A DNA stretch of 64,000 nucleotides. Origin: Bacteroidota bacterium (GTDB lineage: Bacteria; Bacteroidota; Bacteroidia; UKL13-3). The stretch spans positions 248,823 to 312,822 of the forward strand of contig JAZKBU010000007.1 of NCBI GenBank assembly GCA_040388375.1, read 5' to 3'. Positions 1 through 64,000 of this stretch are shown piece by piece (within the stretch, counting starts at the first letter, position 1; each line of letters begins with the position of its first letter). Below the pieces are notes generated by a model. That model made no database searches, was not told where the DNA came from, and saw nothing but the letters and a program-made list of their open reading frames with translations. Both the position numbers and the translations under genes were made by a program.

Positions 1-90
1 ATGCCTGAAAAAAACTGAATTTTCTAGCTGCTGACCCTGGCTGGTAATCCCACAGACAAAAAATAAAAATAGTAGTAAGTATGTTTTCAA

Positions 91-816
91 TTAAGCTCTT
101 TGGTGTATGTCGTTTCCATATGATTTAATACCTACTGGCGAAGAAACTGGCACGTTACCATTTACCGCTGTGCTTAGTGCAACTCCAAAATTATCTGTCC
201 GGAACGGCCCAAATATACCCACATAAGGTACCGAAGGTTTATCACCCCCCTCATTTGAAATTACGTTTACAGTAAATTGGTCATTCGGGCTTTCCAACTT
301 AAAGTTGTTGCTGCAAACTATATCACCTTCATGTAAGTCCATATTAATAATAATATAAACACTTCTATTCTCTTTATAAGAAGCAAAAGGAGCCGACACA
401 TAATCAATTTCATACTCTTTACCTTCATTACTGTAAGCCCCTAAAGTATATATAACTTCTCTCTCAGTCTTAACGCTTTTATCACCATGAATATTCACAG
501 CAACCAACTGAATATTTAATACCTGTTCAATTTCATTGTTCATTGGCTCATACACACAGTTTGTATAATCAACAACGCCCGTTAAATCACTGGGATTCTC
601 TTTAATGTAATAAATAAGGGTATCAGGCCCCTCAGTACTTCTTTTAAACTCATGTGTCACCGTATCACCTGCATTGATAGTGAAATCAATAAAAATGCCT
701 GCTGCATCTTTTTCTGGGCTTAACCAAGTAGCAACTACCTTATTGATGTAATAAGGTTCTGTATTATCCAGTTTGTTCATAATAAAATTGTTTAAATAGT
801 TTATACAAAAAAACAA
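91..816 (-). CDS. hypothetical protein (241 aa), no recognisable motifs
   Basis: Long ORF in the six-frame track; no signal peptide or catalytic motifs recognised by eye. Confidence 0.45.
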   Translation of the reverse strand: MFFCINYLNNFIMNKLDNTEPYYINKVVATWLSPEKDAAGIFIDFTINAGDTVTHEFKRSTEGPDTLIYYIKENPSDLTGVVDYTNCVYEPMNNEIEQVLNIQLVAVNIHGDKSVKTEREVIYTLGAYSNEGKEYEIDYVSAPFASYKENRSVYIIINMDLHEGDIVCSNNFKLESPNDQFTVNVISNEGGDKPSVPYVGIFGPFRTDNFGVALSTAVNGNVPVSSPVGIKSYGNDIHQRA

Positions 817-1174
817 TATACAATATTCTTATCGAATACCTGTTTTCAGGTATTTCTGGACACCCCTTTATTTAGGAGAAACATCTTCGTTCTCATATAA
901 ATTCCCCAGTGCTTCAGCAGGAGTTTCTCCATTGGTTGGTGTATCAGTTTGAGTTACTTCCGGGCTTATAGCCGGGTTAATGGGTGTAGTAGGCATCATG
1001 TTCAATTGATAAAAATAGGTATAAGCAATGTATTGTTTTTTTGTTGAAAACAAATGCATGTAATCAAAGCAATGTAAAAAATGGCGGGTTTACCCTACAA
1101 TTTTTATTACAACCTAACATTTCCATTTTAGTTATCGTACTACAGTTTCATACAAGCTAAAACCAATAAATATT

Positions 1175-2305
1175 ATGAAACTTTTTACAAACCCTATCAA
1201 TCAGTACCTATCAAAAAGTGTTTTGGTAGTATTATTATCCTTTGCTAGCTACCAGTTTACGCAAGCACAATGTGTAGCCAATTTCACCCACAGCGTAAAC
1301 GACTCTACCAAAACAGTCACATTCACCAATACATCTACCGGAGGGGCCGGCTTGCGTTCATGGTGGGATTATGATGGCGTCATTAGTATGTCAACCAATA
1401 CCAGCCCTGTATTTACTTTTCAAAATCCCGGATGGCATTATGTTTGTTTAAATATATCGAGGTTAAACGATTCTACTTGCCGCTCTAAAAAATGCGATAG
1501 TATTTTTATTAATAAAACCTCTCCTTGTGTAGCCAATTGGTTTTTTTATGGCGATACCAATGGAATGATGTGGTACAATGCTACACAATCGTTAGGTGCC
1601 AATTTGGTTTACTTCTGGAGTTATGATGACGGCTCACCTATTTCTGTTGAACCCTACGCAGTAACCGGACACCAGTTTCACCGAAAAGGAATCCACAATG
1701 TATGCTTAACAGTTGTCAATAGTTTAGATACAAGTTGCAAAAGCACTTCTTGCAAAACCATTTCAAACAGTAGTCCTTGCAGTGGGGCATTTTATTCATA
1801 TACAGATACTATAACCGATACCACCCAATTCATTCCACAATATTCAGTACCAAATACTTCTTATACATGGACTTTTGACGATGGTACGGGCACTATTACC
1901 ACTACAACTATACCTTTAAAACATAAATTCAATACACCCGGCCCACATGTAGTTTGCCTTACCGTAACCAATACAGCTGATTCTTGTACCGCTACTTCAT
2001 GCGATACAATAATGGGCTCACCAAGTACCGGCATAAACACCATAAATAATGTCAAACGGAATTACTTCAGCACTTTCCCTAATCCGGTTGAAAATGTATT
2101 AAACATTATTATAAGCCAACCCGTTACCGAAAATGCTTATTTAAGTATTTACAACTCAATCGGGCAAAAAGTAATGGAACAAAAATTAGAACCGAGCCAT
2201 AGCGAGCGAACAGTAAAACTAAATACCGAATCGCTACCTGAAGGCATCTACGTCATTGAGCTAAAAGGCTCCGATATGAAGCAGGTTGCTAAGTTTTATA
2301 AATAA
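1175..2305 (+). CDS. Secreted protein with Cys-containing PKD-like repeats and a C-terminal type IX secretion (Por) sorting domain
   Basis: N-terminal signal peptide (LSKSVLVVLLSFASYQFTQAQ). Repeated modules with paired cysteines (VCLN.../VCLTV...). The C-terminal ~80 aa (FPNPVENVLNI...LSIYNSIGQKV...LPEGIYVIELKG) matches the T9SS CTD beta-sandwich pattern. Confidence 0.8.
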   Translation: MKLFTNPINQYLSKSVLVVLLSFASYQFTQAQCVANFTHSVNDSTKTVTFTNTSTGGAGLRSWWDYDGVISMSTNTSPVFTFQNPGWHYVCLNISRLNDSTCRSKKCDSIFINKTSPCVANWFFYGDTNGMMWYNATQSLGANLVYFWSYDDGSPISVEPYAVTGHQFHRKGIHNVCLTVVNSLDTSCKSTSCKTISNSSPCSGAFYSYTDTITDTTQFIPQYSVPNTSYTWTFDDGTGTITTTTIPLKHKFNTPGPHVVCLTVTNTADSCTATSCDTIMGSPSTGINTINNVKRNYFSTFPNPVENVLNIIISQPVTENAYLSIYNSIGQKVMEQKLEPSHSERTVKLNTESLPEGIYVIELKGSDMKQVAKFYK

Positions 2306-2440
2306 TTCCTCATACATATATATTTTTTATTAGTTAAAAACTAAGGGCTTGTAAATTAATTTTACGGCCCTTTTTTATGCATATTGATGCTACATTTTTC
2401 TCTTGAAATTTATGATTCATTATACTTATCTTGCGCCTTT

Positions 2441-3232
2441 ATGGAAAAACAATTGAATTTAGAATACAATACCCAGCGTAGTAAATTAGTGTTGTCAGAA
2501 TATGGGCGTAGTATTCAAAAAATGGTTGAATATGCTACCCAGATTGAAGACGTGGAGAAACGCAAAAAAGTAGCCGATGAAATTTTAACTTTAATGGGTC
2601 AGTTGAATCCGCATTTGCGCGATATTGTTGACTACAAACACAAACTATACGATCATTTATTTATTATTTCCGATTTTAAACTTGATTTAGAATCACCATA
2701 TCCTAAACCAACTCCGGAGTCAATATACGTTAAACCACCGGCTATGGCCTATCCGCAAGAAAAAATTGTATATAGGTTTTATGGTAAAAATATTCAAAAC
2801 ATGATAGACCATGTAACTACTTTAGAAGACGGTAGTTTTAAAACGGCTTACATCAATGCTATTGGAAGTTTTATGAAAACCAATTGCCGCAACTGGAATG
2901 ACGAAGTATTGGGTGACGAACAGATTATGGCCCATCTGGAACAATTAAGCGGTGGTAAAATTGTTATCAACGATGCGGAGGATATCGATTTTAAAGCGCA
3001 GCAAATGCGCAGGTTAAACAATAATAATAACAATAGCCGCAGTAACAGTAACAACAATAATAACCGCAACAATAACAACCGTAATTTCAGAAACAACAAC
3101 AATAATAATAACGGTAATAACAGAAATAACAATAACCGCAATTCTAATAATAACAACCGCAACAACAATAGCGGTAGCGGAGCACCCGGCACAGACAGCG
3201 GTTACAGGAAATTTAACAGCAAGGATCGTTAA
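2441..3232 (+). CDS. DUF4290-family protein with a ~70-aa Asn/Arg/Ser-rich low-complexity C-terminal tail
   Basis: Conserved Bacteroidetes DUF4290-like N-terminal region (MEKQLNLEYNTQRSKLVLSEYGRSIQKMVEYA...). Start chosen at the internal ATG at 2441. The tail is encoded by an AAT/AAC-rich microsatellite-like tract at about 3008-3190. Confidence 0.65.
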   Translation: MEKQLNLEYNTQRSKLVLSEYGRSIQKMVEYATQIEDVEKRKKVADEILTLMGQLNPHLRDIVDYKHKLYDHLFIISDFKLDLESPYPKPTPESIYVKPPAMAYPQEKIVYRFYGKNIQNMIDHVTTLEDGSFKTAYINAIGSFMKTNCRNWNDEVLGDEQIMAHLEQLSGGKIVINDAEDIDFKAQQMRRLNNNNNNSRSNSNNNNNRNNNNRNFRNNNNNNNGNNRNNNNRNSNNNNRNNNSGSGAPGTDSGYRKFNSKDR

Positions 3233-3296
3233 TTGTATTACCCGTTTATCTTAACCCATGCATTTACAAAGGATAATTTTTAATTTTAAAAATGGC

Positions 3297-4583
3297 ATGG
3301 AGGCCCTGCTTACCAATAAGTTTAGGGCTTTACTTACCTCGCTTGGAATTATTTTTGGTGTAGCGGCCGTTATTACCATGTTAGCCATAGGTAATGGGGC
3401 TGAAAAACAAATATTAGAGCAAATAAAACAAGTAGGCTCTAATAACATAGTTGTAAAACCTATTATTAAAACCAAAGACGAAGAAAAGCAGCTTAAGGAA
3501 AGTGGCATTGAGCAAAATAAATTCAGCCCCGGCCTAACAACCAAAGATGCTGAGAACATATCGCTTATTTTACCTGCTGCCGAAGCAGTAAGCAGCGAAA
3601 TAGAACAACAAAATTTATTTATAAGAGAGGGTATAAAGCTAAGTGGGAAGCTGGTAGGTGTTAGCAATGCCTATTTCCACTTGTTAGACTTTACACTCAT
3701 CAAAGGCAACCTGTTTTCCGATTTTCAGCTTAACAATGCTCAATCAGTTTGCATAATTGGGGCAAAAGTAGCCACCAAGTTTTTTAATACCGTTGACCCT
3801 ATTGGGCAGGAAATAAAATGCGGCAACAACTGGTTAAAGATTGTAGGCGTTCTACGACCTAAAAATGTAGATGAAAGCAATATGCAAAAGCTCTCCATTC
3901 GCAATGCCGACCTGGAAGTATACACACCCGTAAAAACCTTCTTATTGCGATACAAAAACAGAGGTTTAGTAACTATAGCCAGTATTAAAGCCTCACAAAA
4001 CCAAGAGGAAGGCGCTCCCAAACAAACAGACAACAATTACCACCAAATAGACAGGCTGGTAGTAAAAGTAGATAAAAGCGAAGCCATTGAATCGTCAGTT
4101 GATGTAATACAACGTATATTAGCAAGACGCCACAACGGAGTGAACGATTTTGAAATTATAGTACCCGAATTGCTGCTGAAACAAGAGCAAAAAACCAAAA
4201 AGTTATTCAATACTGTTTTAGGCATTATTGCCTCCATTTCACTACTAGTGGGTGGCATTGGTATTATGAATATTATGCTGGCCAGCGTGTTAGAACGTGT
4301 AAGAGAAATTGGTATACGCATGAGTATAGGTGCCAGCAAGCGCGATATCGTTATGCAGTTTATGGCAGAAAGCGTTACCATAAGTATTTCCGGGGGCCTT
4401 ATAGGTATTGTACTGGGCGTTGTGCTCAGCTTATTAATAGAACAATTAACCGATATAGAAACCATTGTTTCCCCTATAAGCGTGTTTTTTAGCTTTACCA
4501 TTTCCATTAGCGTGGGTTTGGTATTTGGTATTTTACCCGCCAAAAGAGCGGCAGAACAAGACCCTGCCGAATGTTTAAGATAA
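3297..4583 (+). CDS. ABC transporter permease, FtsX/MacB-like
   Basis: N-terminal TM helix (LLTSLGIIFGVAAVITMLAIGNG), a large periplasmic domain, and a C-terminal FtsX-type four-helix region (LGIIASISLLVGGIGIMNIMLASVLERVREIGIRMSIGASKRDI). Start taken at the internal ATG at 3297. Confidence 0.8.
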   Translation: MEALLTNKFRALLTSLGIIFGVAAVITMLAIGNGAEKQILEQIKQVGSNNIVVKPIIKTKDEEKQLKESGIEQNKFSPGLTTKDAENISLILPAAEAVSSEIEQQNLFIREGIKLSGKLVGVSNAYFHLLDFTLIKGNLFSDFQLNNAQSVCIIGAKVATKFFNTVDPIGQEIKCGNNWLKIVGVLRPKNVDESNMQKLSIRNADLEVYTPVKTFLLRYKNRGLVTIASIKASQNQEEGAPKQTDNNYHQIDRLVVKVDKSEAIESSVDVIQRILARRHNGVNDFEIIVPELLLKQEQKTKKLFNTVLGIIASISLLVGGIGIMNIMLASVLERVREIGIRMSIGASKRDIVMQFMAESVTISISGGLIGIVLGVVLSLLIEQLTDIETIVSPISVFFSFTISISVGLVFGILPAKRAAEQDPAECLR

Positions 4584-4592
4584 AATAAGTGT

Positions 4593-6035
4593 ATGCAAAA
4601 AATAGCTAATTATATTGATGGTTCGTTGGTTGAACCTATTTCTAAAAACTATATTGATAATGTAAACCCCGCTTTAGGTAGTGTATATTCTCTTTGCCCG
4701 GACAGCGATGAGAATGATGTACAGTTAGCCTACGAAGCAGCCGAAAAAGCATTTCCTGTTTGGAGCAATATGCCGGTTAATGACCGTAGCAGGATACTTT
4801 TAAAACTAGCGTCATTAATTGAACGCGATAACGATAAACTAGCTTTGGCAGAAAGTATTGACCAAGGCAAACCGGTTTGGTTAGCTAAATTAGGCGAAAT
4901 ACCGCGTGCGGCACAAAACATACACTTTTTTGCAACAGGCATAGAGCATTATGCCAGCGAATCGCACGCTATGGGTACGCATGCCGTTAACTATACCTTG
5001 CGTACTCCTATTGGTGTGGTGGGCTGCATAAGCCCTTGGAACCTGCCTTTATATTTATTTACATGGAAAATAGCTCCAGCTTTAGCCGCAGGTAACTGCG
5101 TAGTAGCTAAGCCAAGTGAAATTACACCCATGACAGCTTTTCTTTTCTCCGAATTATGTATAGAAGCCGGTTTACCTAAAGGTGTTTTAAATGTAGTACA
5201 CGGCTTGGGGCCAAAAGTAGGTTCAGCCATTGTAAGTCACCCTAAAATAAGTGTTGTTTCCTTTACCGGAGGCACCAAAACAGGGGCAGAAATAGCCCGC
5301 GTAGCGGCTCCTATGTTTAAAAAACTGTCGTTGGAGTTAGGTGGCAAAAACCCCAATATTATTTTTGCCGATTGTAATTTTGACAAGGCTGTAAGTGAAA
5401 GCGTACGTTCTTCTTTCACCAATCAGGGCGAAATATGCTTATGTGGTTCCCGTATTTTTATAGAAAAGAGCATTTATGAAACCTTTAAAACGGCTTTTGT
5501 AGCCCAAACACAGAAAATGAAAGTAGGTAATCCGTTAAGCGATGATACCAAAGTGGGCGCTATTGCCAGTCAGGTTCATTTTGAAAAAGTTTTAAGTTAT
5601 ATTGATTTAGCCAAACAGGAAGGCGGGCAAATACTAACAGGCGGACACGCAGTTCAATTAACAGGTGAAAACGCTAACGGATACTTTATAGCCCCTACAG
5701 TAATAGAAGGATTGGCTTTTGACTGTAGAACCAATCAGGAAGAAATATTCGGCCCTGTAGTTACTTTAACCCCTTTTGAAAGTGAGGAAGAAGTATTGCA
5801 GATGGCTAATAGTACACAATACGGACTGGCAGCTACTATTTGGACAGAAAACCTGAACAAAGCACATACCATGGCTGCTAAAATAAAAAGTGGCATTATT
5901 TGGATTAATTGCTGGCTTTTACGCGACTTACGTACCCCCTTTGGAGGCATGAAACAAAGTGGTGTAGGTCGCGAAGGAGGCTGGGAAGCGCTACGTTTCT
6001 TTACAGAGACTAAAAATGTTTGCATAAAACTATAG
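4593..6035 (+). CDS. NAD(P)-dependent aldehyde dehydrogenase
   Basis: ALDH family motifs: LELGGKNP (catalytic Glu region), a Cys-containing EICLCGSR segment, and FTGGTKTG (cofactor-binding Gly motif). Starts 10 nt after the permease stop, so probably co-transcribed. Confidence 0.9.
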   Translation: MQKIANYIDGSLVEPISKNYIDNVNPALGSVYSLCPDSDENDVQLAYEAAEKAFPVWSNMPVNDRSRILLKLASLIERDNDKLALAESIDQGKPVWLAKLGEIPRAAQNIHFFATGIEHYASESHAMGTHAVNYTLRTPIGVVGCISPWNLPLYLFTWKIAPALAAGNCVVAKPSEITPMTAFLFSELCIEAGLPKGVLNVVHGLGPKVGSAIVSHPKISVVSFTGGTKTGAEIARVAAPMFKKLSLELGGKNPNIIFADCNFDKAVSESVRSSFTNQGEICLCGSRIFIEKSIYETFKTAFVAQTQKMKVGNPLSDDTKVGAIASQVHFEKVLSYIDLAKQEGGQILTGGHAVQLTGENANGYFIAPTVIEGLAFDCRTNQEEIFGPVVTLTPFESEEEVLQMANSTQYGLAATIWTENLNKAHTMAAKIKSGIIWINCWLLRDLRTPFGGMKQSGVGREGGWEALRFFTETKNVCIKL

Positions 6036-6077
6036 ATTAAGTCTGTTCGAGCATAGTCGAGAATATTAATATTATAA

Positions 6078-6106
6078 AAGCTGCCTCAAAAGGGCGGCTT
6101 TTTTAT
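6078..6106 (+). terminator. Intrinsic terminator after the aldehyde dehydrogenase
   Basis: Stem AGCTGCC/GGCGGCT (one G-U pair), loop tcaaaag, then a TTTTTT tract. Confidence 0.6.
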
Positions 6107-6409
6107 TTCCAGCTATTACACAGTAGTAATTTTAGTGTTTAAGAAAGGTTTTTATGATTAAGTGCTATCACCCGAAAAATAACACCTGAAAACCTCTTTT
6201 TACAAATGTTTCGCCTGCTTTTCATTTGTAAAGTTGTTTGAAATTATCTCATTTAACACGCTTATTTTCAATAAATAACATATGTAAACCTGAACCAGCA
6301 CGCAGACCAGCTACTTTACATTTCTGCATAACACTTTTTACATTTGTTAAATAACATTACATTTGTAAATAGGCGGCTTTACAAATGTTTTAAGTCACTT
6401 ATAGTCAAG

Positions 6410-6868
6410 ATGGATGCACTGAATGAGCGCGTTTGCGCAATAATGGATAAGTTTAGCAGTTCTAAATCTGCTTTTGCTAATGAATTGGGAATTGGACTAC
6501 CCTCAATTACCCATATTACCAGTGGCAGGAACAAGCCTGGTATAGATATTTTGCAAAAAATACTACACACCTACCCGACCATAAATGCCGCTTGGCTACT
6601 CATAGGTAAAGGCGATATGATTACCCAGGAAAAACCCGGTATTGATATTGACAATGAATTGAATGCATTAATTTCATATACCCACGAATTAGAGCAAATA
6701 AAAGAAGAAAGCCAGCAAGTAATTACCTACCACAAGCTCTTACTGGACGAAATTAAACACCTGCATGAGTTAGACAAAAATATCATTGCCTCACATGCGC
6801 AAATAGACAAAGCCAAGCAAAAAATAGCCGAACAGGTGGCCGCTATTAAATCTAAACTAAAAAAATAG
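6410..6868 (+). CDS. Small DNA-binding (HTH) protein with a C-terminal coiled coil
   Basis: N-terminal helix-turn-helix-like segment (SAFANELGIGLPSITHITSGRNKPGIDILQKIL) followed by a charged helical tail. Start at the internal ATG at 6410. Confidence 0.55.
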   Translation: MDALNERVCAIMDKFSSSKSAFANELGIGLPSITHITSGRNKPGIDILQKILHTYPTINAAWLLIGKGDMITQEKPGIDIDNELNALISYTHELEQIKEESQQVITYHKLLLDEIKHLHELDKNIIASHAQIDKAKQKIAEQVAAIKSKLKK

Positions 6869-7059
6869 ATTCAAAGACACAAGCACCTGAAAATATATAG
6901 TAAATATTTCTAATTAATTAAACAATTAGCCATTTAACAATGCGTATTAATTAAACAATTCAACAATAAAACCATCTGACAATATTTATTCGCTAAAACA
7001 ATTGAATGAAGATAAATGTTATTTGTATGTTTGCCGTTCTCAATTAAATAAAAAATAAA

Positions 7060-7632
7060 ATGACCGATACCGCATTTTTAAATGTATACGCAGAACAAAC
7101 GCCCAATCCGGAAACGATGAAGTTTGTTTTTAATAAAATGGTTTTGCCTGACGAGGCTGAAGATTATCCGACAAAAGAAAAAGCCAATGCTTCGCCTCTG
7201 GCTAAAAGCCTGTTCGAATTCAGCTTTGTAAATGGTGTGTTTGTAATGAACAACTTTGTAACCATTACACGCGCTCCGGGAGGCGAATGGGACGAAATTG
7301 TACCGATTGTAAAAGAATTTTTAAAGGCCTATGTAGAAGCAGGCGAGCCTATCTCTTACAAATCAGATAAGTCAAGCATTGAGGGATCTGATAATATTAT
7401 TGTAGCGCAAATTCTGGATGTATTAGATACTTATATTAAACCTGCTGTTGAAGGCGATGGCGGAATGATTTCATTTAAATCGTTTGACGAAGAAAGCGGA
7501 CTGGTAACCGTAGAGTTAAAAGGCTCGTGCAGCGGCTGCCCTTCATCAACGGTAACACTAAAAAAAGGTATTGAAGGCTTGCTTACCCGCATGGTTCCGC
7601 AGGTAAAAGAAGTGGTAGCTGAAAGCCTATAA
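7060..7632 (+). CDS. NifU/Nfu-type Fe-S cluster assembly scaffold protein
   Basis: Nfu N-terminal domain followed by a C-terminal NifU domain with the CxxC motif (GSCSGCPSS). A strong intrinsic terminator follows at about 7673-7704. Confidence 0.85.
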   Translation: MTDTAFLNVYAEQTPNPETMKFVFNKMVLPDEAEDYPTKEKANASPLAKSLFEFSFVNGVFVMNNFVTITRAPGGEWDEIVPIVKEFLKAYVEAGEPISYKSDKSSIEGSDNIIVAQILDVLDTYIKPAVEGDGGMISFKSFDEESGLVTVELKGSCSGCPSSTVTLKKGIEGLLTRMVPQVKEVVAESL

Positions 7633-7672
7633 TCACTGGTAAAACTAGTAGGATATAAAAGATTGAAATAAA

Positions 7673-7704
7673 GAGGCTGTCCTTATGGAGCAGCCTTTTT
7701 TTTG
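7673..7704 (+). terminator. Intrinsic terminator after the nifU-like gene
   Basis: aggctgtcc-ttat-ggagcagcct hairpin followed by T8. Confidence 0.75.
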
Positions 7705-7782
7705 TATCGGTCAGTTTGCAATAGCACATTTGGTTCGCCCAGACTGGCCACTAATAACTAATATACCTGCTAACCGTACCTA

Positions 7783-8901
7783 CTAAATAGCCATCCTGTA
7801 AGTTCTATGCACTTTCGTAGTTCTTGCACCCAGCTTATGGAACAAGCCGTGCATTTTAGGGTTAAAATCGCCAATCCAGGCCAATTCTGATGCATTTATT
7901 TCAGGATATTTCTGCATTGAGTCATATAGCTGAATAATCATGGCCGTTTCTATTCCTTTTTCCTGGTAAGCGGGAGCCACACCAAACACTTCTCCCCTAA
8001 TCCTCCTCACAGTTCCAAATGTTTTGTAAAAGAAAAACTTAATGATGCCCAGCCAGTTCATTTTCCCGTTTACATGTTTAAAAATTTCGTTGATGTCAAT
8101 TACACTTACATAAAAGCCAATAGGCTTCCCATTGGCATAAGCAAACCAAATGGCTTCTTCAATAATGATGGGTTTTAACTGCTTTAATTCAGCCATAATA
8201 CGAGCTTCATCCATAGGCACAAAATCCTCACGGTGTGCCCAGGCTTGATTGTACACTTCCACAAAGTCTAAAGCATATTTTTTAAGGTTATTCATCTTAA
8301 AATGCTCAAAACTATATATGGGGTTTGCCAATACGCGATCCGACATTTTACGGAAACGGGCCATATCGAAAGTTTGATAGGTTATTTCGCTGGTGGTTTG
8401 TTCCGTTAATTGTTTGAAGCCATAAGCTAAAAACAAGTTTTCGTAATAAGGCCAGTTGAAATTTTCTTTGTACGAAGGATTTTTAAATCCTTGCACCATC
8501 AATCCCCAAAAGGCATTTTTCTCGCCAAAATTAATAGGTCCGTCAACCATATTAATGCCTTTGGATTGCAGCCATTCAATAGCCGTATCAAATAACAATT
8601 TAGAAGCAGCGGTATCATCAATACATTCAAAAAAACCTATGCCTCCCGCCCTTTCATTCTCCTTAAAATTATCGCTATTGTAGAATGCCGCAATGCGCCC
8701 GATCGCTTTATTGTCGGCAGTTTTCAGTATCCACTGAGCCGACTCGCCTGTTTTAAACGCAAGGTTATGATTTGGGTCCAATACTTTTTTTATATCATTA
8801 TCCAAGGGGCAAACCCAGTCAGGATTGTTTTTATAAATGAGTCGATGTACGTTAATAAACTCAGCCAATAAAGAGGCTGAATTAACCGATATAATTTTCA
8901 T
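7783..8901 (-). CDS. GNAT-fold acyltransferase-like protein of unknown specificity (372 aa)
   Basis: C-terminal acyl-CoA-binding-like motif (GVAPAYQEKGIETAMI). Last gene of a three-gene minus-strand operon. Confidence 0.55.
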   Translation of the reverse strand: MKIISVNSASLLAEFINVHRLIYKNNPDWVCPLDNDIKKVLDPNHNLAFKTGESAQWILKTADNKAIGRIAAFYNSDNFKENERAGGIGFFECIDDTAASKLLFDTAIEWLQSKGINMVDGPINFGEKNAFWGLMVQGFKNPSYKENFNWPYYENLFLAYGFKQLTEQTTSEITYQTFDMARFRKMSDRVLANPIYSFEHFKMNNLKKYALDFVEVYNQAWAHREDFVPMDEARIMAELKQLKPIIIEEAIWFAYANGKPIGFYVSVIDINEIFKHVNGKMNWLGIIKFFFYKTFGTVRRIRGEVFGVAPAYQEKGIETAMIIQLYDSMQKYPEINASELAWIGDFNPKMHGLFHKLGARTTKVHRTYRMAI

Positions 8902-8958
8902 TTGTTAATGGGGCTATAAAAAACAAAAGCGATAGTTCTGTTATCGCTTTTGTGGGTA

Positions 8959-10065
8959 TTACATTCTTTTAAATAAATCCTTAATGGTGTCAATAGTCAC
9001 CTTATCTTTCCAATCAGTTCCAATGGCATGGTTCCACATGTGTGGCAAGTTATAAGCTACGTGAGCCATAGCGGTTATATCTTCGTCCGACCAGTTTTTA
9101 CTCAGACCTTGCGGCAAGGTAATATTATGTTTGGCCAACATGGTATTAAACTCTGCTACGCCTGCCGGGTAATAATCGGCCAGGTGTTGAAACGCCAAAC
9201 AGTTGGCATAACAATGTTTTTCGCCAAATATTTTGCTTAAGCCGTAACTCAAAGCATGACAAACACCTACTTCGCTATAAGTTAAACTTAAACCTCCCAT
9301 TAAAGAAGCAACCATTAACTTATCATCGTTTTCAGGGCTTTGTCCTGCGGCTTCGCTTGAATAAATATCGCGGCAAAGTTTTAAGCTTTGTTCGCCATAA
9401 GCCATGCTGTATGCATTGTTTAAAATACCATCACGGCTTTCAATACAATGTATAAAAGTATCCATTCCGGTATAAAACCATTTGTCAACCGGTACAGTCG
9501 CAGTAAGCTCAGAGTCCAGTATTACCTGATCAAATATCGTCCACTCGCATTTTAAACCCAATTTTTTCTCAGGCCCGGTTAGTACAGCCGTCATAGAGCA
9601 TTCGGCTCCTGTTCCTGAAATAGTAGGCACGCCTACATGGTATACACCCGGTTTTTTTATCAGGTTTAAACCCTGGTATTGTTGCGAGGGGCCTTCGTTG
9701 CAAAGCATTAAAGCCAATGCTTTGGCTATATCCATAATAGAACCTCCGCCAATACCAATTACACCGCTTGGTAAACCTTTGCCCGCTAATATTTCATCGC
9801 GTAACTGGTCTATTTGCTCAGTGGTTGGCTCATGCGGATCAACATCTATAAAGTAAACGGTATCTTCGGGTTTGTTTTGCAGTTTAGTGGCTAAACTTTT
9901 TCCTTTAAAGTAATTATCTACAATATATACAAAGTATTTATTGTTTTCGCTGCGTTTCGGGGCTATAATTTCATCCAGTTGGCTAAAACTACCACGACCG
10001 AAAACGGTTTTTTCTATACTCTTAAAATTTTTATGACTCATTATGTATGTAAACACAGGTTGCAT
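8959..10065 (-). CDS. Iron-containing (group III) alcohol dehydrogenase family oxidoreductase
   Basis: GGGSIMDIAKALA motif (GGGSxxDxAK) and a His-rich metal site (CHALSYGL...EKHCY). Middle gene of the operon. Confidence 0.75.
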   Translation of the reverse strand: MQPVFTYIMSHKNFKSIEKTVFGRGSFSQLDEIIAPKRSENNKYFVYIVDNYFKGKSLATKLQNKPEDTVYFIDVDPHEPTTEQIDQLRDEILAGKGLPSGVIGIGGGSIMDIAKALALMLCNEGPSQQYQGLNLIKKPGVYHVGVPTISGTGAECSMTAVLTGPEKKLGLKCEWTIFDQVILDSELTATVPVDKWFYTGMDTFIHCIESRDGILNNAYSMAYGEQSLKLCRDIYSSEAAGQSPENDDKLMVASLMGGLSLTYSEVGVCHALSYGLSKIFGEKHCYANCLAFQHLADYYPAGVAEFNTMLAKHNITLPQGLSKNWSDEDITAMAHVAYNLPHMWNHAIGTDWKDKVTIDTIKDLFKRM

Positions 10066-10095
10066 GAACTTGTTTGCAACCTGTGTTTTGTATTG

Positions 10096-11301
10096 TTAAG
10101 CTGTTTGTGATAATGCGGCTTGTATAGAAGTGCTCATTTTAGCTACTAAAGCTGTTAGCTCCTCTTGTGTCCAAGTGGCTTTAATACCGAATGATATTAA
10201 ACGGCCTACTGTTTCCTGTGTTTTTGGTATATCAAGGTTTTTGTAATCTTGCGGAGCCCCTAATAACTGTACGTTTGTTTTAGCAGCTACACGGCCTTCT
10301 TTAATATGATCCCATTGGTTAATAAAATGGTACATATTGGTAAACCAGTAGTTAAAGCCGGCTACACCATTTTTGTTAAACTCTTCTACAGTTGCTTTGG
10401 CAGCAGCTGTATTGGGCATTAATATATTTAAGAAGGTAGCTGAGTCGCCATTGGCATCAGGAATGGTGGCAAAGTTTACCCCTGCAATTTTTCCTAACTC
10501 GGCCATCATGTATTTTTTGTGTTTGTTGTTGGCTTCGCGAATCATAGGCACTCTGCGTGTTTGCGCCAAACCCACTGCTGCGTGCAACTCTGAAATGCGG
10601 TAATTAAAACCTAAAACCGGATGGTTTTCCATACCTCTGTTGCTGCCAACGTGGTCATGTCCGTGGTCGGCATAATTATCGGCTAATTTATAAGCGGTTT
10701 CATCGTTGGTTACCATTACGCCACCTTCGCCTGCGGTGGCTATTTTAAAGAAATCAAAACTATAGCAACCTGTTTTACCAAACAAACCTGTTGAAGTTCC
10801 TTTGTAGCTGGCTGCCATGGCCTGGCCTGCATCTTCTACCAAAACAAGGTTATGCTCTTTCACTACGGCCATTATTTCGTCCATTTGAGCCATTTGACCA
10901 CACATGTGTACCAAAACAATGGCTTTGGTTTTAGGTGTAATGGCTTTTTTAATACCTGCTGCGCTTAAGCAAAGGGTTTCATCTATTTCGGCAAAAACAG
11001 GTAATGCACCTGCAAATATAACGGCTTCAACAGTGGCTATATAGGTAAATGGAGGTACTATTACTTCATCGCCTGCGCCAACACCTGCTGCGGCTAATGC
11101 ACAACTTACGGCAGTACTGCCACTGCTTACGGCATGTGCATATTTAGCACCTACCAGTTTGGCTACTTCTGCTTCAAACTCTTTTGCTTTCCATATATTG
11201 TTGCGTTGTGCATCGTGGTTATAACGAAATAAAATACCTGTTTCTAATACATCGTTTACTTCTTTGCGCTCTTCTGCGCCAAAATATTCGTTTCCTGCCA
11301 T
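10096..11301 (-). CDS. DegT/DnrJ/EryC1/StrS-family PLP-dependent aminotransferase
   Basis: Length and conserved segments of sugar/cyclitol aminotransferases (family identified by the translation's overall match; no lysine motif pinpointed). First gene of the operon. Confidence 0.8.
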   Translation of the reverse strand: MAGNEYFGAEERKEVNDVLETGILFRYNHDAQRNNIWKAKEFEAEVAKLVGAKYAHAVSSGSTAVSCALAAAGVGAGDEVIVPPFTYIATVEAVIFAGALPVFAEIDETLCLSAAGIKKAITPKTKAIVLVHMCGQMAQMDEIMAVVKEHNLVLVEDAGQAMAASYKGTSTGLFGKTGCYSFDFFKIATAGEGGVMVTNDETAYKLADNYADHGHDHVGSNRGMENHPVLGFNYRISELHAAVGLAQTRRVPMIREANNKHKKYMMAELGKIAGVNFATIPDANGDSATFLNILMPNTAAAKATVEEFNKNGVAGFNYWFTNMYHFINQWDHIKEGRVAAKTNVQLLGAPQDYKNLDIPKTQETVGRLISFGIKATWTQEELTALVAKMSTSIQAALSQTA

Positions 11302-11390
11302 GTTTGTTAAATATTATTATGAATTAAAATTTTTATTGTACAAATATAATTTTTGGGTTGATTAAATGAAATGGGAATTGATGGATGGTT

Positions 11391-11424
11391 TATTTGTTAA
11401 CAGGTTGACTTGTTAACAGGTTGA
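11391..11424. promoter_or_regulatory. Tandem 17-bp direct repeat (TTGTTAACAGGTTGA x2) upstream of the DegT/FeADH/GNAT operon
   Basis: tttgttaacaggttgacttgttaacaggttgaaagg, about 90-125 nt upstream of the operon's first start codon. It contains GTTAAC palindromic cores. Confidence 0.4.
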
Positions 11425-11476
11425 AAGGGCCATTCAACTATTCAACATATAAACCAATCAACCCACCCTCAAAAAA

Positions 11477-11515
11477 AAAACCTGACCGAATTACTTCAAT
11501 CAGGGATTTTTTATA
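11477..11515 (-). terminator. Probable (bidirectional) terminator after gdhA
   Basis: Short stem CCCTGA/TCAGG(G) flanked by an A10 run on one side and a T6 run on the other. On the minus strand the hairpin is followed by T10. Confidence 0.5.
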
Positions 11516-11529
11516 GTTATTGGTTGTTA

Positions 11530-12807
11530 TTACAAACCAAATTTACCTCTTAATTTTTCTACTTCAGCTACGCGTTGTATTGATACTGCGTAAGCTGCTA
11601 TACGCATTGGTATATTGTATTTTAATGATGCTGCGTAAACACCTTCAAAAGCTGTTTTCATTACGCGGTCTGCTCTGCGGTATACACGCTCTTCTGTCCA
11701 GTAGTAACCTAAACGGTTTTGTACCCATTCAAAGTAACTTACAGTTACTCCACCTGCGTTGGCTAAAATATCAGGCACTACCATAATACCTTTTTCGTTT
11801 AATATATGGTCAGCACTGGCACTTGTTGGGCCATTAGCACCTTCTACTATAACTTTGGCTTTTATGCGGCTTGCGTTTTCTTCTGTAATTTGGTCTTCCA
11901 TAGCTGCCGGAACCAACACGGTAACATCTAATTCCAATAACTCTGCATTGGTAATTTTAGCCGCTTTATAACCTTCTAAAGTTCCGTTGTTTCCATCGCG
12001 GTAAGCAATGGCTGCAACTACATCTATACCTTCAGCATTGTAGTAAGCTCCGCTTACATCGCTAATAGCTACTATTTTTAAACCTTGTTGTGCTATTAAT
12101 TTAGCGCTGATTGAACCTACGTTACCAAAACCTTGTACCGCACAGGTAGCACCTATTGGCGAAATGCCTAATTTGCTTAAAGCGGCTCTGGTTGAAACCA
12201 TCACACCACGACCTGTAGCTTCCACACGGCCTAATGAACCACCTAAAACTATTGGTTTACCTGTAACTACTGCAGGCGATGAATGACCTACTAGTTTTGA
12301 ATACTCATCCATAATCCACGCCATTTCTTGCGGGCCTGTTCCCATATCAGGAGCAGGTATATCTTTATCGGGTCCAAATACATCAACCATTAAGTCGGTA
12401 TATGAACGGGTTAATCTTTCTAATTCGCCTTTGCTCATGCTGCGGGGGTCGCATTTAATACCACCTTTACCACCACCATAAGGAATACCTACTACGGCAC
12501 ATTTCCATGTCATCCATGCAGCCAAAGCTTTTACTTCGTCCAAGTGTACATCCATGCTGTAACGGATACCACCTTTACTTGGGCCTAGGTTAGCATTGTG
12601 TACTACCCTGAAACCTTCAAACACTTTCACTTTTCCATCGTCCATGGTAACAGGAATATTTACTATTACTGCTTTTTGTGGAGCTATTAATACGTTGTAA
12701 TCGCTTTCGTCAAGACCAATAATTTTAGCTGCCTGGTCAAATCTTTGTTTCATTGACTCGAATGGATTTTCTGAGCCATGTTTAATCACGTTATCTTTTT
12801 GTGACAT
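11530..12807 (-). CDS. gdhA: Glutamate dehydrogenase
   Basis: Glu/Leu/Phe/Val dehydrogenase signature (KGGIRYSMDVHLDEVKALAAWMTWKCAVVGIPYGGGKGGI) and a Rossmann fold (GFGNVGS). Confidence 0.9.
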   Translation of the reverse strand: MSQKDNVIKHGSENPFESMKQRFDQAAKIIGLDESDYNVLIAPQKAVIVNIPVTMDDGKVKVFEGFRVVHNANLGPSKGGIRYSMDVHLDEVKALAAWMTWKCAVVGIPYGGGKGGIKCDPRSMSKGELERLTRSYTDLMVDVFGPDKDIPAPDMGTGPQEMAWIMDEYSKLVGHSSPAVVTGKPIVLGGSLGRVEATGRGVMVSTRAALSKLGISPIGATCAVQGFGNVGSISAKLIAQQGLKIVAISDVSGAYYNAEGIDVVAAIAYRDGNNGTLEGYKAAKITNAELLELDVTVLVPAAMEDQITEENASRIKAKVIVEGANGPTSASADHILNEKGIMVVPDILANAGGVTVSYFEWVQNRLGYYWTEERVYRRADRVMKTAFEGVYAASLKYNIPMRIAAYAVSIQRVAEVEKLRGKFGL

Positions 12808-12932
12808 AGTTTTATTATTTATAGTTTAGTTAAAATAAAAGTGCTGGCAAACCTAAACATTTTTTATAAAAATGCTAATTATAATCGTTCAGTTATCCAC
12901 GCTTTATTGGGTATTATTTGTTTTTTTATATT

Positions 12933-13901
12933 TTATGAAATACGGGTCATTAAATCGTTGGCTGTTTGCCTTAAAACACTCAGCTTAGCCTCGCCTACAG
13001 TTAGCTTGTTTAAATGGTCAAAAGCAAGATCAAGGTATTGTTGTTTTTGGTTTTGCGCAAATTCCTCAATCATATATTTGGTATACAGGCTTAAAACAGT
13101 CTCTATTTTTTCTTCGGTATTATCGTTTTTAACAGCGGTTTCTATCAGCTTTTTATCGTCTTTGTTTACACAAGCCAGCAGCTCTATAAACAGCAATGTT
13201 TTTTTATTGGCTGCTATATCGCCTCCTATTTTTTTACCTACGGTAGTGCCTTCGCCAAAGCTGTCTAAAATATCGTCCTGTATTTGAAAAGCTATACCTA
13301 TGTTTTTACCAAACTCATACAGGTGTTGCGCTTCTTCTTTGCTTGCCCCTCCTATTAAAGCCCCTATTTGTAAGGAGCAGCCCAACAGTACGGCTGTTTT
13401 TAGTTTTATCATTTCAAGGTAATCGTTGTGCAGCACATTAGCCTGTGTTTCAAAATTCATATCTATCTGCTGCCCTTCGCATACCTCAATAGCGGTTTGG
13501 TTAAATACTTCGAGGAGTGATGATAAATCAGCAGAATCGGTTTTGCATAACAACTGGGTGGCTTTTATCATCATTAAATCGCCACTGAGTATGGCTATGG
13601 GCATATTCCATTTTTTATATACCGTTTCCTGCCCCCTGCGTAAAGGCGCATTGTCCATTATATCATCGTGTATAAGGGTAAAGTTATGGAATACTTCTAT
13701 GGCGTGGGCTGCATGCAGGGCTTTATCTACTTCGGTGCTGAATATATTGCAAGACATAAGGGTGAGTATGGGGCGCAAACGCTTGCCGCCCAATTGCATC
13801 ATGTATTGTATAGGTTGGTATAACTCTTTGGGATTACTACCGTAATTGGCCTCGTTGATATGGGCCATAAAAAGGTCGTACAGTTGCTGGTATGTTTTCA
13901 T
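12933..13901 (-). CDS. Polyprenyl diphosphate synthase (trans-isoprenyl synthase family)
   Basis: First Asp-rich motif (LIHDDIMD) and second Asp-rich motif (FQIQDDILD). Confidence 0.85.
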   Translation of the reverse strand: MKTYQQLYDLFMAHINEANYGSNPKELYQPIQYMMQLGGKRLRPILTLMSCNIFSTEVDKALHAAHAIEVFHNFTLIHDDIMDNAPLRRGQETVYKKWNMPIAILSGDLMMIKATQLLCKTDSADLSSLLEVFNQTAIEVCEGQQIDMNFETQANVLHNDYLEMIKLKTAVLLGCSLQIGALIGGASKEEAQHLYEFGKNIGIAFQIQDDILDSFGEGTTVGKKIGGDIAANKKTLLFIELLACVNKDDKKLIETAVKNDNTEEKIETVLSLYTKYMIEEFAQNQKQQYLDLAFDHLNKLTVGEAKLSVLRQTANDLMTRIS

Positions 13902-13941
13902 TAATTGCCTTGGTAAACGTAATTTTAAAAAGGGTTTGCTT

Positions 13942-15201
13942 TTAGTGTAATTGTTGTAATGCGGTTTCCAGTTTGCCTAACAATTCGGGTATATCGATTT
14001 CTTTTAAAGTGCCTACGGATATACGGTACCAATCGGTTCCGGCAGGGCAACCAAAAGCGGTAAAAGGCACTACGGCCAGTTGCGCGTGGTTTAACAGGAA
14101 GGCTGTAATCTGTTCTGTTTTTTCTATTTTAATACCTTCGGGTGTGGTTTTACCCATTAAAGCAAATTGGGCTGTTAGGTATATAGCGCCTTCGGGTGTA
14201 ATTAATTGTACGGGATATCCTTTTTGTTTCAAATCCTGAAAGCCTTTGTACAGGGCGTTAAAACGTATATCGAGCTTTTGTTTTAACTCGTTTAAAAAGC
14301 TGTTTAAAGCGGTATCGTTGTTTAAAAAGTTGGCTGTAGCCATTTGCTCGGCTTTGGGCGCCCAGGCTCCTATATGGCCTAGTATGGATTTCATGCGGCT
14401 TATTACATGGGCAGGGCCTAGGCTCCATCCTACTCTTACACCGGTAGCGGCTAAGCTTTTGCTAATGCCATCTACAAAAATGGTGTATGCTTTCATTTCG
14501 GGGCGCAGGCTTACGGGGTTGTAATGTTCTATGCCGTTGGTGCGCAACATCCAGTATATTTGATCGTATATAATGTACAGGGGCTTTTCGTCCGGGCCTC
14601 GTTTGTTGTTTTCGGCCAGTACCATATCGCATATGGCTTCGAGCTGGTCTTTTTTAAAGGTGGTGCCCGTTGGGTTGAGTGGCGAGCAAAGGGCTAACAA
14701 CACTGCTCCTTTTAAGTGCGGTGCCAGCTCCTCCGGTGTAGGCATAAAACCGTTTTCAGCACGGGTTTGTATTTCTACCTTTTGTGCATCGCTCAGATGG
14801 CAATAGTGGTTATTATTCCAGCTCGGTACAGGGTATATTACTTTGTCGTTTACATCTACTATGGTTTGGTATATGGCATGTATGAGCGGACGACCTCCAC
14901 CGGCTACCATTATTTCATCATCCGCAAAATCTATATGTTCGTATTTGCTGATGAATTGTTGTATGGCTTTTTTTAGCTCTAATACGCCATCGGCAGGCGG
15001 ATAATTGGTATGGTTATCCTGGTAAGCGTTAATGATTAGCTGCTTTAATTCATCGGGAATGCTGAACACATTGGGGTTAAAGTCCCCTATGGTCAGGTTG
15101 TATATTTGTTGTCCTTCGCGTATTTTCTGATTGATTTCATTGCCCAGTTTTATAATCTCTGAGCCTATTAAATTAGCTGCTTTGGTGGATACTTTTTGCA
15201 T
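13942..15201 (-). CDS. PLP-dependent aminotransferase, class I/II
   Basis: Fold-type I aminotransferase length and conserved segments, including a Lys-containing region (DGISKSLAATGVRVGW). Confidence 0.7.
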   Translation of the reverse strand: MQKVSTKAANLIGSEIIKLGNEINQKIREGQQIYNLTIGDFNPNVFSIPDELKQLIINAYQDNHTNYPPADGVLELKKAIQQFISKYEHIDFADDEIMVAGGGRPLIHAIYQTIVDVNDKVIYPVPSWNNNHYCHLSDAQKVEIQTRAENGFMPTPEELAPHLKGAVLLALCSPLNPTGTTFKKDQLEAICDMVLAENNKRGPDEKPLYIIYDQIYWMLRTNGIEHYNPVSLRPEMKAYTIFVDGISKSLAATGVRVGWSLGPAHVISRMKSILGHIGAWAPKAEQMATANFLNNDTALNSFLNELKQKLDIRFNALYKGFQDLKQKGYPVQLITPEGAIYLTAQFALMGKTTPEGIKIEKTEQITAFLLNHAQLAVVPFTAFGCPAGTDWYRISVGTLKEIDIPELLGKLETALQQLH

Positions 15202-15318
15202 GAACCGAAACTATTATTATTTTATAAAAGTAAATAATAAATATTTCAACAATGTTGGGAATACTTGCTACGCAGAACGAGCGGGCGCTTGCACCAGCAG
15301 TGAGGCCGCCAACAATCA

Positions 15319-16167
15319 TTAAGTTGTTTTGTAAATATACCACCCATTTCCTATTTCACGTACCATTATTACTCGATTTGCATTCATTTTTGGCAACTCT
15401 TTTTTATCTTTTACATATAGGTATCCAACGGTATTATCAATCATACCTCCAATTAAAAAGTTGATGCAGTTGCCTAATTCATAGCCACCTGTTGAAACAG
15501 AGGAAATAAACAATTTCCGATAATCTGTTTTTAAATTTTCAATCAGTTGTATACTTCTTTCTTCGTCTACTTTTTCTTTTTCGAGTTGTGTTAATGCTAA
15601 ATTTTTAAGTTGCTCAAAAGCTACTTGATTTGCTACAAAATGTTTGACGATGTTGTCGTCTAATTCAATTGTCAGTGTTGCATTGCCTAACTGAAAGTTA
15701 TAATCTTCCCATGACGTAAACATTGAAAAGCTATCTTTTTTCTTTTTTTTAGGCTTGGTAATAAAATCGTTTACTTGCTGTGTCGTCATATTTTCAAGTT
15801 CCGTTTTTATTTGTTGAATTATGCCTGTCATTGCCAATGCTCTAAAGGCATTCATTTTCCAAATTGCATCTTTTTCAAAGTACAAATAGGTATCAAGTCC
15901 TTTGCCTAATGAGTCTAAAATGGTCATTGCAACAACTGCTGTTTTCTGTGTCTGTTCAAGTACAATGAATTTTGTTGTAGCTCCTTTTTGTAAATCTTGC
16001 CCGTTGGGATGCCCTTTATATTCGCCAGTTATAAAATTGCCAATGGGTAATAAGCTGTCTTTGCTAAATATTTTTTTTGCTAAATCCAAAGGTTCATAAG
16101 CCTGCCCGTAAACGGTGCTTATTGTTTGCATTAGAAGTAGAAATATGATAGTTATTCGAGTAGTCAT
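15319..16167 (-). CDS. Hypothetical secreted protein (282 aa)
   Basis: N-terminal signal peptide (IIFLLLMQTISTVYGQA); no known motifs. Lies in the accessory island. Confidence 0.5.
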   Translation of the reverse strand: MTTRITIIFLLLMQTISTVYGQAYEPLDLAKKIFSKDSLLPIGNFITGEYKGHPNGQDLQKGATTKFIVLEQTQKTAVVAMTILDSLGKGLDTYLYFEKDAIWKMNAFRALAMTGIIQQIKTELENMTTQQVNDFITKPKKKKKDSFSMFTSWEDYNFQLGNATLTIELDDNIVKHFVANQVAFEQLKNLALTQLEKEKVDEERSIQLIENLKTDYRKLFISSVSTGGYELGNCINFLIGGMIDNTVGYLYVKDKKELPKMNANRVIMVREIGNGWYIYKTT

Positions 16168-16217
16168 AAAAAGAGTATTACTTTATGCTCGCATTTTTGC
16201 GAATAAGCATATTATTT

Positions 16218-16712
16218 TTAAGATAAGGTTATCTTTCCATTTTTAATGGTAAAGCTGTACAATTCAACAGTATCAACTGAAATGTTTTTAATTTTTCCGG
16301 CTGTCCAAGTTTTTAGTTCTGTAAATACAGCTACTATTTGGCTGTCCAGTTCTGTACTTTTTGTTTTATTGCTTATCTCACACTTTACAAGTTCGCCTTT
16401 ACAGTTTACAATTAAACTAACCATTCCCTTATCTTCATAATCTGGCTTATCTTTCAGAAAACTCACTTTAGCATTTAACTCCTGTATAATCTCTTCTTTG
16501 GTTTTAGTAGCTTGCGCTTTAACTTGTCCATTACCGGGAATTGGTAAAATAGCAATTACATTGGCATTGTCACAAACACCTTTTATGGGCTCTTTTACTT
16601 CCATTCTGGCAACCATATTATTTATTGAACTGCTTTTGGATGTTGCGCATGAGCTAATAATTCCGATGCTTATTAAGCCAATACAAATTGTTGTTAGTTT
16701 GTGTCTTTTCAT
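16218..16712 (-). CDS. Hypothetical lipoprotein
   Basis: Lipoprotein signal peptide with a lipobox Cys (IGIISSCATS). Confidence 0.5.
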   Translation of the reverse strand: MKRHKLTTICIGLISIGIISSCATSKSSSINNMVARMEVKEPIKGVCDNANVIAILPIPGNGQVKAQATKTKEEIIQELNAKVSFLKDKPDYEDKGMVSLIVNCKGELVKCEISNKTKSTELDSQIVAVFTELKTWTAGKIKNISVDTVELYSFTIKNGKITLS

Positions 16713-16813
16713 TTTTATCTACGGTTGCTGTTAACTTATTTATTAAGTTATATATTTCTCTTATTCGCAAAAGTATTTTATTATTCCACACCTCAAAATA
16801 CTGCGCAAAAAAA

Positions 16814-16837
16814 AAGGTTGGTGAGGACACCAACCTT
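16814..16837. repeat. REP-like perfect hairpin AAGGTTGGTG-AGGA-CACCAACCTT (family copy 1)
   Basis: 10-bp perfect arms downstream of the 16882 gene. The same sequence recurs at 22216-22239 and about 25340-25366; a degenerate copy sits at about 31968-31996. Confidence 0.75.
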
Positions 16838-16881
16838 GGACAAAACGCACTCGTTTCATCGCTAATCGCGAGGCCACTAAC

Positions 16882-17439
16882 TCAGCAATGGTTATTTTTG
16901 CTAAAGTCACGTTTAAAAAGTATCTTATTGTTTCGCGCAATATAGTCGCCTGATATAATCAAATAGGGATGATTAGGCGAATACCCTGCACTGCGGCTTC
17001 TTACCATTATTTTGTCGTTCACTTTCAGGCTTTTTAACTGCTCAAAATCCTTAGGCGTAAATTGCATCATGTATTCTTCGCCATTAATCCTGACGATAAG
17101 CCATTTTATTCCTGATGATTTCCCTTCGCGCTGAAAAGTAACGGAGGTTACCACGGCCTCCATATTGGTAAAATCTTTTATGTACTTCTTTATTTTATTA
17201 TGACTGGCATGCACCTTTTTACCTGCGGGAGAAACCTCCCATGCTTTGTAGTGTATACCGTCAGCAGAAGCTTCCCATTTTTTTCTTTCATCTGCCATGC
17301 GGGCTTCCCTGTCAGCAGTGGACAACGGCTTTGGAGATGGCTTGGTTTCATTTTTAATTTCACGATTGGCAAATACGAGTCCGCTCACCACAACCAGCAG
17401 TAAGATGAGCACATAGCTATTTTTTTTCATATGTTTCAT
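16882..17439 (-). CDS. Hypothetical secreted protein
   Basis: Signal peptide (VLILLLVVVSGLVFA); charged and hydrophilic. A REP-like hairpin follows at 16814-16837. Confidence 0.5.
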   Translation of the reverse strand: MKHMKKNSYVLILLLVVVSGLVFANREIKNETKPSPKPLSTADREARMADERKKWEASADGIHYKAWEVSPAGKKVHASHNKIKKYIKDFTNMEAVVTSVTFQREGKSSGIKWLIVRINGEEYMMQFTPKDFEQLKSLKVNDKIMVRSRSAGYSPNHPYLIISGDYIARNNKILFKRDFSKNNHC

Positions 17440-17694
17440 ATCCTTTCCAATTGATGCTACGAATCTAGTTTAATATTTTCCGGACTGAGCTGTAAATCTT
17501 GTTAATGAATTGTAAAAAGTATTTACTGAAACAATCCGCACTCGCCAGTGTTCCGCTAGTTAGTGCGGGTGCATTTATAGAAGGTTTGATATCGATATTG
17601 GTAACCGGCAGATATAATAAGAATATTCCCGCTGTTTTCATGAAAATTATCTACAATCAAATCCCCATCAATTGTTAAGCCGAGCCTATAGCGT

Positions 17695-18087
17695 TCAATA
17701 TGAACTTTGCTGTATAAAATGGGTACAATGGGTGGGACCTCCATTCTTTTCAAGATAAAATTCATAATAACCTTTTTTTGAAAAGCGTCCTGCATATGTT
17801 TTTGTGAATTCCTTACCTTTATACTTGAATGCAATTGTTAGTTGCTTGTTGCTATTAAAAAAAACATTTACACTGTCAATATTCCCTTTAGTTTCATGGA
17901 GTATTGTTAATAATTCATGGTGATCCTTGCCAAATTCTTTCTCCGGGCTGATTTTATAAGGAACGTTGGCAATTGTTGCTGAAAAAAGAGGGGTCAAGGG
18001 CTGCACTTTCGATTTTCTGACTTGTAAGCCCGATCCACAAGAACAGAAAAGCAAAACAGATAGCGTAATGGTTATTATTCTTGTCAA
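17695..18087 (-). CDS. Hypothetical lipoprotein
   Basis: Signal peptide followed by a CSCGSG lipobox-like motif. Confidence 0.45.
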   Translation of the reverse strand: MTRIITITLSVLLFCSCGSGLQVRKSKVQPLTPLFSATIANVPYKISPEKEFGKDHHELLTILHETKGNIDSVNVFFNSNKQLTIAFKYKGKEFTKTYAGRFSKKGYYEFYLEKNGGPTHCTHFIQQSSY

Positions 18088-18157
18088 GTTTTATGTTGTT
18101 TAAAATGCCCTATAACGTTTTACGGCTAAGTAGCCGTTAAATGATTGTTGTATTGCT

Positions 18158-18183
18158 AAGACGTTGTATGCAAAGTCTCTACG
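18158..18183. repeat. Palindromic element AAGACGTTG(T/C)ATGCAA(A/C)GTCTCTACG, two copies in the window
   Basis: Second copy at 37224-37249, whose core GACGTTGCATGCAACGTC is a perfect 18-bp palindrome. Both copies are intergenic. Confidence 0.6.
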
Positions 18184-18203
18184 TTTGTTGTTGCTTAGCA
18201 GTG

Positions 18204-18722
18204 CTACTGCCAGTTTTCTTTTTTTACGATGTATCTTCTATCCATACAGTTGTCGTCTGCGTTAAAAAATTCTTTCTGCATGGTAAAAAACTTGTTCAGT
18301 ATTTTAACTGATTTCACATTGTCAACGCATACATCAGCCGTTACCAATTCTGATTTCATTTGAACAAAACAAAAATCAATGAGTCCTTTGGCTATTTCGG
18401 TTCCATAACCGTTACCCCAGTATCTTTCTATAACCCGGTAAGCAATTTCATCTTCATTGGCATCGTTTTTTAAAACGCCACCAATGCCAATCAGGTTGTT
18501 ACTGCCTTTTTTGCAAAGGCTCCATATTTTTGTGTCGGATGTTTTTTCCAGTAAGATGAGGTTATTTAATTTGGCAAAACTCCCGGCTTTGTCGAAAGCT
18601 TTTTGAGGGATGGGGTTGGTTATATTGGGATTGCCCATTAGCTCAAAAAATGCGGCCTCGTCATTTTGTTCGAGTCTTCTTGCATAAAGTCTTTCCGTTT
18701 CAAATACCATAGTTAAAAGCAA
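18204..18722 (-). CDS. GNAT family N-acetyltransferase (RimJ/RimL-like)
   Basis: GNAT motifs (YRVIERYWGNGYGTEIAKGLIDFCF). Confidence 0.75.
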   Translation of the reverse strand: MLLTMVFETERLYARRLEQNDEAAFFELMGNPNITNPIPQKAFDKAGSFAKLNNLILLEKTSDTKIWSLCKKGSNNLIGIGGVLKNDANEDEIAYRVIERYWGNGYGTEIAKGLIDFCFVQMKSELVTADVCVDNVKSVKILNKFFTMQKEFFNADDNCMDRRYIVKKENWQ

Positions 18723-18769
18723 TCTAATACTATTTCACCAATCATCAAATGGGTTTTTATTTGCTTATT

Positions 18770-18798
18770 GGAACGAGCGGACGCTCGCACTAGCGGGG
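18770..18798. repeat. Palindrome-containing repeat GGAACGAGCGGACGCTCGCACTAGCGGGG (family copy; direct-repeat partner at 22277-22303)
   Basis: Near-identical copies at 22277-22303 (same orientation), and 27898-27919, 30265-30290 and 32375-32406 (inverted orientation). Confidence 0.7.
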
Positions 18799-18825
18799 TA
18801 CGAAGTATTGAACTATAAAAAAATG

Positions 18826-21800
18826 TTAAATAAAAAGCCTATAATCATAAGTCTTTCCTTCAAATCTAGAAAGCAATTTTCCAATTCGAGCAATTTGATT
18901 TGAAGAATCAATTGTCGATGGTAACTTAGAATATAAGTCTAATGAATTCCAATTCATTTTTGTTAGTCCTAATATCTCTGTTGCAATAGTTTGTATATTA
19001 GACTCGCCATAATGTTTGGTTATTTTGACTGGCGCAGGGATACTTCTACCGCCCAAATAAAACTTATAGTTTTGTTGTCTTACAGAAGGAACAATGCCAT
19101 GAGTCCATAATAATGCTGTATGCTTGTTTGTGACAATACACGTACCTCTCGAAATTGGAAACTTGTCAATCTGAAGTTCATTTTGATAAACACTCATAGC
19201 TAGGAAACGTGCATCTACTTCATAATTGATTTCAACTAAATCTATTTTCTTAATCCCAGCTTTATTTAGACTAGCTTTAATACCATTTATTTCATCTTCC
19301 GTAAATTTTGTTCTTTTGTGTATTACTACTCTTTCTGGAAGTTTATCAAGTGACTGATAAAACAATTCACGAATGGATACTCCAAATTGAAATGCATCTT
19401 TATAGGATAAATATGGGTTAAGTTGCTTGTCAAGAAAGTAGTTATCAATTTTTGAAAGTCTATACTTTAATCCTTGCCCGTTTGAATCGTAAATATGACT
19501 ACAGCCAATTACAATTTCAGATTTATCTTGAATTCGTGAAACACTATACCCGATTCCCGCATAAGCTGTATTTTTCTCTTGATTATTCAAAATCCAAGGT
19601 GTTCTAAGCGACTTAACATAAAAAGATAATGATAACCACCAATAGATTTGACACTTTAGGGTGTCATTAAGTGTTTCTTCCCTAATAAGTTGTGTCGAAA
19701 TACCTCGAGAAGCTGAAAATGCTTTAATATAGTCGTGTAAATCAAAACTTTCCCCTTGATTGATATAATTTTCAAATAATTGCCATTCATTAGGAATAAA
19801 AATTACGATAGTACTCTGACTTTGTGTATTCGCAATCTGTTCAATTTTGCTTGTGATTAGACGAACTAGTTTTATTGCATTTTCGTGGCTTTCCAAACCA
19901 TTTTCTGGATTGAATTCAATGCCAATCCATTTTTCGCTACTATCAAATAATGGAATATTAATTGGAATATTAAAAATGGAAGAGAAGCCAGGGTAATCAA
20001 TTAAATAATCAGGATTAATATTTTCTGTTGAGTGCTTTACTTGTAATTTTGATAGGAAATCATAAAATCTGTTCGAGTATTCTTTCCCACAAATTACTGA
20101 AAGATTTATTTCATTTGAATGAATTACTCCATTTAGATTTACATCAAATGGCCTGTTATTCACCAAACCTCTCATTGGATGATAGTCCTTAAACTCTACA
20201 TCAGTAGCCACATTTCTAAAAACTAATTGGGGCTCTAAAAATTGTACCCCTTTAAATTGAGTTTGTCTCTTATCATAATTATTTGGTGTATATGACCTAA
20301 AGTTAGGGTCAAGCACATTTATTTCTCCAAATGCTGTATTCGATGAAATTTGAAATTCAAAACCTGTTCCAGATGAAATTGGGTATTCAAATTTGATTCG
20401 TTGATTACTAAATAATGTGGCATTCCAAAAGTCTAAAACTTCATCATATTTATTGTTGTATAATTTTTCTAGTTGATTTTTACTTACTTGTTGTTTCTGT
20501 GTTTTTGTTATTTCCTCAGAAGATGAAAGATAAACGGTTGGAGTAAAGGTTAAATAAGCAAAGCCCGCGTTTTTATCAAAATAGAATGACAAGTAGATAG
20601 ATTTATGAACACCAATATTACCAAATTGCCTTTCATTTTTCTTGATCCAAATCTTATCTTTAAGATTTGTTTCAATTGTACTGTTAGAACTGAAATGTTT
20701 CAGGATTGCTTGAAGCATTAAGGATTTAAATGCGGAAACTCTCTCAATATCAAATTTTGAAATTGGCTCTCTTTTTATTTCGGATTTTAGATGCTTTTTA
20801 AAGGCATTGCTAATTTCAGAAAGAGTACCTAAAGCAAATACCTTTTTCTTGAAAGGTACAGCACAAATATTTGTATCTTTCGTAACTGCTTTTAAAAACG
20901 CCCAAGGCTTTTCTTCTTTATAATCAATTTCAAATTGGAATATCTCTTTAGGAAATACAATTGGATGAAGATTACTTTTGATGTATTTGTCTGTTCTTGA
21001 AAAACTCAAACTAAATTCAGTTTTGAAATATTCTTCATCATCAGAAACTTCCAAGGCTTCTTGAATTTTTTTAGAAATGGTTTGATTGTCTTCAAATGCT
21101 GATTTTGATAAATGAATCAACGTTTTATCAAATCCATCTGTTGCTACGTAATAAGCCTCTCTTCCCGACTGTCTAATTTGCAAAATAAGTTCGAGCACTT
21201 CTTTATTTATTTGGTCTCCATAGCCACACCAATATAATCTTCCTGCACCATTTTTGCTAAATGCAATTTTAATTGCTTGCATTAATGAATTATCTCTCCC
21301 ACTATAACCAATTACAATTAGATTTTTATCAATATGATAATTTGCTAAATGCTCTTTGAACGTTTCATTTTGATTATCTAATTCTTTTTCCGTGTTTTTT
21401 AATGTGGAAAATTTATAGTCACCGTGTAGTGCAATTGATAATAGTTCTTTACTACTTTGATTGCGGTAAATTTTATCAGTATTGTCAAGCGTAATCTCTA
21501 TTGGTGTTAATTTATTTTGATGTGCTGAACGTACCGTTAAGCCATCGAAGTTCGTAGTCCAAACTGATTTGACTATTCCATATTCCGCTAAAAGACAGAG
21601 TAATTTATAGCCAATATAAGGCTCTTTATTCTCTATTAGACTTAAAAAATATTTTCGTCTATCTTCAGCAATAGGATAAGCCTTTTCTGCATAAAAAGAA
21701 TATTCTTCGGGTGAGTCTAGTAATGGATACTCGCCTTGATTATCTAACCAAGTCTGTATACTTTTTCTAACAGCTTCTTCTTTATAGTTTTTATAAAAGT

Positions 21801-21984
21801 CAGCTGAATTAATATTTTTAGATAGATATATATCTTTTTTCCATTCCCAAATACAATCATAGGCTGTTTGTATCCCAGAACTTATTGAAGTTCCTGCTCC
21901 CAATAAGAAGGAATGAGGGACGTCTATATTCCTTTTAAAAGATCTTAAAAAAGCATCGTATTCAAGATGTATATTTTCTACCAT
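18826..21984 (-). CDS. Single-chain SIR2-APAZ-short prokaryotic Argonaute fusion (short-pAgo immune effector; catalytically inactive PIWI)
   Basis: N-terminal SIR2-type NADase motifs (FLLGAGTSISSGI; TTNFDGL; LHGDYK). Middle APAZ-sized region (~300 aa). MID-like 5'-end-binding Y..K...Q...K pattern (HDYIKAFSASRGISTQLI...YVKSL). PIWI first strand GIGYSV, with the catalytic Asp replaced by Gly. Ago-type C-terminal segment (GGRSIPAPVKITKHY). Confidence 0.8.
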   Translation of the reverse strand: MVENIHLEYDAFLRSFKRNIDVPHSFLLGAGTSISSGIQTAYDCIWEWKKDIYLSKNINSADFYKNYKEEAVRKSIQTWLDNQGEYPLLDSPEEYSFYAEKAYPIAEDRRKYFLSLIENKEPYIGYKLLCLLAEYGIVKSVWTTNFDGLTVRSAHQNKLTPIEITLDNTDKIYRNQSSKELLSIALHGDYKFSTLKNTEKELDNQNETFKEHLANYHIDKNLIVIGYSGRDNSLMQAIKIAFSKNGAGRLYWCGYGDQINKEVLELILQIRQSGREAYYVATDGFDKTLIHLSKSAFEDNQTISKKIQEALEVSDDEEYFKTEFSLSFSRTDKYIKSNLHPIVFPKEIFQFEIDYKEEKPWAFLKAVTKDTNICAVPFKKKVFALGTLSEISNAFKKHLKSEIKREPISKFDIERVSAFKSLMLQAILKHFSSNSTIETNLKDKIWIKKNERQFGNIGVHKSIYLSFYFDKNAGFAYLTFTPTVYLSSSEEITKTQKQQVSKNQLEKLYNNKYDEVLDFWNATLFSNQRIKFEYPISSGTGFEFQISSNTAFGEINVLDPNFRSYTPNNYDKRQTQFKGVQFLEPQLVFRNVATDVEFKDYHPMRGLVNNRPFDVNLNGVIHSNEINLSVICGKEYSNRFYDFLSKLQVKHSTENINPDYLIDYPGFSSIFNIPINIPLFDSSEKWIGIEFNPENGLESHENAIKLVRLITSKIEQIANTQSQSTIVIFIPNEWQLFENYINQGESFDLHDYIKAFSASRGISTQLIREETLNDTLKCQIYWWLSLSFYVKSLRTPWILNNQEKNTAYAGIGYSVSRIQDKSEIVIGCSHIYDSNGQGLKYRLSKIDNYFLDKQLNPYLSYKDAFQFGVSIRELFYQSLDKLPERVVIHKRTKFTEDEINGIKASLNKAGIKKIDLVEINYEVDARFLAMSVYQNELQIDKFPISRGTCIVTNKHTALLWTHGIVPSVRQQNYKFYLGGRSIPAPVKITKHYGESNIQTIATEILGLTKMNWNSLDLYSKLPSTIDSSNQIARIGKLLSRFEGKTYDYRLFI

Positions 21985-22215
21985 TATTATGTTGTTTTAT
22001 TTATTAAATTAGGTTATCTGCTATTTTATGTTGCAAAATAGCCTATTTCATAACCCCTGTTTACAAAACTTATTCCAATATTATAAGCCACAGAAAAATT
22101 TAATTATTTTTTTATGTATAGGGGTTTTGCTTTTTGAGTAGCAGTTTTACTCCCCGCTTTTTTAAAAGAATATATAAATGAAGGGTTGGTACATATACTG
22201 GCAAGTACGAGTGGA

Positions 22216-22271
22216 AAGGTTGGTGAGGACACCAACCTTGGACAAACTTGTTGGTGAAGAACACCAACAAG
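22216..22271. repeat. Tandem pair of REP-like hairpins (AAGGTTGGTG-AGGA-CACCAACCTT, then CTTGTTGGTG-AAGAA-CACCAACAAG) upstream of the pAgo gene
   Basis: Two adjacent perfect 10-bp-arm palindromes. The second is a sequence variant of the first. Confidence 0.75.
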
Positions 22272-22276
22272 GGCAG

Positions 22277-22303
22277 GAAACGAGCGGATGCTCGCACCAG
22301 CGG
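22277..22303. repeat. Second same-orientation copy of the GAACGAGCGGAYGCTCGCACYAGCGG repeat, 5' of the pAgo gene
   Basis: gaaacgagcggatgctcgcaccagcgg. Together with 18770-18798 it brackets a 3.5-kb segment containing only the SIR2-APAZ-pAgo ORF. Confidence 0.7.
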
Positions 22304-22317
22304 AGTGTTTGTGCAAT

Positions 22318-22353
22318 AAAAAATCCCTTCTATTTTGTAGAAGGGATTTTTTG
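22318..22353 (-). terminator. Bidirectional intrinsic terminator downstream of the 22361..23254 gene
   Basis: aatcccttcta-ttttg-tagaagggatt 11-bp stem with T-tracts on both sides. Confidence 0.7.
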
Positions 22354-22360
22354 TTTGTGG

Positions 22361-23254
22361 TTAGGCTTTGATAAGGCTTACCTGGAGCTGGGTTATTTTA
22401 CCCTGCTCAACAGTGGCTTGAACGCTTTGGGTTATATAGCCGCCTGCTTCTATACGCAGGGTGTACTGGCCTGCGCGCATTTTGGTTATTTCGCATATAC
22501 CTTGCTGGTCGGCTTCATCGGTTTTGGTGCTACCCTCTAAAATGGCTTTGGCAATGGTAAGTGGGTTATTGCTTGCTGCATCTGTTACTTTTATGCTTAC
22601 GCCTGTTTTGCGCACGGCTGCTTCGTTTATGACTTTGGTGGCTATAAGGATGCCGGCAAAAGCGGGGACATTCATTGCATTGACTACTAAATCGGTAATG
22701 ATGGCCAAGCTGGCATCGGCTGCTTTGAAGAGGCTATTGGTTTCGGCTACCATGTTTTTTTTGTTTTTTACAGCGCTTTGTGTAGTACCTAAACTGGTTT
22801 GGAATGCATTTACTAACTGGCGTGCGGCTGTTACATCGGTAGGCTTGATGTTGAGGTCAACCAAATTGCGTGCATTGGTTTCGATGGGTGTTAATACTGC
22901 ATTGGCTTTGGCATAACAGTCGGCATCGGGTAAGCGGGTAAAATCGGTTTTGGTTACATTGAAAAGGGTCATGAGTGGTATGTCTTTTTCATCCTTTGCC
23001 CATACGTAAGCGGCTCTTGCTAGTTTACAAAGGGTTTCGGTCATGGTTAATTTTAGCTGGGTATTGTTATTGGTAATACCTTTTGTGCTTACGCTGAGGC
23101 TGGAATTCAGCTCATCTATGCGTGCTAAGATTTGGTTGAAATGCTGCACCTCGGTGTCTAACCTTGCTAATAAGTTAACGGAGGCTGTGTTGGTTTTTAA
23201 AACTTGCTGTACGGCCTGGTACATGTTAAGTTTTGCAATTGAATTCTTATTCAT
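22361..23254 (-). CDS. Hypothetical protein with a C-terminal carboxypeptidase-regulatory-like beta-sandwich segment
   Basis: C-terminal RAGQYTLRIEAGGYITQSVQATVEQGKIT resembles a CarbopepD_reg-like domain. The rest is helical and uncharacterised. A 780-bp repeat-rich region lies upstream. Confidence 0.45.
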   Translation of the reverse strand: MNKNSIAKLNMYQAVQQVLKTNTASVNLLARLDTEVQHFNQILARIDELNSSLSVSTKGITNNNTQLKLTMTETLCKLARAAYVWAKDEKDIPLMTLFNVTKTDFTRLPDADCYAKANAVLTPIETNARNLVDLNIKPTDVTAARQLVNAFQTSLGTTQSAVKNKKNMVAETNSLFKAADASLAIITDLVVNAMNVPAFAGILIATKVINEAAVRKTGVSIKVTDAASNNPLTIAKAILEGSTKTDEADQQGICEITKMRAGQYTLRIEAGGYITQSVQATVEQGKITQLQVSLIKA

Positions 23255-23424
23255 ACGATTTTTAATTTATTGGTTGTTATAACGTTTTTGATAGCTGTTT
23301 TATTATTTTAAGCTGCTATAAAATGTTTGTTATATGGCTTGTTCAGGGGTATGAATTTGATATGTGGTTTTATTTTATTTTGATTGGCATTGGAAGGAGT
23401 TTGTTTGGGATGTAGAAGCTTATG

Positions 23425-23795
23425 TTTATGCTTTGATGGCATTTGTTTGATTCCCGATATGGTTTGTTTGACTGTTGGTATTGTTTGTTTACTCTTTGAT
23501 TGCCTTTGTTTAAGGTTTGACTGCATTTGTGTCACTTTTGATAGCGTATGGGTTAACTCTTGATTTTGTTTGTTTGACCTTTGATGGCGTATGTTTAACC
23601 TTTGGTTGACTTTGCATCAGGTGCGGCTGAATTTGTGTCACTTTCAATGGCTTATGTTTGACTTTAAAAGTGATTTGTTTGACTCTTGATGGCTTATGTT
23701 TAACCTTTGATGGCATTTGTTTAAGGCTCGACTGAATTTGTGTCATATTGAGCGGCTTATGTTTGACCCTTGATGTGATTTGTTTGGGATTGGGT
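23425..23795. repeat. Degenerate 21-bp tandem repeat array (about 17 units) with a 105-bp (5-unit) higher-order periodicity
   Basis: Units such as ctttgatggcatttgtttaag, ctttgatggcgtatgtttaac and tcttgatggcttatgtttaac. Every fifth unit is the variant ...gactg(c/a)atttgtgtca(c/t). The units are contiguous with no spacers. Confidence 0.8.
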
Positions 23796-23810
23796 GGGGT
23801 TTGCACCGCA

Positions 23811-23880
23811 TTTCATACGGTGTATCTACCGTATTTTATACGGTGTATCTACCGTATTTCATACGGTGTTATTGAAATTA
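23811..23880. promoter_or_regulatory. Two and a half tandem copies of a 23-bp unit carrying the palindrome TACGGT-N6-ACCGTA (operator-like)
   Basis: tttcatacggtgtatctaccgta / ttttatacggtgtatctaccgta / tttcatacggtgtt. 6-bp inverted arms separated by 6 bp, which fits a dimeric HTH binding site. Confidence 0.5.
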
Positions 23881-24032
23881 AATCACTTCGTGATTTTTAT
23901 ATGGGGGTGACTATATATGGAATGGAAATACATAATTATGCCTGGCCCCGTTCTTCTTCTATATCCTCATTGGGCCATTTTACTCGTTTTTCTTCCATGG
24001 TATAATATACTATTTGGTAAGATTGTTCTTAC

Positions 24033-24623
24033 TTATACTTTAATTCTCTTATCACGTGCTTGCATTCCATTTAACGTGCTGTGTATTTTCCTTTGTTTGT
24101 TAATAATATCAACAAGCTCTGCAATATTGCACGCAAGAGCAGTTGAGGAGATACTTAATGGCGTTCCATAAACACGGTAATTCATGTTCATCCAAAATTT
24201 CTTAAACAGGTTTGCATTGTTGATGTATTGGTGTGGATTATTCACATAGATTAATACAAACTTTGTTCGCTTAACGGCTTCTATACGGAGGTGTGTTATG
24301 TCGTCCCATTTTATGGTTTGCCCGCCAATTGCGCTGGAGTTATCGGTTATGCCCATGTGGTTTATTATTATTCCCGGTTTGGTGTCGAATAGTTTTCCAA
24401 AACCTATTATTCCGAACAGTCCGAAAAGAAGGAAATCCATGAGGGCTACTATCCTTACCACAGTTGAATCGTAACGTGCCTGCCTCTCGGCTATGTACCA
24501 CAGCCAAAGTCCGGCAGCTACAAACAATAAAGCCCCGATGGTGAGCAAAACAATTTTAAGCTTGTTTAGCGGTATTTCAATAGAGTCGTTTTTGTTTTGT
24601 ATTAACATAGTACTTTTATCCAT
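24033..24623 (-). CDS. Membrane-anchored protein (two TM helices plus a cytoplasmic PH-like domain?)
   Basis: Hydrophobic N-terminal helices (LLTIGALLFVAAGLWLWYI; FLLFGLFGIIGFG). Promoter copy A lies upstream. Confidence 0.45.
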   Translation of the reverse strand: MDKSTMLIQNKNDSIEIPLNKLKIVLLTIGALLFVAAGLWLWYIAERQARYDSTVVRIVALMDFLLFGLFGIIGFGKLFDTKPGIIINHMGITDNSSAIGGQTIKWDDITHLRIEAVKRTKFVLIYVNNPHQYINNANLFKKFWMNMNYRVYGTPLSISSTALACNIAELVDIINKQRKIHSTLNGMQARDKRIKV

Positions 24624-24677
24624 AGCGCTTAAAAACCAAGCCTGTCAGTGTGCTCCGTATTAAATAAATTAACTTCC

Positions 24678-24731
24678 CTAACAAAAGTATTGGTTTATTT
24701 GATTCAGCAAAATGTTGTCTAAATAAAAAAA
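24678..24731 (-). promoter_or_regulatory. Bacteroidetes-type promoter, copy A of a repeated extended promoter element
   Basis: The minus-strand reading gives TTTTGCTGAATCAAATAAACCAATACTTTTGTTAG, i.e. a -33 TTTG, an 18-nt spacer, and a -7 TACTTTTG (TAnnTTTG). It lies 45-100 nt upstream of the 24623 start. Confidence 0.6.
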
Positions 24732-24778
24732 ATTAGCGATGACACTAACTCTGGACAATACCATAATACATACGTTTA

Positions 24779-25216
24779 TTAAAAGAATTTTCTTGGCCCT
24801 CCTTTGAAGTCCCACGAACTTATTGGGTTAGGGTTATCCATATACCAATTGTCTGTTTGCTTAATGTCAACCAGCCATTCATAAGTATGCGTCCCTACCA
24901 ATTCTGTTTCTAAATGTATGGTAGCACTTGTCCAATAAAGCAGTTTAAGAATAGCTTCAAATTTATTTAACCATTCGGTCCATTCATATTCAACAGACTT
25001 ATAAGAAGCCCCAAATACTATTACCTGGTCTCTATAGGTCCCTTCAATATTATGTGGGTCTTGGCAAAGAAACATATTTCGGTGTATCCATGGAAAGGTA
25101 TCTGTTTCCGGCAGAGCGCTTAAAATTTCTTTATTAAGCCGTTGTAATTTATGGTAATCTTCCGTTTTCCATGTTGCCCCTATTATATTTCCATAAACGA
25201 TTGAAACGTGTCCCAT
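24779..25216 (-). CDS. Hypothetical protein (145 aa), Trp/Tyr-rich
   Basis: ORF with no recognisable motif; promoter copy B lies upstream. Confidence 0.4.
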   Translation of the reverse strand: MGHVSIVYGNIIGATWKTEDYHKLQRLNKEILSALPETDTFPWIHRNMFLCQDPHNIEGTYRDQVIVFGASYKSVEYEWTEWLNKFEAILKLLYWTSATIHLETELVGTHTYEWLVDIKQTDNWYMDNPNPISSWDFKGGPRKFF

Positions 25217-25287
25217 TGAAATTGTTATTTTATATCTATAATAAACTTAAACCAATCACAACTATTATAATCTGGTTCATAATCTTC

Positions 25288-25341
25288 ACTAACAAAAGTA
25301 TTGGTTTATTTGATACAGCAAAATGTTGCCTAAATAAAAAA
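25288..25341 (-). promoter_or_regulatory. Promoter element copy B (about 55 bp, nearly identical to copy A)
   Basis: Same TTTG...TACTTTTG architecture, upstream of the 24779..25216 gene. Confidence 0.6.
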
Positions 25342-25467
25342 GGTTGGTGAGGGAACACCAACCTTGAACAAATTGTATTTAGCCAGGGGCTCATGTATAT
25401 ACTCACTCGCAAGATACCAACATGCAGCAGAAACACCTGTCCATTTGCTTCGCTTGCCCTGCCCTTG

Positions 25468-26403
25468 TTACTCTATTATTGTTATCCCTGTTAAATTTGC
25501 CTGGTTGTTTTTTAAAAAGGCATAGGTAATTTTATCTACTTTACAGTCAATAAACTGTACGCGTTTAAATTTTCCATTATACTTAAAAAAGGTATTTAAA
25601 ATGGTTGCATTCTGAAATGTAACATTATAAAATGTACAGTTTTCAAATTGGCAGTTCTCTAAAGTGCCTTCAAAAACAATATCGCTAATACCTGCATTTT
25701 TAAATGATGTAAATTTCCACACGGCATTTTTCACCACATTACTTTCAAAATTTACTCCGGTAAACTCAGCCCCCGAAAAATTCGTTTCAGAAAAATCGCA
25801 TTTGCCAATATTGCTTTTTAAAAATGTAGCATCTATCAATAAACAATTATTAAACTGGTTATTTAACAAATTAGATGATTGAATTTTGCTGTTTCTAATG
25901 TCTGAAGAGGAGAAATCGCACATTTCAATATTATTGCTTCCAAGAATAAGCCCCGACAAATCAGCGTTTGCAAACTTGCAGTTCTTCATATTGGAAGAGC
26001 TGAATTTTTCCTTTAAGTTCTTTAAGCCTGAAAAGTCAGCGTCAACCCAATTCCCTTTGGACATATCCCAACTCCAATCAAATTTGTTCTTTGCTTTAGC
26101 CTCCGGAATTTCTACTGTTTGGTTGTCAAACTGCTCGTTGGTTGTTGTTGAAATTTCATCAGCCTTAAAACTGTCAGAGAAATAGTTAAGATCAACTCCA
26201 AAAATTTCAGCCAGTCGGTTTAATGTGGTAATGTCGGGCATGGATTCACCACGTTCCCATTTTCCAACTGCTTGTGAACTGATTGATACTTGCTGGGCAA
26301 GTTCTGCTTGTGAAAGATTCGTTTTCTTTCTTGCTGTGGCAATTTTATTGCCAATTGTTTTTGAATTTAGCATCTTATGTTTTTTAAAATTTTGATGCTG
26401 CAA
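25468..26403 (-). CDS. XRE-family HTH domain fused to a pentapeptide-repeat domain
   Basis: HTH segment (NLSQAELAQQVSISSQAVGKWERGESMPDITTLNRLAEIF) followed by many A(D/N)(L/F)xx pentapeptide repeats (ADFSG, ADLSG, CDFSS, ATFLK, CDFSE, AEFTG...). Confidence 0.75.
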   Translation of the reverse strand: MQHQNFKKHKMLNSKTIGNKIATARKKTNLSQAELAQQVSISSQAVGKWERGESMPDITTLNRLAEIFGVDLNYFSDSFKADEISTTTNEQFDNQTVEIPEAKAKNKFDWSWDMSKGNWVDADFSGLKNLKEKFSSSNMKNCKFANADLSGLILGSNNIEMCDFSSSDIRNSKIQSSNLLNNQFNNCLLIDATFLKSNIGKCDFSETNFSGAEFTGVNFESNVVKNAVWKFTSFKNAGISDIVFEGTLENCQFENCTFYNVTFQNATILNTFFKYNGKFKRVQFIDCKVDKITYAFLKNNQANLTGITIIE

Positions 26404-26520
26404 AGCTATTTCTACCTGTTGCCATCATGCAAATAAAGCCCGCTACTTACTGTTGTAATTGCACTACTTATAGTTGTTTTTTGACAACCATTAGTAGTAT
26501 GACGGAGTTTTGGTAGCGTA

Positions 26521-26556
26521 TTAACAAAAGTATTGGATTATTTGACACTGCAAAAC
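26521..26556 (-). promoter_or_regulatory. Promoter element copy C
   Basis: ttaacaaaagtattggattatttgacactgcaaaa, upstream of the HTH-pentapeptide gene. Confidence 0.5.
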
Positions 26557-26642
26557 AACTTTCTCCTGTCCACGGTAACGTCTCCCGACTAACCGCTCGT
26601 ATTTTGCAAGTGAGTATTTTTAATGCTGAACAAGGAATTTAT

Positions 26643-27101
26643 TTAGTCTTTTTTTATCAAAATATAAAATACCTGCCTTACCATCGTTATTACAAATAAT
26701 ACTATCCAGGTAAAATAGCCCAATATCGCAACGATTACGACACCTTTATAGACGGACGAAACAATACTATCGTCAAGAGGTTGGTTTGGCATAAATGTTT
26801 CTAGAAACGGCAATGAAACCAAAGTAAACAATAAGGGCATTAATAACATTAAATGAATCAATATAGTCTTGTCGGTAATGGTAGATTTTTTGTTTTGCTT
26901 AATAACCCGAAACAATTGGCCCAATAAAAAAATGATAGCGGCTAAAATGAAAATGAAATCCGATACTAAAAATTGATGATTGAAATTTCGAAAGCGTGAG
27001 CCCATGTCCGTGTCCACAAGAAATAACTTTGTTACTATACCAATTACTAAAATAACCAATGCGGTATAAGTATATATTGAAATACGTTTGTAATTGATCA
27101 T
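26643..27101 (-). CDS. Hypothetical integral membrane protein (about 4 TM helices)
   Basis: Multiple hydrophobic helices; no motifs. Confidence 0.45.
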   Translation of the reverse strand: MINYKRISIYTYTALVILVIGIVTKLFLVDTDMGSRFRNFNHQFLVSDFIFILAAIIFLLGQLFRVIKQNKKSTITDKTILIHLMLLMPLLFTLVSLPFLETFMPNQPLDDSIVSSVYKGVVIVAILGYFTWIVLFVITMVRQVFYILIKKD

Positions 27102-27233
27102 ACTATTTTGTTGTTAAGGTTTTAGGCTTGGCAAGGTAAGAGAAATTATGCTCAGCCGGAAACTTAGCTAACTATATACTCACTCGCAAGATGCGAACGG
27201 ATGCGAATAGCACAAAGGTGTACCCTGTTTTTT

Positions 27234-27875
27234 TTAATGATACCATTGTCCGGTAGCTTGCGAAGTCCACTCCCCTTTTTCTTTTTCAAATAGAATTGTC
27301 CAACCCGTTCCACAAAGTCCGGGACATAAATTTCTAATCATCATTACAACCTTTTTCTTGTCTTGCGAAAAAACAGGGACAGAGAAAACATACCAGTTCT
27401 TGCGATTATTAAGGTTAAAGCCTAATCGCGAATTGTCCCAACTAAATATTTTAAGTCTGGCTTTTTGTTCTAGCATAAATTTGATGTCTGGTTTAGTCAG
27501 GCACTTGTTAAGTTGTGATGAACTAATTGTACTAGTAGTATTTACCCAGTTGCCAGTATCAACTTGTATGTCTTCCTTTTTATTGTCAATAAGCATTGTA
27601 TTTAAAAATGTCTGATCATCTTGCGACAAATCAAAATTAGGTTGCGGCTCAAGTGTCAGTCCATAATTTAAATCTAATTTTTGGTCAGCAATAACAACTT
27701 TCATAAAGTTATAAATGGCTTGATTGGAAGTATCAGGCTCACTAATTAAATGCTCAATATGATCTTTAGTTGTTGTGTCAGTATAAAGTTTCGCTTCGGT
27801 AACAGGCTTATTTTCTGACTGCCCGCAACCTAAAAGTGAAATAGATACTATTGGTATATAAATTAGTTTTTTCAT
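27234..27875 (-). CDS. Hypothetical lipoprotein
   Basis: Internal start MKKLIYIPIVSISLLGCGQS (lipobox). The upstream extension of the tracked ORF is a translated REP-like repeat. Confidence 0.5.
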   Translation of the reverse strand: MKKLIYIPIVSISLLGCGQSENKPVTEAKLYTDTTTKDHIEHLISEPDTSNQAIYNFMKVVIADQKLDLNYGLTLEPQPNFDLSQDDQTFLNTMLIDNKKEDIQVDTGNWVNTTSTISSSQLNKCLTKPDIKFMLEQKARLKIFSWDNSRLGFNLNNRKNWYVFSVPVFSQDKKKVVMMIRNLCPGLCGTGWTILFEKEKGEWTSQATGQWYH

Positions 27876-28089
27876 TGTCCTATTGGCCTCCTTACTGGTT
27901 TGAGCGTCCGCTCGTTCCTTTATATATAACCAAGGCAATGTACCGAATGTTGAATAGATTGCCCCAACTCTTTACCCCCTTTAAGTGTAAATTATGTATT
28001 TTTTTTCACAAGTTATGTAAGGCTTTGTTGTACTTCCATAAGTACGTTTGTGTTTGCAAAGTAACAATTTACGATTAAAAACAAACACT

Positions 28090-28926
28090 ATGGAAACAGC
28101 AACTAAAGGATACAATTTAACTATTCCGGTAAATAACGTTCAGTTATCTTACAATGATATTGGAGAAGGAAGCATTCCTGTTATATTCATGCACGGTTAT
28201 CCTTTCGATAAAACGATGTGGCAGCTTCAACTTGATTTTTTAAAATCCGGCTACCGTTTAATCTCTTTTGACATTAGAGGATTTGGAAAATCAACAGACG
28301 AGGAATCACACCTGAGCATTGATTTGTTTGCGGAGGATTTAATAGCGCTGATGGATAAGCTGAACATTGATAAAGCAATTGTTTGTGGATTATCTATGGG
28401 TGGTTTCATAGCACTCAATGCACAAAAAAGATTCCCTGATCGCTTTGCAGCATTAATTTTATGCGATACACAATGTATTGCCGATACAGCCGAAGTAAAA
28501 GAAAAACGCAATAAGATTATTAATGAAATAGCCGTTGATGGCGTTGCTCCTTTTAATGAAGGATTTATAAAAAGTGTTTTCCATAAAGATTCATTAAGCA
28601 ATAAAAAGGAATTGGTTGAGCTGTTACGCAGTGTTGTGTTTGCTAATTCACCACATATTATTACAATGGGGCAAACTGCTTTGGCTGAACGTTCAGAAAC
28701 CTGCTCTACTTTGAACGAGATAACTATTCCAACATTGATTATTTGCGGCCGTGAAGATATAGTAACACCTCTTGCTCAATCTGAAATGATGCATAACGCC
28801 ATTAAAGGGTCAATACTGCATGTTATTGACAATGCGGGGCATGTATCTAATCTGGAGCAACCTGATGAATTCAACAAACATCTGCTAGATTTCTTAACTA
28901 CTTTGAGTGCTGATGGCAGACCTTAA
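28090..28926 (+). CDS. Alpha/beta-fold hydrolase
   Basis: HGYPFD start, nucleophile elbow GLSMGG, and an acid/His region (DNAGH). Confidence 0.8.
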   Translation: METATKGYNLTIPVNNVQLSYNDIGEGSIPVIFMHGYPFDKTMWQLQLDFLKSGYRLISFDIRGFGKSTDEESHLSIDLFAEDLIALMDKLNIDKAIVCGLSMGGFIALNAQKRFPDRFAALILCDTQCIADTAEVKEKRNKIINEIAVDGVAPFNEGFIKSVFHKDSLSNKKELVELLRSVVFANSPHIITMGQTALAERSETCSTLNEITIPTLIICGREDIVTPLAQSEMMHNAIKGSILHVIDNAGHVSNLEQPDEFNKHLLDFLTTLSADGRP

Positions 28927-28933
28927 AAGGCAA

Positions 28934-29425
28934 TTACCTTAATTCATACTCTACTTCATTGTCACCCAAAGTAGCCACTTTTATAAAGTGAAGCCTTTCC
29001 ATAAGCTTCATGGCTGCTGCATTATGTTGGCTTGTTATAGCCCAAATACGTTTTAAGCCTATATCATGTAGTCCAAACTCAATGGCTAATAACATAGCAG
29101 CAGTCATATAACCTTGCCCGCGGTATTGCGGTAATAAAACACAACCCAGTTCGCCCTCCCCTTTGTTTAGCCCTCTGTAGTAGCCACAAGTCCCTACTAT
29201 TTTATTTGTTAATTTATCTGCAATGCCCCAATGTATGGAGTTGCCATCAACATAATCATTGTTTATTTTAGCTTGCATGGCTGCAGCCTCTTGCACCGTT
29301 TTAGCCTGCACAGCATCGTAAAACGAAATCTCCACAAGGTCTTGCATGTCCTCCGTAATGATTTGCCGTAATACAATGTTATCACCTGTAATAGTAGGAA
29401 AAATGGAATATGGCGGTAGATTCAT
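28934..29425 (-). CDS. GNAT family N-acetyltransferase
   Basis: RGQGYMTAAMLLAIEFG motif. Confidence 0.75.
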   Translation of the reverse strand: MNLPPYSIFPTITGDNIVLRQIITEDMQDLVEISFYDAVQAKTVQEAAAMQAKINNDYVDGNSIHWGIADKLTNKIVGTCGYYRGLNKGEGELGCVLLPQYRGQGYMTAAMLLAIEFGLHDIGLKRIWAITSQHNAAAMKLMERLHFIKVATLGDNEVEYELR

Positions 29426-29454
29426 TTTGTTTGTTATTGTCTATTTATTAGAAA

Positions 29455-30180
29455 TCAGTCACCAAAAAATCTTAATCCTTCTATTGGTGTATCGTAGGTG
29501 TGATTCTCTTTTAACCTAAGCCAGCCAACAAGTCCAAATTCGGTTTTAACTAAAAAAAACTTCTCTGAATTGTCAGTACCCGGGTCGCAAAGCAGTACCT
29601 CAACATCATAGTCTTTAGGAATGGAAGCAATCACTTCATTACCTGTCTTTGCTTTATACAATGTTAAAGCAGCAGTGGTTTTGCTTTTTAGTCCAACATA
29701 ATAAAATGATTGCCGAATTTCTAATAAAGTATCTGGTAAAAGTTGAAACTTTCTTCTCTTGTTAAACATATTATTGGTATGTCCTGCCGTGTATATAATG
29801 TTGTTTTCCATGACATACAATTCCAGCGCATTAATACTTCCAATTACTCTTCCACTCTTCTTTGCTATAATAAATTCAAAATCATCACTTGGCCCCGTAT
29901 CAAAAAGAATATCCAGTGTATCTGTTATTTGTTTATTATGTATTTGTGTCAGCTTTGTAATAGTTTCCGGATCGCCATCGCCACAATACCAATAATCTGT
30001 TTTGGGTAAACGGGAGCATTTTACATTTAGTAGTTTAATTGATTTGGCATCATACCCAAAAATGAATTCTTTACGAGCCGTATCTATATATATTTTCTTT
30101 AAGTTAGGAAAGTATGCGGGTTTCTGTCCGTAGGAGTAATAGCATGTTAATATAAAAAGGGTAGTAATAATGTTCTTCAT
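29455..30180 (-). CDS. Hypothetical secreted protein
   Basis: Signal peptide (IITTLFILTCYYSYGQ); promoter copy D lies upstream. Confidence 0.5.
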   Translation of the reverse strand: MKNIITTLFILTCYYSYGQKPAYFPNLKKIYIDTARKEFIFGYDAKSIKLLNVKCSRLPKTDYWYCGDGDPETITKLTQIHNKQITDTLDILFDTGPSDDFEFIIAKKSGRVIGSINALELYVMENNIIYTAGHTNNMFNKRRKFQLLPDTLLEIRQSFYYVGLKSKTTAALTLYKAKTGNEVIASIPKDYDVEVLLCDPGTDNSEKFFLVKTEFGLVGWLRLKENHTYDTPIEGLRFFGD

Positions 30181-30208
30181 ATCGGGGTCGAATAACCTGT
30201 TCTTTGTA

Positions 30209-30245
30209 TTAACAAAAATATTGTATTATTTGACACCACAAAAGA
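30209..30245 (-). promoter_or_regulatory. Promoter element copy D
   Basis: ttaacaaaaatattgtattatttgacaccacaaaa, about 30 nt upstream of the 30180 start. Confidence 0.5.
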
Positions 30246-30316
30246 TTTCATGCCTGCTACATTGCTGGTGTGAGCGTTCCGCTCCTTCCTTTTCGCCAAT
30301 GTTGGCGTCCTATTTA

Positions 30317-30523
30317 CTATTGCTTATTATTTTTCATTTTGTTAAACCACAGGTAAAGCGACCAAACTACCGTGATTCCGAAAACGATAAGCACAGCAAT
30401 ATAGTAAGTGCGGAAAAAGTCGTGAAAGTATGCTCCAACTAACACGTATGCCGATGCCATGCAAATTTTTAACAAAGCAAATTCAGCATTGGACCAGCTT
30501 GTTTTTATTTTTAAGAAATTCAT
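30317..30523 (-). CDS. Small two-helix membrane protein (about 68 aa), uncertain
   Basis: Hydrophobic ORF whose 5' end would overlap the globin gene in the tracked ORF. It was trimmed to an internal Met to remove the overlap; that is a guess. Confidence 0.3.
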   Translation of the reverse strand: MNFLKIKTSWSNAEFALLKICMASAYVLVGAYFHDFFRTYYIAVLIVFGITVVWSLYLWFNKMKNNKQ

Positions 30524-30537
30524 ATTGCTTTTTAGTT

Positions 30538-31011
30538 TTAGTCTGTAATGTAAGGCCCTCCTGTTTCGCCCCAACCCCACTTGGGCATTGGTTCATTTGT
30601 GAGCATTGGATTTTCGCTTAATTGTGAATTTATAACAGCGAGTCGTGTACCCCACTCAATATAACCAACAAATGCTGACCGGAATTCGGGGTCGCTTTTA
30701 AGCCCTACTTCATCAGCTGTTTGTAATAGCAAATGAACCCAACGCTGTCTCATTTCTTCAGTGAGCATTTTGCCTATATGATGCCCAACCATACTTGCGT
30801 GGCTTCCTTTGTCGTGGGTGGTATATAGTTTATCGCCACCAAATACTTCCGCTACAAAATGCGAAACGTGCTTAACATGCTCTGACGACATATTTTTAAA
30901 TATTTCGCCAAGCAAATTGTCTTTTAATACCTTGTCGTAAAACTTCGTAAACAGGGTTTCGAAGGTTTGCATATCGCCAGCCCATTCGTATAATGTTGGA
31001 ATATTTTTCAT
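30538..31011 (-). CDS. Group II truncated hemoglobin (trHbO-like)
   Basis: 2-on-2 globin pattern: YEWAGD...FY.KV..D..L..IF, proximal His region HFVAEVFGGDKLY, and Trp in the distal site region (RWVHLLLQTADEVG). Confidence 0.7.
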   Translation of the reverse strand: MKNIPTLYEWAGDMQTFETLFTKFYDKVLKDNLLGEIFKNMSSEHVKHVSHFVAEVFGGDKLYTTHDKGSHASMVGHHIGKMLTEEMRQRWVHLLLQTADEVGLKSDPEFRSAFVGYIEWGTRLAVINSQLSENPMLTNEPMPKWGWGETGGPYITD

Positions 31012-31050
31012 TATTTTTATGTCGGTTTATAGTATTTAGGTTAATACTGT

Positions 31051-31518
31051 TTATTGCTTACTGGTCACATAATGGGCTAACTTTTCTAATGACTGCTCTG
31101 TACCCGCTTCATTGTCTTTTGGGTTGATACCTGTTGGAATATTCTTAAAAACAATGGTCACTTTTGTAGCGTTACTTTCGTGTTCTTCTAAAAATACTTC
31201 CATCAGCATTTCGCCTGCAAACTCGTTTTTGTCTGACAAAAAATGAATAGACTGAACAATTTTTTCATAAGGATTGAGCTCAACAAACTTTGCTGAAAAA
31301 CGATCTTCATTTGCCGCTGTTTTGCCTTCAGTTTCGCCATCCAAGTAAAATAGCGACATACTATATCCTCCTCCAACTTTCAGGTCAAAGTCATGTATTT
31401 TACCTTTCATATCTGTAGGTGCAAGCCAAAATTCCAAAGCACTCTTATTGGTGAAGGCATTGTAAATTTGCTGCTTTGTAGCCCGGATTACTTTTGTATT
31501 TTTTGTTGTTGATACCAT
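31051..31518 (-). CDS. SRPBCC/AHSA1-like domain protein
   Basis: Length and an alternating-strand pattern typical of Activator-of-Hsp90-ATPase-homolog-like (SRPBCC) proteins. Confidence 0.6.
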   Translation of the reverse strand: MVSTTKNTKVIRATKQQIYNAFTNKSALEFWLAPTDMKGKIHDFDLKVGGGYSMSLFYLDGETEGKTAANEDRFSAKFVELNPYEKIVQSIHFLSDKNEFAGEMLMEVFLEEHESNATKVTIVFKNIPTGINPKDNEAGTEQSLEKLAHYVTSKQ

Positions 31519-31532
31519 CTGCTTTATTCCTG

Positions 31533-31898
31533 CTATGAGCCACGCAATATCTTCTCCATCTTCCTACCCTTTGCCAATTCATCTACCAGCTTATCTAAAT
31601 ACCTTACCTGCTGCGTTAAAGTATTGGTAATATCTTCCACACGGTAACCACATATTACACCCGTAATAAGCTGCGCATTTTTATTAATAGTAGCCTGCTT
31701 AAAGAATTGTTCGAACGTTGCTTTTTTATTAATCAGGTCTTGTAGTTGCTTATTATTAAAACCCGTTAACCATGTTATCACTTCATGTAGCTCTTCTTTT
31801 GTCCTTCCCTTCTTCTCTACTTTTGTCAGGTATAATGGATAAACTGAAGCAAATATCATTTTTGCCATACGCTCATCATGTGTTGCGGTTGTGTTCAT
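31533..31898 (-). CDS. DUF2200 domain protein
   Basis: Conserved DUF2200-like sequence (MIFASVYPLYLTKVEKKGRTKEELHEVITWLTGF). Promoter copy E lies upstream. Confidence 0.6.
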   Translation of the reverse strand: MNTTATHDERMAKMIFASVYPLYLTKVEKKGRTKEELHEVITWLTGFNNKQLQDLINKKATFEQFFKQATINKNAQLITGVICGYRVEDITNTLTQQVRYLDKLVDELAKGRKMEKILRGS

Positions 31899-31914
31899 AG
31901 CTTATTTTACTTCT

Positions 31915-31955
31915 ACTAACAAAAGTATTGGATTATTTGAAATCACAAAAACTTT
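31915..31955 (-). promoter_or_regulatory. Promoter element copy E
   Basis: ctaacaaaagtattggattatttgaaatcacaaaaa, immediately upstream of the DUF2200 gene. Confidence 0.5.
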
Positions 31956-32050
31956 TCATGCTTACTCACCTAAGGTTGGTGAGGACATCAGCCTTGGGCA
32001 AACATTCAGGAACATACCCTGCGTTTGTTACTATCGACCAAACTTCAGTT

Positions 32051-32314
32051 TTAGTGCGTTAAAGATGTATATATCAGTAAAAGAACCAAGCCCATGAAGC
32101 CGGCAATAAGAAATGAAGCAGTAAAGGCCCATTTGTTCTTTTTCTTATAAAAGTAAATGGCTGCAATAGCACTTACAAGGCCAACCACTACCATGAATCC
32201 AAGTATTTGTAATAATGTTTTAACTGCTCCCATTTGGTCGGCAAATGCCAATGCAGGTAAGGCGAGTATCGTTAGTAGTGCTACTATTTTTTTCTTGTTG
32301 TATTGGTTTAGCAT
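32051..32314 (-). CDS. Small membrane protein (about 87 aa)
   Basis: Internal start MLNQYNKKKIVALLTILALPALAFA with two TM helices. The tracked ORF's 5' extension covers a REP-like repeat. Confidence 0.4.
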   Translation of the reverse strand: MLNQYNKKKIVALLTILALPALAFADQMGAVKTLLQILGFMVVVGLVSAIAAIYFYKKKNKWAFTASFLIAGFMGLVLLLIYTSLTH

Positions 32315-32463
32315 AGCGGGGGTATATTTGTTTATCGCTACCTCACAAATGTTATGCCAACGCTTGTTTATTATCCGCTGCTGGTGCGAGCGTCCCGCTC
32401 GTTCCCTAAAATGCAAACACTGCACTTGGACAATATTCTTAAAAAAGTTTATCATTGCATGGT

Positions 32464-33444
32464 ATGCAACAAAGCAATTCTATTTATAAACTAACTGCAC
32501 TGTGGGCCTTTACCGAATGTAGCCTGGGTGGCTTAATGCACCTATTTAAAATACCTTTTACCGGGTTTTTTGTAGGTGGCTTTGCCGTTATTATGATTGG
32601 ATTAATTGCTTACTTCAGTAAACAAAACTTCCGAACCATTTTACAAGCTACTATATTGGTAATATTGGTAAAAGCTGCCGTTAGCCCCCAATCGCCACCA
32701 CCCGCTTACTTTGCCGTATTATTCCAGGGCTTTTTTGGTGCTGTTATATTTGGAGGCATGGGCTTTAACAGGTTTAGTGCTATGCTGTTTGGTGCAGTTG
32801 CCATGGTTGAATCGAGCCTGCAAATGATTATAAGCAAAACTATATTTTATGGCATGGACTTTTGGAAAGCCATTGATTTATTATTTCAAAACATTTTAAA
32901 AGACTTTGGCTTGAGCACTACCCTTTCGTTTAGCTTTTGGTTGATATTTTTATACGTATTGTTATATGCCCTTTGGGGTTTACTGCTTGGCTTTTGGTGC
33001 AGTCAATTACCTTTTAAACTAACGGATAAATGGGAGTTGATTACACCCCGATTACAGGCAATACATAACACAGCCATACCAACGCCCAAACAAGGCCCTT
33101 ACCGAAAGCTAAAATGGTTAGGCGTAGTTTTTACCTTATTGTTTATTATAACTGTTTTATTGATGAATGGTGAACAGATAGGCAAAGCGTGGTTTATTGT
33201 TTTGCGTACCATTCTGGTTGTTTCTATATTGTATTTTGTAGTAGCACCTCTTATTCAATATATCATTAAAAGATTTTCGGCCGACAGGCAAACACAAATA
33301 AATGCCATAGTAAATGACCTGCCCGCCATTAAACAAACTGCTTTACTGGCTTATACATTGGCAAGCGAAAACAAAAAAGGATTGGCTAAATACCGCGAGT
33401 TTGTTTGGATACTGATTACTTTAACCCTCTACCATGAAGACTAA
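32464..33444 (+). CDS. Integral membrane protein of unknown function, translationally coupled to the mobA-like gene
   Basis: About 8 hydrophobic helices. Its stop overlaps the next gene's start (33434..33444). Confidence 0.5.
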   Translation: MQQSNSIYKLTALWAFTECSLGGLMHLFKIPFTGFFVGGFAVIMIGLIAYFSKQNFRTILQATILVILVKAAVSPQSPPPAYFAVLFQGFFGAVIFGGMGFNRFSAMLFGAVAMVESSLQMIISKTIFYGMDFWKAIDLLFQNILKDFGLSTTLSFSFWLIFLYVLLYALWGLLLGFWCSQLPFKLTDKWELITPRLQAIHNTAIPTPKQGPYRKLKWLGVVFTLLFIITVLLMNGEQIGKAWFIVLRTILVVSILYFVVAPLIQYIIKRFSADRQTQINAIVNDLPAIKQTALLAYTLASENKKGLAKYREFVWILITLTLYHED

Positions 33445-34513
33445 TATTTATATAGTAAGCAAGGCTATACAAACGGGTAAAACAACGGCTCTTCTTCAGT
33501 GGTGTAAAGAACAAAGCAATGTAGCCGGTGTATTAACACCTGATGTAGATGGTAGCCGCAAACTATATGATATTAAGCAAAAGCAAACCTTTGATTTTGA
33601 AACCAAGGAGACCTTGCCTGCAAATGAAATTACACCCATTGGTCGCTTTCATTTTTTAACCGAAGGTTTTAAGCAGGCACAACAAATAATACATGCCGGT
33701 GTTGGCAGCGAGTATTTGGTCATTGATGAAATTGGCCGCTTGGAGTTAAACGAAGGCAAAGGATTAGAACCAAGCTTAGGGCAGGTTATAAAGCAATATG
33801 TTTCAAAAGCAGTAAGTGGTAATTTGGTATTGGTTATCCGCGATTATTTATTGGAAGCTTGTATGGAGAAATATAGTTTATACGATGCACAAATTATTCA
33901 ATCACCGGAAGAAATAAACAAGCAAAATGAATTGATTGGTTTGGTATTATGCGGAGGCAAAAGCACCCGTATGCATACCGATAAAGCTTTTATAAACTAT
34001 CACGAAAAGGAACAGGTTTATTATTTAGCTGACAAAATGAGGCTACTTTGTTCATCAGTTTTTATTGCTTGCAATGCTACCCAAAAAGAAAAGATAAGCG
34101 AGCACTACAAAACGATTTGCGATAGTGCGACTTTTGAAAACACAGGACCTATAGCTGCCATTCTAACCGCATTAGCGCACTATCCTACCCATTCGTTTCT
34201 AGTACTAGCTTGTGACTATCCACTGCTTACTTTAACTGATATTTTAAAACTTAAAAGTGCATTTCTAAGCACGCAAAAATCGGTTTCGTTTTATAATGAT
34301 GAAACTGGTTTCAGGGAACCTTTATTGGCTATTTACCATGCGCATGATTTGCAAAAACTGTTATCGTTTTATGAAACTGGAAATACCAGCTTACAGCATT
34401 TTTTAAATGAAATAGATGCGGTAAAAGTAAAGCCAACTGATTTAAAGGCTATAAAAAGTATTGATACCAAACTGGAGTTTGATGAAATAAAATCCTTAAT
34501 TACGCATAACTGA
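33434..34513 (+). CDS. Fusion of a DUF2478/THEP1-like P-loop NTPase with molybdenum cofactor guanylyltransferase (MobA-like)
   Basis: Walker A-like IQTGKTT and Walker B-like LVIDEIG in the N-terminal half. MobA signature LVLCGGKSTRMHTDKA and a LACDYPLLT segment in the C-terminal half. Confidence 0.7.
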   Translation: MKTNIYIVSKAIQTGKTTALLQWCKEQSNVAGVLTPDVDGSRKLYDIKQKQTFDFETKETLPANEITPIGRFHFLTEGFKQAQQIIHAGVGSEYLVIDEIGRLELNEGKGLEPSLGQVIKQYVSKAVSGNLVLVIRDYLLEACMEKYSLYDAQIIQSPEEINKQNELIGLVLCGGKSTRMHTDKAFINYHEKEQVYYLADKMRLLCSSVFIACNATQKEKISEHYKTICDSATFENTGPIAAILTALAHYPTHSFLVLACDYPLLTLTDILKLKSAFLSTQKSVSFYNDETGFREPLLAIYHAHDLQKLLSFYETGNTSLQHFLNEIDAVKVKPTDLKAIKSIDTKLEFDEIKSLITHN

Positions 34514-34515
34514 TT

Positions 34516-35370
34516 ATGACTAAACCTGCCGTTGCTCCTGCCCAAATTGTAAAAGTAAACAACCATGAATTTTTGCAAACCAATGATTTACTGGCGGTGG
34601 AAGAGCCTTTGGAAATACGTATTGGCTATGGACTTAAAACGCAGCGCGAGCAACGCAATATTTCAGTAACCATGCGCACACCCGGCCACGATTTTGAACT
34701 GGCTTTGGGTTTTTTGTTTACAGAAGGCATTATAGAAAGTAGCCAGCAAATTGCACAGATAAGGTATTGTACTGAGTTAAATACACAGGAGAATAATGAA
34801 AACATTGTAAGGGTTGAGCTGCACGAAGATGTAGTTATAGATTTTAGTAAACTGCAACGTAACTTCTACACTACTTCCAGTTGTGGTGTGTGTGGCAAAG
34901 CCAGTATTGATGCCATTAAAACCGTTTGCCAAAACCAAAATCCGGTATCCGATTTTAAGGTACATGAATCCATTATTTTATCGCTACCCGACCAGTTAAG
35001 AGCGCAACAAAATGTATTTGAATATACAGGAGGTTTACATGCTTGTGCTTTGTTTGATGTAAAGGGAACTATTAAACTGTTGCGTGAAGACGTAGGCCGC
35101 CACAATGCATTAGATAAGCTAATTGGTGCTATAGTGGGGCAAACCAATACAGAAAATTTGTTTGTGGATACTGTTTTGTTGCTCAGTGGCAGGGCTAGTT
35201 TTGAATTAATACAAAAAGCAGCTATGGCCGGTATACCCGTTATTTGCGCAGTAGGTGCGCCCAGCAGCTTAGCCGTAGCAACGGCAAAAGAATTTGGTAT
35301 CACCTTAATTGGCTTTTTAAGAGATAAACGATTTAATATTTATACGAACGAACAAAGAATTTCGTTTTAG
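34516..35370 (+). CDS. fdhD: FdhD sulfurtransferase (formate dehydrogenase accessory protein family)
   Basis: FdhD signature Cys loop (SSCGVCGKASID) and a C-terminal GRASFELIQKAAMAGIPV region. It starts 3 nt after the mobA-like stop. Confidence 0.85.
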   Translation: MTKPAVAPAQIVKVNNHEFLQTNDLLAVEEPLEIRIGYGLKTQREQRNISVTMRTPGHDFELALGFLFTEGIIESSQQIAQIRYCTELNTQENNENIVRVELHEDVVIDFSKLQRNFYTTSSCGVCGKASIDAIKTVCQNQNPVSDFKVHESIILSLPDQLRAQQNVFEYTGGLHACALFDVKGTIKLLREDVGRHNALDKLIGAIVGQTNTENLFVDTVLLLSGRASFELIQKAAMAGIPVICAVGAPSSLAVATAKEFGITLIGFLRDKRFNIYTNEQRISF

Positions 35371-35401
35371 TATTACTTGGACATAATTAGATTTTATTAA
35401 C

Positions 35402-35445
35402 AAAAAACCACATGAGCCTTTTACAGCTTATGTGGTTTTTGTTAT
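35402..35445. terminator. Bidirectional terminator between fdhD (+) and the convergent minus-strand gene
   Basis: aaaaaccacat / atgtggttttt 11-bp arms around a 16-nt loop, with A/T tracts on both sides. Confidence 0.65.
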
Positions 35446-35469
35446 TTAAAGTAGCTTACTACTTTTAGT

Positions 35470-37074
35470 TTATTTTTTAACAGGCACTAATTTAATAGCA
35501 AACAAACGGTTACTCGCAATGGAGTAATGGCCTGAACCGCTACCAAAAACATTTGGCAAGGTTGATAATATACCTCCATGTAAATAACCTACTACAGCAC
35601 CATCAGCATGTTTTTTAATAAAATCATCATACTTAATTACACCATTTTTATGCATCAATGCTTCATCTAAAGTCCATATAAATTCCGACTCCGAACCATT
35701 GAAAGCAGTAGAACCTGCAGGATAAACAGAACCCTTAATAGTATCTGATTTATTAACAACAGGAGGTAAATAATAAGGAACCTTGGTTAAAGGGAACGAA
35801 TCTGGTAACAAGTATTGTGCAAACTCATGTTTAGCATTAACTGCAAGCGTTGTAATCTGGTTAGAGAATGCAACGTGGTCAAACGGATTTTTTGTATTGA
35901 TAGGTGTTATTGGTGCATTTTTTTCATCCAGCAATATCGCCTTGCCTGTTGGCTTGCCATTGTATATAGCATTGGTCATACCACCTAATAAAGTCGCATA
36001 TGATTCTTTTTTCGACTCACTATGTACAGGCACTACCTGACAGGTATATACGTTTGAACGCATTACAAAATCTTCTTCTTTGGCTGCATCTTTGCTAATC
36101 CATACCGGTGAATCAAAATTGGTATTACCATTTTTAAATACACCTGCATAGTATATCATCATTTGCGAATTATCAGCAGGGTCTATCAATGCACTTAAGC
36201 TTCCATCGCGTCTGCGGTAATTTCCTGTAGATGAAGTATCCTGCTCTCCATCCCAACAAGTTTTGCAAACATCCACTTTACTTACTGTAAGTGTTTTGCC
36301 ATCATCTTTATAAGTATATTTACGTATCTCGTGCGTATATAAATCGCCTCCGCTAAATGAGAAATCCCAGCCAAATACCAGGTAAACTGTTTTATCAATA
36401 ATGTTTAACTCACCACCGGTAACAAGAAATGATGAATCAATGACCTGTCGGATTGAATTAGGTTTCATTTTCTCGCCTTTGCTTACTGCATTTACCAAAT
36501 CGCCCAAATCAATAGCGGTAAAATAAGGTAAAGTGATAGGTTGTTGGGTCGGGGCATTTGCATTTAACATTTTAGCGCCTTTTACAAATTCAAAACCACC
36601 GTCTACATTGTTCGGGTTTTTAAGTTTGGTTTCTTTGTTAGCACCCAATAATCCGCCTATAATATACAGTACATTATTTTCGGTAAAGAATTGCGCATTG
36701 TTAGCGGTGAATTGTTCTTTGTTTTTAAATTCAATTTTACTGCTATGCATACTATCAACAGTCCATGTAAGCGGATCGCCCCAGCTTTTGGTGTCAATTA
36801 CATAAATGTACTGGTTGGTACGCTTTTGTGAAAACTCGTACGGTTGCCCATGTAGTCCATTGGTACGGCCTCCTATCATAATTATCTTATCGCCATAAAC
36901 AGCATGAGAGTAAGAATGTAAAGCGGGTAATTTAGGATTAACAAACTCCTCTATCTGAACAGTATAAGGAGGTTCGGGTGTCTTGGAGTCGCCTCCGTTT
37001 GAGGTGGTTGTGGGGTTGTTGCAAGCAAAAATGGTGGTAAGTAATGCTCCAACATAAAGGGTAATTTTCTTCAT
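35470..37074 (-). CDS. Secreted lipoprotein-like beta-propeller (Kelch-like) protein
   Basis: Signal peptide with a Cys (LLTTIFACNNP) and repeated GG/Y/W blades (KIIMIGGRTNG; LYIIGGLLG). Confidence 0.5.
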   Translation of the reverse strand: MKKITLYVGALLTTIFACNNPTTTSNGGDSKTPEPPYTVQIEEFVNPKLPALHSYSHAVYGDKIIMIGGRTNGLHGQPYEFSQKRTNQYIYVIDTKSWGDPLTWTVDSMHSSKIEFKNKEQFTANNAQFFTENNVLYIIGGLLGANKETKLKNPNNVDGGFEFVKGAKMLNANAPTQQPITLPYFTAIDLGDLVNAVSKGEKMKPNSIRQVIDSSFLVTGGELNIIDKTVYLVFGWDFSFSGGDLYTHEIRKYTYKDDGKTLTVSKVDVCKTCWDGEQDTSSTGNYRRRDGSLSALIDPADNSQMMIYYAGVFKNGNTNFDSPVWISKDAAKEEDFVMRSNVYTCQVVPVHSESKKESYATLLGGMTNAIYNGKPTGKAILLDEKNAPITPINTKNPFDHVAFSNQITTLAVNAKHEFAQYLLPDSFPLTKVPYYLPPVVNKSDTIKGSVYPAGSTAFNGSESEFIWTLDEALMHKNGVIKYDDFIKKHADGAVVGYLHGGILSTLPNVFGSGSGHYSIASNRLFAIKLVPVKK

Positions 37075-37271
37075 AGTATTTTATGTTTTTAGGTAAAACA
37101 ATAATACTCTTTTATTTGAATTATCAAATTACCGCTTTGTTAACGATGAAGGACCATTGCAAGGCTTATAGTCCAATAGTTATCGGACTTCGCTTGAACT
37201 GACGACATGTATGTTGGGTTTAAAAGACGTTGCATGCAACGTCTCTACGCCTGTAATGGTTTTACAGGCAA

Positions 37272-38666
37272 CTATAATGATTGTAGAAACGCAATTAATG
37301 CTGTGCGGTCAGCTTTGCTTAGGTTTTTATAAGCCAATTTCGATTTTTCTGCCTCACCTCCATGCCATAAAATGGCTTCGCTTATGCTGCGTGCTCTGCC
37401 ATCGTGTAAAAAGTTGTTGTGTCCATTAACCGTTTTACTTAACCCAATACCCCAAAGCGGAGCTGTTCTCCACTCGTTACCGCTTGCTTTGTTGTCTTGC
37501 CTGTGGTCGCTTAAATCATCGCCCATATCGTGTAGCAACAAATCAGTATAAGGAAAAATATGTTGGTTTGATACCTCAGGATAAATCACATCCGTTTGTG
37601 TAGTGTAATACGATTTGTGGCAGGCATTACAACCTACTTTATTAAATATCATTTTGCCTTGTTTTACCTCAGGCTTGTCAACATCTCTTCTGCCCGGTAC
37701 AGCCAAGGTTTTAATATAATAAGCTACTGCAAATAATATACTATCGCTTAACTCTTGTTTTCCTTTTGAAAGTGCGTGTTGTGGCTGATCGATGCTGCTT
37801 TCTACCGGGAAAATAAAATTGGTAACACCCATGTCTTCATTGTAAGCCCCGGCTGATTGCTGAATAATAGACGGCATTCCTGCTTTCCAACCAAACCTGC
37901 CAATACTATATGTTTGGTTCATTACATCCCAAACCCAGTTTACTTTGCCCGAAATACCATCCTGGTTTAAGTCCATTTCATCAGCCTGCTTTTGTATATC
38001 GGCAGCACTAATGGCTTCCAATAAACCTAAACCGAATATGGGCGAAGCCATACGGGCTGAAACCAATACATTGGCCGGTAATGCAGTATAAGTATTGGTT
38101 AAAGTATAAACAGGTTTTCTTAACTGGTAAGTTTCGCCATCAGCATAAGCACCGTTAACGGTTGTGTATTGCACATCAACATTGGCTTCAACCTGTGCAC
38201 CTAAAATAGCTCTTGGTTGTAGCTGTCCGCCAAACATAGGTGCGCCCATTGGCCCACCATGCGGATTGGTTCCTTCTATACTTAAACGCAGTAATAAGGA
38301 ATTTAAATTTTCACCTGCTTCCGGTGCTTTTCCGCGCCCATCGCCTACATGGCATGAAGCGCACGAAACATTATTGTATAAAGGACCCAAACCATAGTTT
38401 AATTGGTTTGGGTCACTGTTAAATACGGCTTCAAAACCAGCATCACCCATTCCATGCAAAATACTTTTGTAGATAGGAAGCCCATTAAACTCTTGGCTAT
38501 AGGCACCCGAACCACTGTTAAAAGCAGTTTGCACACCTCCTGAATACCATTCGTTTAATTCATCTTCGGTTAACGCCACGGCTTTTTTACAGGCCGAAAA
38601 AAAGTTGGTTAATCCTACTGATAAACTGACTAGTCCTATTACAATAAATAACTTCTTATGGGTCAT
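37272..38666 (-). CDS. Di-heme cytochrome c peroxidase-like / thiol oxidoreductase (DUF1111-type), imelysin-associated
   Basis: Two CxxCH heme motifs (CASCHVGDGRG and CNACHKS). Confidence 0.75.
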   Translation of the reverse strand: MTHKKLFIVIGLVSLSVGLTNFFSACKKAVALTEDELNEWYSGGVQTAFNSGSGAYSQEFNGLPIYKSILHGMGDAGFEAVFNSDPNQLNYGLGPLYNNVSCASCHVGDGRGKAPEAGENLNSLLLRLSIEGTNPHGGPMGAPMFGGQLQPRAILGAQVEANVDVQYTTVNGAYADGETYQLRKPVYTLTNTYTALPANVLVSARMASPIFGLGLLEAISAADIQKQADEMDLNQDGISGKVNWVWDVMNQTYSIGRFGWKAGMPSIIQQSAGAYNEDMGVTNFIFPVESSIDQPQHALSKGKQELSDSILFAVAYYIKTLAVPGRRDVDKPEVKQGKMIFNKVGCNACHKSYYTTQTDVIYPEVSNQHIFPYTDLLLHDMGDDLSDHRQDNKASGNEWRTAPLWGIGLSKTVNGHNNFLHDGRARSISEAILWHGGEAEKSKLAYKNLSKADRTALIAFLQSL

Positions 38667-38686
38667 TTGCTATCTTTTTATGCTAA

Positions 38687-39760
38687 TTAGTTAGTGTGTA
38701 ATTTCACTAAATCCATTAAATCTTCTTCTATTACTCCATGCAATGCACCAATCGCATCAATTGCATTTTGTACTTGAGTTGGTTGTTCTGAAATAGCTTT
38801 ACCAAAAGGTACTGTAACATTTCCTAAAGCTGTTTTTGCAGCAGCAATGTGTTGTTTTATTTTAACGTCAAGCGATAGGCTATAAAAACGTACAAAATCT
38901 TCCATTCCTTTATCGTTACCGTTACCATAAGTACCTAAGTACATGTTTTCAACACTCTTAATATTGTTGGTAAAGTCAACCATTGAGTTTTTAGCAAATG
39001 GCGACTCTTCTAAACTTGCATCTTGTTTGGTAAATGGTTCTGACATTTTACCGTCAGCTACCTCTTCGCATATTTCAAACATAGCAGTTACAACTTGCTC
39101 GTATACTTCGCGTTGGTTTTTGTAAACACCGTTTGCGCTTGGATTGTTAAAATCAACACTGAAACCTGCAGCCCAACCGGTAGTAATACTGTTTGATAAT
39201 GTTTTTAAGTTTTCAGCCAATGCCAACAAATAATCTTTTTGTTTGCCGGTAAAATCACTTGCTTTTTTATCGCCATTTTGGCCAAATAGTAAGTACTCAA
39301 TCGGGTGGAAACCTCTTAATGCATCTTCCAATGTTTCAATATAAGCTGATGAGAAAGTGCTGTTGCTGGTTAAAACCGAATCCAACGACTGGTAATTAAC
39401 CGGCCATGTATCAATACGAGGGTCAACATTTTCAGTAGCAACCGGTCCGAATAAAAAACCTTCTGATTGCTCCCATGCAGCACGCATAGTATACCAGCTG
39501 GTTCTGCATTTTACTAAATTAGCGTCAGTTCCATCAGCAATAAAAAGTTGAATATTGGTATATAATGAAACAGCTTCCTTATTCATGTCGGCATAAGTAG
39601 GTAGTATAACATTAGCGCTTAAGCTTGTTATAACGGAGCTTTTCATGGTAGCTTCTGTTACTGAGTTACCTGTAGCTGTTGACGAATCTTTACTACAAGC
39701 ACCTAATGTAAGAGCAATTGCTCCTGCACCGATTAAAAATAATTGATTAAATGATTTCAT
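38687..39760 (-). CDS. Imelysin-family (peptidase M75-like) lipoprotein
   Basis: Lipobox (LGACSKD) and an imelysin GxHxxE-like motif (GFHPIEYLLFG). Confidence 0.7.
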   Translation of the reverse strand: MKSFNQLFLIGAGAIALTLGACSKDSSTATGNSVTEATMKSSVITSLSANVILPTYADMNKEAVSLYTNIQLFIADGTDANLVKCRTSWYTMRAAWEQSEGFLFGPVATENVDPRIDTWPVNYQSLDSVLTSNSTFSSAYIETLEDALRGFHPIEYLLFGQNGDKKASDFTGKQKDYLLALAENLKTLSNSITTGWAAGFSVDFNNPSANGVYKNQREVYEQVVTAMFEICEEVADGKMSEPFTKQDASLEESPFAKNSMVDFTNNIKSVENMYLGTYGNGNDKGMEDFVRFYSLSLDVKIKQHIAAAKTALGNVTVPFGKAISEQPTQVQNAIDAIGALHGVIEEDLMDLVKLHTN

Positions 39761-39770
39761 GTTTTATTTT

Positions 39771-40190
39771 TTATAGGGTTATTATTATTTGATTGTTTTC
39801 TACACGTGTTTTAAATTGTTGCAAGGGCTCAATAGCAGGTTCTTTTTGCACATTGCCATCTAAATCAAAACTGCTGCCATGCGCTACGCAGAATAGACCT
39901 GTTTCCGTAGCTGATAGTATCTGATCCTGATGTGAACATTTCATGTATAAAGCTTTGTATTCTTCTTCTGTTTTTTTAACCAATAAAATATCAAAACTCA
40001 TCCACGGTGCACTTACCACTAATACCTTTGACTGCATAAACTGGCTCACAGGTACGCTTATTTCTTTGCCTTTTGTTGCTTTATAAGTAGGTAAACTCTG
40101 GCACGACTCTAACATCGTTAGTATACTACCCCCCAGCAAAAGGCCTCCACAGGCTAAGCACGATTGTTTGATGAAATTTCGTCTTTGCAT
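39771..40190 (-). CDS. Rieske [2Fe-2S] domain protein with a Tat-like signal
   Basis: RRNFIKQ twin-Arg motif. Rieske boxes CSHQ...(17 aa)...CVAHGS. Confidence 0.6.
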   Translation of the reverse strand: MQRRNFIKQSCLACGGLLLGGSILTMLESCQSLPTYKATKGKEISVPVSQFMQSKVLVVSAPWMSFDILLVKKTEEEYKALYMKCSHQDQILSATETGLFCVAHGSSFDLDGNVQKEPAIEPLQQFKTRVENNQIIITL

Positions 40191-40203
40191 GTGTTACAAT
40201 TGA

Positions 40204-41418
40204 TTAAAAACTATAACCAAAACCTACGTTAATCTGATGATTACTTTTATAAAACGGCAACTGCGTGGCGTAAGGATTTACCACATACAACTGCGTGTTA
40301 TAATTACCTGTTTCACTATAAATATAATCGGCTTTAAATACGATACCTCTTACCGGTTGGTAAGTAATACCACTTACCCAATATTGTTTTTCCTGAAAAT
40401 TATCTTTTACTCCGTTTTCAGGTAATTTATTGTTTAGGTTCATGTATTCGTAACGACTAAATACTGACAGGTTTTTCTCCGTTTTCGGATTGAAATAATA
40501 CAATACATTGTAAGCAGCCTCTACGTAAGAGCCCACCATTTGCGAAGGTGTATTAGATGCATAAGCCCTGTTTATTTTATCAGCGTCATATATATCAACT
40601 ACGGTAGTCAATGCTTTTACACTTATTCCTTTATTGTGGTACTGTATGTTTGATTCTAACAATGAAATGGGGGTACCAAAAGCACCGTGGTCTAATTGCA
40701 AGCTATCTGATTCGCGTTTCGATAAACCGTTGGCTCCACCGTAATAACCCGAAACCTGAAACCTGAAATTGTGGAAATAATATAATAAAGCACCCGTTAC
40801 AGCTACATTACCTGCTGTTGCCTGGCTGCCTTCAAACCTGCCTTCTCTAATACCCGAACCAAATGAAAAACCTTGTGCATTTAAGCCGTTTATAACCGCT
40901 ACTGAATAGTTTAAGCCGGGTATGCTACGTGTTTGCCCATATAAGCCAATTCCTATTTCGCGCCACGTTGATGGGATAATTAATTGCTCTACAAAAGGCC
41001 TGTCGTTACCATTAAAAGTAGTAGGTAAATGGTTTTCGTTAATAGTACCTATTCGTGGAATAAACAAACCCGTAACCAAATACATATTGCGGTTCAGGTT
41101 GGTTTTAAGGAAAAGCTGCTCTAGTGATATTTCGCCAGATGCACCATTGGCTACTTTGGCATTTTCCAATTCTGTTTCGCTAAAAAAGCCAAATTGATCG
41201 TTGAATTTATGACCAAAAAACATAACGTTTCTGGTTATATTAGCCTCGCCTGTTCCAAAACGTAAATCATAAGCTACTTTGGCTTGTCCGTAGCCCGAAA
41301 TAACGGTAGCATTGGTACCGGGAGTCAGGCCTGCGTTTAATGAATCTTCTTTGGTAATTATTTGAGCATTAGCCACAAAACAGCTAATTGCTACTATAAA
41401 TAATAGTAGGTTTTTCAT
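40204..41418 (-). CDS. Outer-membrane beta-barrel protein (porin-like)
   Basis: Signal peptide, alternating amphipathic beta strands, and a C-terminal aromatic residue (GFGYSF). Confidence 0.5.
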   Translation of the reverse strand: MKNLLLFIVAISCFVANAQIITKEDSLNAGLTPGTNATVISGYGQAKVAYDLRFGTGEANITRNVMFFGHKFNDQFGFFSETELENAKVANGASGEISLEQLFLKTNLNRNMYLVTGLFIPRIGTINENHLPTTFNGNDRPFVEQLIIPSTWREIGIGLYGQTRSIPGLNYSVAVINGLNAQGFSFGSGIREGRFEGSQATAGNVAVTGALLYYFHNFRFQVSGYYGGANGLSKRESDSLQLDHGAFGTPISLLESNIQYHNKGISVKALTTVVDIYDADKINRAYASNTPSQMVGSYVEAAYNVLYYFNPKTEKNLSVFSRYEYMNLNNKLPENGVKDNFQEKQYWVSGITYQPVRGIVFKADYIYSETGNYNTQLYVVNPYATQLPFYKSNHQINVGFGYSF

Positions 41419-41586
41419 GCTGCAAATATGTTTATTTTTAATTAGTCTAAATAAGAATAATCCTAATATTTGTCAGAAAAATGAATGATGCTCGTCTGCT
41501 TTATGAAAATGCTTGATTTTAAAGGCTATTCGGCCATTTGTAAAATTAATAATAACAATAATTTAACGTATTGCAGCAATGCTTTT

Positions 41587-41946
41587 TTAAGAATGGTAAA
41601 CTCTTGAAGCCACTATTTTACCCTCTTTTATAACCAATACCTCACCTACTCTCAAATCCTCTTCCCCGGGCGTTTGGCGAATGTATTCCATAAAAACCTG
41701 TTCGTCATCGGCAGTTAGTTTTATAACGTGGTAATACAATTCCGGAAGCCTCTCAAAAGCATCAGTCCACCATGCCCGCAGTGTTTCCTTTCCTTTTATT
41801 AAGCCATTGGTTTCCGGTTGACGCACTTTCAATTTAGGGCTATAATGCTCGGCTTCGTCACTATACAAAGCCAATAGTGCTTCTATATTATGGGTATTGA
41901 AAGCATGAAACCAAGCCAGCGCAATTTCTTTTAAATCAATGGGCAT
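41587..41946 (-). CDS. SnoaL/NTF2-like (ketosteroid isomerase-like) protein
   Basis: WFHAFNTHNIEALLALYSDEAEHYSP matches an NTF2-like fold start. Confidence 0.55.
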   Translation of the reverse strand: MPIDLKEIALAWFHAFNTHNIEALLALYSDEAEHYSPKLKVRQPETNGLIKGKETLRAWWTDAFERLPELYYHVIKLTADDEQVFMEYIRQTPGEEDLRVGEVLVIKEGKIVASRVYHS

Positions 41947-41974
41947 ATTGTGGGTTTTTAAGTAAATGATTAAA

Positions 41975-42005
41975 TAAAAAAAGCACGTTAACCGTGCTTT
42001 TTCTT
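41975..42005 (-). terminator. Intrinsic terminator after gldC
   Basis: agcacg-ttaac-cgtgct stem extended by A/T pairs. On the minus strand it is followed by a ttttttatttta tract. Confidence 0.65.
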
Positions 42006-42011
42006 TCTTTA

Positions 42012-42356
42012 TTAATGTTGGTGGTCTGGACCAAATATATCTGTTTTATGACCAAAATGATGGGCAAATTCTCTTATCTCGTCAGCTATTTCTTTGTTAT
42101 TGGTAGCACGCTCGTAAGTATCGCCTAAGGTTGATAAGGTTTGAAACATAAATAAATTCATTTCATCTACTTGCATTTCATTCGTCCAAAGGTCAATACG
42201 CATAGCATTTTGTTGTAAGCCATCAAACAACGAAAGCAATACCGCTTTAGCAGGTTGTTGCCCGTCAAAATCAGCATCATCAGCATCCCATTTAATCATG
42301 GTAGGCATGTTTTCTGCATCTATTTCTACATCTATTCTTATTTGCGATTTTTTCAT
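42012..42356 (-). CDS. gldC: Gliding motility protein GldC
   Basis: Sequence closely resembles Bacteroidetes GldC (IRIDVEIDAENMPTMIKWDADDA...MRIDLWTNEMQVDEMNLFMFQTL). Confidence 0.7.
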   Translation of the reverse strand: MKKSQIRIDVEIDAENMPTMIKWDADDADFDGQQPAKAVLLSLFDGLQQNAMRIDLWTNEMQVDEMNLFMFQTLSTLGDTYERATNNKEIADEIREFAHHFGHKTDIFGPDHQH

Positions 42357-42461
42357 TTTTTATAGTTAATATGTTGATTGGTTAATTTTAGGTTGAATTG
42401 TTAATTGCTTGAGTCATTTTCTTAAATCAAAAATCATAACTCAGCAATCACAAATCAAATA

Positions 42462-43823
42462 TTAGCTGATTGCTTCTATCAAATCCTGTTTGGTTATAAT
42501 ATGTACCTGGTTCATTAAGTCTTTTACCAATACGGCTGCATTGTCTTTGGTAATCATACGCGATACATCTTCCATACTGCTTTGTGGGTTCACGAATGGA
42601 AATGGCGCACTCATTACTTCACTTACCAGTTTTTGTTTTAGTTCATGGTTTTCCAACAACATGCTAAACAAGGCCGCATCGTTTAAAGAACCTACAAACT
42701 CACCTGCTTCATTGGTAACCGGCAATTGAGAAATAAAGAATTTTTTCATCATTTGTACAGCCACGCCAACCGTATCAGTTGTTTTAGCAGTTACTAACTT
42801 TTGGTGTTTGTGGGTTTCTATTAAATTAATGGCTTTGGTTTGTTCGCTTAATAAAAAGCCTCTGTCACGCATCCAGTCATCGTTAAACATTTTACCTAAA
42901 TAACGGGTTCCGTGGTCATGGAAAATAACCACTACCACATCGTCCTTGGTAAACATGTCTTTCATTTGTAATATACCTGCTAAGGCTGAACCTGCTGAAT
43001 TACCTACAAAAATCCCTTCTTCGCGGGGAATTCTACGGGTCATCATGGCTGCATCTTTATCAGTTACTTTTTCAAAATGGTCAATTAAATCAAAATTTAC
43101 ATTGGCAGGTAAAAAGTCTTCACCTATACCTTCGGTTATGTATGGATAAATTTCATTCTTATCAAAAATACCTGTTTCCTTATATTTTTTAAATACCGAA
43201 CCATAAGTATCAATACCCAATACTTTCACATTCGGGTTTTGTTCTTTTAAATATTTACCTGTTCCGCAAATGGTTCCACCTGTTCCCACACCTACTACCA
43301 AATGGGTAATTTTACCTTCGGTTTGTTCCCAAATTTCAGGGCCAGTTTGCTCGTAATGGGCTAATGAATTAGAAAGATTATCGTATTGGTTGGGTTTCCA
43401 TGAATTGGGAACCTCGTTTATCAACCTGCTCGATACGGAGTAATAAGAACGGGGATCTTCCGGTTCTACATCGGTTGGGCAAACAATTACTTCTGCTCCA
43501 AATGCTTTTAAAGCATCTACTTTTTCTTTGCTTTGTTTATCGGTTGTAGTAAAAATACATTTATACCCTTTTATAACGGCAGCTATGGCTAAGCCCATAC
43601 CCGTGTTTCCACTGGTTCCTTCTATAATAGTTCCGCCCGGTTTTAAACGACCATCGCGTTCGGCATCTTCTATCATTTTCAATGCCATTCTATCTTTTAT
43701 ACTGTTTCCCGGATTACCCGTTTCTATTTTGGCTAATACGGTACAAGGAAGGTCTTTTACTATACTATTTAGCTTTACCAAAGGCGTATTACCAATGGTT
43801 TCTAAAACATTGTTTTTCCACAT
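42462..43823 (-). CDS. Cystathionine beta-synthase (PLP-dependent; tandem CBS domains)
   Basis: PLP Lys region (GNSIKDR), a Gly-rich loop (GTSGNTG) and two C-terminal CBS motifs. Start taken at the internal MWKNNVL. Confidence 0.85.
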   Translation of the reverse strand: MWKNNVLETIGNTPLVKLNSIVKDLPCTVLAKIETGNPGNSIKDRMALKMIEDAERDGRLKPGGTIIEGTSGNTGMGLAIAAVIKGYKCIFTTTDKQSKEKVDALKAFGAEVIVCPTDVEPEDPRSYYSVSSRLINEVPNSWKPNQYDNLSNSLAHYEQTGPEIWEQTEGKITHLVVGVGTGGTICGTGKYLKEQNPNVKVLGIDTYGSVFKKYKETGIFDKNEIYPYITEGIGEDFLPANVNFDLIDHFEKVTDKDAAMMTRRIPREEGIFVGNSAGSALAGILQMKDMFTKDDVVVVIFHDHGTRYLGKMFNDDWMRDRGFLLSEQTKAINLIETHKHQKLVTAKTTDTVGVAVQMMKKFFISQLPVTNEAGEFVGSLNDAALFSMLLENHELKQKLVSEVMSAPFPFVNPQSSMEDVSRMITKDNAAVLVKDLMNQVHIITKQDLIEAIS

Positions 43824-43939
43824 GGCGGCAAACTTAGCAATACTATACTTGAATACAAAAAGAAAAGATAACATTCTGCTACAGGTTGAAACCCATAGCC
43901 ATTGATTGGTTTTGTTTATTTGGTGGATTTTCTGTTCCC

Positions 43940-43962
43940 TCCAGATTTATCTGGAGGGTAGA
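43940..43962. repeat. REP-like hairpin ccctccagat-ttatc-tggaggg flanking the RAYT transposase gene
   Basis: 7-bp perfect inverted repeat immediately downstream of the transposase. Confidence 0.5.
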
Positions 43963-43993
43963 ATTTTTGCATATAAATAAGGCTTTAGCCAAA

Positions 43994-44464
43994 TTACTCG
44001 TCTTTGATGATTTCAAAACCATATTTATCTATCATTTCCTTATATTCATCTTGGAAAACGGTTTTTCTATGGTGTTGTTCTTGCTTTTTAATATAGGCCC
44101 TTACTTTATCTAACATAGACAATGAAACAGAGGTAGCAAAATATTCATCTTGCCATTCAAATTTTTGTATTCCATCATTAATGGTATTGGGTAAATCAAA
44201 CAATAATCCTTGTTTATTAATCCAAAAAGAAGACTCTCCTTTTATTAGCTGCATTACTTTTTGTATTGTTTGGTCAACACTTAATGATACCAAACAATGG
44301 CAATGGTCTGAATAGCCACTGATATGGTCTATAAAAATGCCTTTTTCTTTTGCATTCTCTTTTATGTGATTCCAAACTTTTACCCTGAGTTCTTTTGAAT
44401 GTAGAAAAGGAATTCTGTTTTTGGTACTCCAAACAAAATGAATATATACTTTTACAAAAGGCAT
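43994..44464 (-). CDS. IS200/IS605-like HuH tyrosine transposase of the REP-associated (RAYT) type
   Basis: 156 aa. HuH motif DHCHCLV, and a conserved tyrosine near the C-terminus (VRAYIKKQEQHH) that is a plausible catalytic Tyr candidate; the exact position is unassigned. Flanked by hairpins at about 43940-43962 and 44490-44612. Confidence 0.75.
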   Translation of the reverse strand: MPFVKVYIHFVWSTKNRIPFLHSKELRVKVWNHIKENAKEKGIFIDHISGYSDHCHCLVSLSVDQTIQKVMQLIKGESSFWINKQGLLFDLPNTINDGIQKFEWQDEYFATSVSLSMLDKVRAYIKKQEQHHRKTVFQDEYKEMIDKYGFEIIKDE

Positions 44465-44489
44465 TGATATAATTGATTTATTGATGACA

Positions 44490-44612
44490 TAAAATCATTT
44501 TATCCATTGGGTTAAAACCCTTTAACAATGATTTCTGCCTTTACGAAATAAATATATTTCTATTTTAATTCAATGAATTAAAACCATCTTTTCCGATGGG
44601 TTGAAACCCATC
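44490..44612. repeat. Pair of related hairpins upstream of the RAYT gene (ccattgggtt-aaa-accc... and gatgggtt-gaa-acccatc)
   Basis: Two copies of a GGGTT-N3-AACCC-type palindrome about 75 bp apart, next to the transposase start. Confidence 0.5.
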
Positions 44613-44620
44613 GCTATTGA

Positions 44621-46033
44621 TTACCCCAATTTAGGTTCTACCAATAGAATCTCTTCTTTCTCTACAAACACCTGCCCGGGTTCGGCACCTTTGGGTTTGC
44701 GTACAAATTTTTTGGGTGTATAAATTACAGGCACCATCGCACTCCCTTTTGATTTACTGTAATAGGCTGCAATTTGTGCTGCGTAGGTAATTACATCGGT
44801 AGTAAAGGTGTTTTTGTTTTGGTGTTTAATAATTACATGGCTGCCGCTTACGCCTTTGGCATGTAGCCATAAATCGTTTTTATGCGCAATTTTCAAAGTC
44901 AGCTCATCGTTATTGGCGGCACTTTTCCCTACCAGTATTTTAAAGCCTTTATAAGTAAATACCCGATATTGCTCCCGTTGTTCCAGTTTACTTTTCTGTT
45001 TGCTAACAGGTAACTCAAATGCTTTTAAATCGCGCATGGTTTCAGCGGCTAATACAATAGCTAATTTCTCTTCGTTGGCTTGTACTTTTTCTTGTGCTTG
45101 TTTTATTTTATTGGCTAATAGCTGCTCTTCGTTTTTCTGGTTGCGGGCTTTTTTATAATAATATTGTGCATTCTCCTGCGGATTTAAATTAGCCTTCAGT
45201 TTAATTTGAATAGGTTCATTGGTGTAAAAATCCAAGGTGTTTAAATGCTCTGCTCCTTTTTGCATGGTATGCAAGTTAGCCATAATAATATGACCCAATT
45301 CTTCATTACGCGCATTGCTTTGTAAGTATTGTAACGCCTGAGTCGCATTTTGCGCAACAGGCCGCCAACGCTTCAACTCCCCTTCGCATTGTTGTTTTAG
45401 CTGATCGCGCTTTTGGGTAAAAAACCACTTGCCTAAATACTGCCTGCTAAACTCATTATAGACTTCTAAAAGGCTCTCACCAGTATACAAAACAGGCTTA
45501 TCTGTTGCCTCATTTTGTAAAACAGGAAATCCTTTTTCATCTTGTACAATATAAAAAGAGTCGGATAAAACCGGTTGGTATTCGGCATTTTCTAATGCGG
45601 TAAATTGAGCAAGAGTAGCCTGCTTATCACTTTCTATTTGCGGCCTGAACAAGTCAGTTAATTGCTCCCCATCAAAAAGCAATACATTGGCTAAAGAGCC
45701 ATACAATTTAAATACAAGGCTTTGGTTGTTTTTAAAAACAATGCGGAACGAGCGTTCATTCTCGTGTAAATAGATGCCTTCTACGGAAGCTTGCTTTAAA
45801 CTTTCAAATAAAATATAAGTGGAACCTTTGCGCTCCATCGGGTAATCATAAAACTGAACAAAAAAGGTCCGCGCTTCAATAATCAGTTTTATACTTAACC
45901 ATCGGTCTATTTGGTTAAACACCAAAACCAGCTCATTTTTATTCACACTGAAAGCATCATAAAACAAATAACCTTGCAAATGTTTTTGCAAGGTTAATCC
46001 TAATTGATGTATCAGTGGGTGTTTATGGTGCAA
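44621..46033 (-). CDS. NFACT-family (FbpA/RqcH-like) protein with a C-terminal NFACT-R (DUF814) domain
   Basis: C-terminal HAKGVSGSHVIIK motif typical of NFACT-R. The N-terminal NFACT-N and coiled-coil region are of the expected length. Confidence 0.65.
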   Translation of the reverse strand: MHHKHPLIHQLGLTLQKHLQGYLFYDAFSVNKNELVLVFNQIDRWLSIKLIIEARTFFVQFYDYPMERKGSTYILFESLKQASVEGIYLHENERSFRIVFKNNQSLVFKLYGSLANVLLFDGEQLTDLFRPQIESDKQATLAQFTALENAEYQPVLSDSFYIVQDEKGFPVLQNEATDKPVLYTGESLLEVYNEFSRQYLGKWFFTQKRDQLKQQCEGELKRWRPVAQNATQALQYLQSNARNEELGHIIMANLHTMQKGAEHLNTLDFYTNEPIQIKLKANLNPQENAQYYYKKARNQKNEEQLLANKIKQAQEKVQANEEKLAIVLAAETMRDLKAFELPVSKQKSKLEQREQYRVFTYKGFKILVGKSAANNDELTLKIAHKNDLWLHAKGVSGSHVIIKHQNKNTFTTDVITYAAQIAAYYSKSKGSAMVPVIYTPKKFVRKPKGAEPGQVFVEKEEILLVEPKLG

Positions 46034-46142
46034 TGTGATTTTGGTTTATTAGTTTATTGATTGATAAATATAATAATTTAGCATTTTGATGTTCGAGTTT
46101 CGCTATTCTAAAATCAAAAATCACACACCACACATCAAAAAT

Positions 46143-47669
46143 CTATTCCCATTCAATGGTTGCAGGTGGCTTACTGCTAATATCGTATACTACGCGGTTA
46201 ATGCCTTTTACTTCGTTGATAATACGATTTGATACATGGGCTAAAAACTCATGTGGCAAATGGCAAAAATCGGCTGTCATTCCATCAACTGAAGTAACGG
46301 CTCTTAAGCAAACTGCATTTTCGTAAGTACGCTCATCGCCCATTACGCCTACTGATTGGACAGGTAGGAATATAACGCCCGCTTGCCATACGTTTTTGTA
46401 TTGGTCTTTACTTTTCAGTTCACTAATAAATATATGGTCAGCGTCTTGTAATATGGCTACTTTTTCAGGAGTAATATCGCCCAATATTCTAATGGCTAAA
46501 CCGGGTCCCGGGAAAGGATGACGGTTCAATATAATATCGGCTATACCTAGCTCCTTGCCTACCTTTCTTACTTCATCTTTAAATAAAGTACGCAAAGGCT
46601 CTATTACTTTCAGGTTCATTTTTTCAGGCAGTCCACCCACATTGTGGTGCGACTTAATAGTAGCTGAAGGGCCTTTAACGCTTACACTTTCTATTACATC
46701 GGGATAAATAGTACCTTGTGCTAACCATCTTACACCCTCTATTTTCTTCGCTTCGTCATCAAATACTTCTATAAAAACACGACCAATGGTTTTGCGTTTT
46801 TGTTCCGGGTCTGATACGCCTTTTAATTCGCTTAAGAAACGCTCTCCGGCATCAACGCCAATTACGTTTAAGCCCATGCCTTTGTAAGCTTCTAATACTT
46901 GCTCGTATTCGCCTTTACGTAATAGACCGTTGTTTATAAATATACCAGTTAAATTATCGCCAATGGTATGTTTAAGCAATATGGCTGCCACACTGCTATC
47001 TACTCCACCGCTTAAGCCTAATATTACTTTATCGTCACCAATTTTGGCTTTCATTTCAGCAGTAATATTGCCAATAAAATGGGTTGGTGTCCAGTCTTGG
47101 TTTAGTTTGGCTACATGTTTTACAAAATTCTCCAACATCATCAAACCATCGGTACTATGTGTAACCTCCGGGTGAAATTGGAATGCATAAGTAGGCTCAC
47201 CTTCTATTTTAAAAGCGGCTACTTTTACCGCATCGGTACTGGCAATTATTTTAAAATTATCCGGAATACTTTGTATCGTATCGCCATGGCTCATCCATAC
47301 TTGTGTATTTTCCTTGATGCCCGTAAACAATACATCATCTGAAAGATAATTTAAATTGGTACGGCCGTATTCCCTGATTTTTGATGGAACTACAAAACCT
47401 CCATTTTGTTGAGCCATTAACTGTGCGCCATAGCATAAACCCAATATAGGTAGTTTACCACGCCAGGCACTCATATCAATATTCGGCAGCAAGCCATCGT
47501 TTACCGAATAAGGGCTTCCGCTCAGAATAATGGCTTTGGTAGCCTCGTCAATAACTGGTAAATGGGTGCAAGGATGTATTTCGGAATACACATTTAACTC
47601 GCGCAACCTACGAGCAATTAGCTGTGTGTACTGACTCCCAAAATCGATTATTAATATTTTTTGTTCCAT
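46143..47669 (-). CDS. guaA: GMP synthase (glutamine-hydrolysing)
   Basis: Class I glutamine amidotransferase domain ([13 protein letters not shown]), an ATP pyrophosphatase SGGVDSSV motif, and a conserved C-terminal dimerisation domain. Confidence 0.95.
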
Positions 47670-47813
47670 GATTTTGGGGCACGAAGATGCTATTATTATT
47701 TGAGAATTGAAAAAGAAATTATAGGAAATAAAAGGAGGTGTATTGATTGAGGAAATACAATGATATTGACGGTTGTAAGTTACTTAATAATTGAGTTTAA
47801 TTGGAAAATAGTA

Positions 47814-49121
47814 TTAAGTTAGAATATCTAAAACCTCATTCATTTTATATAAATGTGGCAAATTCTGTGATTTTATTCTAAACTGACTGCGTTTTTTTAT
47901 TTTAGGCTTTGTTGAGGCATTTTCCATTTTTATTCCTGGATCATAATAAATATTTCCATTTGCCATTTGTCCAAGGAACAATTGAAAATCTGTCCCCGCT
48001 CCTAAAATAATATTATTACCATATTTATATTTTCTTTCATTGGTTGTTTGAGAGAGTGAAGGCACATAACAAGCCTGATTGTGTTTTCTATTCCAATGTA
48101 AAAGCATAGATGCAAAACTCCAAGAAGCAGTTTCATTTCCATTAATGTCCACAAGTGAAATTCGCCCATTAGTATTTCTTATTTTCCCACTTTCAGCATC
48201 AAAACCAATTAACTGCATTTCTAAATTTGTCATAGGATGCCTTACACCCGATTTATGGACACCTCCAAAATTTATTCTATCTTCTTTTCCCATTTTGTCG
48301 GCATAACCATACTTTCTTAGAAAAGCTTCAGCACCTTCATTTTTATATATTCCATCAGTTGGTTCAGGTGTCATTAAAGTTATAATTGCAGAGTTAACTC
48401 TAGCAAAATTTGTAACTCCAAACTGTTTAATTTCCCATCCTAAAAAATCAGGTTCAGAGTAGCCATTCGGGGTTATTCCTAATTCCGCTTCAAGCGTATA
48501 TCCCCCACAATTGGGAGCTTCACAGGCCACCAAATTACCAAGCCTATCTAGCCTTTTTGATTGTATCCAACCTAATTGATGAATACGAAGTAATTCATTA
48601 ATTAATTTTACTTTATTATTTGCCACTTGCGGCAATTCGATAACTTTAAAAACACCATGTTCTGATACATCTTCTTGATTAATAAACTCATTTGCAAGTT
48701 CTGAGTCTGGAGCAGTGACATAGCCTAAAACAGAACCATTCTTTGCAACTGAAAAGAATAAAAGCCTGTCAGCTAGTCGTTGCGTCATTAATTCTGATGG
48801 GGGATTTTGGCATTTCGCTAAAAATCCTGAAAACCTTACCTCTGGATACTTAGGGTATAATATAAGTTGTGCATTTGGGGCTGGAAACAAATTTCCGTTT
48901 TCCGCAATCCAAGAAAAATTTATAGCTGCTTTAAAACGTTCTTTATTCCAATCTCCAGCTTCTTCATTTTTAATTTCAGAAATCGGAAGAATATTTAAAA
49001 TCTCGAAGCTACCACCAAAGTAAACTTGATTTTTCGAGTTATCATTTGGTGAAAGTTTTTTAATATAAATTTTTGTGCAGCCGTTATCAATGAACAGCCT
49101 CTTTAGATTTTGTAAGTTCAT
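47814..49121 (-). CDS. Putative type II restriction endonuclease (cognate to the adjacent C5-methyltransferase)
   Basis: Position immediately downstream of, and overlapping, the methyltransferase in a C-M-R arrangement. A possible PD...E.K-like segment ([11 protein letters not shown]). No family assignment is possible by eye. Confidence 0.5.
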
Positions 49122-50319
49122 TGATTTTAGAAATTTCTTTAATAATATTCTTTCCAACAGCTTGAATCAAAGGTGTTACAACAGAGTTTCCAAATTGTTT
49201 ATATGCTTGATTGTCTGAAACAGGAATTAAAAAACTATCAGGAAACCCTTGAAGTCTTGCACATTCCCTTGGAGTTAAACGTCTTGGATTTTTTCCTTCT
49301 TGTGGTATTAATATCTCTGCGCCATCTTTATAATATCTTGCACTCATTGTTCTTGAAATTCCATCTAGGTTGGTAAGGCCAAAACCAAATCCATTACCCT
49401 TTGCTTTGTGCTTCTTTGCATACTCCTGTAAGTAATTCCATAATTTGTCGGATAAAGTATATTTAGGATCAACTTCATCTTCTAAAATGTCTCTTATAGC
49501 AAATTTTTTATCCCCTACTTTAGGAAATTCGAAAGATTCTTTTCCTTTAAAAATATTGTTATTGAAACCTACAATTATTATTCGTTCTCTATGTTGTGGG
49601 ACAAAATGTTGCCCATCCAAAACTTTAAAATGAATAGAATATCCCAACTCTTTTAAAGTCTCTTTTATAATTGTAAATGTTTTTCCTTTATCATGAGATA
49701 CAAGATTTTTTACATTTTCCAACATAAATGCTGATGGCATTTTATATTTAATAATCCTTGCAACATCAAAAAATAATGTTCCTTGAGTTTCATCTAAAAA
49801 GCCATGAGCTTTACCTAAGGCATTTTTCTTTGAAACTCCTGCTATTGAAAAGGGTTGACAAGGAAAACCACCGAGTAAAATATCATGGTCTGGAATTTCT
49901 TTTTCTGAAATTTTTGTAATATCTCCAAATGGAACTTCTCCAAAATTAGTTTCATACGTTTTTTTTGAATAAGTATCCCATTCACTTGTAAACACACATT
50001 TCCCACCAAGATTTTGAAAAGCCAATCTTATCCCACCAATTCCTGCAAATAAATCAATAAATTTAAATTTTGGTGTTGTTTGAGGAGGAAAAGGAATGTC
50101 CCATTTTATTGGTAAGTAATATTGAAAATCCGGCTCTTCAACAATATTTAATTTCTCGTGTAAGTCACTTAAATAACTTGTTGCTATTGGTTTGAAATAC
50201 TTCGAAACACCATTTTTATGATTTTGAAAATAGTGCGTAAGGTGAGCTAAGTCGTTTCCAGTTGCCTTCGTTACTTCAATTTTGAGTTTATCCTTTATGT
50301 CTGAATACTTTTTGTTCAT
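49087..50319 (-). CDS. DNA (cytosine-5)-methyltransferase
   Basis: Motif I (DLFAGIGG), motif IV catalytic PCQ ([12 protein letters not shown]), ENV motif (FMLENV). A C-terminal variable region lies before motifs IX and X. Confidence 0.9.
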
Positions 50320-50538
50320 TTATTCGAAAACCTTATCATTAAAAAATGAAACAAAAGACTGATCTAAGGCAAGCAAAATTTTTTGGAGACTTGCTATGGT
50401 AATATTGCGTTTACCATTCTCCACTTCACTTATATATGTAGTATCTAAATCTGCTTTTTCTGCTAGTTTTTCCTGAGTTATATTCAGTTCTTTTCTTAAG
50501 CTTTTGAGCCTAATACCTACTTTTTCAGAAATGTCCAT
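50320..50538 (-). CDS. Controller (C) protein, XRE-family HTH
   Basis: 72 aa HTH (ITQEKLAEKADLDTTYISEVENGKRN) directly upstream of, and abutting, the methyltransferase start. Confidence 0.7.
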   Translation of the reverse strand: MDISEKVGIRLKSLRKELNITQEKLAEKADLDTTYISEVENGKRNITIASLQKILLALDQSFVSFFNDKVFE

Positions 50539-50585
50539 ATTTGCAACTTATTGGTATTTAACCGGCAAAAACATAGACTATAAGT

Positions 50586-50626
50586 GAAGTTGTGTTGAGC
50601 TATTTTGACTACATTATAAGTTTCTA
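50586..50626. promoter_or_regulatory. Candidate C-box-like operator repeats upstream of the controller-protein gene
   Basis: GACTATAAGT ... GACTAcattATAAGT direct repeats, 48-88 nt upstream of the C-protein start. Confidence 0.3.
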
Positions 50627-50818
50627 ATTATTAATTAGGAAGACTTATTTAAAAACAGCATTTGTATAAAATGTTTATATTTAGTTAGTAGTATCTTTAA
50701 TTGTCTTAGCTTCTACTAAAAGTCACTTCTTAATGGCATTTTCCATTAAAAATATCATGGCAAGAAATAATATACCTTTAGGGCAAGGGCAAAGAGGAAG
50801 TTTGGAATTACTTTTTAA

Positions 50819-52120
50819 CTAAAACAGCACAAGCGTACTATCTATTTCATCCCTCAGTTTTGGCGAAACATTTACAGCATTGGCAAATCGTTTCCATTCA
50901 CTAACAGTTTCGCTTATTTCTTTAATGGTAGCCAAGGCTTTTTTGTTGTTTATTGATTTACCAATAAGCAATAAATCATCTTGCGTAATATCTTTTCTTT
51001 TGCCATTAATACTCAGTGCATGTTGGCTCACCCATCGGTGGTCGGGTTTGTAGGCATGGCAAACATCGTAAGCCGGAGCCAACTCCCATTTACTATCCTT
51101 TTTTAGTCTGAATGAAAAATTTTTAGTATGGTCATCGCAATTTCTGGCAACTACATTAAATACCATCCGCCTGAATAATTGCTCCGCATCAGGATAGGGC
51201 AACTTCAGTTCACGCATGGTTTGAAACAGTTGCTCGTAACTAAAACTTGTTACTTCATTGTAATCAAAATGTTTGATACCACAAAAAGTTTGTATATGGT
51301 GTTTTATATCGCCACCTTCCCTGTCAAATCGTTTGGTCATAAAATGCGCCCTGCCATTTTCTTCTAACAGTTTAGAAGGCATCATGTCAATACCACAGGC
51401 TTTGGCCATATTGTAATAAGCCATCTCTACCCTGCCATAACCTTTGCTATCGCCCAACTGCACATCGCTCACACCATCCAGTTTTATTAACCAATGCTCA
51501 AATCCATTAGGCGAATTGGTTTGCCCGGATTTTACTTCACCTGTTTTTTCATTATAAGCAATGACTGCCTTTGGCCTTGCTCCGCCTGCCGATGTGCCAA
51601 TCTTTAATATTTCCATCACGGCATTTTCTTCTTCCTTTTGCAAATTGCTTACAAAGGCTTCTTTTTTCGAAAGCATTTTTTGTGCAATATCTACCAAGCT
51701 TTCTATTTCAATACCAAATGTCCGCTTATTTTCTTTAAATGTGGTGGGCTCAAACTCTAAGGCGCCCATACCTCTGGTACCAATAAAACAAAGCATTTCT
51801 ACAGGATTCATATCGTCTTGCGGACGGCCTTGCTGTGCCAGCCACATATTAATTAATTGGCTTCCGTACCTGTCAGGCAAAACATCAGCGAGTAAGCCGG
51901 GAAGCCCTTTAAAAGTATCGTAGTCTGTATTTTTACCTTTTCGTAATTCAGGGAAATTTATTTCTTTTCGGGTATCAGCAAGAGGCATTTTGAGTGGCGC
52001 TAAATCCCATCCTAATCTTTTAAACTTGGTATCATACTCAAAACCGGCAACACCGGTAGCTTCATTCCAAGCTACGGCACCAACCAGTTCTCCCCATATT
52101 TTTACAAATGCAGTATTCAT
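50819..52120 (-). CDS. hipA: HipA-family Ser/Thr kinase toxin
   Basis: HipA N-terminal domain and the catalytic motif RNCDDHTKNFSF (D-x-H-x-K-N). Confidence 0.85.
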   Translation of the reverse strand: MNTAFVKIWGELVGAVAWNEATGVAGFEYDTKFKRLGWDLAPLKMPLADTRKEINFPELRKGKNTDYDTFKGLPGLLADVLPDRYGSQLINMWLAQQGRPQDDMNPVEMLCFIGTRGMGALEFEPTTFKENKRTFGIEIESLVDIAQKMLSKKEAFVSNLQKEEENAVMEILKIGTSAGGARPKAVIAYNEKTGEVKSGQTNSPNGFEHWLIKLDGVSDVQLGDSKGYGRVEMAYYNMAKACGIDMMPSKLLEENGRAHFMTKRFDREGGDIKHHIQTFCGIKHFDYNEVTSFSYEQLFQTMRELKLPYPDAEQLFRRMVFNVVARNCDDHTKNFSFRLKKDSKWELAPAYDVCHAYKPDHRWVSQHALSINGKRKDITQDDLLLIGKSINNKKALATIKEISETVSEWKRFANAVNVSPKLRDEIDSTLVLF

Positions 52121-52122
52121 AA

Positions 52123-52470
52123 TTACCAGTCACTTTTATTATCGGTGTCCTTCTTCGTATTTCTTACTCTTTGTCTTTTATCTTGTTCCAGCTTTGCCAA
52201 CGCTAAGGGACTGGGTGTTTTATCTATTTTAAATAAATCCATAACGGACAATAGATCCAATGCCCTTAATACTTGTATAAAAGTATTTAAAGCAACAACA
52301 CCATCCCGTTCCAATAAACTGAGGGTGGAGCGACTTATACCGGCTGCACGTGCCAGCTCTTCCTGCGTTTTGTGTTGTTCTATTCTATGGTGTTTTATAT
52401 AAGCCCCAATGGTCTCAGTGAGACTTTGGTCGCTCATAGCATTCCAGTTTGTGTATGATTTATCAGTCAT
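52123..52470 (-). CDS. hipB: HipB-like XRE-family HTH antitoxin
   Basis: HTH (KTQEELARAAGISRSTLSLLERDG). Its stop lies 3 nt upstream of the hipA start. Confidence 0.7.
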   Translation of the reverse strand: MTDKSYTNWNAMSDQSLTETIGAYIKHHRIEQHKTQEELARAAGISRSTLSLLERDGVVALNTFIQVLRALDLLSVMDLFKIDKTPSPLALAKLEQDKRQRVRNTKKDTDNKSDW

Positions 52471-52693
52471 AAAGTATACTATTTAGCTATAATGCATGAT
52501 TTGCCATACAAATATGGTACTTTATTTAACAAATAAAAACAATACTATCAAATAACCACACTTTATGTATGATATATCAGTCATAAAGTATATAATTTAA
52601 CCATAACGCATGATAAGTCATACATTAAAAACTAAAAATCATCAACTAACAACTAACACCTAAAAATATCACTGAAAATATTATTTTGCGCCC

Positions 52694-53941
52694 ATGGCAA
52701 TAATAAAACCCTTTGCAGCATTGCGCCCGGCTAGAGACAAGGCCGCCCAGGTATCGGCTCCTAGTTATGACAGTAGTTTACGTGAACTTTCCACCCACGA
52801 AATTATGCGTAACCCTTATAGCTACCTGCATGTAGTAAAGCCGTATTTGCATTTTAAAGGAGAAAAGAAAAACCCTGAAAAGCATTTTCCGTTGGGTTTA
52901 GAATATCTCAATAAATTTAAAGCTGAGCAGGTCTTAATCAAAGAAAACCAACCTTGCTATTATATATATCGCTTAATAAAAGGTAGTGTGGCTTATACTA
53001 CTTTAATTGCAACGGCCTCGGTTGACGATTATAACAACAACAATATATTAAAACACGAAAACACATTAACCGAAAAGCAAAATGAGTTAGCGGAACACAT
53101 TGCTTTTTTCAGTGGCTTGGGTAATCCGGTATTACTTACTTACCCTGACAACAATACCATTGAAGAAGTAATTAATAAAGTAATTACGCACCATGCTCCT
53201 GAATATAATTTTATAAGCCAGGATCAAATAAAACACAATTTATGGCCTGTTCATCAGGTGGATGATGTAGAAGCTATTGAAACTGCTTTCGCAAGTATAG
53301 ACAAACTATATATTGCGGATGGGCATCACCGCAGTGCCGGATCTGCCGCTTATTGCGAAGCCATGCGCCAACAAGTGGGCAACTATACCGGAACAGAATT
53401 ATTTAACTTTTTTCCGGTTTGTTTAATTCCGTTTAACAAGCTGCATATTTTTGAATACCATCGTTTGGTGAAGGATGAATCAATTGTAAATGGAGAAGAC
53501 TTTTTAAATAAAGTAAGCCAATACTTTGATGTTATACCGAGTGGGCATGTGCCTGTACAACCTTTGGTAAAGCGCGAGTTTGGTATATACTTTAACAACG
53601 ATGCGTATGTGCTTACTTTAAAACCTGCTTACGAGAAAGAACTAACAGGTACTTTGGCGCAATTGGATGTTAGCATTGTAGAAGAATTTATATTGAAACG
53701 TTTGTTTGATATACACGATAGCAAAACGGATAAACGTTTGAGTTTTTTAGATGGTAGCCGTGGTTTACTTACCTTACAAAACTCAGTAGATAGTGGCGAT
53801 TTTGATTTAGCTATTACTTTATACCCAACCAGTATTGAAGAGGTAAAACAGATAGCTGATGAAAACTTGATTATGCCTCCAAAATCAACCTGGATTGAAC
53901 CCAAAATAAGAACGGGTTTAATTATTTACGAAACGGTTTAA
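52694..53941 (+). CDS. DUF1015 family protein
   Basis: Characteristic N-terminus (MAIIKPFAALRPARDKAAQVSAPSYD) and length (about 415 aa). Confidence 0.7.
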   Translation: MAIIKPFAALRPARDKAAQVSAPSYDSSLRELSTHEIMRNPYSYLHVVKPYLHFKGEKKNPEKHFPLGLEYLNKFKAEQVLIKENQPCYYIYRLIKGSVAYTTLIATASVDDYNNNNILKHENTLTEKQNELAEHIAFFSGLGNPVLLTYPDNNTIEEVINKVITHHAPEYNFISQDQIKHNLWPVHQVDDVEAIETAFASIDKLYIADGHHRSAGSAAYCEAMRQQVGNYTGTELFNFFPVCLIPFNKLHIFEYHRLVKDESIVNGEDFLNKVSQYFDVIPSGHVPVQPLVKREFGIYFNNDAYVLTLKPAYEKELTGTLAQLDVSIVEEFILKRLFDIHDSKTDKRLSFLDGSRGLLTLQNSVDSGDFDLAITLYPTSIEEVKQIADENLIMPPKSTWIEPKIRTGLIIYETV

Positions 53942-53962
53942 GGCTGTGGAGTAAATACTTTC

Positions 53963-54559
53963 TTAAAACCCGTAAGCCAAGGAAAGACCCAAACGTAAAT
54001 CAAATTCGGATACGTCTTCAAAACGGTCTTCCAATGCACCCGTTTTAAAATGTATGGGATAATAGCCAGCACCCGCAAATAGATTAAAACCGATACCCCA
54101 TTTACTTATTTTTTGGTAACCTAATTTAGCACCTCCTCCTATTTGATTATGGTATTCATCAGCTTGGCCTAGATAAATGGAATTGCTACTATTGTTGGGG
54201 TCTATTTTATAGTATACATTATTTAAATAACTTACATTTCTGTATTTTATATATGGTGCCATATAGAAACCTTGGCAAGCTTGGTTGGTATATCTTTGGG
54301 CATCAACAGTAATACCTGTCCAAGTGGCATTTTTGCTATTGAAAATGGGTTTATTTTCAAAGTAATTAAAGCTGGCAGCAATACTCCATTTGTCAAACAT
54401 GGCTCTTTCGTATGCTACATTGAAAGAGGTAAATAAAATGGGTAATAAATTCACCGATACTACTTGGCTTACCTTTTTATGTTGTGTGGATTGGGCTTTG
54501 GGTTTATCACCTAAACATAAAATAAGTATCAATACAAGGGTAATTTTAGTATACATCAT
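53963..54559 (-). CDS. Outer-membrane beta-barrel protein (DUF3575-like)
   Basis: Signal peptide, alternating beta-strand pattern, and a C-terminal aromatic residue (LAYGF). Confidence 0.5.
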   Translation of the reverse strand: MMYTKITLVLILILCLGDKPKAQSTQHKKVSQVVSVNLLPILFTSFNVAYERAMFDKWSIAASFNYFENKPIFNSKNATWTGITVDAQRYTNQACQGFYMAPYIKYRNVSYLNNVYYKIDPNNSSNSIYLGQADEYHNQIGGGAKLGYQKISKWGIGFNLFAGAGYYPIHFKTGALEDRFEDVSEFDLRLGLSLAYGF

Positions 54560-55167
54560 TATGCTTGAATAAGACGTTGATGTAACTCCACCACTTGCTG
54601 AATTAATGAATGAGCTTCATCGTTTTTTATTTCAAAATGGGCTTTGCTTAGCTTCTCTTCCTGGCTCCATTGGTTGTTCATTCGGGCTTCCACTTGCTCT
54701 TTTGTTATATTGTCGCGCTTAACCGTTCGGCTTATCCTTAGCTCCAAGGGCGCGGTTACCACTATAAATTTTTCTAAACCTTTGTAGCTATCCGTTTCAA
54801 ACATCAAGGCAGCTTCTTTTAAAATATAGGAATGGTTTTGAGTACGCTGTTCTAATACCCAATTATCAAAATCAGCAAATACTACAGGATGTACCGTTTG
54901 ATTTAACTGGGTTAATAATTCTTTATTGTTAAAGGCTAAATTGGCTATGTGAGCTCTGTTTAAATCTCCCTTAACATCATAGCTCTCTGCTCCAAACAAT
55001 TCACTTACACGACTTATAATAGCTTGGTTTGATACCATTAAGTACTTGGCTCTTTCATCAGCATTGTATACAGGTACGCCCAATTCTTTAAAAATAGTAG
55101 CCACAATGGTTTTACCACTGCCTATACTACCTGTAATTCCAATTTTTTGCATATTCAAATAAAACAA
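54559..55167 (-). CDS. coaE: Dephospho-CoA kinase
   Basis: P-loop (GITGSIGSGKT) and a conserved ADxxA region (VYNADERAKYLM). Confidence 0.85.
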   Translation of the reverse strand: MFYLNMQKIGITGSIGSGKTIVATIFKELGVPVYNADERAKYLMVSNQAIISRVSELFGAESYDVKGDLNRAHIANLAFNNKELLTQLNQTVHPVVFADFDNWVLEQRTQNHSYILKEAALMFETDSYKGLEKFIVVTAPLELRISRTVKRDNITKEQVEARMNNQWSQEEKLSKAHFEIKNDEAHSLIQQVVELHQRLIQA

Positions 55168-55200
55168 AAAAGCCAGACTTTTCAGTCTGGCTCTTATACC
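55168..55200 (-). terminator. Intrinsic terminator after yajC
   Basis: agccagact-tttc-agtctggct 9-bp stem, followed on the minus strand by tttttgtttt. Confidence 0.7.
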
Positions 55201-55214
55201 AAATAAAATAATTA

Positions 55215-55544
55215 TTATTTTTTAGCTTCTTCTTTTTTAGGAGCCGTTAAAGCAACAGTAGCTTCCATGCTTACTGCACTTTTGTTAATACGTAACTTAG
55301 TACCTTCGCTCTCAATTAAAAAACTGGTTTCAGCTACTTCAATAATTTTTGCTTGTATACCACCTAAGGTTACAATTTTATCGCCTTTACCAATTGATTC
55401 GATTAACTTTTTTTGCTCTTTTTGTTTTTTCATTTGAGGGCGAATCATAAAAAAGTAAAAAATAGCGATCATTGGAATAAAGAATAACATTTGTGTTAAT
55501 CCTCCGCCTGAAGCAGGTGCTGCTTGTAATAAAATAGTATTCAT
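55215..55544 (-). CDS. yajC: Preprotein translocase subunit YajC
   Basis: Single TM helix (MLFFIPMIAIFYFFMIRPQMKKQKE) followed by the characteristic KGDKIVTLGGIQAKI segment. Confidence 0.85.
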   Translation of the reverse strand: MNTILLQAAPASGGGLTQMLFFIPMIAIFYFFMIRPQMKKQKEQKKLIESIGKGDKIVTLGGIQAKIIEVAETSFLIESEGTKLRINKSAVSMEATVALTAPKKEEAKK

Positions 55545-55572
55545 GTTTGTGTATGTGTTTTTTATTTAATGT

Positions 55573-56037
55573 TTATTGGTTTTTAGGAGTTACATCGCCT
55601 TTAATTAATAACATGGTATTGGTAGGGCTGGTATTGGCTGTAACGGTTACTGTTTTTTCTACATGGTTTGGTTTGCCTTCGCTGTTAAAGGTTACATCTA
55701 TTTCGCTCGTCTGACCGGGCATAATAGGTTCTTTAGGCCAGTTAGGCACTGTACAGCCACAACTGGCAACAGCATTGCTGATTAACAAGGGTATTTTACC
55801 TGTATTTTTAAATTTAAATTTATAATTAACCAACTCCCCTTCTTTAATCGTACCAAAATCAAACATGTTTTGATCAAATGTAATTTCGGTTAAATTATTG
55901 TTTTGTGCATTTGGATTTTCTGCACTTGCCGGGTTATTTACAATATCTGTTTCTGCTTGTTTAGTACCTTTTTCGTTACCACAAGCTATGGCTGATAAAA
56001 TAAGCGCTGCGATGATTATTTTTTTCATTGATATCAA
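55573..56037 (-). CDS. DUF1573 domain lipoprotein
   Basis: Lipobox (LSAIACG) and DUF1573-like core (FDFGTIKEGE...KFKNTGKIPL...CGCT). Confidence 0.65.
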   Translation of the reverse strand: MISMKKIIIAALILSAIACGNEKGTKQAETDIVNNPASAENPNAQNNNLTEITFDQNMFDFGTIKEGELVNYKFKFKNTGKIPLLISNAVASCGCTVPNWPKEPIMPGQTSEIDVTFNSEGKPNHVEKTVTVTANTSPTNTMLLIKGDVTPKNQ

Positions 56038-56079
56038 TTTATTTGTGTAAATTATTGTGTTTATAAAAGGATAAAAATC

Positions 56080-57027
56080 TTACTCCATTAAGCCTCTACC
56101 CGTTTTATTTATTTTGCTTTCTTTGCGTAAGTCCAATTGAATTTTATCCAATACACCATTCATAAAAGTATGGCTGTTCGGACTGCTGTATAATTTGGCT
56201 ATCTCTAAATACTCATTAATACTTACTTTAACCGGTATTTGACTAAAATGCAATATTTCGCACATTGCCATTTTCATTAAAATCATATCAACGGTAGCTA
56301 TACGGTCAGCATCCCAATTTTGTGTTTTAGAGCTGATTAATAGCAATAACTCATCTTCGAACTGCAATGTTTTATAAAACAAATCAGATACAAACTCCGT
56401 ATCTTCTGACTTGTCATTGTAAAAACCGGCTAATATTTCTACTTGTTTGTGTAGCTTAACCGATGATAATGTTTTTTGGAAAGCCATTACTACCATTACT
56501 TCATCATCTTCCCAGTTTAAAAACTGTTCTTCCAGTTTATGGTTAAATACTTCGCTGTCGGCTATTAAACTTTCAATTATTTCTAACAACAACTGCTTGT
56601 CGTTAAATATACTTTGGTTGTTTTCATCTTTGGCCGCATCTACAATAGTATCTATGGCTTTAAGCTCCGTTAAAATTTGTCTAAAAAAATCACCACTTTG
56701 ACTCCAGTCTATTTTTAATGCTTTAATCTTTTCCTGTAAAATAACATCGTTCTCAAAAGCGCTAATGGCACTATTGGTGTACAGTGAATTTAAAAAAGCA
56801 ATTTGATCTGGTTGAGGGATGTGTTTGTTTTGGTGAATTTCTAATTCTTTACCAACAAAGAATTTTAACTCAACAATAAAGGCAAGCAAGTAAATATAAA
56901 TATCGTATGCCTTGTCTAACGATTTAACAAGATTTTTTTGAGCCACAGCTCTGCTTATACTTTCATCTTGCTTGAAAGCGTATAAGGCCTGAAATGTTTT
57001 TATGCGTAAAAAACGTCTGAATAGCAT
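56080..57027 (-). CDS. nusB: Transcription antitermination factor NusB (long Bacteroidetes form)
   Basis: N-terminal NusB core (RRFLRIKTFQALYAF...) with a C-terminal extension. Confidence 0.7.
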   Translation of the reverse strand: MLFRRFLRIKTFQALYAFKQDESISRAVAQKNLVKSLDKAYDIYIYLLAFIVELKFFVGKELEIHQNKHIPQPDQIAFLNSLYTNSAISAFENDVILQEKIKALKIDWSQSGDFFRQILTELKAIDTIVDAAKDENNQSIFNDKQLLLEIIESLIADSEVFNHKLEEQFLNWEDDEVMVVMAFQKTLSSVKLHKQVEILAGFYNDKSEDTEFVSDLFYKTLQFEDELLLLISSKTQNWDADRIATVDMILMKMAMCEILHFSQIPVKVSINEYLEIAKLYSSPNSHTFMNGVLDKIQLDLRKESKINKTGRGLME

Positions 57028-57130
57028 GGCTATTATTTTTTGTATTGACTAAATTAATTATAGAAGTTCTAAAGGCTTAGCAATACCCATTTTCAATTAC
57101 CTAAAGAACGATTTTGTTTTTATTATATTA

Positions 57131-57167
57131 AAGCAAGTCTTATTAAAAACAGAAATAAGACTTGCTT
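57131..57167 (-). terminator. Strong hairpin between the leucine dehydrogenase stop and the nusB start (terminator or leader structure)
   Basis: Perfect 14-bp stem aagcaagtcttatt / aataagacttgctt with a 9-nt loop. The downstream U-tract is only moderate. Confidence 0.5.
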
Positions 57168-57178
57168 TTAAATGCTGC

Positions 57179-58246
57179 TTAGTATGTTGAACCTACACGC
57201 ATCATATCGTGAATGCGTTTTTCAGCCAATTCAGTAGCTGCTTTTTGTGTATGTACTTTGTCTTTTACTGATTTTTGGAAAATAGCTAAAGTAGTATCAT
57301 AAATTTTCTCTGTATTACTAAATGCTGTTTCGCGGTTGTAACCAATATGCTCTTGGTACACGTTAATTAAACCACCTGCATTAATTAAAAAATCAGGTGC
57401 ATAAGCAATACCTTTTTCCATTAACATAGGACCGTGAATGTTTTCATCAGCTAATTGGTTATTGGCCGCACCAGCTACTACTTTACATTTTAGTTTATTA
57501 ATATTTACCGAATCTAAAATAGCACCTAAAGCACAAGGAGCAAAAATATCTACATCTAAACCGTATATTTCATCACCTTTTACTACTGTAGCACCAAACT
57601 CTTTGCTATATTTTTTAAGCATTTCCTCGTTAATATCAGTAACAAATAATTGAGCACCTTCTTTGTGTAAGTACTCTACTAAATGACCACCTACTTTACC
57701 TAAACCTTGTATAGCTACTTTTTTACCTGCTAAATCATCAGTTCCAAAAGCATGTTTTACTGCTGCTTTCATCCCTACAAATACACCATAAGCAGTTACC
57801 GGACTAGGATCTCCTCCTCCACCCATGCTTTCAGGTAAACCCACCACGTGTTCAGTTTCCATGTTTACATACTCCATATCGCGGGTAGTTGTATTCACAT
57901 CTTCAGCAGTAATATATTTACCGTTTAAATTTTCTACAAAACGGCCAAACTTACGCATTAAAGCTTCAGTTTTTAAAGTTTTAGCATCGCCAATAATTAC
58001 TGCTTTAGCTCCGCCTAAGTTCAATCCTGAGATTGAAGCTTTGTAAGTCATTCCTCTACTTAATCGCAAAACATCGTTAACAGCATCAGCCTCGCTTGTA
58101 TAATTCCATACGCGCGTTCCACCTAAACCTGGCCCTAAAACTGTATTATGAATAGCAATAATTGCTTTTAATCCAGTGTACTCATCTTGGCAAAATACTA
58201 TTTGCTCATGATCGTGTTGTTGCAATTGAGAGAAAATATCCGACAT
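57179..58246 (-). CDS. Leucine (branched-chain amino acid) dehydrogenase
   Basis: Glu/Leu/Phe/Val dehydrogenase N-terminal signature (LGPGLGGTRVWNY...LSRGMTYKASISGLNLGGAKAVI) and a Rossmann fold (GLGKVGG). Start at the internal MSDIF. Confidence 0.85.
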   Translation of the reverse strand: MSDIFSQLQQHDHEQIVFCQDEYTGLKAIIAIHNTVLGPGLGGTRVWNYTSEADAVNDVLRLSRGMTYKASISGLNLGGAKAVIIGDAKTLKTEALMRKFGRFVENLNGKYITAEDVNTTTRDMEYVNMETEHVVGLPESMGGGGDPSPVTAYGVFVGMKAAVKHAFGTDDLAGKKVAIQGLGKVGGHLVEYLHKEGAQLFVTDINEEMLKKYSKEFGATVVKGDEIYGLDVDIFAPCALGAILDSVNINKLKCKVVAGAANNQLADENIHGPMLMEKGIAYAPDFLINAGGLINVYQEHIGYNRETAFSNTEKIYDTTLAIFQKSVKDKVHTQKAATELAEKRIHDMMRVGSTY

Positions 58247-58377
58247 GTTTAATTGTTTTTTAAAGCGTGCAAAAGTATATTTATTTTTCACATTTCATAA
58301 AACCTTTTTACACCAAAAAACGGAACTATTTTAAGGTTATGGAATAAAGCCTCTAAGCATTATATTCGCGCACTTTT

Positions 58378-60159
58378 ATGATTCAACAAGTACTAAAAAA
58401 ACATATAGCTGCGGCCCTTTTAAATCTATACAAAATAGAAACAGATGAAAACCAATTGGTAATTGAAAGCACCAAAGCGGAATTTGAAGGCGATTTTACT
58501 TTTGTTGTTTTTTCTATTTTAAAACAAACGCAAAAAGGTCCGGAACAAACAGCCAATGAAATTGGGAATTATTTAAAAGAGCATTTGATTCAATTGGAAT
58601 CATTTAATGTAATAAAAGGATTTTTAAACTTAAGCCTGCACCAAAACTTTTGGTTTGATTTTATTGATCAAACGTATGCCAATGGTTCATTTGGCTTTCA
58701 GCAAAACCCAACAGGTAAAAAAGTATTGGTAGAGTACTCTTCGCCAAATACGAACAAACCACTACATTTAGGACATATTAGAAACAACCTGTTAGGTTAT
58801 GCTGTTGCGCAAATACTAAAAGCCAACGGACACCAGGTTAATACCTGTAATCTGGTAAATGACCGTGGTATTCATATTTGCAAAAGTATGCTTGCCTGGA
58901 TGCGTGAAGGAAATGGAGAAACACCGCAATCGAGCGGGATAAAAGGCGACCATTTGGTGGGTAAATACTATGTAGCTTTCGATAAACAATACAAAAAAGA
59001 AATTGAAGAACTGAAAGCAAGTGGTTTAAGTAGCGAGGAAGCAGAAAAACAAGCCCCTTCTATTATAGCCGCCCAACAGTTGTTACAAAAATGGGAAGCC
59101 AACGACAAGGAAACCGTTGACGTTTGGAAATTAATGAATGGCTGGGTGTACGAAGGTTTTGAGGTTACTTATAAAAAATTAGGTGTTCAGTTTGATAAGT
59201 TTTATTACGAATCAAATACCTATATTTTAGGAAAAGACATCGTACAGGAAGGCTTACAAGCCGGTGTGTTTTTCAAAAAAGACGATGGTTCCGTTTGGAT
59301 TGATTTAACTGCTGACGGTTTAGACCAAAAACTTTTACTACGGGGCGATGGCACTTCGGTTTACATAACCCAGGATATAGGCACAGCCGAACTTAAATAC
59401 CAGGATTTCCATTGCGAAAACTCGGTTTACGTAGTAGGTAATGAACAGGATTACCATTTTAAAGTATTACAATTAATTTGTAAAAAACTAAATAAGCCGT
59501 TTGCCGATGGCATTTATCACCTTAGCTACGGCATGGTGGAGTTACCTGAGGGTAAAATGAAAAGCCGTGAAGGCACAGTAGTAGATGCGGACGACTTAAT
59601 TGACGAAATGGTTGCTACTGCAACTGAAACTACACAAGCTTTAGGCAAAACTGATAATATACCTGCCGCTGAATTAGAAAAACTATATGAAACTATTGGT
59701 ATGGGTGCCTTAAAATACTTTTTGTTAAAGGTTGACCCTAAAAAGAAAATGATGTTTAACCCAAAGGAATCAATAGATTTTCAAGGAAACACAGGCCCTT
59801 TTATTCAATATACCCATGCGCGTATCAAATCAATATTACGCAATGCAGGAAGTGTAGACTATTCAAATTTTGACATAAACAACACTACACTAAACAAAGC
59901 TGAACGTAATTTATTATTTACGGCTTACCAATATCCGCAAGCCATTGCAGATGCAGGCAAAGAAATGAGCCCGGGTATTATTTGTAATTATGCTTATGAT
60001 TTAGCAAAAGCATTCAATCATTTTTACCATGAGTGCTCAGTTTTAAAAGAGGAAAATACAGACCAACGTAATTTCAGAATTCAATTGGTGCAATTAAGTG
60101 CTCATATTATTAAATCGAGCTTTGCTTTGTTGGGAATAGATGTACCTGAAAAAATGTAG
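58378..60159 (+). CDS. argS: Arginine--tRNA ligase
   Basis: HIGH motif (PLHLGHIRN), class I aaRS architecture, and the C-terminal anticodon-binding DALR region. Confidence 0.95.
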   Translation: MIQQVLKKHIAAALLNLYKIETDENQLVIESTKAEFEGDFTFVVFSILKQTQKGPEQTANEIGNYLKEHLIQLESFNVIKGFLNLSLHQNFWFDFIDQTYANGSFGFQQNPTGKKVLVEYSSPNTNKPLHLGHIRNNLLGYAVAQILKANGHQVNTCNLVNDRGIHICKSMLAWMREGNGETPQSSGIKGDHLVGKYYVAFDKQYKKEIEELKASGLSSEEAEKQAPSIIAAQQLLQKWEANDKETVDVWKLMNGWVYEGFEVTYKKLGVQFDKFYYESNTYILGKDIVQEGLQAGVFFKKDDGSVWIDLTADGLDQKLLLRGDGTSVYITQDIGTAELKYQDFHCENSVYVVGNEQDYHFKVLQLICKKLNKPFADGIYHLSYGMVELPEGKMKSREGTVVDADDLIDEMVATATETTQALGKTDNIPAAELEKLYETIGMGALKYFLLKVDPKKKMMFNPKESIDFQGNTGPFIQYTHARIKSILRNAGSVDYSNFDINNTTLNKAERNLLFTAYQYPQAIADAGKEMSPGIICNYAYDLAKAFNHFYHECSVLKEENTDQRNFRIQLVQLSAHIIKSSFALLGIDVPEKM

Positions 60160-60173
60160 TAATAAACTACCTT

Positions 60174-61445
60174 TTATTCACTCCACTTTAAACCTATTGT
60201 ATCTTTAGGAGTAGATAAGTAAACCTCTTCATTAGCCGTTAAACCATTTAAAATCACTGTATGGGTTTCATTGCTAGCGGCTGTTTTTACGGCTTGTTTA
60301 ACAATAGAAGTACCTTTCTTTTTGTAAACAAAACTCTTAGCCCCTTCAGCATGCACACTTTCTATAGGCACGCTTAATACCTTTTTTAAAGTATTGGTCG
60401 AAATAGTATTGGAAGTTGTCATAGCCGGTCTTAATGAGGTATCGGCAGTAATTACATCAATCACAACCTCAAACACTTTGGCTTCGCTGTTGGGTTTTTG
60501 CTCCCCAATACTGGCTACTGACTTTACTATTCCTTTTAATTTTTTGCCCGGTTGTGCATCCAACCCAATTTCAACCTGTTGGTTTAATTTTACTTTTTGA
60601 ATATCCACTTCGTTTATATAAGTAACACTTTCCATGGTACGTAAATCGGGCAAATTAGCCACAGTTGGATCCCATGTATTTACAGTACTGCCTACTATTT
60701 TCTTTTTACCATCCCACTCCTTGGCATATATAACCATTCCACTTTTAGGTGCAGTAATAGTTAACTGTTCCAAAGTAGTAGTTAGTTCATTTAACCTGTT
60801 TTGAGCCTTGGCTAATTCGCTACCTACAATTTGCATTTTGGTTACGCTTTGCTCCTTCTTGGTTTTATAGTTTTGCTTTTTTTGGTCTAGGTTTCTAACT
60901 GCTTTTTCATACTCAATTTCAGCTTGTCGCAATACAGCAGGCGGCTCGTAAATAGACTGGTCTTTGGTTAATTTTCTTTCTTCAACAGCATATTGTAAAT
61001 TAATCAATTCATCGCGTGCATCACGCATGGTTAAGGTAGTATCTAATTGTGTTTGCGTGTACTCTGATTGCTTTTTCTGAACGTTTAATTGCTCATCATT
61101 CAGCTTATTCATTACTTCCGTTTTATCTAATTCGGCTACAAACTCTCCTTCTTTTACTACAGTTCCTTCTGCAACCAAATTACTTATTTTTATTTGCCAA
61201 ATATTTACCTGACGCAAACTACTAGGCGCTGAAATTTCAGTATAATTTTTAGCTCTCAACTCACCCGTATTGGTTACTGTAACATTAAAATCGCCATCAG
61301 AAACAGTGGTTACAATATCGTTGGTAGCTGCTTTAGCTACAAACAAAAAATAAATGGCCAGTACCATTACCACACAAGCAGCTATTATTATTTTATTTTT
61401 ATTCTTTTTCAAACCTTTATTCCGTTTAATAGTTATTATAAGCAA
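60174..61445 (-). CDS. HlyD-family membrane fusion (periplasmic adaptor) protein
   Basis: N-terminal TM anchor, a long coiled-coil hairpin region, and a C-terminal beta-barrel segment (GMVIYAKEWDGK...). Confidence 0.7.
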   Translation of the reverse strand: MLIITIKRNKGLKKNKNKIIIAACVVMVLAIYFLFVAKAATNDIVTTVSDGDFNVTVTNTGELRAKNYTEISAPSSLRQVNIWQIKISNLVAEGTVVKEGEFVAELDKTEVMNKLNDEQLNVQKKQSEYTQTQLDTTLTMRDARDELINLQYAVEERKLTKDQSIYEPPAVLRQAEIEYEKAVRNLDQKKQNYKTKKEQSVTKMQIVGSELAKAQNRLNELTTTLEQLTITAPKSGMVIYAKEWDGKKKIVGSTVNTWDPTVANLPDLRTMESVTYINEVDIQKVKLNQQVEIGLDAQPGKKLKGIVKSVASIGEQKPNSEAKVFEVVIDVITADTSLRPAMTTSNTISTNTLKKVLSVPIESVHAEGAKSFVYKKKGTSIVKQAVKTAASNETHTVILNGLTANEEVYLSTPKDTIGLKWSE

Positions 61446-61792
61446 ATAAACATTAAGTAATCAATAAACAAAACTTTATTCATTATTGATTTTTCTTCAA
61501 TAATAGCTCGTTTCACAACAAACAAGCTACAAGTTTTATTGCTAACGATTGTTGTTAAGAAATTATTATGTCGCGATTCGCAATAAACATAAGTGAGCCC
61601 TTTATAAAAAGTGAGTGCACTCAATGTGCATAAAACAAATTTCATTATCAGCACAATAACGTAAATTTGTGTAGATACTAACACTAGTCTAACATTCATT
61701 TTTATTATGTGTACAATATTTTGTCACTTGATTCCCCTTCAAATAACATTGATTTTTGATGCTGTCACTTAATAAATAACCAATACATTTTC

Positions 61793-63367
61793 ATGGCTGA
61801 GACCACTATAAATAGGAAAAAACGTACATTAACCACCACCAACTTTCTTGAGTCGGGTAAATTACCTCCGCAAGCAAGAGATTTAGAGGAGGCGGTTCTT
61901 GGCGCTTTGCTATTGGAAAAAGATGCCATAAATATAGTAGCCGAGGTTTTAAAAGCAGACAGTTTTTACGACCCTAAACACCAGAATATATACAATGCCA
62001 TATTAGCCCTTTGGCAAAATGGTAGCGCTGTTGATATATTAACTGTAACCCAACAACTAAAAAAAGAAGGTACACTTGATATTTCAGGAGGTGCTTATTA
62101 TGTTACTTCATTAACCAATCGTGTGGCCTCATCGGCCAATATTGAATACCACGCAAGGATTATTGCCCAAAAGTTTTTACAAAGAGAATTAATAAGAATA
62201 AGTGGCGAAATAACAACCGATGCTTTTGAAGACAGTACTGATGCTTTTGAATTATTAGACAAAGCAGAAAGAAAACTATTTGAAGTATCGCAAGGCAATA
62301 TAAAAAAGGATTACAGAGGCATACGCAGTGTAGTAAATGATGCCATTGCAGAAATAGATAGTTTACGTGGAAAAGAAGGCGGTCTAACAGGTATTCCATC
62401 TGGTTTTTTAAGATTAGACAGGGTTACATCAGGCTTCCAGAAATCAGATTTAGTAATTATTGCGGCAAGGCCCGGTATGGGTAAAACAGCCTTTGTATTA
62501 AGCGTGGCTCGTAATGCTTGCTTATCTAACACCGAAACACCGCGTGCAGTAGCCGTATTCTCATTGGAGATGAGTTCAAGGCAATTAGTAACCCGTATGA
62601 TAAGTGCGGAGGCGGAGATTGAATCAGAAAAACTAAAAAAAGGTACATTAGAAGAACACGAGTGGCAACAGTTAAATACCAAAATAGCCAAACTAAGTGA
62701 TGCTCCTATATTTATTGATGATACACCTGCTATTTCAGTATTTGAATTGCGTGCAAAATGCAGACGACTCAAACAACAGAACAATATTCAAATGATTATT
62801 GTCGATTACTTACAGTTAATGCGTGGCGATGATGCCAACAATAAAAATGGTAATCGTGAGCAAGAGGTAAGTTATATATCGCGAAGTTTAAAAGCTTTGG
62901 CCAAAGAGCTGGATGTACCTGTTTTAGCCTTGGCACAGTTAAGTCGTCAAAGTGAAAAACGCGGAGCAGGCTCAACACCCGGAACAAGTACTGGTCGCCC
63001 TATCCTATCCGATTTACGTGAATCTGGATCAATTGAGCAGGATGCGGATATGGTAATGTTTATTTACCGTCCGGATTATTACAAATTAACAGAATGGGAT
63101 GACGGAACGCCTTGTAAAGATGAAGCAGAAATAATGATAGCCAAACATAGAAATGGGGAGCTTGATAACGTACGCTTACGCTTTATAGGTAAATACACCA
63201 AGTTTACTGATAAAACAGATTTCGATAATTTCTCAACGCCTGATTACAATCCAAGTGGCAACAATAACAATGGTACTATTACCATTAGCTCAAGTATTAA
63301 TTGGGATAGCGATGTAGAGGATGACTTAAATTCAAGCACTTCTTTCGATTCAGAAGCACCATTTTAA
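61793..63367 (+). CDS. dnaB: Replicative DNA helicase DnaB (with a C-terminal N/S/D-rich extension)
   Basis: N-terminal DnaB domain (PPQARDLEEAVLGALLL), Walker A (ARPGMGKTAF), Walker B (IIVDYLQLM), and an arginine finger region. Confidence 0.95.
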   Translation: MAETTINRKKRTLTTTNFLESGKLPPQARDLEEAVLGALLLEKDAINIVAEVLKADSFYDPKHQNIYNAILALWQNGSAVDILTVTQQLKKEGTLDISGGAYYVTSLTNRVASSANIEYHARIIAQKFLQRELIRISGEITTDAFEDSTDAFELLDKAERKLFEVSQGNIKKDYRGIRSVVNDAIAEIDSLRGKEGGLTGIPSGFLRLDRVTSGFQKSDLVIIAARPGMGKTAFVLSVARNACLSNTETPRAVAVFSLEMSSRQLVTRMISAEAEIESEKLKKGTLEEHEWQQLNTKIAKLSDAPIFIDDTPAISVFELRAKCRRLKQQNNIQMIIVDYLQLMRGDDANNKNGNREQEVSYISRSLKALAKELDVPVLALAQLSRQSEKRGAGSTPGTSTGRPILSDLRESGSIEQDADMVMFIYRPDYYKLTEWDDGTPCKDEAEIMIAKHRNGELDNVRLRFIGKYTKFTDKTDFDNFSTPDYNPSGNNNNGTITISSSINWDSDVEDDLNSSTSFDSEAPF

Positions 63368-63404
63368 GCATATTATAAATTAGATACGAGTCTTGAACTC
63401 GTAT

Positions 63405-64000
63405 CTAAAAATCTTCAATCAATATGCCCATTTTACCCATTTGGTAATCGCGGATGGCCTGCATAATTTCTGTTTGATTATTCATTACAAACGGCCCATA
63501 AGTAGCTATTGGTTCATCAATGGCTTCCATATCAAAAAACAATAATCTGGTAGGCTCATTAAATTCAATAGTTACTTCCGTTGCATCTTTATCAAATACA
63601 ACCAAGTTTGAACCGAATACAATTTGTCCATCCACTTGTATGCTATTGTCTAAATTATAAATAGCATGTTCCCAACCTTTATGTAAACTAAAAGTATGTT
63701 TGGCCTTGCCTTTAGTATGAACTTCTAACATAGTCATTGGACTTTGCATTTCATTAAAGCCTTGCACCCCATTGTAATTACCTGCTACTACTTTTATCTG
63801 CAAGTTTTCTTGCTCAATGGTAGGAATGGCGTCTTTATGTAATGCATAATATTTAGGTTGTTCTTGTTTAAATTTAGCGGGCGAATTAATCCAGATTTGA
63901 ATAATTTCCTGCGTCCCTCCTGTAGCTGCTAATTCCAACGAAGGACGTTCACTGTGTATAATGCCTTTACCTGCATTCATCCATTGTACTCCACCCGCTT
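63405..64000 (-). CDS. Pirin-family protein (C-terminal portion; the N-terminus runs off the window end)
   Basis: Cupin/pirin-like segments (GKGIIHSERP...). The ORF is open to the window edge. Confidence 0.65.
   Translation of the reverse strand, partial: AGGVQWMNAGKGIIHSERPSLELAATGGTQEIIQIWINSPAKFKQEQPKYYALHKDAIPTIEQENLQIKVVAGNYNGVQGFNEMQSPMTMLEVHTKGKAKHTFSLHKGWEHAIYNLDNSIQVDGQIVFGSNLVVFDKDATEVTIEFNEPTRLLFFDMEAIDEPIATYGPFVMNNQTEIMQAIRDYQMGKMGILIEDF

What the first reader, a model, noticed from the sequence alone, without database searches (positions are those of the whole stretch)
7783..11430. Conserved three-gene operon (DegT-type aminotransferase, Fe-alcohol dehydrogenase, GNAT-fold acyltransferase) with a tandem 17-bp repeat in its promoter region
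A sugar/cyclitol-type PLP aminotransferase, a group III iron alcohol dehydrogenase (GGGSxxDxAK) and a 372-aa GNAT-fold protein are tightly linked and co-directional. That composition (oxidise or reduce, transaminate, N-acylate) suggests synthesis of an N-acylated amino-alcohol, amino-sugar or amino-lipid head group, but no known pathway is recognisable. Upstream, TTGTTAACAGGTTGA is repeated twice in tandem (11391-11424), which suggests a dedicated regulator site.
Basis: inference. Interest (0 to 1): 0.5.

Follow-up and report, generated by a model that had tools for sequence, protein, structure and literature searches.

The report
Kdo8N sugar genes plus unrelated acetyltransferase
Two of the three genes are clear relatives of KdnA and KdnB, the known enzyme pair that turns the lipopolysaccharide sugar Kdo into its 8-amino form, while the third gene is a common Bacteroidota acetyltransferase-like gene of unknown role that lies beside them only in one narrow lineage.

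Summary
The three co-directional minus-strand genes are real and their domain calls are right, but the statement that no known pathway is recognisable is wrong. The aminotransferase (10096-11301) and the Fe-ADH (8959-10041) match over their full length the solved Shewanella oneidensis KdnA (E 8e-128, 49% identity) and KdnB (E 1.5e-121, 52%). These enzymes oxidise Kdo at C8 and transaminate it to Kdo8N.

In other Bacteroidota this pair sits inside Kdo clusters (waaA-kdnA-kdnB-kdsA-...-kdsB). KdnA lies directly upstream of KdnB in 65 of 67 loci, and kdsA lies downstream in 42 of 60.

The 372-aa protein is a tandem-GNAT fold enzyme from a very large Bacteroidota family. It lies next to kdnAB in 1 of 80 GNAT-centred loci and 2 of 60 KdnB-centred loci, all close relatives of this window. 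A terminator-like hairpin separates it from kdnB.

The repeat is an exact 15-mer present twice with period 16, not 17. It forms part of an imperfect palindrome seen only here and in the nearest relative, whereas the Bacteroidetes-type promoter next to it is conserved more widely.

Verdict: a new member of a known pathway, with no demonstrated third step or dedicated operator. The one mildly notable point is that Kdo8N is described as Shewanella-specific.

The parts
10096..11301 (-). kdnA: PLP-dependent 8-amino-3,8-dideoxy-manno-octulosonate (Kdo8N) transaminase homologue, 401 aa
   Evidence: Pfam DegT_DnrJ_EryC1 5e-77. phmmer against PDB 5K8B (S. oneidensis KdnA) gives E 8e-128 over residues 1-386, 48.7% identity; the next solved protein is at 1.7e-48. 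The Lys of SFDFFK (K186) aligns with SFDSVK of 5K8B. It lies directly upstream of kdnB in 65/67 related loci.
8959..10041 (-). kdnB: group III (Fe-ADH fold) Kdo 8-oxidase homologue. The start is most likely at 10041 (360 aa); the ORF is open up to 10065.
   Evidence: Pfam Fe-ADH plus ADH_Fe_C. phmmer against PDB 5K8C (KdnB) gives E 1.5e-121 and against 3RF7 gives 7.7e-122, 52% identity; the next family is at 3.7e-23. GGGS at 106 and D202/H206/H270/H284 are identical to the aligned 5K8C residues. Homologues are 359-360 aa, 75-92% identical, and named Kdo 8-oxidase by JGI.
7783..8901 (-). Tandem-GNAT fold protein of unknown substrate, 372 aa. It belongs to a large Bacteroidota family and is probably not part of the Kdo8N pathway.
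11341..11371 (-). Likely kdnA promoter of Bacteroidetes type: -7 box TATATTTG (11348-11341) and a -33-like TTTC (11371-11368), 19 nt apart
   Evidence: It is the only TAnnTTTG on the minus strand in the regions upstream of the three genes. The block CATTTyATTTAAyCA..CAAAAATTATATTTGTrCAAT is conserved in L085, L001, L088, L092 and L093. The promoter consensus itself comes from established knowledge of Bacteroidetes promoters and was not tested here.
11394..11424 (.). Exact tandem duplication of TTGTTAACAGGTTGA (period 16). Each copy contains the 8-bp palindrome TGTTAACA.
   Evidence: In L085 the two copies differ at 3 of 15 positions, and the motif is absent upstream of kdnA in L086, L001, L088, L092 and L093.
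11354..11465 (.). Imperfect palindrome that contains the tandem repeat. It has six GTTGA/TCAAC words: three in one orientation followed by three in the other.
   Evidence: Inverted repeats I1, I2 and I6. The word count is 6 against 0.45 expected. The DNA fold z-score is -2.8 here. The homologous site in L085 is a perfect 22-bp stem with z -6.9. The arm sequence occurs nowhere else in the window or the fetched loci.
11471..11504 (-). Intrinsic terminator of the upstream glutamate dehydrogenase gene (11530-12807)
   Evidence: 10-bp stem followed by T10; dG -15.8 kcal/mol, z -3.8.
10051..10088 (-). 14-bp hairpin in the kdnA-kdnB spacer with no T tract, so not terminator-like
   Evidence: dG -20.8 kcal/mol, z -4.9. 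L001 has a different hairpin at the same place.
8913..8953 (-). Terminator-like hairpin (12-bp stem) plus T tract between the kdnB stop codon and the GNAT start codon
   Evidence: dG -14.8 kcal/mol, z -6.6. It is conserved in L085, replaced by a different short hairpin in L086, and absent in L001.

Best explanation
The locus encodes the two-enzyme Kdo8N branch of lipopolysaccharide core synthesis.

KdnB is a group III metal- and NAD-binding alcohol-dehydrogenase-fold enzyme that oxidises the C8 hydroxyl of free Kdo to the aldehyde. KdnA is a DegT-type PLP aminotransferase that converts the aldehyde to 8-amino-3,8-dideoxy-D-manno-octulosonate. Kdo8N is then presumably activated by KdsB and transferred to lipid IVA by WaaA; both genes are encoded elsewhere in this genome.

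kdnA and kdnB are transcribed from a Bacteroidetes-type promoter at about 11341-11371, and transcription largely ends at the hairpin at 8953-8913.

The downstream 372-aa gene is the lineage's copy of a widespread Bacteroidota tandem-GNAT, probably an acyl-CoA-dependent N-acyltransferase of unknown substrate. It came to lie next to kdnB through a rearrangement that displaced kdsA, and it has no demonstrated role in the pathway.

The tandem 15-mer is a derived part of a lineage-specific palindrome upstream of the promoter and is not a conserved operator.

Shown here: homology, motif conservation, gene-neighbourhood statistics and the predicted fold. Inferred: the enzymatic activities, the fate of Kdo8N, the transcript boundaries and the independence of the GNAT gene.
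For: KdnA and KdnB homology is full-length and far above the next families. Identities are 48.7% and 52%, and the cofactor, metal and PLP-lysine positions are conserved.

In relatives with 71-93% identical KdnB, the pair is embedded in Kdo clusters. NCBIfam confirms kdsA (346 bits against a cutoff of 242) and kdsB, and gives WaaA-like and KdsC-like hits below cutoff. The census gives KdnA upstream in 65/67 loci, kdsA downstream in 42/60 and GNAT downstream in 2/60.

In the GNAT-centred census, 79/80 loci lack kdnAB within 8 kb. The neighbours there are AhpC/TSA-like, SDR, ArgRS, PfkB and T9SS cargo genes, with no constant partner.

The terminator-like hairpin after kdnB is supported. The promoter block is conserved while the repeat is not.

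The function of KdnA/KdnB in Shewanella (E. coli made Kdo8N2-lipid A, in vitro assays, polymyxin-sensitive mutant) is summarised in PMC4402001.
Against: No Kdo genes (kdsA, kdsB, waaA) lie within the 64-kb window, so the link to LPS here rests on homology and on the gene context in relatives.

Kdo8N has been reported chemically only from Shewanella (PMC4402001, PMC6357163), so its presence in any Bacteroidota LPS is a prediction.

The trio stays together in relatives even though both flanks are rearranged. No TAnnTTTG promoter motif lies within 250 bp upstream of the GNAT gene. L001 has no hairpin between kdnB and the GNAT gene. Co-transcription, and even a functional link within this lineage, therefore cannot be excluded.
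Confidence: 0.8

Rival explanations
1. A genuine three-step pathway in this lineage: KdnB oxidises, KdnA transaminates, and the tandem-GNAT enzyme N-acetylates or N-acylates the 8-amino group of Kdo8N (free, as CMP-Kdo8N, or on lipid A), giving an N-acyl-Kdo8N in the LPS core.
Against: The same GNAT family is present across Bacteroidota at unrelated positions (79/80 loci). KdnB's usual downstream partner is kdsA, and GNAT follows in only 2/60 loci. A terminator-like hairpin separates the genes in the window and in L085. The kdnB-GNAT spacers vary from 26 to about 540 nt, with inserted ORFs. Structural identity to the amino-sugar enzymes is only 10-13%. In Shewanella the Kdo8N amine is free (C8 at about 44-45 ppm, PMC6357163).
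Confidence: 0.12
2. The Bacteroidota KdnA/KdnB homologues act on a substrate other than Kdo, such as another ulosonic acid or a polyol, so the product is not Kdo8N.
For: Identity to the characterised enzymes is only about 50%. There is no chemical report of Kdo8N outside Shewanella. The window contains no Kdo genes.
Against: The homologues are tightly embedded between waaA and kdsA/kdsB in many independent Bacteroidota contigs. The matches are full-length with no rival family near them.
Confidence: 0.08
3. The tandem 15-mer or palindrome upstream of kdnA is the operator of a dedicated transcription factor that controls kdnAB.
For: Each copy carries the 8-bp palindrome TGTTAACA. GTTGA/TCAAC words are enriched 13-fold in the 231-bp spacer and arranged three forward, three reverse. 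The site lies about 45-75 bp upstream of the -7 box. A related structure is kept in L085 as a perfect 22-bp palindrome.
Against: It is absent from the kdnA upstream regions of L086, L001, L088, L092 and L093, which keep the promoter block. Between the window and L085 the repeat is less conserved than the flanking promoter, with 3 of 15 substitutions and a neighbouring indel. No regulator gene is adjacent. The weak-HTH ORF at 6344-6868 lies beyond the Nfu gene on the other strand. The element could equally belong to the 3' end of gdh, as a second hairpin after its terminator.
Confidence: 0.2

Closest known systems
[quoted passage not shown]
   Same: Full-length alignment, 52% identity, E 1.5e-121. 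Same length of about 360 aa, same GGGSxMDxAK nucleotide motif, and the same D/H/H/H positions. It lies directly next to a KdnA homologue.
   Different: The host is a Bacteroidota organism (the closest genome hit is a freshwater Bacteroidetes MAG), not Shewanella. Activity was not tested. In this window it is not next to any Kdo gene.
KdnA, 8-amino-3,8-dideoxy-alpha-D-manno-octulosonate transaminase of S. oneidensis (PDB 5K8B)
   Same: 48.7% identity over 386 residues, E 8e-128. DegT fold and a conserved PLP-lysine position.
   Different: Activity and amino donor were not tested here. Gene order is kdnA then kdnB, with a 54-nt spacer that carries a hairpin.
Bacteroidota Kdo clusters waaA-kdnA-kdnB-kdsA-(FSA-CBS)-(KdsC-like)-kdsB, for example Chitinophagaceae bacterium IBVUCB1 (L084)
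   Same: KdnA is 75% and KdnB 77% identical to the window proteins, with the same kdnA-kdnB order and the same strand.
   Different: In the window's lineage kdsA and the rest of the cluster are not downstream; a tandem-GNAT gene is there instead.
Tandem-GNAT N-acetyltransferases: Clostridium acetobutylicum glucosamine N-acetyltransferase (5KF1), mycothiol synthase MshD (1OZP), clavulanate ORF14/CBG (2WPW), MAB_4324 (7Q3A)
   Different: Identity is 9-14%. There is no sequence-level match, even with a profile. The protein is about 50-80 residues longer, and the substrate is unknown. The last position of motif A is Glu rather than Gly/Ala, and a Phe sits where many GNATs have the catalytic Tyr (inference).

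Membership tests
KdnB (Kdo 8-oxidase, group III Fe-ADH fold) | Full-length sequence similarity to characterised KdnB, clearly above other Fe-ADH subfamilies | tested here: met
   E 1.5e-121 (5K8C) and 7.7e-122 (3RF7) against 3.7e-23 for the next solved Fe-ADH; 52% identity over 354 columns
KdnB (Kdo 8-oxidase, group III Fe-ADH fold) | Nucleotide-binding GGGSxxDxAK motif and the four metal-ligand positions (D-x3-H ... H-x13-H) of group III ADHs | tested here: met
   GGGSIMDIAKA from residue 106. D202, H206, H270 and H284 are identical in the alignment to 5K8C and invariant in 19 Bacteroidota homologues. Their assignment as metal ligands comes from general knowledge of the family.
KdnB (Kdo 8-oxidase, group III Fe-ADH fold) | Adjacent to kdnA and associated with Kdo/LPS-core genes | tested here: met
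   kdnA lies directly upstream here and in 65/67 related loci, and kdsA lies downstream in 42/60 relatives. The association with Kdo genes is seen in relatives only and not within this window.
KdnB (Kdo 8-oxidase, group III Fe-ADH fold) | Oxidises Kdo at C8 | not testable with these tools
   Requires an enzyme assay.
KdnA (Kdo8N transaminase, DegT/AAT fold type I) | Full-length similarity to characterised KdnA, above other sugar aminotransferases | tested here: met
   E 8e-128 (5K8B) against 1.7e-48 for the next (perosamine synthetase); 48.7% identity over 386 residues. No NCBIfam equivalog reaches its cutoff.
KdnA (Kdo8N transaminase, DegT/AAT fold type I) | PLP-binding lysine | tested here: met
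   K186 in CYSFDFFKIATAGEGG aligns with the Lys in CYSFDSVKTITCGEGG of 5K8B.
KdnA (Kdo8N transaminase, DegT/AAT fold type I) | Produces Kdo8N from 8-oxo-Kdo | not testable with these tools
   Requires an enzyme assay or LPS chemistry.
Tandem-GNAT acyl-CoA N-acyltransferases | Two GNAT-fold domains in one polypeptide | tested here: met
Tandem-GNAT acyl-CoA N-acyltransferases | Acyl-CoA-binding motif A (Q/R-x-x-G-x-G/A) in the active domain | tested here: inconclusive
   The C-terminal domain has YQEKGIE (Q313-x-x-G316-x-E), with G316 invariant in 35 homologues, but Glu in place of the last Gly/Ala. The Pfam GNAT hit is just above cutoff at 23.9 against 20.7 bits.
Three-gene operon kdnA-kdnB-GNAT as a conserved functional unit | Co-localisation of all three genes across diverse genomes | tested here: not met
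   GNAT is next to kdnAB in 1/80 GNAT-centred loci and 2/60 KdnB-centred loci, all from the window's own narrow lineage.
Three-gene operon kdnA-kdnB-GNAT as a conserved functional unit | Single transcription unit with no internal terminator | tested here: inconclusive
   A terminator-like hairpin with a T tract lies between kdnB and the GNAT gene. On the other hand, no TAnnTTTG motif lies within 250 bp upstream of the GNAT gene, and L001 has no hairpin there.
Dedicated operator upstream of kdnA | Conservation of the repeat in orthologous promoter regions | tested here: not met
   The repeat is present, in diverged form, only in L085. It is absent in L086, L001, L088, L092 and L093, although the promoter block is kept.
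   Only Fe-ADH models hit, with no DHQ_synthase hit at E up to 0.01. The best solved relatives are KdnB and then alcohol dehydrogenases.

The most novel reading that the evidence does not exclude
In this freshwater Bacteroidota lineage the tandem-GNAT enzyme has been recruited to the Kdo8N genes and N-acylates the 8-amino group, so that the LPS inner core carries an N-acyl-Kdo8N, a sugar not described so far. A more likely and less dramatic reading is that Kdo8N itself, regarded as a hallmark of Shewanella, is widespread in Bacteroidota LPS. I put that at about 0.7.
Probability: 0.1. Interest if true: 0.55.

Novelty: new member of a known kind. Interest (0 to 1): 0.3.

Why it matters
The locus itself is explained by a known two-enzyme pathway, so it does not point to a new amino-lipid or amino-sugar route.

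What remains of interest is the distribution. The accessible literature calls Kdo8N exclusive to, or a hallmark of, Shewanella (PMC4402001, PMC6357163). Yet highly conserved KdnA/KdnB pairs sit inside Kdo clusters of many Bacteroidota. The Kdo 8-amine contributes to polymyxin and bile-salt tolerance in Shewanella (PMC4402001). If the Bacteroidota genes are active, the LPS inner core of many environmental Bacteroidota carries a cationic Kdo, which would affect outer-membrane charge and resistance to cationic peptides.

The tandem-GNAT family has more than 7500 members and no known function. It is a separate open question.

Tried and rejected
1. DHQS/aminocyclitol reading: rejected, because only Fe-ADH models and KdnB match.
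2. Phosphonate, sulfoacetaldehyde and other Fe-ADH equivalogs (SarD, PsrA, ErcA): all fall far below their NCBIfam cutoffs.
3. Sequence-level identification of the GNAT protein: no NCBIfam hit, no PDB sequence hit, and no hit with a 35-sequence profile.
4. Conserved neighbours of the GNAT family as a clue to function: only lineage-local neighbours were found (AhpC/TSA-like in 16 loci, SDR in 25, PfkB kinase in 13, ArgRS in 8), with no informative partner.
5. Search for Kdo genes in the window: none.
6. Rfam scan of the window: no family, so no riboswitch in the leader.
7. Test of whether the repeat or palindrome is a dispersed element (REP or MITE): there are no other copies in the window or in the 171 loci fetched by then.
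8. The sigma-70-type promoter scan gave no more hits than shuffled sequence (13 against 13.0) and was disregarded in favour of the Bacteroidetes -7 motif.
9. The afdb50 fold library was unavailable.
10. The primary paper by Gattis et al. 2013 (PMC3610993) is not held, so I relied on the review PMC4402001.
The attempt to show both genes on one MAG contig returned other contigs.


Full report
**1. Observation**

The interval holds three co-directional minus-strand ORFs: 10096-11301 (401 aa), 8959-10065 (368 aa) and 7783-8901 (372 aa).
- DegT_DnrJ_EryC1 at 5e-77.
- Fe-ADH at 7e-25 plus ADH_Fe_C.
- A weak GNAT hit at 5e-5 (23.9 bits, cutoff 20.7) on residues 248-358 of the third protein.

No NCBIfam equivalog reaches its cutoff for any of the three. 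Homologues of the second protein are 359-360 aa, so its real start is probably the second Met at 10041.

The repeat is an exact 15-mer, TTGTTAACAGGTTGA, at 11394-11408 and 11410-11424. The period is 16 rather than 17.

**2. Identity of genes 1 and 2**

Comparison with all PDB sequences gives a decisive result.
- The aminotransferase matches 5K8B, the 8-amino-3,8-dideoxy-alpha-D-manno-octulosonate transaminase KdnA of Shewanella oneidensis. E is 8e-128 over residues 1-386, and the next protein is at 1.7e-48.
[quoted passage not shown] The next Fe-ADH is at 3.7e-23.

Identities are 48.7% and 52%. The following positions are identical in the alignments: the nucleotide motif GGGSIMDIAKA, the D202/H206/H270/H284 positions of KdnB, and the Lys of SFDFFK in KdnA. 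The first two sets are also invariant among 19 Bacteroidota KdnB homologues.

According to the review PMC4402001, these two genes were identified in S. oneidensis by Gattis et al. Expressed in E. coli, they gave Kdo8N2-lipid A. [quoted passage not shown] Loss of the genes increased sensitivity to polymyxin and bile salts.

**3. Support from gene context elsewhere**

The KdnB search returned 7983 proteins at E no higher than 1e-20. The best 120 are 75-92% identical, and many are named 'Kdo 8-oxidase' by JGI or come from Bacteroidia, Flavipsychrobacter, Cyclobacteriaceae and Chitinophagaceae.

In L081-L084, L091 and L174 the pair lies in Kdo clusters. For L084, NCBIfam confirms kdsA (346 bits, cutoff 242) and kdsB. 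It gives WaaA-like and KdsC-like hits below cutoff.

A census of 80 KdnB-centred metagenome loci gave these counts:

| Feature | Count |
|---|---|
| KdnA directly upstream on the same strand | 65 of 67 loci with room |
| kdsA within 1.5 kb downstream | 42 of 60 |
| The GNAT gene downstream | 2 of 60 |
| Neither kdsA nor GNAT downstream | 16 of 60 |

The window itself has no kdsA, kdsB or waaA.

**4. The third gene**

The 372-aa protein has more than 7500 homologues, the named ones from Bacteroidota, and no sequence-level match to a solved structure, even with a profile.

The C-terminal domain carries a motif-A-like YQEKGIE and a motif-B-like NPKMHGLFHKLGA (the motif reading is my inference). 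An acyl-CoA-dependent N-acyltransferase is therefore the most likely activity, with an unknown substrate.

**5. Is the GNAT gene part of the pathway?**

Of 80 genome loci that hold a GNAT homologue, only L001 has kdnAB within 8 kb. L001 is the closest relative, with GNAT 71%, KdnA 93% and KdnB 94% identical. The other 79, at 39-58% identity and spanning Chitinophagales, Cytophagales and Sphingobacteriales, do not. Their neighbours are an AhpC/TSA-like gene, an SDR, ArgRS, a PfkB kinase and T9SS cargo genes, with no constant partner.

The trio is kept in L085 (GNAT 90%), L086/L087 (77%), L088/L089 (70%), L092 and L093. It persists there even though both flanks differ and small ORFs are inserted between the genes in L088.

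L091 is a MAG whose GNAT homologue is 58% identical and lies elsewhere, and it has kdnA-kdnB-kdsA. L086 shares the DUF4842 upstream neighbour with L091. This suggests that kdnAB stayed in place while the downstream kdsA was exchanged for the GNAT gene in the ancestor of this lineage.

Evidence on co-transcription is mixed:
- A 12-bp hairpin with a T tract follows kdnB (8953-8913; dG -14.8, z -6.6). It is conserved in L085 but not in L001 or L086.
- No TAnnTTTG motif occurs within 250 bp upstream of the GNAT start.

I therefore regard the GNAT gene as an unrelated neighbour and give a role in the pathway a probability of about 0.1.

**6. The upstream region**

On the minus strand the order is:
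- the gdh stop codon (11530);
- the gdh terminator (11504-11471);
- an imperfect palindrome at 11465-11354 that contains the tandem 15-mers;
- a -33-like TTTC (11371-11368);
- a -7 box TATATTTG (11348-11341);
- the kdnA ATG (11301).

The promoter block is conserved in L085, L001, L088, L092 and L093. The 15-mer occurs upstream of kdnA only in the window and in L085.

In L085 the two copies differ at 3 of 15 positions, and the first copy is the right arm of a perfect 22-bp palindrome (z -6.9). The window's exact tandem repeat thus looks like a derived, homogenised state of that palindrome. GTTGA/TCAAC words are enriched (6 against 0.45 expected). The element is not dispersed elsewhere.

The relatives that lack it also have different upstream genes, so the sequence may belong to the gdh side of the junction. 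An operator function is possible (about 0.2) but not supported by conservation. No Rfam family is present.

**7. Comparison with what is known, and novelty**

The locus is a new member of the KdnA/KdnB kind. Automatic annotation already names such Bacteroidota proteins.

The accessible literature describes Kdo8N as found exclusively in Shewanella, or as its hallmark (PMC4402001, PMC6357163). Searches for Kdo8N, kdnA/kdnB and the enzyme name found no paper on Bacteroidota. The prediction that many Bacteroidota make Kdo8N is therefore reasonable, testable and modestly interesting.

The three-gene 'N-acylated amino-sugar' pathway and the dedicated operator are not supported.

Noticed in passing
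L084 10019-11032, and the gene downstream of kdsA in 35 of the 80 loci L092-L171: At the position where KdsD (arabinose-5-phosphate isomerase) would be expected in Bacteroidota Kdo clusters, there is a 337-aa protein. Its N-terminal domain is a fructose-6-phosphate-aldolase/transaldolase-type domain (Pfam TAL_FSA 8e-34; NCBIfam FSA 5e-48, below cutoff). Only its C-terminal CBS pair resembles KdsD/KpsF/GutQ. It may be an alternative route to arabinose-5-phosphate.
   Followed up: partly
window 23400-23870: A dense iteron-like array lies in an intergenic region. It has about ten units of roughly 21 bp (TTTGTTTGACyCTTGATGGCkTATG), a 105-bp higher-order repeat, and then three 23-bp units ACCGTATTTCATACGGTGTATCT, each with an internal inverted repeat. 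The flanking ORFs are a CarboxypepD_reg-domain protein and a 196-aa protein with no Pfam hit.
   Followed up: no
window 18826-21984 (-) and 25468-26403 (-): A 1052-aa protein with a SIR2_2 domain, which may be defence-related, and a 311-aa HTH_3 plus pentapeptide-repeat protein lie on either side of the iteron-like array.
   Followed up: no
window 10051-10088 (-); L001 6789-6886: The kdnA-kdnB spacer carries a stable hairpin without a T tract in the window (14 bp, dG -20.8, z -4.9). L001 has an unrelated long-range inverted repeat (GCCACAGATT...AATCTGTGGC) at the same place. In L088/L089 a DUF2442 gene is inserted there.
   Followed up: partly
L002-L021, L034, L172, L173 (upstream of the GNAT homologue): In the closer out-group lineages the tandem-GNAT gene is divergently paired with an AhpC/TSA (thioredoxin-like) gene about 60-200 bp away, with an SDR gene behind it. 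It is often followed by Por_Secre_tail (T9SS cargo) genes. This is the only recurrent context found for this uncharacterised family.
   Followed up: partly
window 8959-10065: The mechanical ORF for kdnB is 8 codons longer than its homologues. L085 was called with the same 368-aa form, whereas most database homologues are 359-360 aa.
   Followed up: yes
window 3017-3170: AACAAT-type hexamer and 21-33-bp repeats lie inside the ORF at 2384-3232. This is probably a low-complexity, Asn/Gln-rich protein segment.
   Followed up: no
PMC8510873 (literature): A Leptospira interrogans comparative-genomics paper also lists a 'octulosonate 8-oxidase' annotation. KdnB-like genes are therefore annotated outside both Shewanella and Bacteroidota.
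   Followed up: no

What the first reader, a model, noticed from the sequence alone, without database searches (positions are those of the whole stretch)
18770..22306. The pAgo gene is bracketed by same-orientation copies of a 27-bp palindromic element plus tandem hairpins, giving a cassette-like structure
The element GAACGAGCGGAYGCTCGCACYAGCGG occurs at 18770-18798, just 3' of the pAgo stop. It occurs again at 22277-22303, about 290 nt 5' of the pAgo start, in the same orientation. Together the copies frame a roughly 3.5-kb segment that contains only the pAgo ORF. Immediately outside the 5' copy are two tandem perfect hairpins (22216-22271). Three more copies of the same element, in inverse orientation, mark other gene junctions in the island (27898, 30265, 32375). 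This suggests the defence gene was acquired or relocated as a discrete module between REP/MITE-like elements, or that these elements are recombination hot spots that organise the island.
Basis: seen in the sequence. Interest (0 to 1): 0.6.

Follow-up and report, generated by a model that had tools for sequence, protein, structure and literature searches.

The report
REP repeats around a pAgo gene
The short repeats on either side of the Argonaute defence gene are real, but they are ordinary transposase-associated intergenic repeats (REPs) scattered through a 17-kb variable region, not the ends of a cassette that carries the gene.

Summary
The two hairpins at 22215-22274 are also real.

What the elements are:
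- The element (REP1) is a repetitive extragenic palindrome. In other Bacteroidota genomes, inverted copies flank a 183-aa REP-associated tyrosine transposase (RAYT). This RAYT hits NCBIfam NF047646 above its cutoff and sits next to REP1 in 16 of 120 loci.
- The hairpins are a second family (REP2). In one locus they flank a second RAYT-like gene.

Where they sit: all 12 REP1/REP2 copies lie inside window 15254-32440. This is a hypervariable island between two genes that are conserved in relatives.

The pAgo cassette reading fails on three counts:
- About 220 nt between REP1-C and the pAgo start, promoter included, is conserved in relatives that lack pAgo. There it precedes unrelated genes.
- REP content at that one spot differs among four relatives.
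- The pAgo homologues inspected (84-91% amino-acid identity) sit in four other contexts, share only the ORF, and have no REPs nearby.

pAgo is clearly foreign: it has the lowest GC3 of 25 genes.

Whether REPs drive gene turnover in the island, or only accumulate there, is not resolved. Interest is low to moderate.

The parts
15275..15300 (+).
18771..18796 (+). REP1 copy B, 30 nt beyond the pAgo stop and upstream of the GNAT gene
22278..22303 (+). REP1 copy C, between the terminator of gene 22361..23254 and the two REP2 hairpins
27892..27918 (-). REP1 copy D, just upstream of the 213-aa gene 27234..27875
30262..30289 (-). REP1 copy E, between ORF 30317..30580 and the promoter of gene 29455..30180
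32378..32405 (-). REP1 copy F, about 32 nt from the right edge of the variable island
16813..16844 (+). REP2 copy (GGTTGGTG-AGGA-CACCAACC TTGGACAAA). On the - strand it reads as a stem followed by T9, directly upstream of a promoter
22215..22246 (+).
22245..22274 (+).
24728..24759 (+). REP2 copy (diverged); stem plus T-run on the - strand
25341..25372 (+). REP2 copy; stem plus T-run on the - strand
31971..32002 (+). REP2 copy
18146..18197 (.). Third palindromic repeat (REP3, core AGACGTTG(C/T)ATGCAA(C/A)GTCT) just beyond the GNAT stop. It also occurs at 37224-37249 and twice in relative L135
18826..21984 (-). SIR2-APAZ-pAgo fusion gene, 1052 aa, GC 0.308, GC3 0.217
22320..22355 (-). Terminator-like hairpin with T-runs after gene 22361..23254; conserved in L130 and L134
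   Evidence: read from the sequence
22040..22214 (-). Spacer and promoter module upstream of pAgo, conserved upstream of unrelated genes in the pAgo-less relatives L130 and L134
15254..32440 (.). Hypervariable island between the conserved aminotransferase gene and the 329-aa gene; it contains all 12 REP1/REP2 copies

Best explanation
The repeats are repetitive extragenic palindromes (REPs) of at least two families.

REP1 (GGAACGAGCGG(N)ACGCTCGCACCAGCAG) is the cognate repeat of a Bacteroidota REP-associated tyrosine transposase (RAYT). This is an HUH/Y1 enzyme that, in characterised relatives, recognises and cuts such hairpins in single-stranded DNA. REP2 (GGTTGGTG-loop-CACCAACC-TTGGACAAA) is associated with a second RAYT-like gene.

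The copies have been seeded one at a time into intergenic spacers, mostly just after gene ends. They lie in a 17-kb hypervariable region (window 15254-32440) that sits between two genes conserved in relatives.

The SIR2-APAZ-pAgo gene is one horizontally acquired gene in that region. It is placed behind a pre-existing promoter. The REP copies on its two sides are simply the residents of the two neighbouring spacers, not the ends of a unit that carried it.

Shown here: the repeat families, their association with RAYT genes elsewhere, their restriction to the island, the variability of the island, the position of the 5' variable boundary, and the ORF-only homology of pAgo.

Inferred: that RAYTs disperse these particular repeats, and that REP2 doubles as a transcription terminator.
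For: REP1-RAYT link:
- In L057, L037 and L077, inverted REP1 copies lie 632-644 nt apart and enclose a 183-aa ORF.
- That ORF hits NCBIfam NF047646 REP_Tyr_transpos at 94 bits (cutoff 80) and Pfam Y1_Tnp.
- tblastn finds a homologue at E <= 1e-20 in 16 of the 120 loci fetched by the REP1 pattern. In 13 of these the layout is REP1(-) on the left and REP1(+) on the right, whichever strand the gene is on.
- Its motifs (NHVH, WQ, YIHNNP; 183 aa) match the Bacteroidetes RAYT subclass 2.6, which is described as flanked by 'atypical secondary structures' with further copies in the genome (PMC6006769).

REP2-RAYT link:
- In L056, inverted REP2 copies flank a 155-aa ORF with HIHL and YIHNNP motifs. Its best NCBIfam hit is NF047646 at 58 bits.

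Distribution of REP1:
Most hits are in Flavobacteriia, Sphingobacteriia, Chitinophagia, Cytophagia and Bacteroidia.
- Single genomes gave up to 7 separate stretches.

Restriction to the island:
- Profile searches place all 6 REP1 and all 6 REP2 copies between 15.27 and 32.41 kb.
- In L137 the same two anchor genes are only 3.5 kb apart. In L135 the content differs gene by gene.

Evidence against a pAgo cassette:
- Alignment A2 shows that conservation with the pAgo-less relatives runs through the REP insertion spot to the promoter -7 box.
- REP content there differs in all four genomes.
- pAgo homologues in L124, L125, L126/L129 and L139 share only the ORF and have no REPs.

Foreign origin of pAgo:
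- Its GC3 of 0.217 is the lowest of 25 genes.
- Homologues at 72-91% amino-acid identity occur across Bacteroidota classes.
Against: - No RAYT gene is present in the 64-kb window. The rest of the source genome could not be searched, so the cognate transposase of this genome is assumed, not shown.
- The REP2-RAYT link rests on one locus, and that protein scores below the NCBIfam cutoff.
- A genome-wide count in the source genome was not possible, so restriction to the island is shown only for this window and for about 90 kb of relatives' sequence.
- The 3' junction of the pAgo insertion (REP1-B side) could not be mapped, because no relative retains the GNAT side.
- At 83% nucleotide identity, flanking non-coding homology between pAgo loci would be hard to detect even if it once existed.
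Confidence: 0.8

Rival explanations
1. REP-bounded mobile cassette. The same-orientation copies B and C would act like the left and right ends of an IS200/IS605-type element. A RAYT supplied in trans would then excise and insert the 3.5-kb pAgo segment as a unit.
For: - B and C are in the same orientation and enclose only pAgo.
- Y1 transposases act on same-strand hairpin ends (established knowledge of IS608; PMC6006769).
- pAgo is clearly mobile among Bacteroidota.
- Many pAgo contigs in metagenomes are barely longer than the gene.
Against: - About 220 nt between C and the pAgo start, promoter included, is conserved in pAgo-less relatives, where it precedes other genes.
- REP1-C is absent from L130 and L134 but present in the pAgo-less L132.
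- Four other pAgo loci have no REP1 or REP2 and share only the ORF.
- The short Logan contig of the source sample (L001) breaks at the exact 32-nt REP2 repeat at both ends (16813 and 22244), as expected for k-mer assembly. The other short pAgo contigs were not examined.
Confidence: 0.04
2. REPs, together with the similar promoter/terminator modules next to them, are the cause of the island's gene turnover. As dispersed short homologies or RAYT cleavage sites, they would promote deletion, replacement and capture of single genes, pAgo among them.
For: - All 12 REP1/REP2 copies lie in the 17-kb island and none lies in the other 47 kb.
- REP1-A and REP1-F sit 21 and ~32 nt from the two island edges.
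- The block shared with L135 (window 16214-16844) ends at the outer edge of a REP2 on one side. In L135, a REP1 lies 6 nt beyond its other end.
- In relative L137, a Y1 transposase with its own palindromes occupies the same locus.
- REPs are absent from the conserved housekeeping stretches of L135, L136, L132 and L134.
Against: - The evidence is correlation only. REPs occupy about half of the island's spacers, so breakpoints near REPs are expected by chance.
- The best-mapped breakpoint (pAgo 5' side, at the promoter -7 box) is about 160 nt from the nearest REP.
- REPs may simply be tolerated, or hitch-hike, in poorly constrained accessory DNA.
- REP1 cores are only ~28 nt, which is short for RecA-dependent exchange.
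Confidence: 0.2
3. The hairpins are functional transcript elements (terminators or 3'-end stabilisers) kept by selection, rather than selfish repeats. This applies mainly to REP2.
For: - All six REP2 copies have the same orientation relative to the - strand genes.
- On the - strand, three copies (16813, 24728, 25341) are followed by a run of six or more T, and all sit just upstream of the next gene's promoter (read from the sequence).
- The stems are strong, at -10.9 kcal/mol.
Against: - The copies at 22215 and 31971 have no or only a short T-run.
- The same sequence flanks a RAYT-like gene in L056 in inverted orientation, so the family is a mobile repeat first.
- REP1 occurs in both orientations relative to transcription and folds weakly.
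- No Rfam family matches.
Confidence: 0.35

Closest known systems
REP/RAYT systems (REPtrons), in particular the Bacteroidetes RAYT subclass 2.6 of Quentin et al. 2018 (= RAYT group 5 of Bertels et al. 2017)
   Same: - A short hairpin with a conserved unpaired tail, dispersed in intergenic DNA.
- Inverted copies flank a single-copy Y1/HUH transposase gene (NF047646).
- The motifs NHVH, WQ and YIHNNP and the length of 183 aa fit subclass 2.6.
   Different: - There is no GTAG or CGTC tag. The conserved tail is CACCAGC(A/G)G.
- The stem is only 5-6 bp.
- The core is nearly identical across several classes of Bacteroidota, whereas REPs of Pseudomonas or Stenotrophomonas differ between species (PMC3686654 abstract).
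- The window itself contains no RAYT.
E. coli REP/BIME elements
   Same: - They sit just after gene ends.
- They occur in clusters of two or three units in one spacer (22215-22303).
- They have possible terminator or mRNA-end roles (PMC2817692 and PMC3733652 abstracts).
   Different: - Here the cluster mixes two unrelated families in the same orientation, rather than alternating inverted copies of one family.
- The copies are confined to one variable region in the sequence available.
Neisseria dRS3/NIME repeats and 'minimal mobile elements'; core defence hotspots of Pseudomonas aeruginosa (PMC10250203)
   Same: A variable set of single genes between conserved flanking genes, with small palindromic repeats at many junctions and no integrase. 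dRS3 is classed as a CGTC-type REP in PMC3733652.
   Different: - The resemblance to NIME/MME is recalled from my own knowledge and was not tested here.
- The island carries only one recognisable defence gene, the pAgo.
IS200/IS605 transposons with passenger genes
   Same: Same-strand hairpin ends and a Y1 transposase family. This is the mechanism a REP-bounded cassette would need.
   Different: - There is no transposase between B and C.
- The sequence inside C is conserved in genomes without the passenger gene.
- No other copy of such a unit was found.

Membership tests
REP / RAYT system (REPtron) | A short, imperfectly palindromic repeat present in multiple dispersed copies | tested here: met
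   Six REP1 and six REP2 copies in the window, with 0 expected by chance. REP1 was also found in many Bacteroidota genomes.
REP / RAYT system (REPtron) | Extragenic location | tested here: met
   Ten of the twelve copies lie between the ORFs listed. REP1-D and REP1-F fall in the 5' extension of the longest ORF (27234..27938 and 32051..32455). REP1-D lies upstream of the start used by the gene caller (L122). The gene caller's 134-aa call includes REP1-F, which is extragenic only if an internal ATG near 32315 is the true start (read from the sequence).
REP / RAYT system (REPtron) | A RAYT gene (Y1/HUH) flanked by inverted copies of the same repeat | tested here: met
   Met in other genomes. For REP1: L057, L037, L077, L032, L107, L035, L101, L011, L038, L058, L061, L080 and L043; the protein hits NF047646 at 94 bits against a cutoff of 80. 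For REP2: one locus, L056, with the protein below cutoff at 58 bits.
REP / RAYT system (REPtron) | A cognate RAYT in the same genome as the repeats | not testable with these tools
   There is no RAYT in the 64-kb window (tblastn best E = 0.16).
REP / RAYT system (REPtron) | High copy number genome-wide (tens to hundreds) | tested here: inconclusive
Up to 7 stretches per genome were seen with a strict pattern that matches only 4 of the 6 window copies. No count exists for the source genome.
REP / RAYT system (REPtron) | A conserved 5' GTAG (or CGTC) tag next to the stem | tested here: not met
   The conserved unpaired part is CACCAGC(A/G)G, or CTGCTGGTG on the other strand. This agrees with the 'atypical' structures reported for Bacteroidetes subclass 2.6 (PMC6006769). 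The tag defines the GTAG and CGTC super-families, not REPs as such.
RAYT subclass 2.6 (Quentin et al. 2018) | Motifs NH[LIV]H, WQ and YIH[QN]NP; ~179 aa; Bacteroidetes | tested here: met
   L057:1280-1831 is 183 aa and contains NHVH, WQQH and YIHNNP (Table 1 of PMC6006769 as quoted). Phylogenetic placement was not done.
   The 5' boundary is at the promoter -7 box (~22060), about 220 nt inside REP1-C. The 3' boundary is not mapped.
   L124, L125, L126/L129 and L139 show homology only over window 22002..18825 and contain no REP1 or REP2.
Short pAgo, SIR2-APAZ-pAgo fusion (SPARSA-type) | An N-terminal SIR2 domain fused to APAZ and MID-PIWI in one polypeptide | tested here: met
   Pfam SIR2_2 at residues 140-263. 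PADLOC pAgo PDLC02384 over the full length at 1552 bits; Aga_SIR2-PNTD1-PNTD2 and pAgo_I models cover the N- and C-terminal halves.

The most novel reading that the evidence does not exclude
A core-flanked hotspot in uncultured Bacteroidota in which RAYT/REP elements, together with reusable promoter and terminator modules, actively shuffle single genes. Defence genes such as SIR2-APAZ-pAgo would be captured as bare ORFs behind resident promoters. REPs would then be the recombination machinery of an integrase-free gene-capture locus, not passive residents.
Probability: 0.1. Interest if true: 0.7.

Novelty: new member of a known kind. Interest (0 to 1): 0.3.

Why it matters
- It removes a tempting but wrong reading. 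The defence gene is not packaged between these repeats, so they cannot be used to delimit or predict pAgo cassettes.
- It gives the concrete sequence of the 'atypical' REP that goes with the Bacteroidetes RAYT subclass, and shows that its core is nearly invariant across several classes of the phylum.
- It documents a compact, integrase-free hypervariable locus, between an aminotransferase gene and a 329-aa gene. There, close relatives differ gene by gene, and a highly mobile SIR2-APAZ-pAgo ORF sits behind a promoter that drives other genes in relatives.
- If the REP enrichment in such loci holds genome-wide, it would be a testable lead on how accessory genes turn over in Bacteroidota.

Tried and rejected
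- Rfam at gathering thresholds over the whole window gave no family, and there are no tRNA or tmRNA genes that could mark an integration site. A structured RNA or tRNA-targeted island is therefore not indicated.
- Loci L072 and L045 share single genes with the window (78-80% nucleotide identity) and were checked as possible relatives. They have no synteny and were dropped.
- Exact-protein look-ups for pAgo, gene 22361..23254 and the aminotransferase returned only the source sample. Those short-read contigs break at the 32-nt REP2 repeat, which is an assembly effect and not biology.
- I looked for a RAYT in the window with the L057 protein and found nothing significant.
- I considered REP1 as a terminator for pAgo. 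The stem is weak and no T-run follows on the - strand, so I rejected this.
- The near-equal A-B and B-C spacings (3496 and 3507 nt) might hint at a duplicated unit. A-B holds five unrelated small genes and B-C holds pAgo, and there is no sequence similarity between them, so I treat it as coincidence.
- A literature search for a link between REPs and defence islands found nothing specific.


Full report
**1. Observation**

Searching GAACGAGCGGAYGCTCGCACYAGCGG with up to 3 mismatches gives 18771-18796 (+), 22278-22303 (+) and an unreported copy at 15275-15300 (+). None is expected in shuffles. The inverse copies are at 27892-27918, 30262-30289 and 32378-32405.

An alignment of the six copies with flanks shows a conserved core of about 28 nt, GGAACGAGCGG(N)ACGCTCGCACCAGCAG, and nothing conserved outside it. 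A profile HMM of the six copies finds only these six in 64 kb.

The core is only partly palindromic. It has a 5-6-bp stem and a tail, and it folds weakly as ssDNA, at -4.6 to -7.3 kcal/mol.

The ORF between copies B and C (18826..21984, - strand, 1052 aa) is a SIR2-APAZ-pAgo fusion. It has Pfam SIR2_2 and a full-length match to PADLOC pAgo PDLC02384 at 1552 bits.

The two 'tandem hairpins' (22215-22246 and 22245-22274) have perfect 10-bp stems, each at -10.9 kcal/mol. They belong to a second repeat family with six copies, all on the + strand: 16813, 22215, 22245, 24728, 25341 and 31971.

**2. What the repeats are**

About 100 of the 120 loci are from Bacteroidota: Flavobacterium, Lutibacter, Flagellimonas, Chryseobacterium, Pedobacter, Daejeonella, Chitinophagaceae, Pontibacter, Cesiribacter and Marinifilum. 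Two are from Balneolaceae. The rest are single hits in GC-rich genomes that look like chance. Individual genomes contributed up to seven separate stretches.

In L057, L037 and L077 two copies lie in inverted orientation 632-644 nt apart. Between them is a 183-aa ORF. That ORF matches NCBIfam NF047646, 'REP-associated tyrosine transposase', at 94 bits against a cutoff of 80. It also matches Pfam Y1_Tnp.

Homologues of this protein at E <= 1e-20 are present in 16 of the 120 loci. In 13 of them the gene has REP1(-) on its left and REP1(+) on its right, regardless of the gene's own strand. This is the defining arrangement of a REP with its RAYT.

The protein's motifs (NHVH, WQ, YIHNNP) and length fit the Bacteroidetes-specific RAYT subclass 2.6. 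The genes of that subclass were reported to be flanked by 'atypical secondary structures' with further copies in the genome (PMC6006769).

The hairpin family (REP2) flanks, in inverted orientation, a second RAYT-like ORF in L056. That ORF has HIHL and YIHNNP motifs, and its best NCBIfam hit is NF047646 at 58 bits, below the cutoff. The unit there interrupts a REP1-type RAYT gene.

A third palindromic repeat (REP3, core AGACGTTGCATGCAACGTCT) occurs at 18146-18197 and 37224-37249, and twice in relative L135.

The window itself contains no RAYT. No Rfam family or tRNA is present.

**3. Is pAgo a repeat-bounded cassette?**

Three lines of evidence say no.

(a) Relatives that carry the neighbouring gene 22361..23254 at 75-90% amino-acid identity (L130, L132, L134) have no pAgo, and each has a different gene downstream. 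The intergenic alignment (A2; sequences) shows that the window, L130 and L134 share several features in order:
- the stop codon,
- the terminator hairpin,
- a ~170-nt spacer,
- the promoter, up to its -7 box (window ~22060).

Similarity is lost only after that point. The variable unit therefore begins about 220 nt inside REP1-C, behind a resident promoter.

(b) At the same spot between terminator and spacer, REP content differs among the four genomes. The window has REP1 + REP2' + REP2, L130 has one REP2, L132 has one REP1 and L134 has none. REP gain and loss there is independent of pAgo.

(c) pAgo homologues of 72-91% amino-acid identity occur in many Bacteroidota classes. The four other contexts inspected are L124, L125, L126/L129 and L139, at 84-91% amino-acid and 77-83% nucleotide identity. 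They all differ from one another, and one lies next to a serine recombinase. Nucleotide homology is confined to window 22002..18825, which is the ORF plus at most 18 nt. None contains REP1 or REP2.

pAgo nevertheless looks foreign. Its GC is 0.308 and its GC3 is 0.217, the lowest of 25 genes.

**4. The wider structure**

The aminotransferase gene (13942..15201) and the genes from 32455 onward are conserved in relatives. In L137 these two anchors are only 3.5 kb apart. They hold an Lhr-type helicase and an IS200-like Y1 transposase flanked by four copies of yet another palindrome.

In L135 (95% amino-acid identity in the aminotransferase) the adjoining genes differ from the window except for one shared gene block (window 16214-16844). 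REP1, REP2 and REP3 copies lie at most junctions.

Window 15254-32440 is therefore a hypervariable island. All 12 REP1/REP2 copies lie inside it, and REP1-A and REP1-F lie 21 and ~32 nt from its edges. Conserved housekeeping stretches in L135, L136, L132 and L134 carry none.

REPs occupy about half of the island's spacers, so breakpoints will often fall near one. The best-resolved breakpoint, the pAgo 5' side, is not at a REP.

**5. Mechanism**

Most likely (confidence 0.8), REP1 and REP2 are dispersed by their RAYTs acting on single-stranded hairpins, as in characterised REP/RAYT systems. They then persist in weakly constrained spacers of an accessory region.

REP2 copies all share one orientation, and three are followed by T-runs on the coding (-) strand just upstream of the next promoter. 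They probably also serve as terminators; this is inferred and not tested.

pAgo arrived by horizontal transfer as little more than an ORF. The route of insertion is unknown.

**6. Comparison and novelty**

This is a REP/RAYT system of the Bacteroidetes type. The kind is known. The specific repeat sequence, its near-invariance across classes, and its concentration in a core-flanked variable locus are modest additions. The cassette idea is not supported.

Interest is 0.3. The most novel reading still open is that REP/RAYT elements and the reusable promoter modules actively drive single-gene capture in this locus (probability about 0.1).

**Limits**
- The source genome outside the window could not be searched, so there is no genome-wide count and no cognate RAYT for this genome.
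- The 3' junction of the pAgo insertion is unmapped.

Noticed in passing
window 15254-32440; L135, L136, L137: A 17-kb hypervariable island between a conserved aminotransferase gene and a conserved 329-aa gene. In relative L137 the two anchors are 3.5 kb apart and hold only an Lhr helicase and an IS200-like transposase. In L135 the content differs gene by gene.
   Followed up: partly
window 22040-22214 (- strand); L130:10985-11180; L134:10930-11110: The spacer and promoter upstream of pAgo are conserved upstream of unrelated genes (445 aa, 193 aa) in pAgo-less relatives. Different ORFs appear to be swapped in behind one resident promoter.
   Followed up: partly
window 18826-21984; P0001-P0120; L124, L125, L126, L139: The SIR2-APAZ-pAgo protein is 72-91% identical across distant Bacteroidota (Rubrolithibacter, Fluviicola, Niabella, Flavobacterium, Chryseobacterium, Algoriphagus) and Balneolales. 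It sits in a different context each time, with nucleotide homology limited to the ORF. Many metagenome contigs are barely longer than the gene.
   Followed up: partly
window 18146-18197 and 37224-37249; L135:2218-2253 and 3866-3920: A third palindromic repeat family (core AGACGTTGCATGCAACGTCT, a perfect 20-nt palindrome). No associated transposase was identified.
   Followed up: no
L056:7070-7880: A REP1-type RAYT gene (start at 7145) is interrupted by a REP2-RAYT2-REP2 unit. One REP/RAYT system has inserted into the transposase gene of another.
   Followed up: partly
L137:2620-3484: An IS200-family transposase (NF033573, 79 bits) has two copies of the palindrome CATAACCCACGGTTTAAACCGTGGGTTATG on each side. 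It lies in the locus that corresponds to the window's island.
   Followed up: partly
window 23380-23870: 21-nt periodic repeats encode a 7-residue repeat ORF (23510..23806, KVKHKPS-like). They are followed by three 23-nt hairpin repeats at 23796-23869. The periodic region is conserved upstream of the CarboxypepD_reg-domain gene in L130.
   Followed up: no
window 16751-16815, 24668-24739, 25279-25350, 26508-26555, 30196-30260, 31903-31950: Highly similar promoter modules (TTTG-N19-TAnnTTTG with an extended shared spacer; two are 88% identical over 72 nt) precede many small genes of the island, usually right after a REP2.
   Followed up: no
window 15275 / 18771 / 22278: Successive same-orientation REP1 copies are 3496 and 3507 nt apart, although the intervening content is unrelated. 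This is probably coincidence.
   Followed up: partly
L001, L122 versus window 16813-16844 and 22215-22246: Short-read (Logan) contigs of the source sample end at or next to the two identical 32-nt REP2 copies. L001 spans 16813-22244 exactly. L122 runs out about 115 nt past the CarboxypepD_reg-domain gene, near 22246 by arithmetic (not aligned). This assembly artefact could be mistaken for a mobile-element boundary.
   Followed up: yes
L052:3548-3965; L036:61-140; L006:20-80: In some genomes REP1, or its 3' half (GACGCTCGCACYAGC), occurs in tandem arrays: about 197-nt spacing in L052 and about 31-nt spacing in L036.
   Followed up: no
window 16882-17439; L045:5317-5895: A 185-aa hypothetical gene of the island is about 81% identical in nucleotide sequence (635-nt alignment) to a gene in Flavobacterium sp. 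LS1P3, with no surrounding synteny. This is another sign of recent horizontal exchange of single genes.
   Followed up: no

What the first reader, a model, noticed from the sequence alone, without database searches (positions are those of the whole stretch)
18826..21984. Single-chain SIR2-APAZ-short Argonaute fusion: a pAgo/NADase-type immune effector in an accessory island
The 1052-aa ORF has four recognisable parts. (i) An N-terminal SIR2-like NADase domain with motifs FLLGAGTSISSGI, TTNFDGL and LHGDYK. (ii) An APAZ-sized linker of about 300 aa. (iii) A MID-like domain with the 5'-phosphate-binding Y-x-x-K...Q...K pattern (HDYIKAF...STQLI...YVKSL). (iv) A PIWI domain whose first catalytic strand reads GIGYSV, so the catalytic Asp is replaced by Gly. 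That makes it an inactive-slicer 'short' pAgo rather than a nuclease. This architecture matches the fused S1A branch of SIR2-APAZ/short-pAgo systems, which trigger NAD+ depletion on guide-directed target recognition. Against that known family, three things about this locus stand out. The system is a single polypeptide rather than the more common two-gene operon. It sits alone between repeats in an island of hypothetical secreted proteins. It has no detectable neighbouring partner gene. Its precise subtype, guide and target preference and effector output are not predictable from sequence, and it may be a divergent, uncharacterised member.
Basis: partly seen in the sequence, partly recalled or inferred. 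Interest (0 to 1): 0.85.

Follow-up and report, generated by a model that had tools for sequence, protein, structure and literature searches.

The report
Known fused SIR2-Argonaute defence gene
This gene encodes a single-chain SIR2-APAZ-short Argonaute ("SPARSA-A", clade S1A) immune protein that is 78% identical to the homologous gene of the Joostella marina strain whose fusion protein was published as NAD-lowering, so it is an ordinary member of a known bacterial defence family, sitting in a strain-variable defence slot.

Summary
It is a fused SIR2-APAZ-MID-PIWI short prokaryotic Argonaute of clade S1A (SPARSA-A). A PADLOC pAgo model matches it end to end (1552 bits). Its two halves match the two chains of the solved GsSir2/Ago complex (E 1e-30 and 5e-52). 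The Sir2 residues N145, H187 and D231 and the MID 5'-phosphate residues H750, K754, Q765 and K791 are invariant in the family. The DEDX slicer tetrad is absent. What does not hold is the claim that the locus is unusual. The single chain and the lack of a partner gene are what define S1A. The protein is 78% identical to the S1A gene of Joostella marina DSM 19592, the strain whose fusion lowers NAD in E. coli. Hundreds of Bacteroidota homologs of 1052 aa share 70-91% identity with it. One added result: in a sister genome the same 3.3-kb slot holds a ThsB-type TIR protein plus an ORC/CDC6-like ATPase instead, so the gene sits in a defence hotspot. The flanking short repeats belong to the host genome, not to the gene. 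Interest is low.

The parts
18826..21984 (-). Complete SIR2-APAZ-MID-PIWI (SPARSA-A / clade S1A) gene, 1052 codons plus stop
   Evidence: ORF. PADLOC PDLC02384 scores 1552.6 bits end to end. The listed homologs are nearly all 1052 aa.
21055..21984 (-). SIR2 NADase domain, about residues 1-310. Catalytic N145 (21550-21552) and H187 (21424-21426), NAD-binding D231 (21292-21294).
   Evidence: Pfam SIR2_2 matches 140-263 at E 3.3e-9. GsSir2 residues 21-311 align to 25-309 at E 1e-30. N145, H187-G188-D189 and GYSGRD231 are invariant in 18 sequences down to 43% identity. The roles of GsSir2 N142/H186 and D230 come from PMC10781750 and bioRxiv 10.1101/2021.12.14.472599.
20275..20997 (-). APAZ domain, about residues 330-570 (approximate boundaries)
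   Evidence: PADLOC SIR2-APAZ-type models ('Aga_SIR2-PNTD1-PNTD2') cover this region: PDLC02401 matches 45-553 and PDLC02420 matches 7-1052. GsSir2 domain limits are Sir2 1-309, linker, APAZ 331-587. Foldseek aligns the model to the whole GsSir2-APAZ chain 8jl0_A at E 8e-21, but the model is of low confidence.
19585..20247 (-). MID domain, about residues 580-800, with 5'-phosphate pocket H750, K754, Q765 and K791
   Evidence: Stand-alone pAgo models start at residue 579-584. H750/K754/Q765 align without gaps to GsAgo H166/K170/Q181, which contact the guide 5'-phosphate. All four residues are invariant.
18829..19584 (-). PIWI domain, about residues 801-1052, catalytically dead. The TtAgo tetrad positions are occupied by G812 (or V815), no conserved acid, R891 and N1029.
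   Evidence: hhalign against TtAgo maps D546 to R891 (invariant) and D660 to N1029 (17 of 18). The beta1 strand G810-I811-G812-Y813-S814-V815 has no acidic residue in any register. The C-terminus ...YDYRLFI ends in register with the GsAgo C-terminus.
18805..22062 (.). Strain-variable cassette (3,258 bp) containing only the pAgo ORF. A sister MAG has different defence cargo here.
   Evidence: blastn of L065 (GCA_040384145.1) against the window: flanks are 92.6% (22063-22720) and 98.0% (1536-18804) identical, with no similarity between them apart from a 46-nt repeat copy.
18772..18799 (+). GC-rich palindromic 28-nt repeat abutting the downstream cassette junction (in the conserved flank)
   Evidence: Family D8. 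There are 4 copies in the window against 0 expected.
22279..22306 (+). Second copy of the same repeat, upstream of the gene in the conserved flank, beside hairpin repeat 22216-22239
   Evidence: The repeat is not found in the 60 genome-collection pAgo loci or in the closest-relative contig then fetched (L063).

Best explanation
The gene encodes a stand-alone, single-chain SPARSA-A (clade S1A) abortive-infection system. The following mechanism is inferred from characterised relatives, not shown here. The MID-PIWI half, together with the APAZ domain, loads a short 5'-phosphorylated RNA guide into the H750/K754/Q765/K791 pocket. Pairing of the guide with complementary single-stranded DNA from an invading plasmid or phage cannot lead to cleavage, because the slicer tetrad is missing. 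It triggers oligomerisation instead (a tetramer in GsSPARSA). Oligomerisation rearranges the N-terminal Sir2 domains so that H187 and N145 hydrolyse NAD+, which depletes NAD+ and kills or arrests the infected cell. What is shown here is the architecture, the conservation of all these residues, the loss of DEDX, the absence of any conserved partner gene, and the location in a strain-variable slot that holds a TIR-based defence module in a sister genome.
For: Family identity: PADLOC pAgo model end to end at 1552.6 bits, plus split SIR2-APAZ and pAgo models covering 45-553 and 579-1052. GsSir2 matches at E 1e-30 and GsAgo at E 5.5e-52. Foldseek's best hits are GsSPARSA chains (low-confidence model). 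The protein is 78.3% identical over 1052 aa to the S1A gene of J. marina DSM 19592, the strain from which the NAD-lowering JomSIR2-APAZ-pAgo was cloned (PMC9097488). Fused PgSir2-Ago gives about 400-500-fold phage protection. Functional residues are invariant across 18 sequences down to 43% identity: N145, H187, D231, H750, K754, Q765 and K791. Tetrad loss: R891 and N1029 stand at TtAgo D546 and D660, and there is no acid in beta1. Stand-alone status: no neighbour family occurs in more than 7 of 60 loci, and none of the window's neighbours recurs. Relatives at 89-91% identity sit in three other contexts, one beside a DRT reverse-transcriptase defence gene. Hotspot: a sister MAG has a ThsB-type TIR protein (359 bits, full length) plus an ORC/CDC6-like ATPase in the same slot. 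Horizontal origin: gene GC is 30.8% against 36.9% for the rest of the window, and gene GC is below flank GC in 38 of 42 loci. The mechanism comes from GsSPARSA structures (PMC10781750; PMC11452484).
Against: Nothing contradicts family membership. The limits are these. No experiment exists on this protein. The mechanistic detail comes from the two-chain S1B system GsSir2/Ago, whose Ago chain shows about 24% identity and whose Sir2-APAZ chain about 20% in the Foldseek alignments of a low-confidence model. No single PDB chain matched both halves of the protein. Three of the four GsAgo residues reported to read the 5'-AU of the guide are not conserved: N184 aligns to R768, R190 to D774 and N195 to Q779, while D164 is kept as D748. 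Guide preference may therefore differ. Fused PgSir2-Ago did not block plasmid transformation in the published assay. The AlphaFold model was poor (pLDDT 54.7), so domain boundaries are approximate. No promoter was identified.
Confidence: 0.88

Rival explanations
1. It is a SPARSA-A protein, but its main role is not host antiviral defence. It would serve mobile elements instead, for example as an addiction or exclusion module that removes competing plasmids or conjugative elements.
For: In 5 of 60 loci the gene lies beside Bacteroidota conjugative-transposon-like tra genes, and in 7 beside integrases (functions read from the sequences, no profile search). Its GC is lower than its flanks in 38 of 42 loci. 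Published SPARSA and SPARTA systems respond mainly to high-copy plasmids.
Against: In this window there are no integrase or tra genes within the 15-28 kb region. The slot is chromosomal, between conserved genes, and alternates with a TIR defence module. The molecular mechanism would be the same, so this rival is a difference of emphasis only.
Confidence: 0.08
2. It is a conventional NAD-dependent sirtuin protein deacetylase carrying an unrelated C-terminal extension, as some database names suggest ('NAD-dependent SIR2 family protein deacetylase').
For: Source names of some homologs say so. There is a Pfam SIR2_2 hit.
Against: The NCBIfam deacetylase equivalog scores 14.4 bits against a cutoff of 395. 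The C-terminal 470 residues are a MID-PIWI Argonaute at E 5.5e-52. The Sir2 domain is closest to GsSir2, a demonstrated NADase.
Confidence: 0.01
3. It is a catalytically active, nuclease-type Argonaute that cleaves its targets.
For: It has a PIWI fold with RNase H-like secondary structure.
Against: R891 and N1029 occupy two tetrad positions and are invariant or nearly so. No acidic residue lies in the first catalytic strand, and no conserved acid lies at the glutamate-finger position. There are no N or PAZ domains, since APAZ stands in their place.
Confidence: 0.01
4. The gene is a silent or decaying horizontally acquired remnant with no current function in this host.
For: GC is low relative to the host. 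No promoter was identified. The sequence comes from a metagenome-assembled genome, so no expression data exist.
Against: The reading frame is intact and full length, with no indels relative to homologs. Every functional residue is conserved, as is the C-terminus. An identical copy exists in an independent assembly of the same sample.
Confidence: 0.05

Closest known systems
JomSIR2-APAZ-pAgo (Joostella marina DSM 19592; clade S1A, SPARSA-A; Koopal et al. 2022, PMC9097488)
   Same: Same single-chain architecture and the same length (1052 aa). The homologous gene in that strain's genome is 78.3% identical over the full length. Both come from Bacteroidota. The published protein lowers total NAD when expressed in E. 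coli.
   Different: It differs at about 22% of residues and comes from a different host (an uncultured Bacteroidota MAG). Nothing found here suggests a functional difference.
PgSir2-Ago (Paraburkholderia graminis; fused Sir2-Ago; Zaremba et al., bioRxiv 10.1101/2021.12.14.472599)
   Same: It is a single-gene fusion of Sir2-APAZ and a short pAgo. It gives about 400-500-fold protection against phages lambda-vir and SECphi27.
   Different: It comes from a proteobacterial host. I could not obtain its sequence, so its identity to this protein was not measured. It showed no plasmid interference in that study.
GsSir2/Ago = GsSPARSA (Geobacter sulfurreducens; clade S1B; PDB 8in8, 8jkz, 8y80 and others)
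   Same: Same domain set and order. The Sir2 catalytic N/H and NAD-binding D, and the MID H-K-Q 5'-phosphate contacts, align residue for residue. The slicer is inactive. It is the source of the mechanistic model: RNA guide, ssDNA target, tetramerisation, NAD+ hydrolysis.
   Different: It has two polypeptides from an operon rather than one chain. It is only distantly related in sequence (E 1e-30 and 5e-52). Three of the four residues that read the 5'-AU of the guide differ (N184/R190/N195 align to R768/D774/Q779).
SPARTA (clade S2A; TIR-APAZ + short pAgo)
   Same: Same logic: a short inactive pAgo senses guide-target pairing and switches on an NADase through oligomerisation. The PIWI-MID halves are homologous (E 1e-14 to 1e-18).
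   Different: The effector is a TIR domain rather than SIR2, and the system has two chains.
Thoeris ThsA (SIR2 NADase effector)
   Same: The SIR2-family NADase domain has the same Asn/His dyad (PMC10781750).
   Different: It is activated by a small-molecule signal from ThsB TIR proteins, not by an Argonaute, and it has no APAZ, MID or PIWI domains. A ThsB-type protein occupies this same slot in the sister genome.

Membership tests
[quoted passage not shown] | SIR2, APAZ, MID and PIWI lie in one polypeptide | tested here: met
   One uninterrupted 1052-aa ORF. The 1030-position fused PADLOC model matches end to end. Both GsSPARSA chains align to consecutive halves.
[quoted passage not shown] | N-terminal SIR2-family domain with the catalytic Asn/His and the NAD-binding Asp | tested here: met
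   Pfam SIR2_2 above its cutoff. N145, H187 and D231 align to GsSir2 N142, H186 and D230 and are invariant.
[quoted passage not shown] | An APAZ domain lies between SIR2 and MID, with no canonical N or PAZ domains | tested here: met
   PADLOC SIR2-APAZ-type models cover residues 45-553. Foldseek aligns the model along the whole GsSir2-APAZ chain (low-confidence model). The APAZ part did not align to GsSir2 by phmmer alone, so its boundaries are approximate.
[quoted passage not shown] | MID domain with a 5'-phosphate binding pocket | tested here: met
   H750, K754, Q765 and K791 are invariant. H/K/Q align to GsAgo H166/K170/Q181.
[quoted passage not shown] | PIWI domain lacks the DEDX catalytic tetrad | tested here: met
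   The profile alignment to TtAgo maps D546 to R891 and D660 to N1029. There is no acid in the beta1 strand 810-815 and no conserved acid at the E512 region. The register of the first two positions is of low confidence, but no register restores an acid.
[quoted passage not shown] | Phylogenetic placement within S1A rather than S1B, S2A or S2B | tested here: met
   No tree was built. The protein is 78.3% identical over the full length to the S1A-type gene of J. marina DSM 19592, the strain of the published S1A representative. That compares with E 5e-52 to S1B GsAgo and E 1e-14 to 1e-18 to SPARTA (S2A) pAgos.
[quoted passage not shown] | No additional conserved partner gene (stand-alone system) | tested here: met
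   Neighbour clustering over 60 loci: the commonest family is in 7 loci (integrase), and none of the window's neighbours recurs.
[quoted passage not shown] | Guide- and target-dependent NAD+ hydrolysis | not testable with these tools
   This needs biochemistry. It is inferred from JomSIR2-APAZ-pAgo (NAD drop in vivo) and GsSPARSA.
[quoted passage not shown] | Protection of the population against phage or plasmid by abortive infection | not testable with these tools
   This needs challenge assays. Indirect support: the slot is occupied by a ThsB-TIR module in a sister genome, and a DRT gene lies next to a 90% identical homolog.
Long-A catalytically active pAgo | Intact DEDX tetrad plus N and PAZ domains | tested here: not met
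   (tetrad). (architecture).
Sirtuin protein deacetylase (CobB/NpdA type) | Match to the deacetylase equivalog model above its cutoff | tested here: not met
   NCBIfam NF010736 scores 14.4 bits against a cutoff of 395.

The most novel reading that the evidence does not exclude
The most novel reading not excluded has two parts. First, the highly conserved Bacteroidota S1A fusion may differ mechanistically from the two-chain GsSPARSA paradigm. It could select guides with a different 5' end, because three of the four GsAgo residues that read 5'-AU are replaced (R768, D774, Q779). Covalent linkage could also change its oligomerisation and activation. Second, its exchange with a ThsB-TIR module at a fixed chromosomal slot, bounded by a 28-nt palindromic repeat, may reflect a repeat-mediated cassette-swapping mechanism for defence genes in Bacteroidota.
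Probability: 0.15. Interest if true: 0.35.

Novelty: already known. Interest (0 to 1): 0.1.

Why it matters
It matters little beyond correct annotation. The gene should be labelled a SPARSA-A (S1A) short-Argonaute NADase defence system rather than 'SIR2 family protein' or 'deacetylase'. Two modest points of value follow. (1) No single-chain S1A structure was found in the PDB copy searched, and I found no guide/target study of a fused member in the papers searched. Any member of this very conserved 1052-aa Bacteroidota group, this one included, would be a reasonable subject. (2) The pair of sister genomes gives a clean natural example of a defence hotspot, in which a pAgo-SIR2 module and a TIR module replace each other between identical flanks.

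Tried and rejected
- The Pfam Piwi, PAZ and MID models gave no hit on the query even at E<=1. I rejected this as evidence of absence because PADLOC and the PDB sequence searches are decisive.
- NCBIfam gave only a sub-threshold deacetylase hit.
- The accepted job, on A2 (all rows at least 71% identical), gave a poor model (pLDDT 54.7, pTM 0.31). The Foldseek result is therefore used only as weak support, with no structural residue mapping.
- Full-length hhalign against TtAgo covered only the last two tetrad positions. A permissive PIWI-only run covered all four, but with a low-confidence register at the first two.
- I tested whether the flanking repeats are ends of a pAgo-carrying mobile cassette and rejected the idea. 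The repeats are absent from the 60 genome-collection pAgo loci and from L063, and they lie in the conserved flanks.
- I tested for a conserved partner gene and found none. The upstream genes of the two closest relatives are unrelated to each other.
- No other defence system was found among the eight nearest ORFs tested between 15.3 and 27.9 kb; only HTH-domain matches appeared.
- No tRNA genes and no Rfam families are in the window.
- The sigma-70 promoter and terminator scan was at chance level and does not suit a Bacteroidota host.
- Look-ups of three upstream window proteins, meant to extend the sister-genome comparison, found nothing on record.
- The supplementary tables of Koopal et al. 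are not held.
Full report
**Observation.** All the quoted peptide motifs are present at residues 26-38, 143-149, 186-191, 750-756, 763-767, 789-793 and 810-815.

**Identity.** A PADLOC pAgo model of 1030 positions matches residues 4-1052 end to end at 1552.6 bits. Split models for the SIR2-APAZ part ('Aga_SIR2-PNTD1-PNTD2') and for stand-alone short pAgos cover residues 45-553 and 579-1052. Pfam SIR2_2 is significant (E 3.3e-9, 37.4 bits against a cutoff of 24.5). Against the PDB, residues 25-309 match GsSir2 (E 1e-30) and residues 584-1051 match GsAgo (E 5.5e-52). These are the two chains of the Geobacter sulfurreducens SPARSA complex. SPARDA, SPARHA and SPARTA pAgos follow, and Aquifex Argonaute is a distant hit. 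Pfam's Piwi model did not hit the query at all, and NCBIfam offered only a far sub-threshold deacetylase match. General-purpose libraries therefore under-call this family.

**Functional residues.** I aligned 18 family members down to 43% identity (A1) and read the column compositions.
- *Sir2.* N145, H187-G188-D189 and G226-Y-S-G-R-D231 are invariant. They align to GsSir2 N142 and H186, whose alanine mutants lose NADase activity (PMC10781750), and to D230, whose D230A mutant loses NAD binding and defence (bioRxiv 10.1101/2021.12.14.472599).
- *MID.* H750, K754, Q765 and K791 are invariant. The first three align without gaps to GsAgo H166, K170 (printed 'K70' in the paper) and Q181, which contact the guide 5'-phosphate.
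- *PIWI.* I fetched TtAgo from Thermus plasmid pTT27. Its tetrad D478/E512/D546/D660 is from my own knowledge of the literature, and those residues are D, E, D and D in the fetched sequence. Profile alignment puts invariant R891 opposite D546 and N1029 (17 of 18) opposite D660. The first catalytic strand is G810-I811-G812-Y813-S814-V815. By motif, G812 stands for D478; the permissive profile alignment instead places V815 there. In no register is there an acidic residue, and no conserved acid lies at the glutamate-finger region.
- *Guide reading.* Three of the four GsAgo residues reported to read the 5'-AU of the guide are not conserved: N184, R190 and N195 align to R768, D774 and Q779, while D164 is kept as D748. 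Guide 5' preference therefore cannot simply be transferred.

**Structure.** The AlphaFold2 run on the only admissible alignment (24 rows, all at least 71% identical) gave a poor model (mean pLDDT 54.7, pTM 0.31). Foldseek still ranked the GsSPARSA Sir2-APAZ chain first (8jl0_A, E 8e-21, alignment spanning the whole chain), followed by GsAgo chains. TM-scores are low, so I use this only as weak corroboration. The domain limits given (SIR2 about 1-310, APAZ about 330-570, MID about 580-800, PIWI about 801-1052) come from the HMM and PDB alignments and the published GsSir2 limits. They are approximate.

**Comparison with what is known.** Koopal et al. 2022 (PMC9097488) define clade S1A as 'SIR2-APAZ-pAgo fusions (SPARSA-A)'. 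They state that the APAZ-domain protein is the only protein specifically associated with short pAgos. They also show that JomSIR2-APAZ-pAgo, cloned from Joostella marina DSM 19592, lowers total NAD in E. coli. The genome of that same strain is now titled Galbibacter orientalis DSM 19592, with scaffold names beginning 'Jooma', and DSM 19592 is the J. marina type strain. It carries a 1052-aa homolog that is 78.3% identical to the window protein over the full length (L039). Zaremba et al. showed about 400-500-fold phage protection by the fused PgSir2-Ago. GsSPARSA structures give the activation mechanism: 5'-AU RNA guide, ssDNA target, tetramerisation, then alignment of H186 for NAD+ hydrolysis. 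The family is also very common. I found 1752 clusters with E<=1e-10, and the best 120 are 71-91% identical and almost all 1052 aa long. Sixty loci turned up in species-representative genomes across Flavobacteriia, Sphingobacteriia, Bacteroidia, Cytophagia and Balneolales. The protein is not divergent.

**Context.**
- *Neighbours in the window.* The window's neighbours are core metabolic genes up to 15201: polyprenyl synthetase, glutamate dehydrogenase and aminotransferases. After them come small hypothetical genes, all on the minus strand. PADLOC finds no other defence system among the eight nearest ORFs tested between 15.3 and 27.9 kb; only an HTH-domain match appeared.
- *Neighbours across loci.* Clustering neighbours over 60 loci shows no conserved partner. 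The maximum is 7 of 60 loci (a family I read as an integrase). Five further families I read as conjugative-transposon tra genes each occur in 5 loci. None of the window's neighbours recurs.
- *Closest relatives.* Relatives at 89-91% identity lie in three further, mutually unrelated contexts. One is directly downstream of a DRT (UG5-nitrilase) defence reverse transcriptase.
- *Base composition.* The gene's GC is 30.8% against 36.9% for the rest of the window. Gene GC is lower than flank GC in 38 of 42 loci, which fits repeated horizontal transfer of an AT-rich module.

**Source and hotspot.** Housekeeping proteins of the window are exact matches to an NCBI MAG labelled 'Bacteroidota bacterium' (MES23819xx, 495-kb contig). 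The pAgo itself was found exactly only on a 5.4-kb assembly contig of run SRR26324621. A sister MAG (GCA_040384145.1) shares an identical glutamate dehydrogenase. Its syntenic region (L065) is 98.0% identical to window 1536-18804 and 92.6% identical to window 22063-22720. Between those blocks the two sequences share nothing apart from one 46-nt copy of the short repeat. The window has 3,258 bp there (18805-22062) containing only the pAgo ORF. The sister has 3,344 bp encoding five ORFs. One is a full-length ThsB-type TIR protein (PADLOC 359 bits over 1-230 against model positions 1-233 of 234). The others are a 46-aa ORF, an ORC/CDC6-like AAA ATPase, a DUF4359 protein and a 90-aa ORF. The accessory unit is thus a single-gene cassette in a defence hotspot. 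This independently supports an immune role by location.

**Repeats.** GAACGAGCGGACGCTCGCAC-type copies lie at 15276, 18772, 22279 and, inverted, 27898, against 0 expected by chance. The hairpin AAGGTTGGTGAGGACACCAACCTT lies at 16814, 22216 and 31972. Both lie in the flanks conserved between the two strains. They are absent from the 60 genome-collection pAgo loci and from L063, and they occur at the ends of short-read contigs from the same sample. They are therefore dispersed host repeats rather than ends of a pAgo element. The downstream junction of the variable cassette does abut one copy exactly, so a role in recombination at the hotspot is possible but untested.

**Verdict.** This is a typical, intact member of the already described SPARSA-A/S1A family, and standard defence-annotation HMMs detect it. 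Its mechanism is inferred from close and distant characterised relatives. What remains open is open for the whole S1A clade rather than for this locus: guide preference, oligomeric activation of the single chain, and a structure.

Noticed in passing
window 18805-22062 versus L065 657-4000 (GCA_040384145.1, JAWVHD010000004.1): This is a defence-hotspot swap between sister MAGs. Between identical flanks (GNAT gene on one side, CarboxypepD_reg-like gene on the other), the pAgo cassette is replaced by five ORFs: a ThsB-type TIR protein, a 46-aa ORF, an ORC/CDC6-like AAA ATPase, a DUF4359 protein and a 90-aa ORF. ThsB paired with an ORC/CDC6-like ATPase is not the canonical Thoeris pairing (no ThsA was detected) and may be a variant system.
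   Followed up: partly
window 15276-15303, 18772-18799, 22279-22306 (+) and 27885-27917 (-); L065 3658-3703: A GC-rich palindromic 28-33-nt repeat (core GAACGAGCGGACGCTCGCAC) occurs 4 times within 15-28 kb and nowhere else in the 64 kb. Copies sit between gene groups, and one abuts the junction of the variable cassette. Another copy lies inside the sister genome's cargo. It could be a REP-like element or a recombination site. Its function is unknown.
   Followed up: partly
window 16814-16837, 22216-22239, 31972-31995: This is a perfect 24-nt hairpin repeat, AAGGTTGGTGAGGACACCAACCTT. On the minus strand the 16814 copy is followed by a T-run, like an intrinsic terminator. Short-read contigs of the same sample (L062, L064) end at this repeat, so it is probably multi-copy in the genome.
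   Followed up: partly
window 24668-24739, 25279-25350, 26522-26555, 16765-16815: Intergenic modules of 34-72 nt, 88-97% identical between copies (the fourth copy about 70%), lie upstream of several small minus-strand genes. Read on the minus strand they contain TTTG ... TAnnTTTG, which resembles the Bacteroidota promoter consensus. The similarity is higher than a promoter alone would need.
   Followed up: no
window 23380-23870: A repetitive intergenic stretch has 21-nt and 105-nt periodic repeats (23483-23786) and 2.8 copies of a 23-nt hairpin unit (23805-23869). GC skew (+0.26) and AT skew (-0.36) are strong. The only ORFs are low-complexity (KQ/KHKP-rich) ones on the minus strand. There is no Rfam match.
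   Followed up: no
L004, L026, L034, L043 and others (upstream of the pAgo); L041, L047: In at least 5 of 60 loci the S1A gene lies next to genes that look like Bacteroidota conjugative-transposon tra genes (TraG-like and others), and in up to 7 next to integrases or recombinases. The functions were read from the sequences and not checked by profile search. This suggests ICE/CTn carriage as one route of spread.
   Followed up: partly
L067 146-2287: A 90% identical pAgo homolog (P0004) sits about 170 nt downstream of a DRT-type defence reverse transcriptase (RT_UG5-nitrilase, E 1.8e-153; matches only model positions 311-897 of 907), with a 53-aa ORF between them. This is a small defence island in another genome.
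   Followed up: partly
L002 (Saccharibacteria MAG) and L028 (Thermodesulfobacteriota MAG): Bacteroidota-type S1A genes (81% and 65% identical) occur on contigs binned to non-Bacteroidota MAGs. This is either binning contamination (L002 is a 4.5-kb contig) or cross-phylum transfer.
   Followed up: no
window 18826-21984 (protein level): Pfam PF02171 (Piwi) does not detect this protein even at E<=1, although it is recorded for a few homologs (P0006, P0087, P0111). Public names for the family are mostly 'SIR2 family protein' or 'deacetylase', so the family is systematically under-annotated.
   Followed up: yes
window 25468-26403: An HTH (Xre-type) protein fused to pentapeptide repeats lies 3.5 kb upstream. 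Its HTH part matches PADLOC RmrA, CapH and control-protein models through the HTH only. Nothing indicates that it regulates the pAgo.
   Followed up: no
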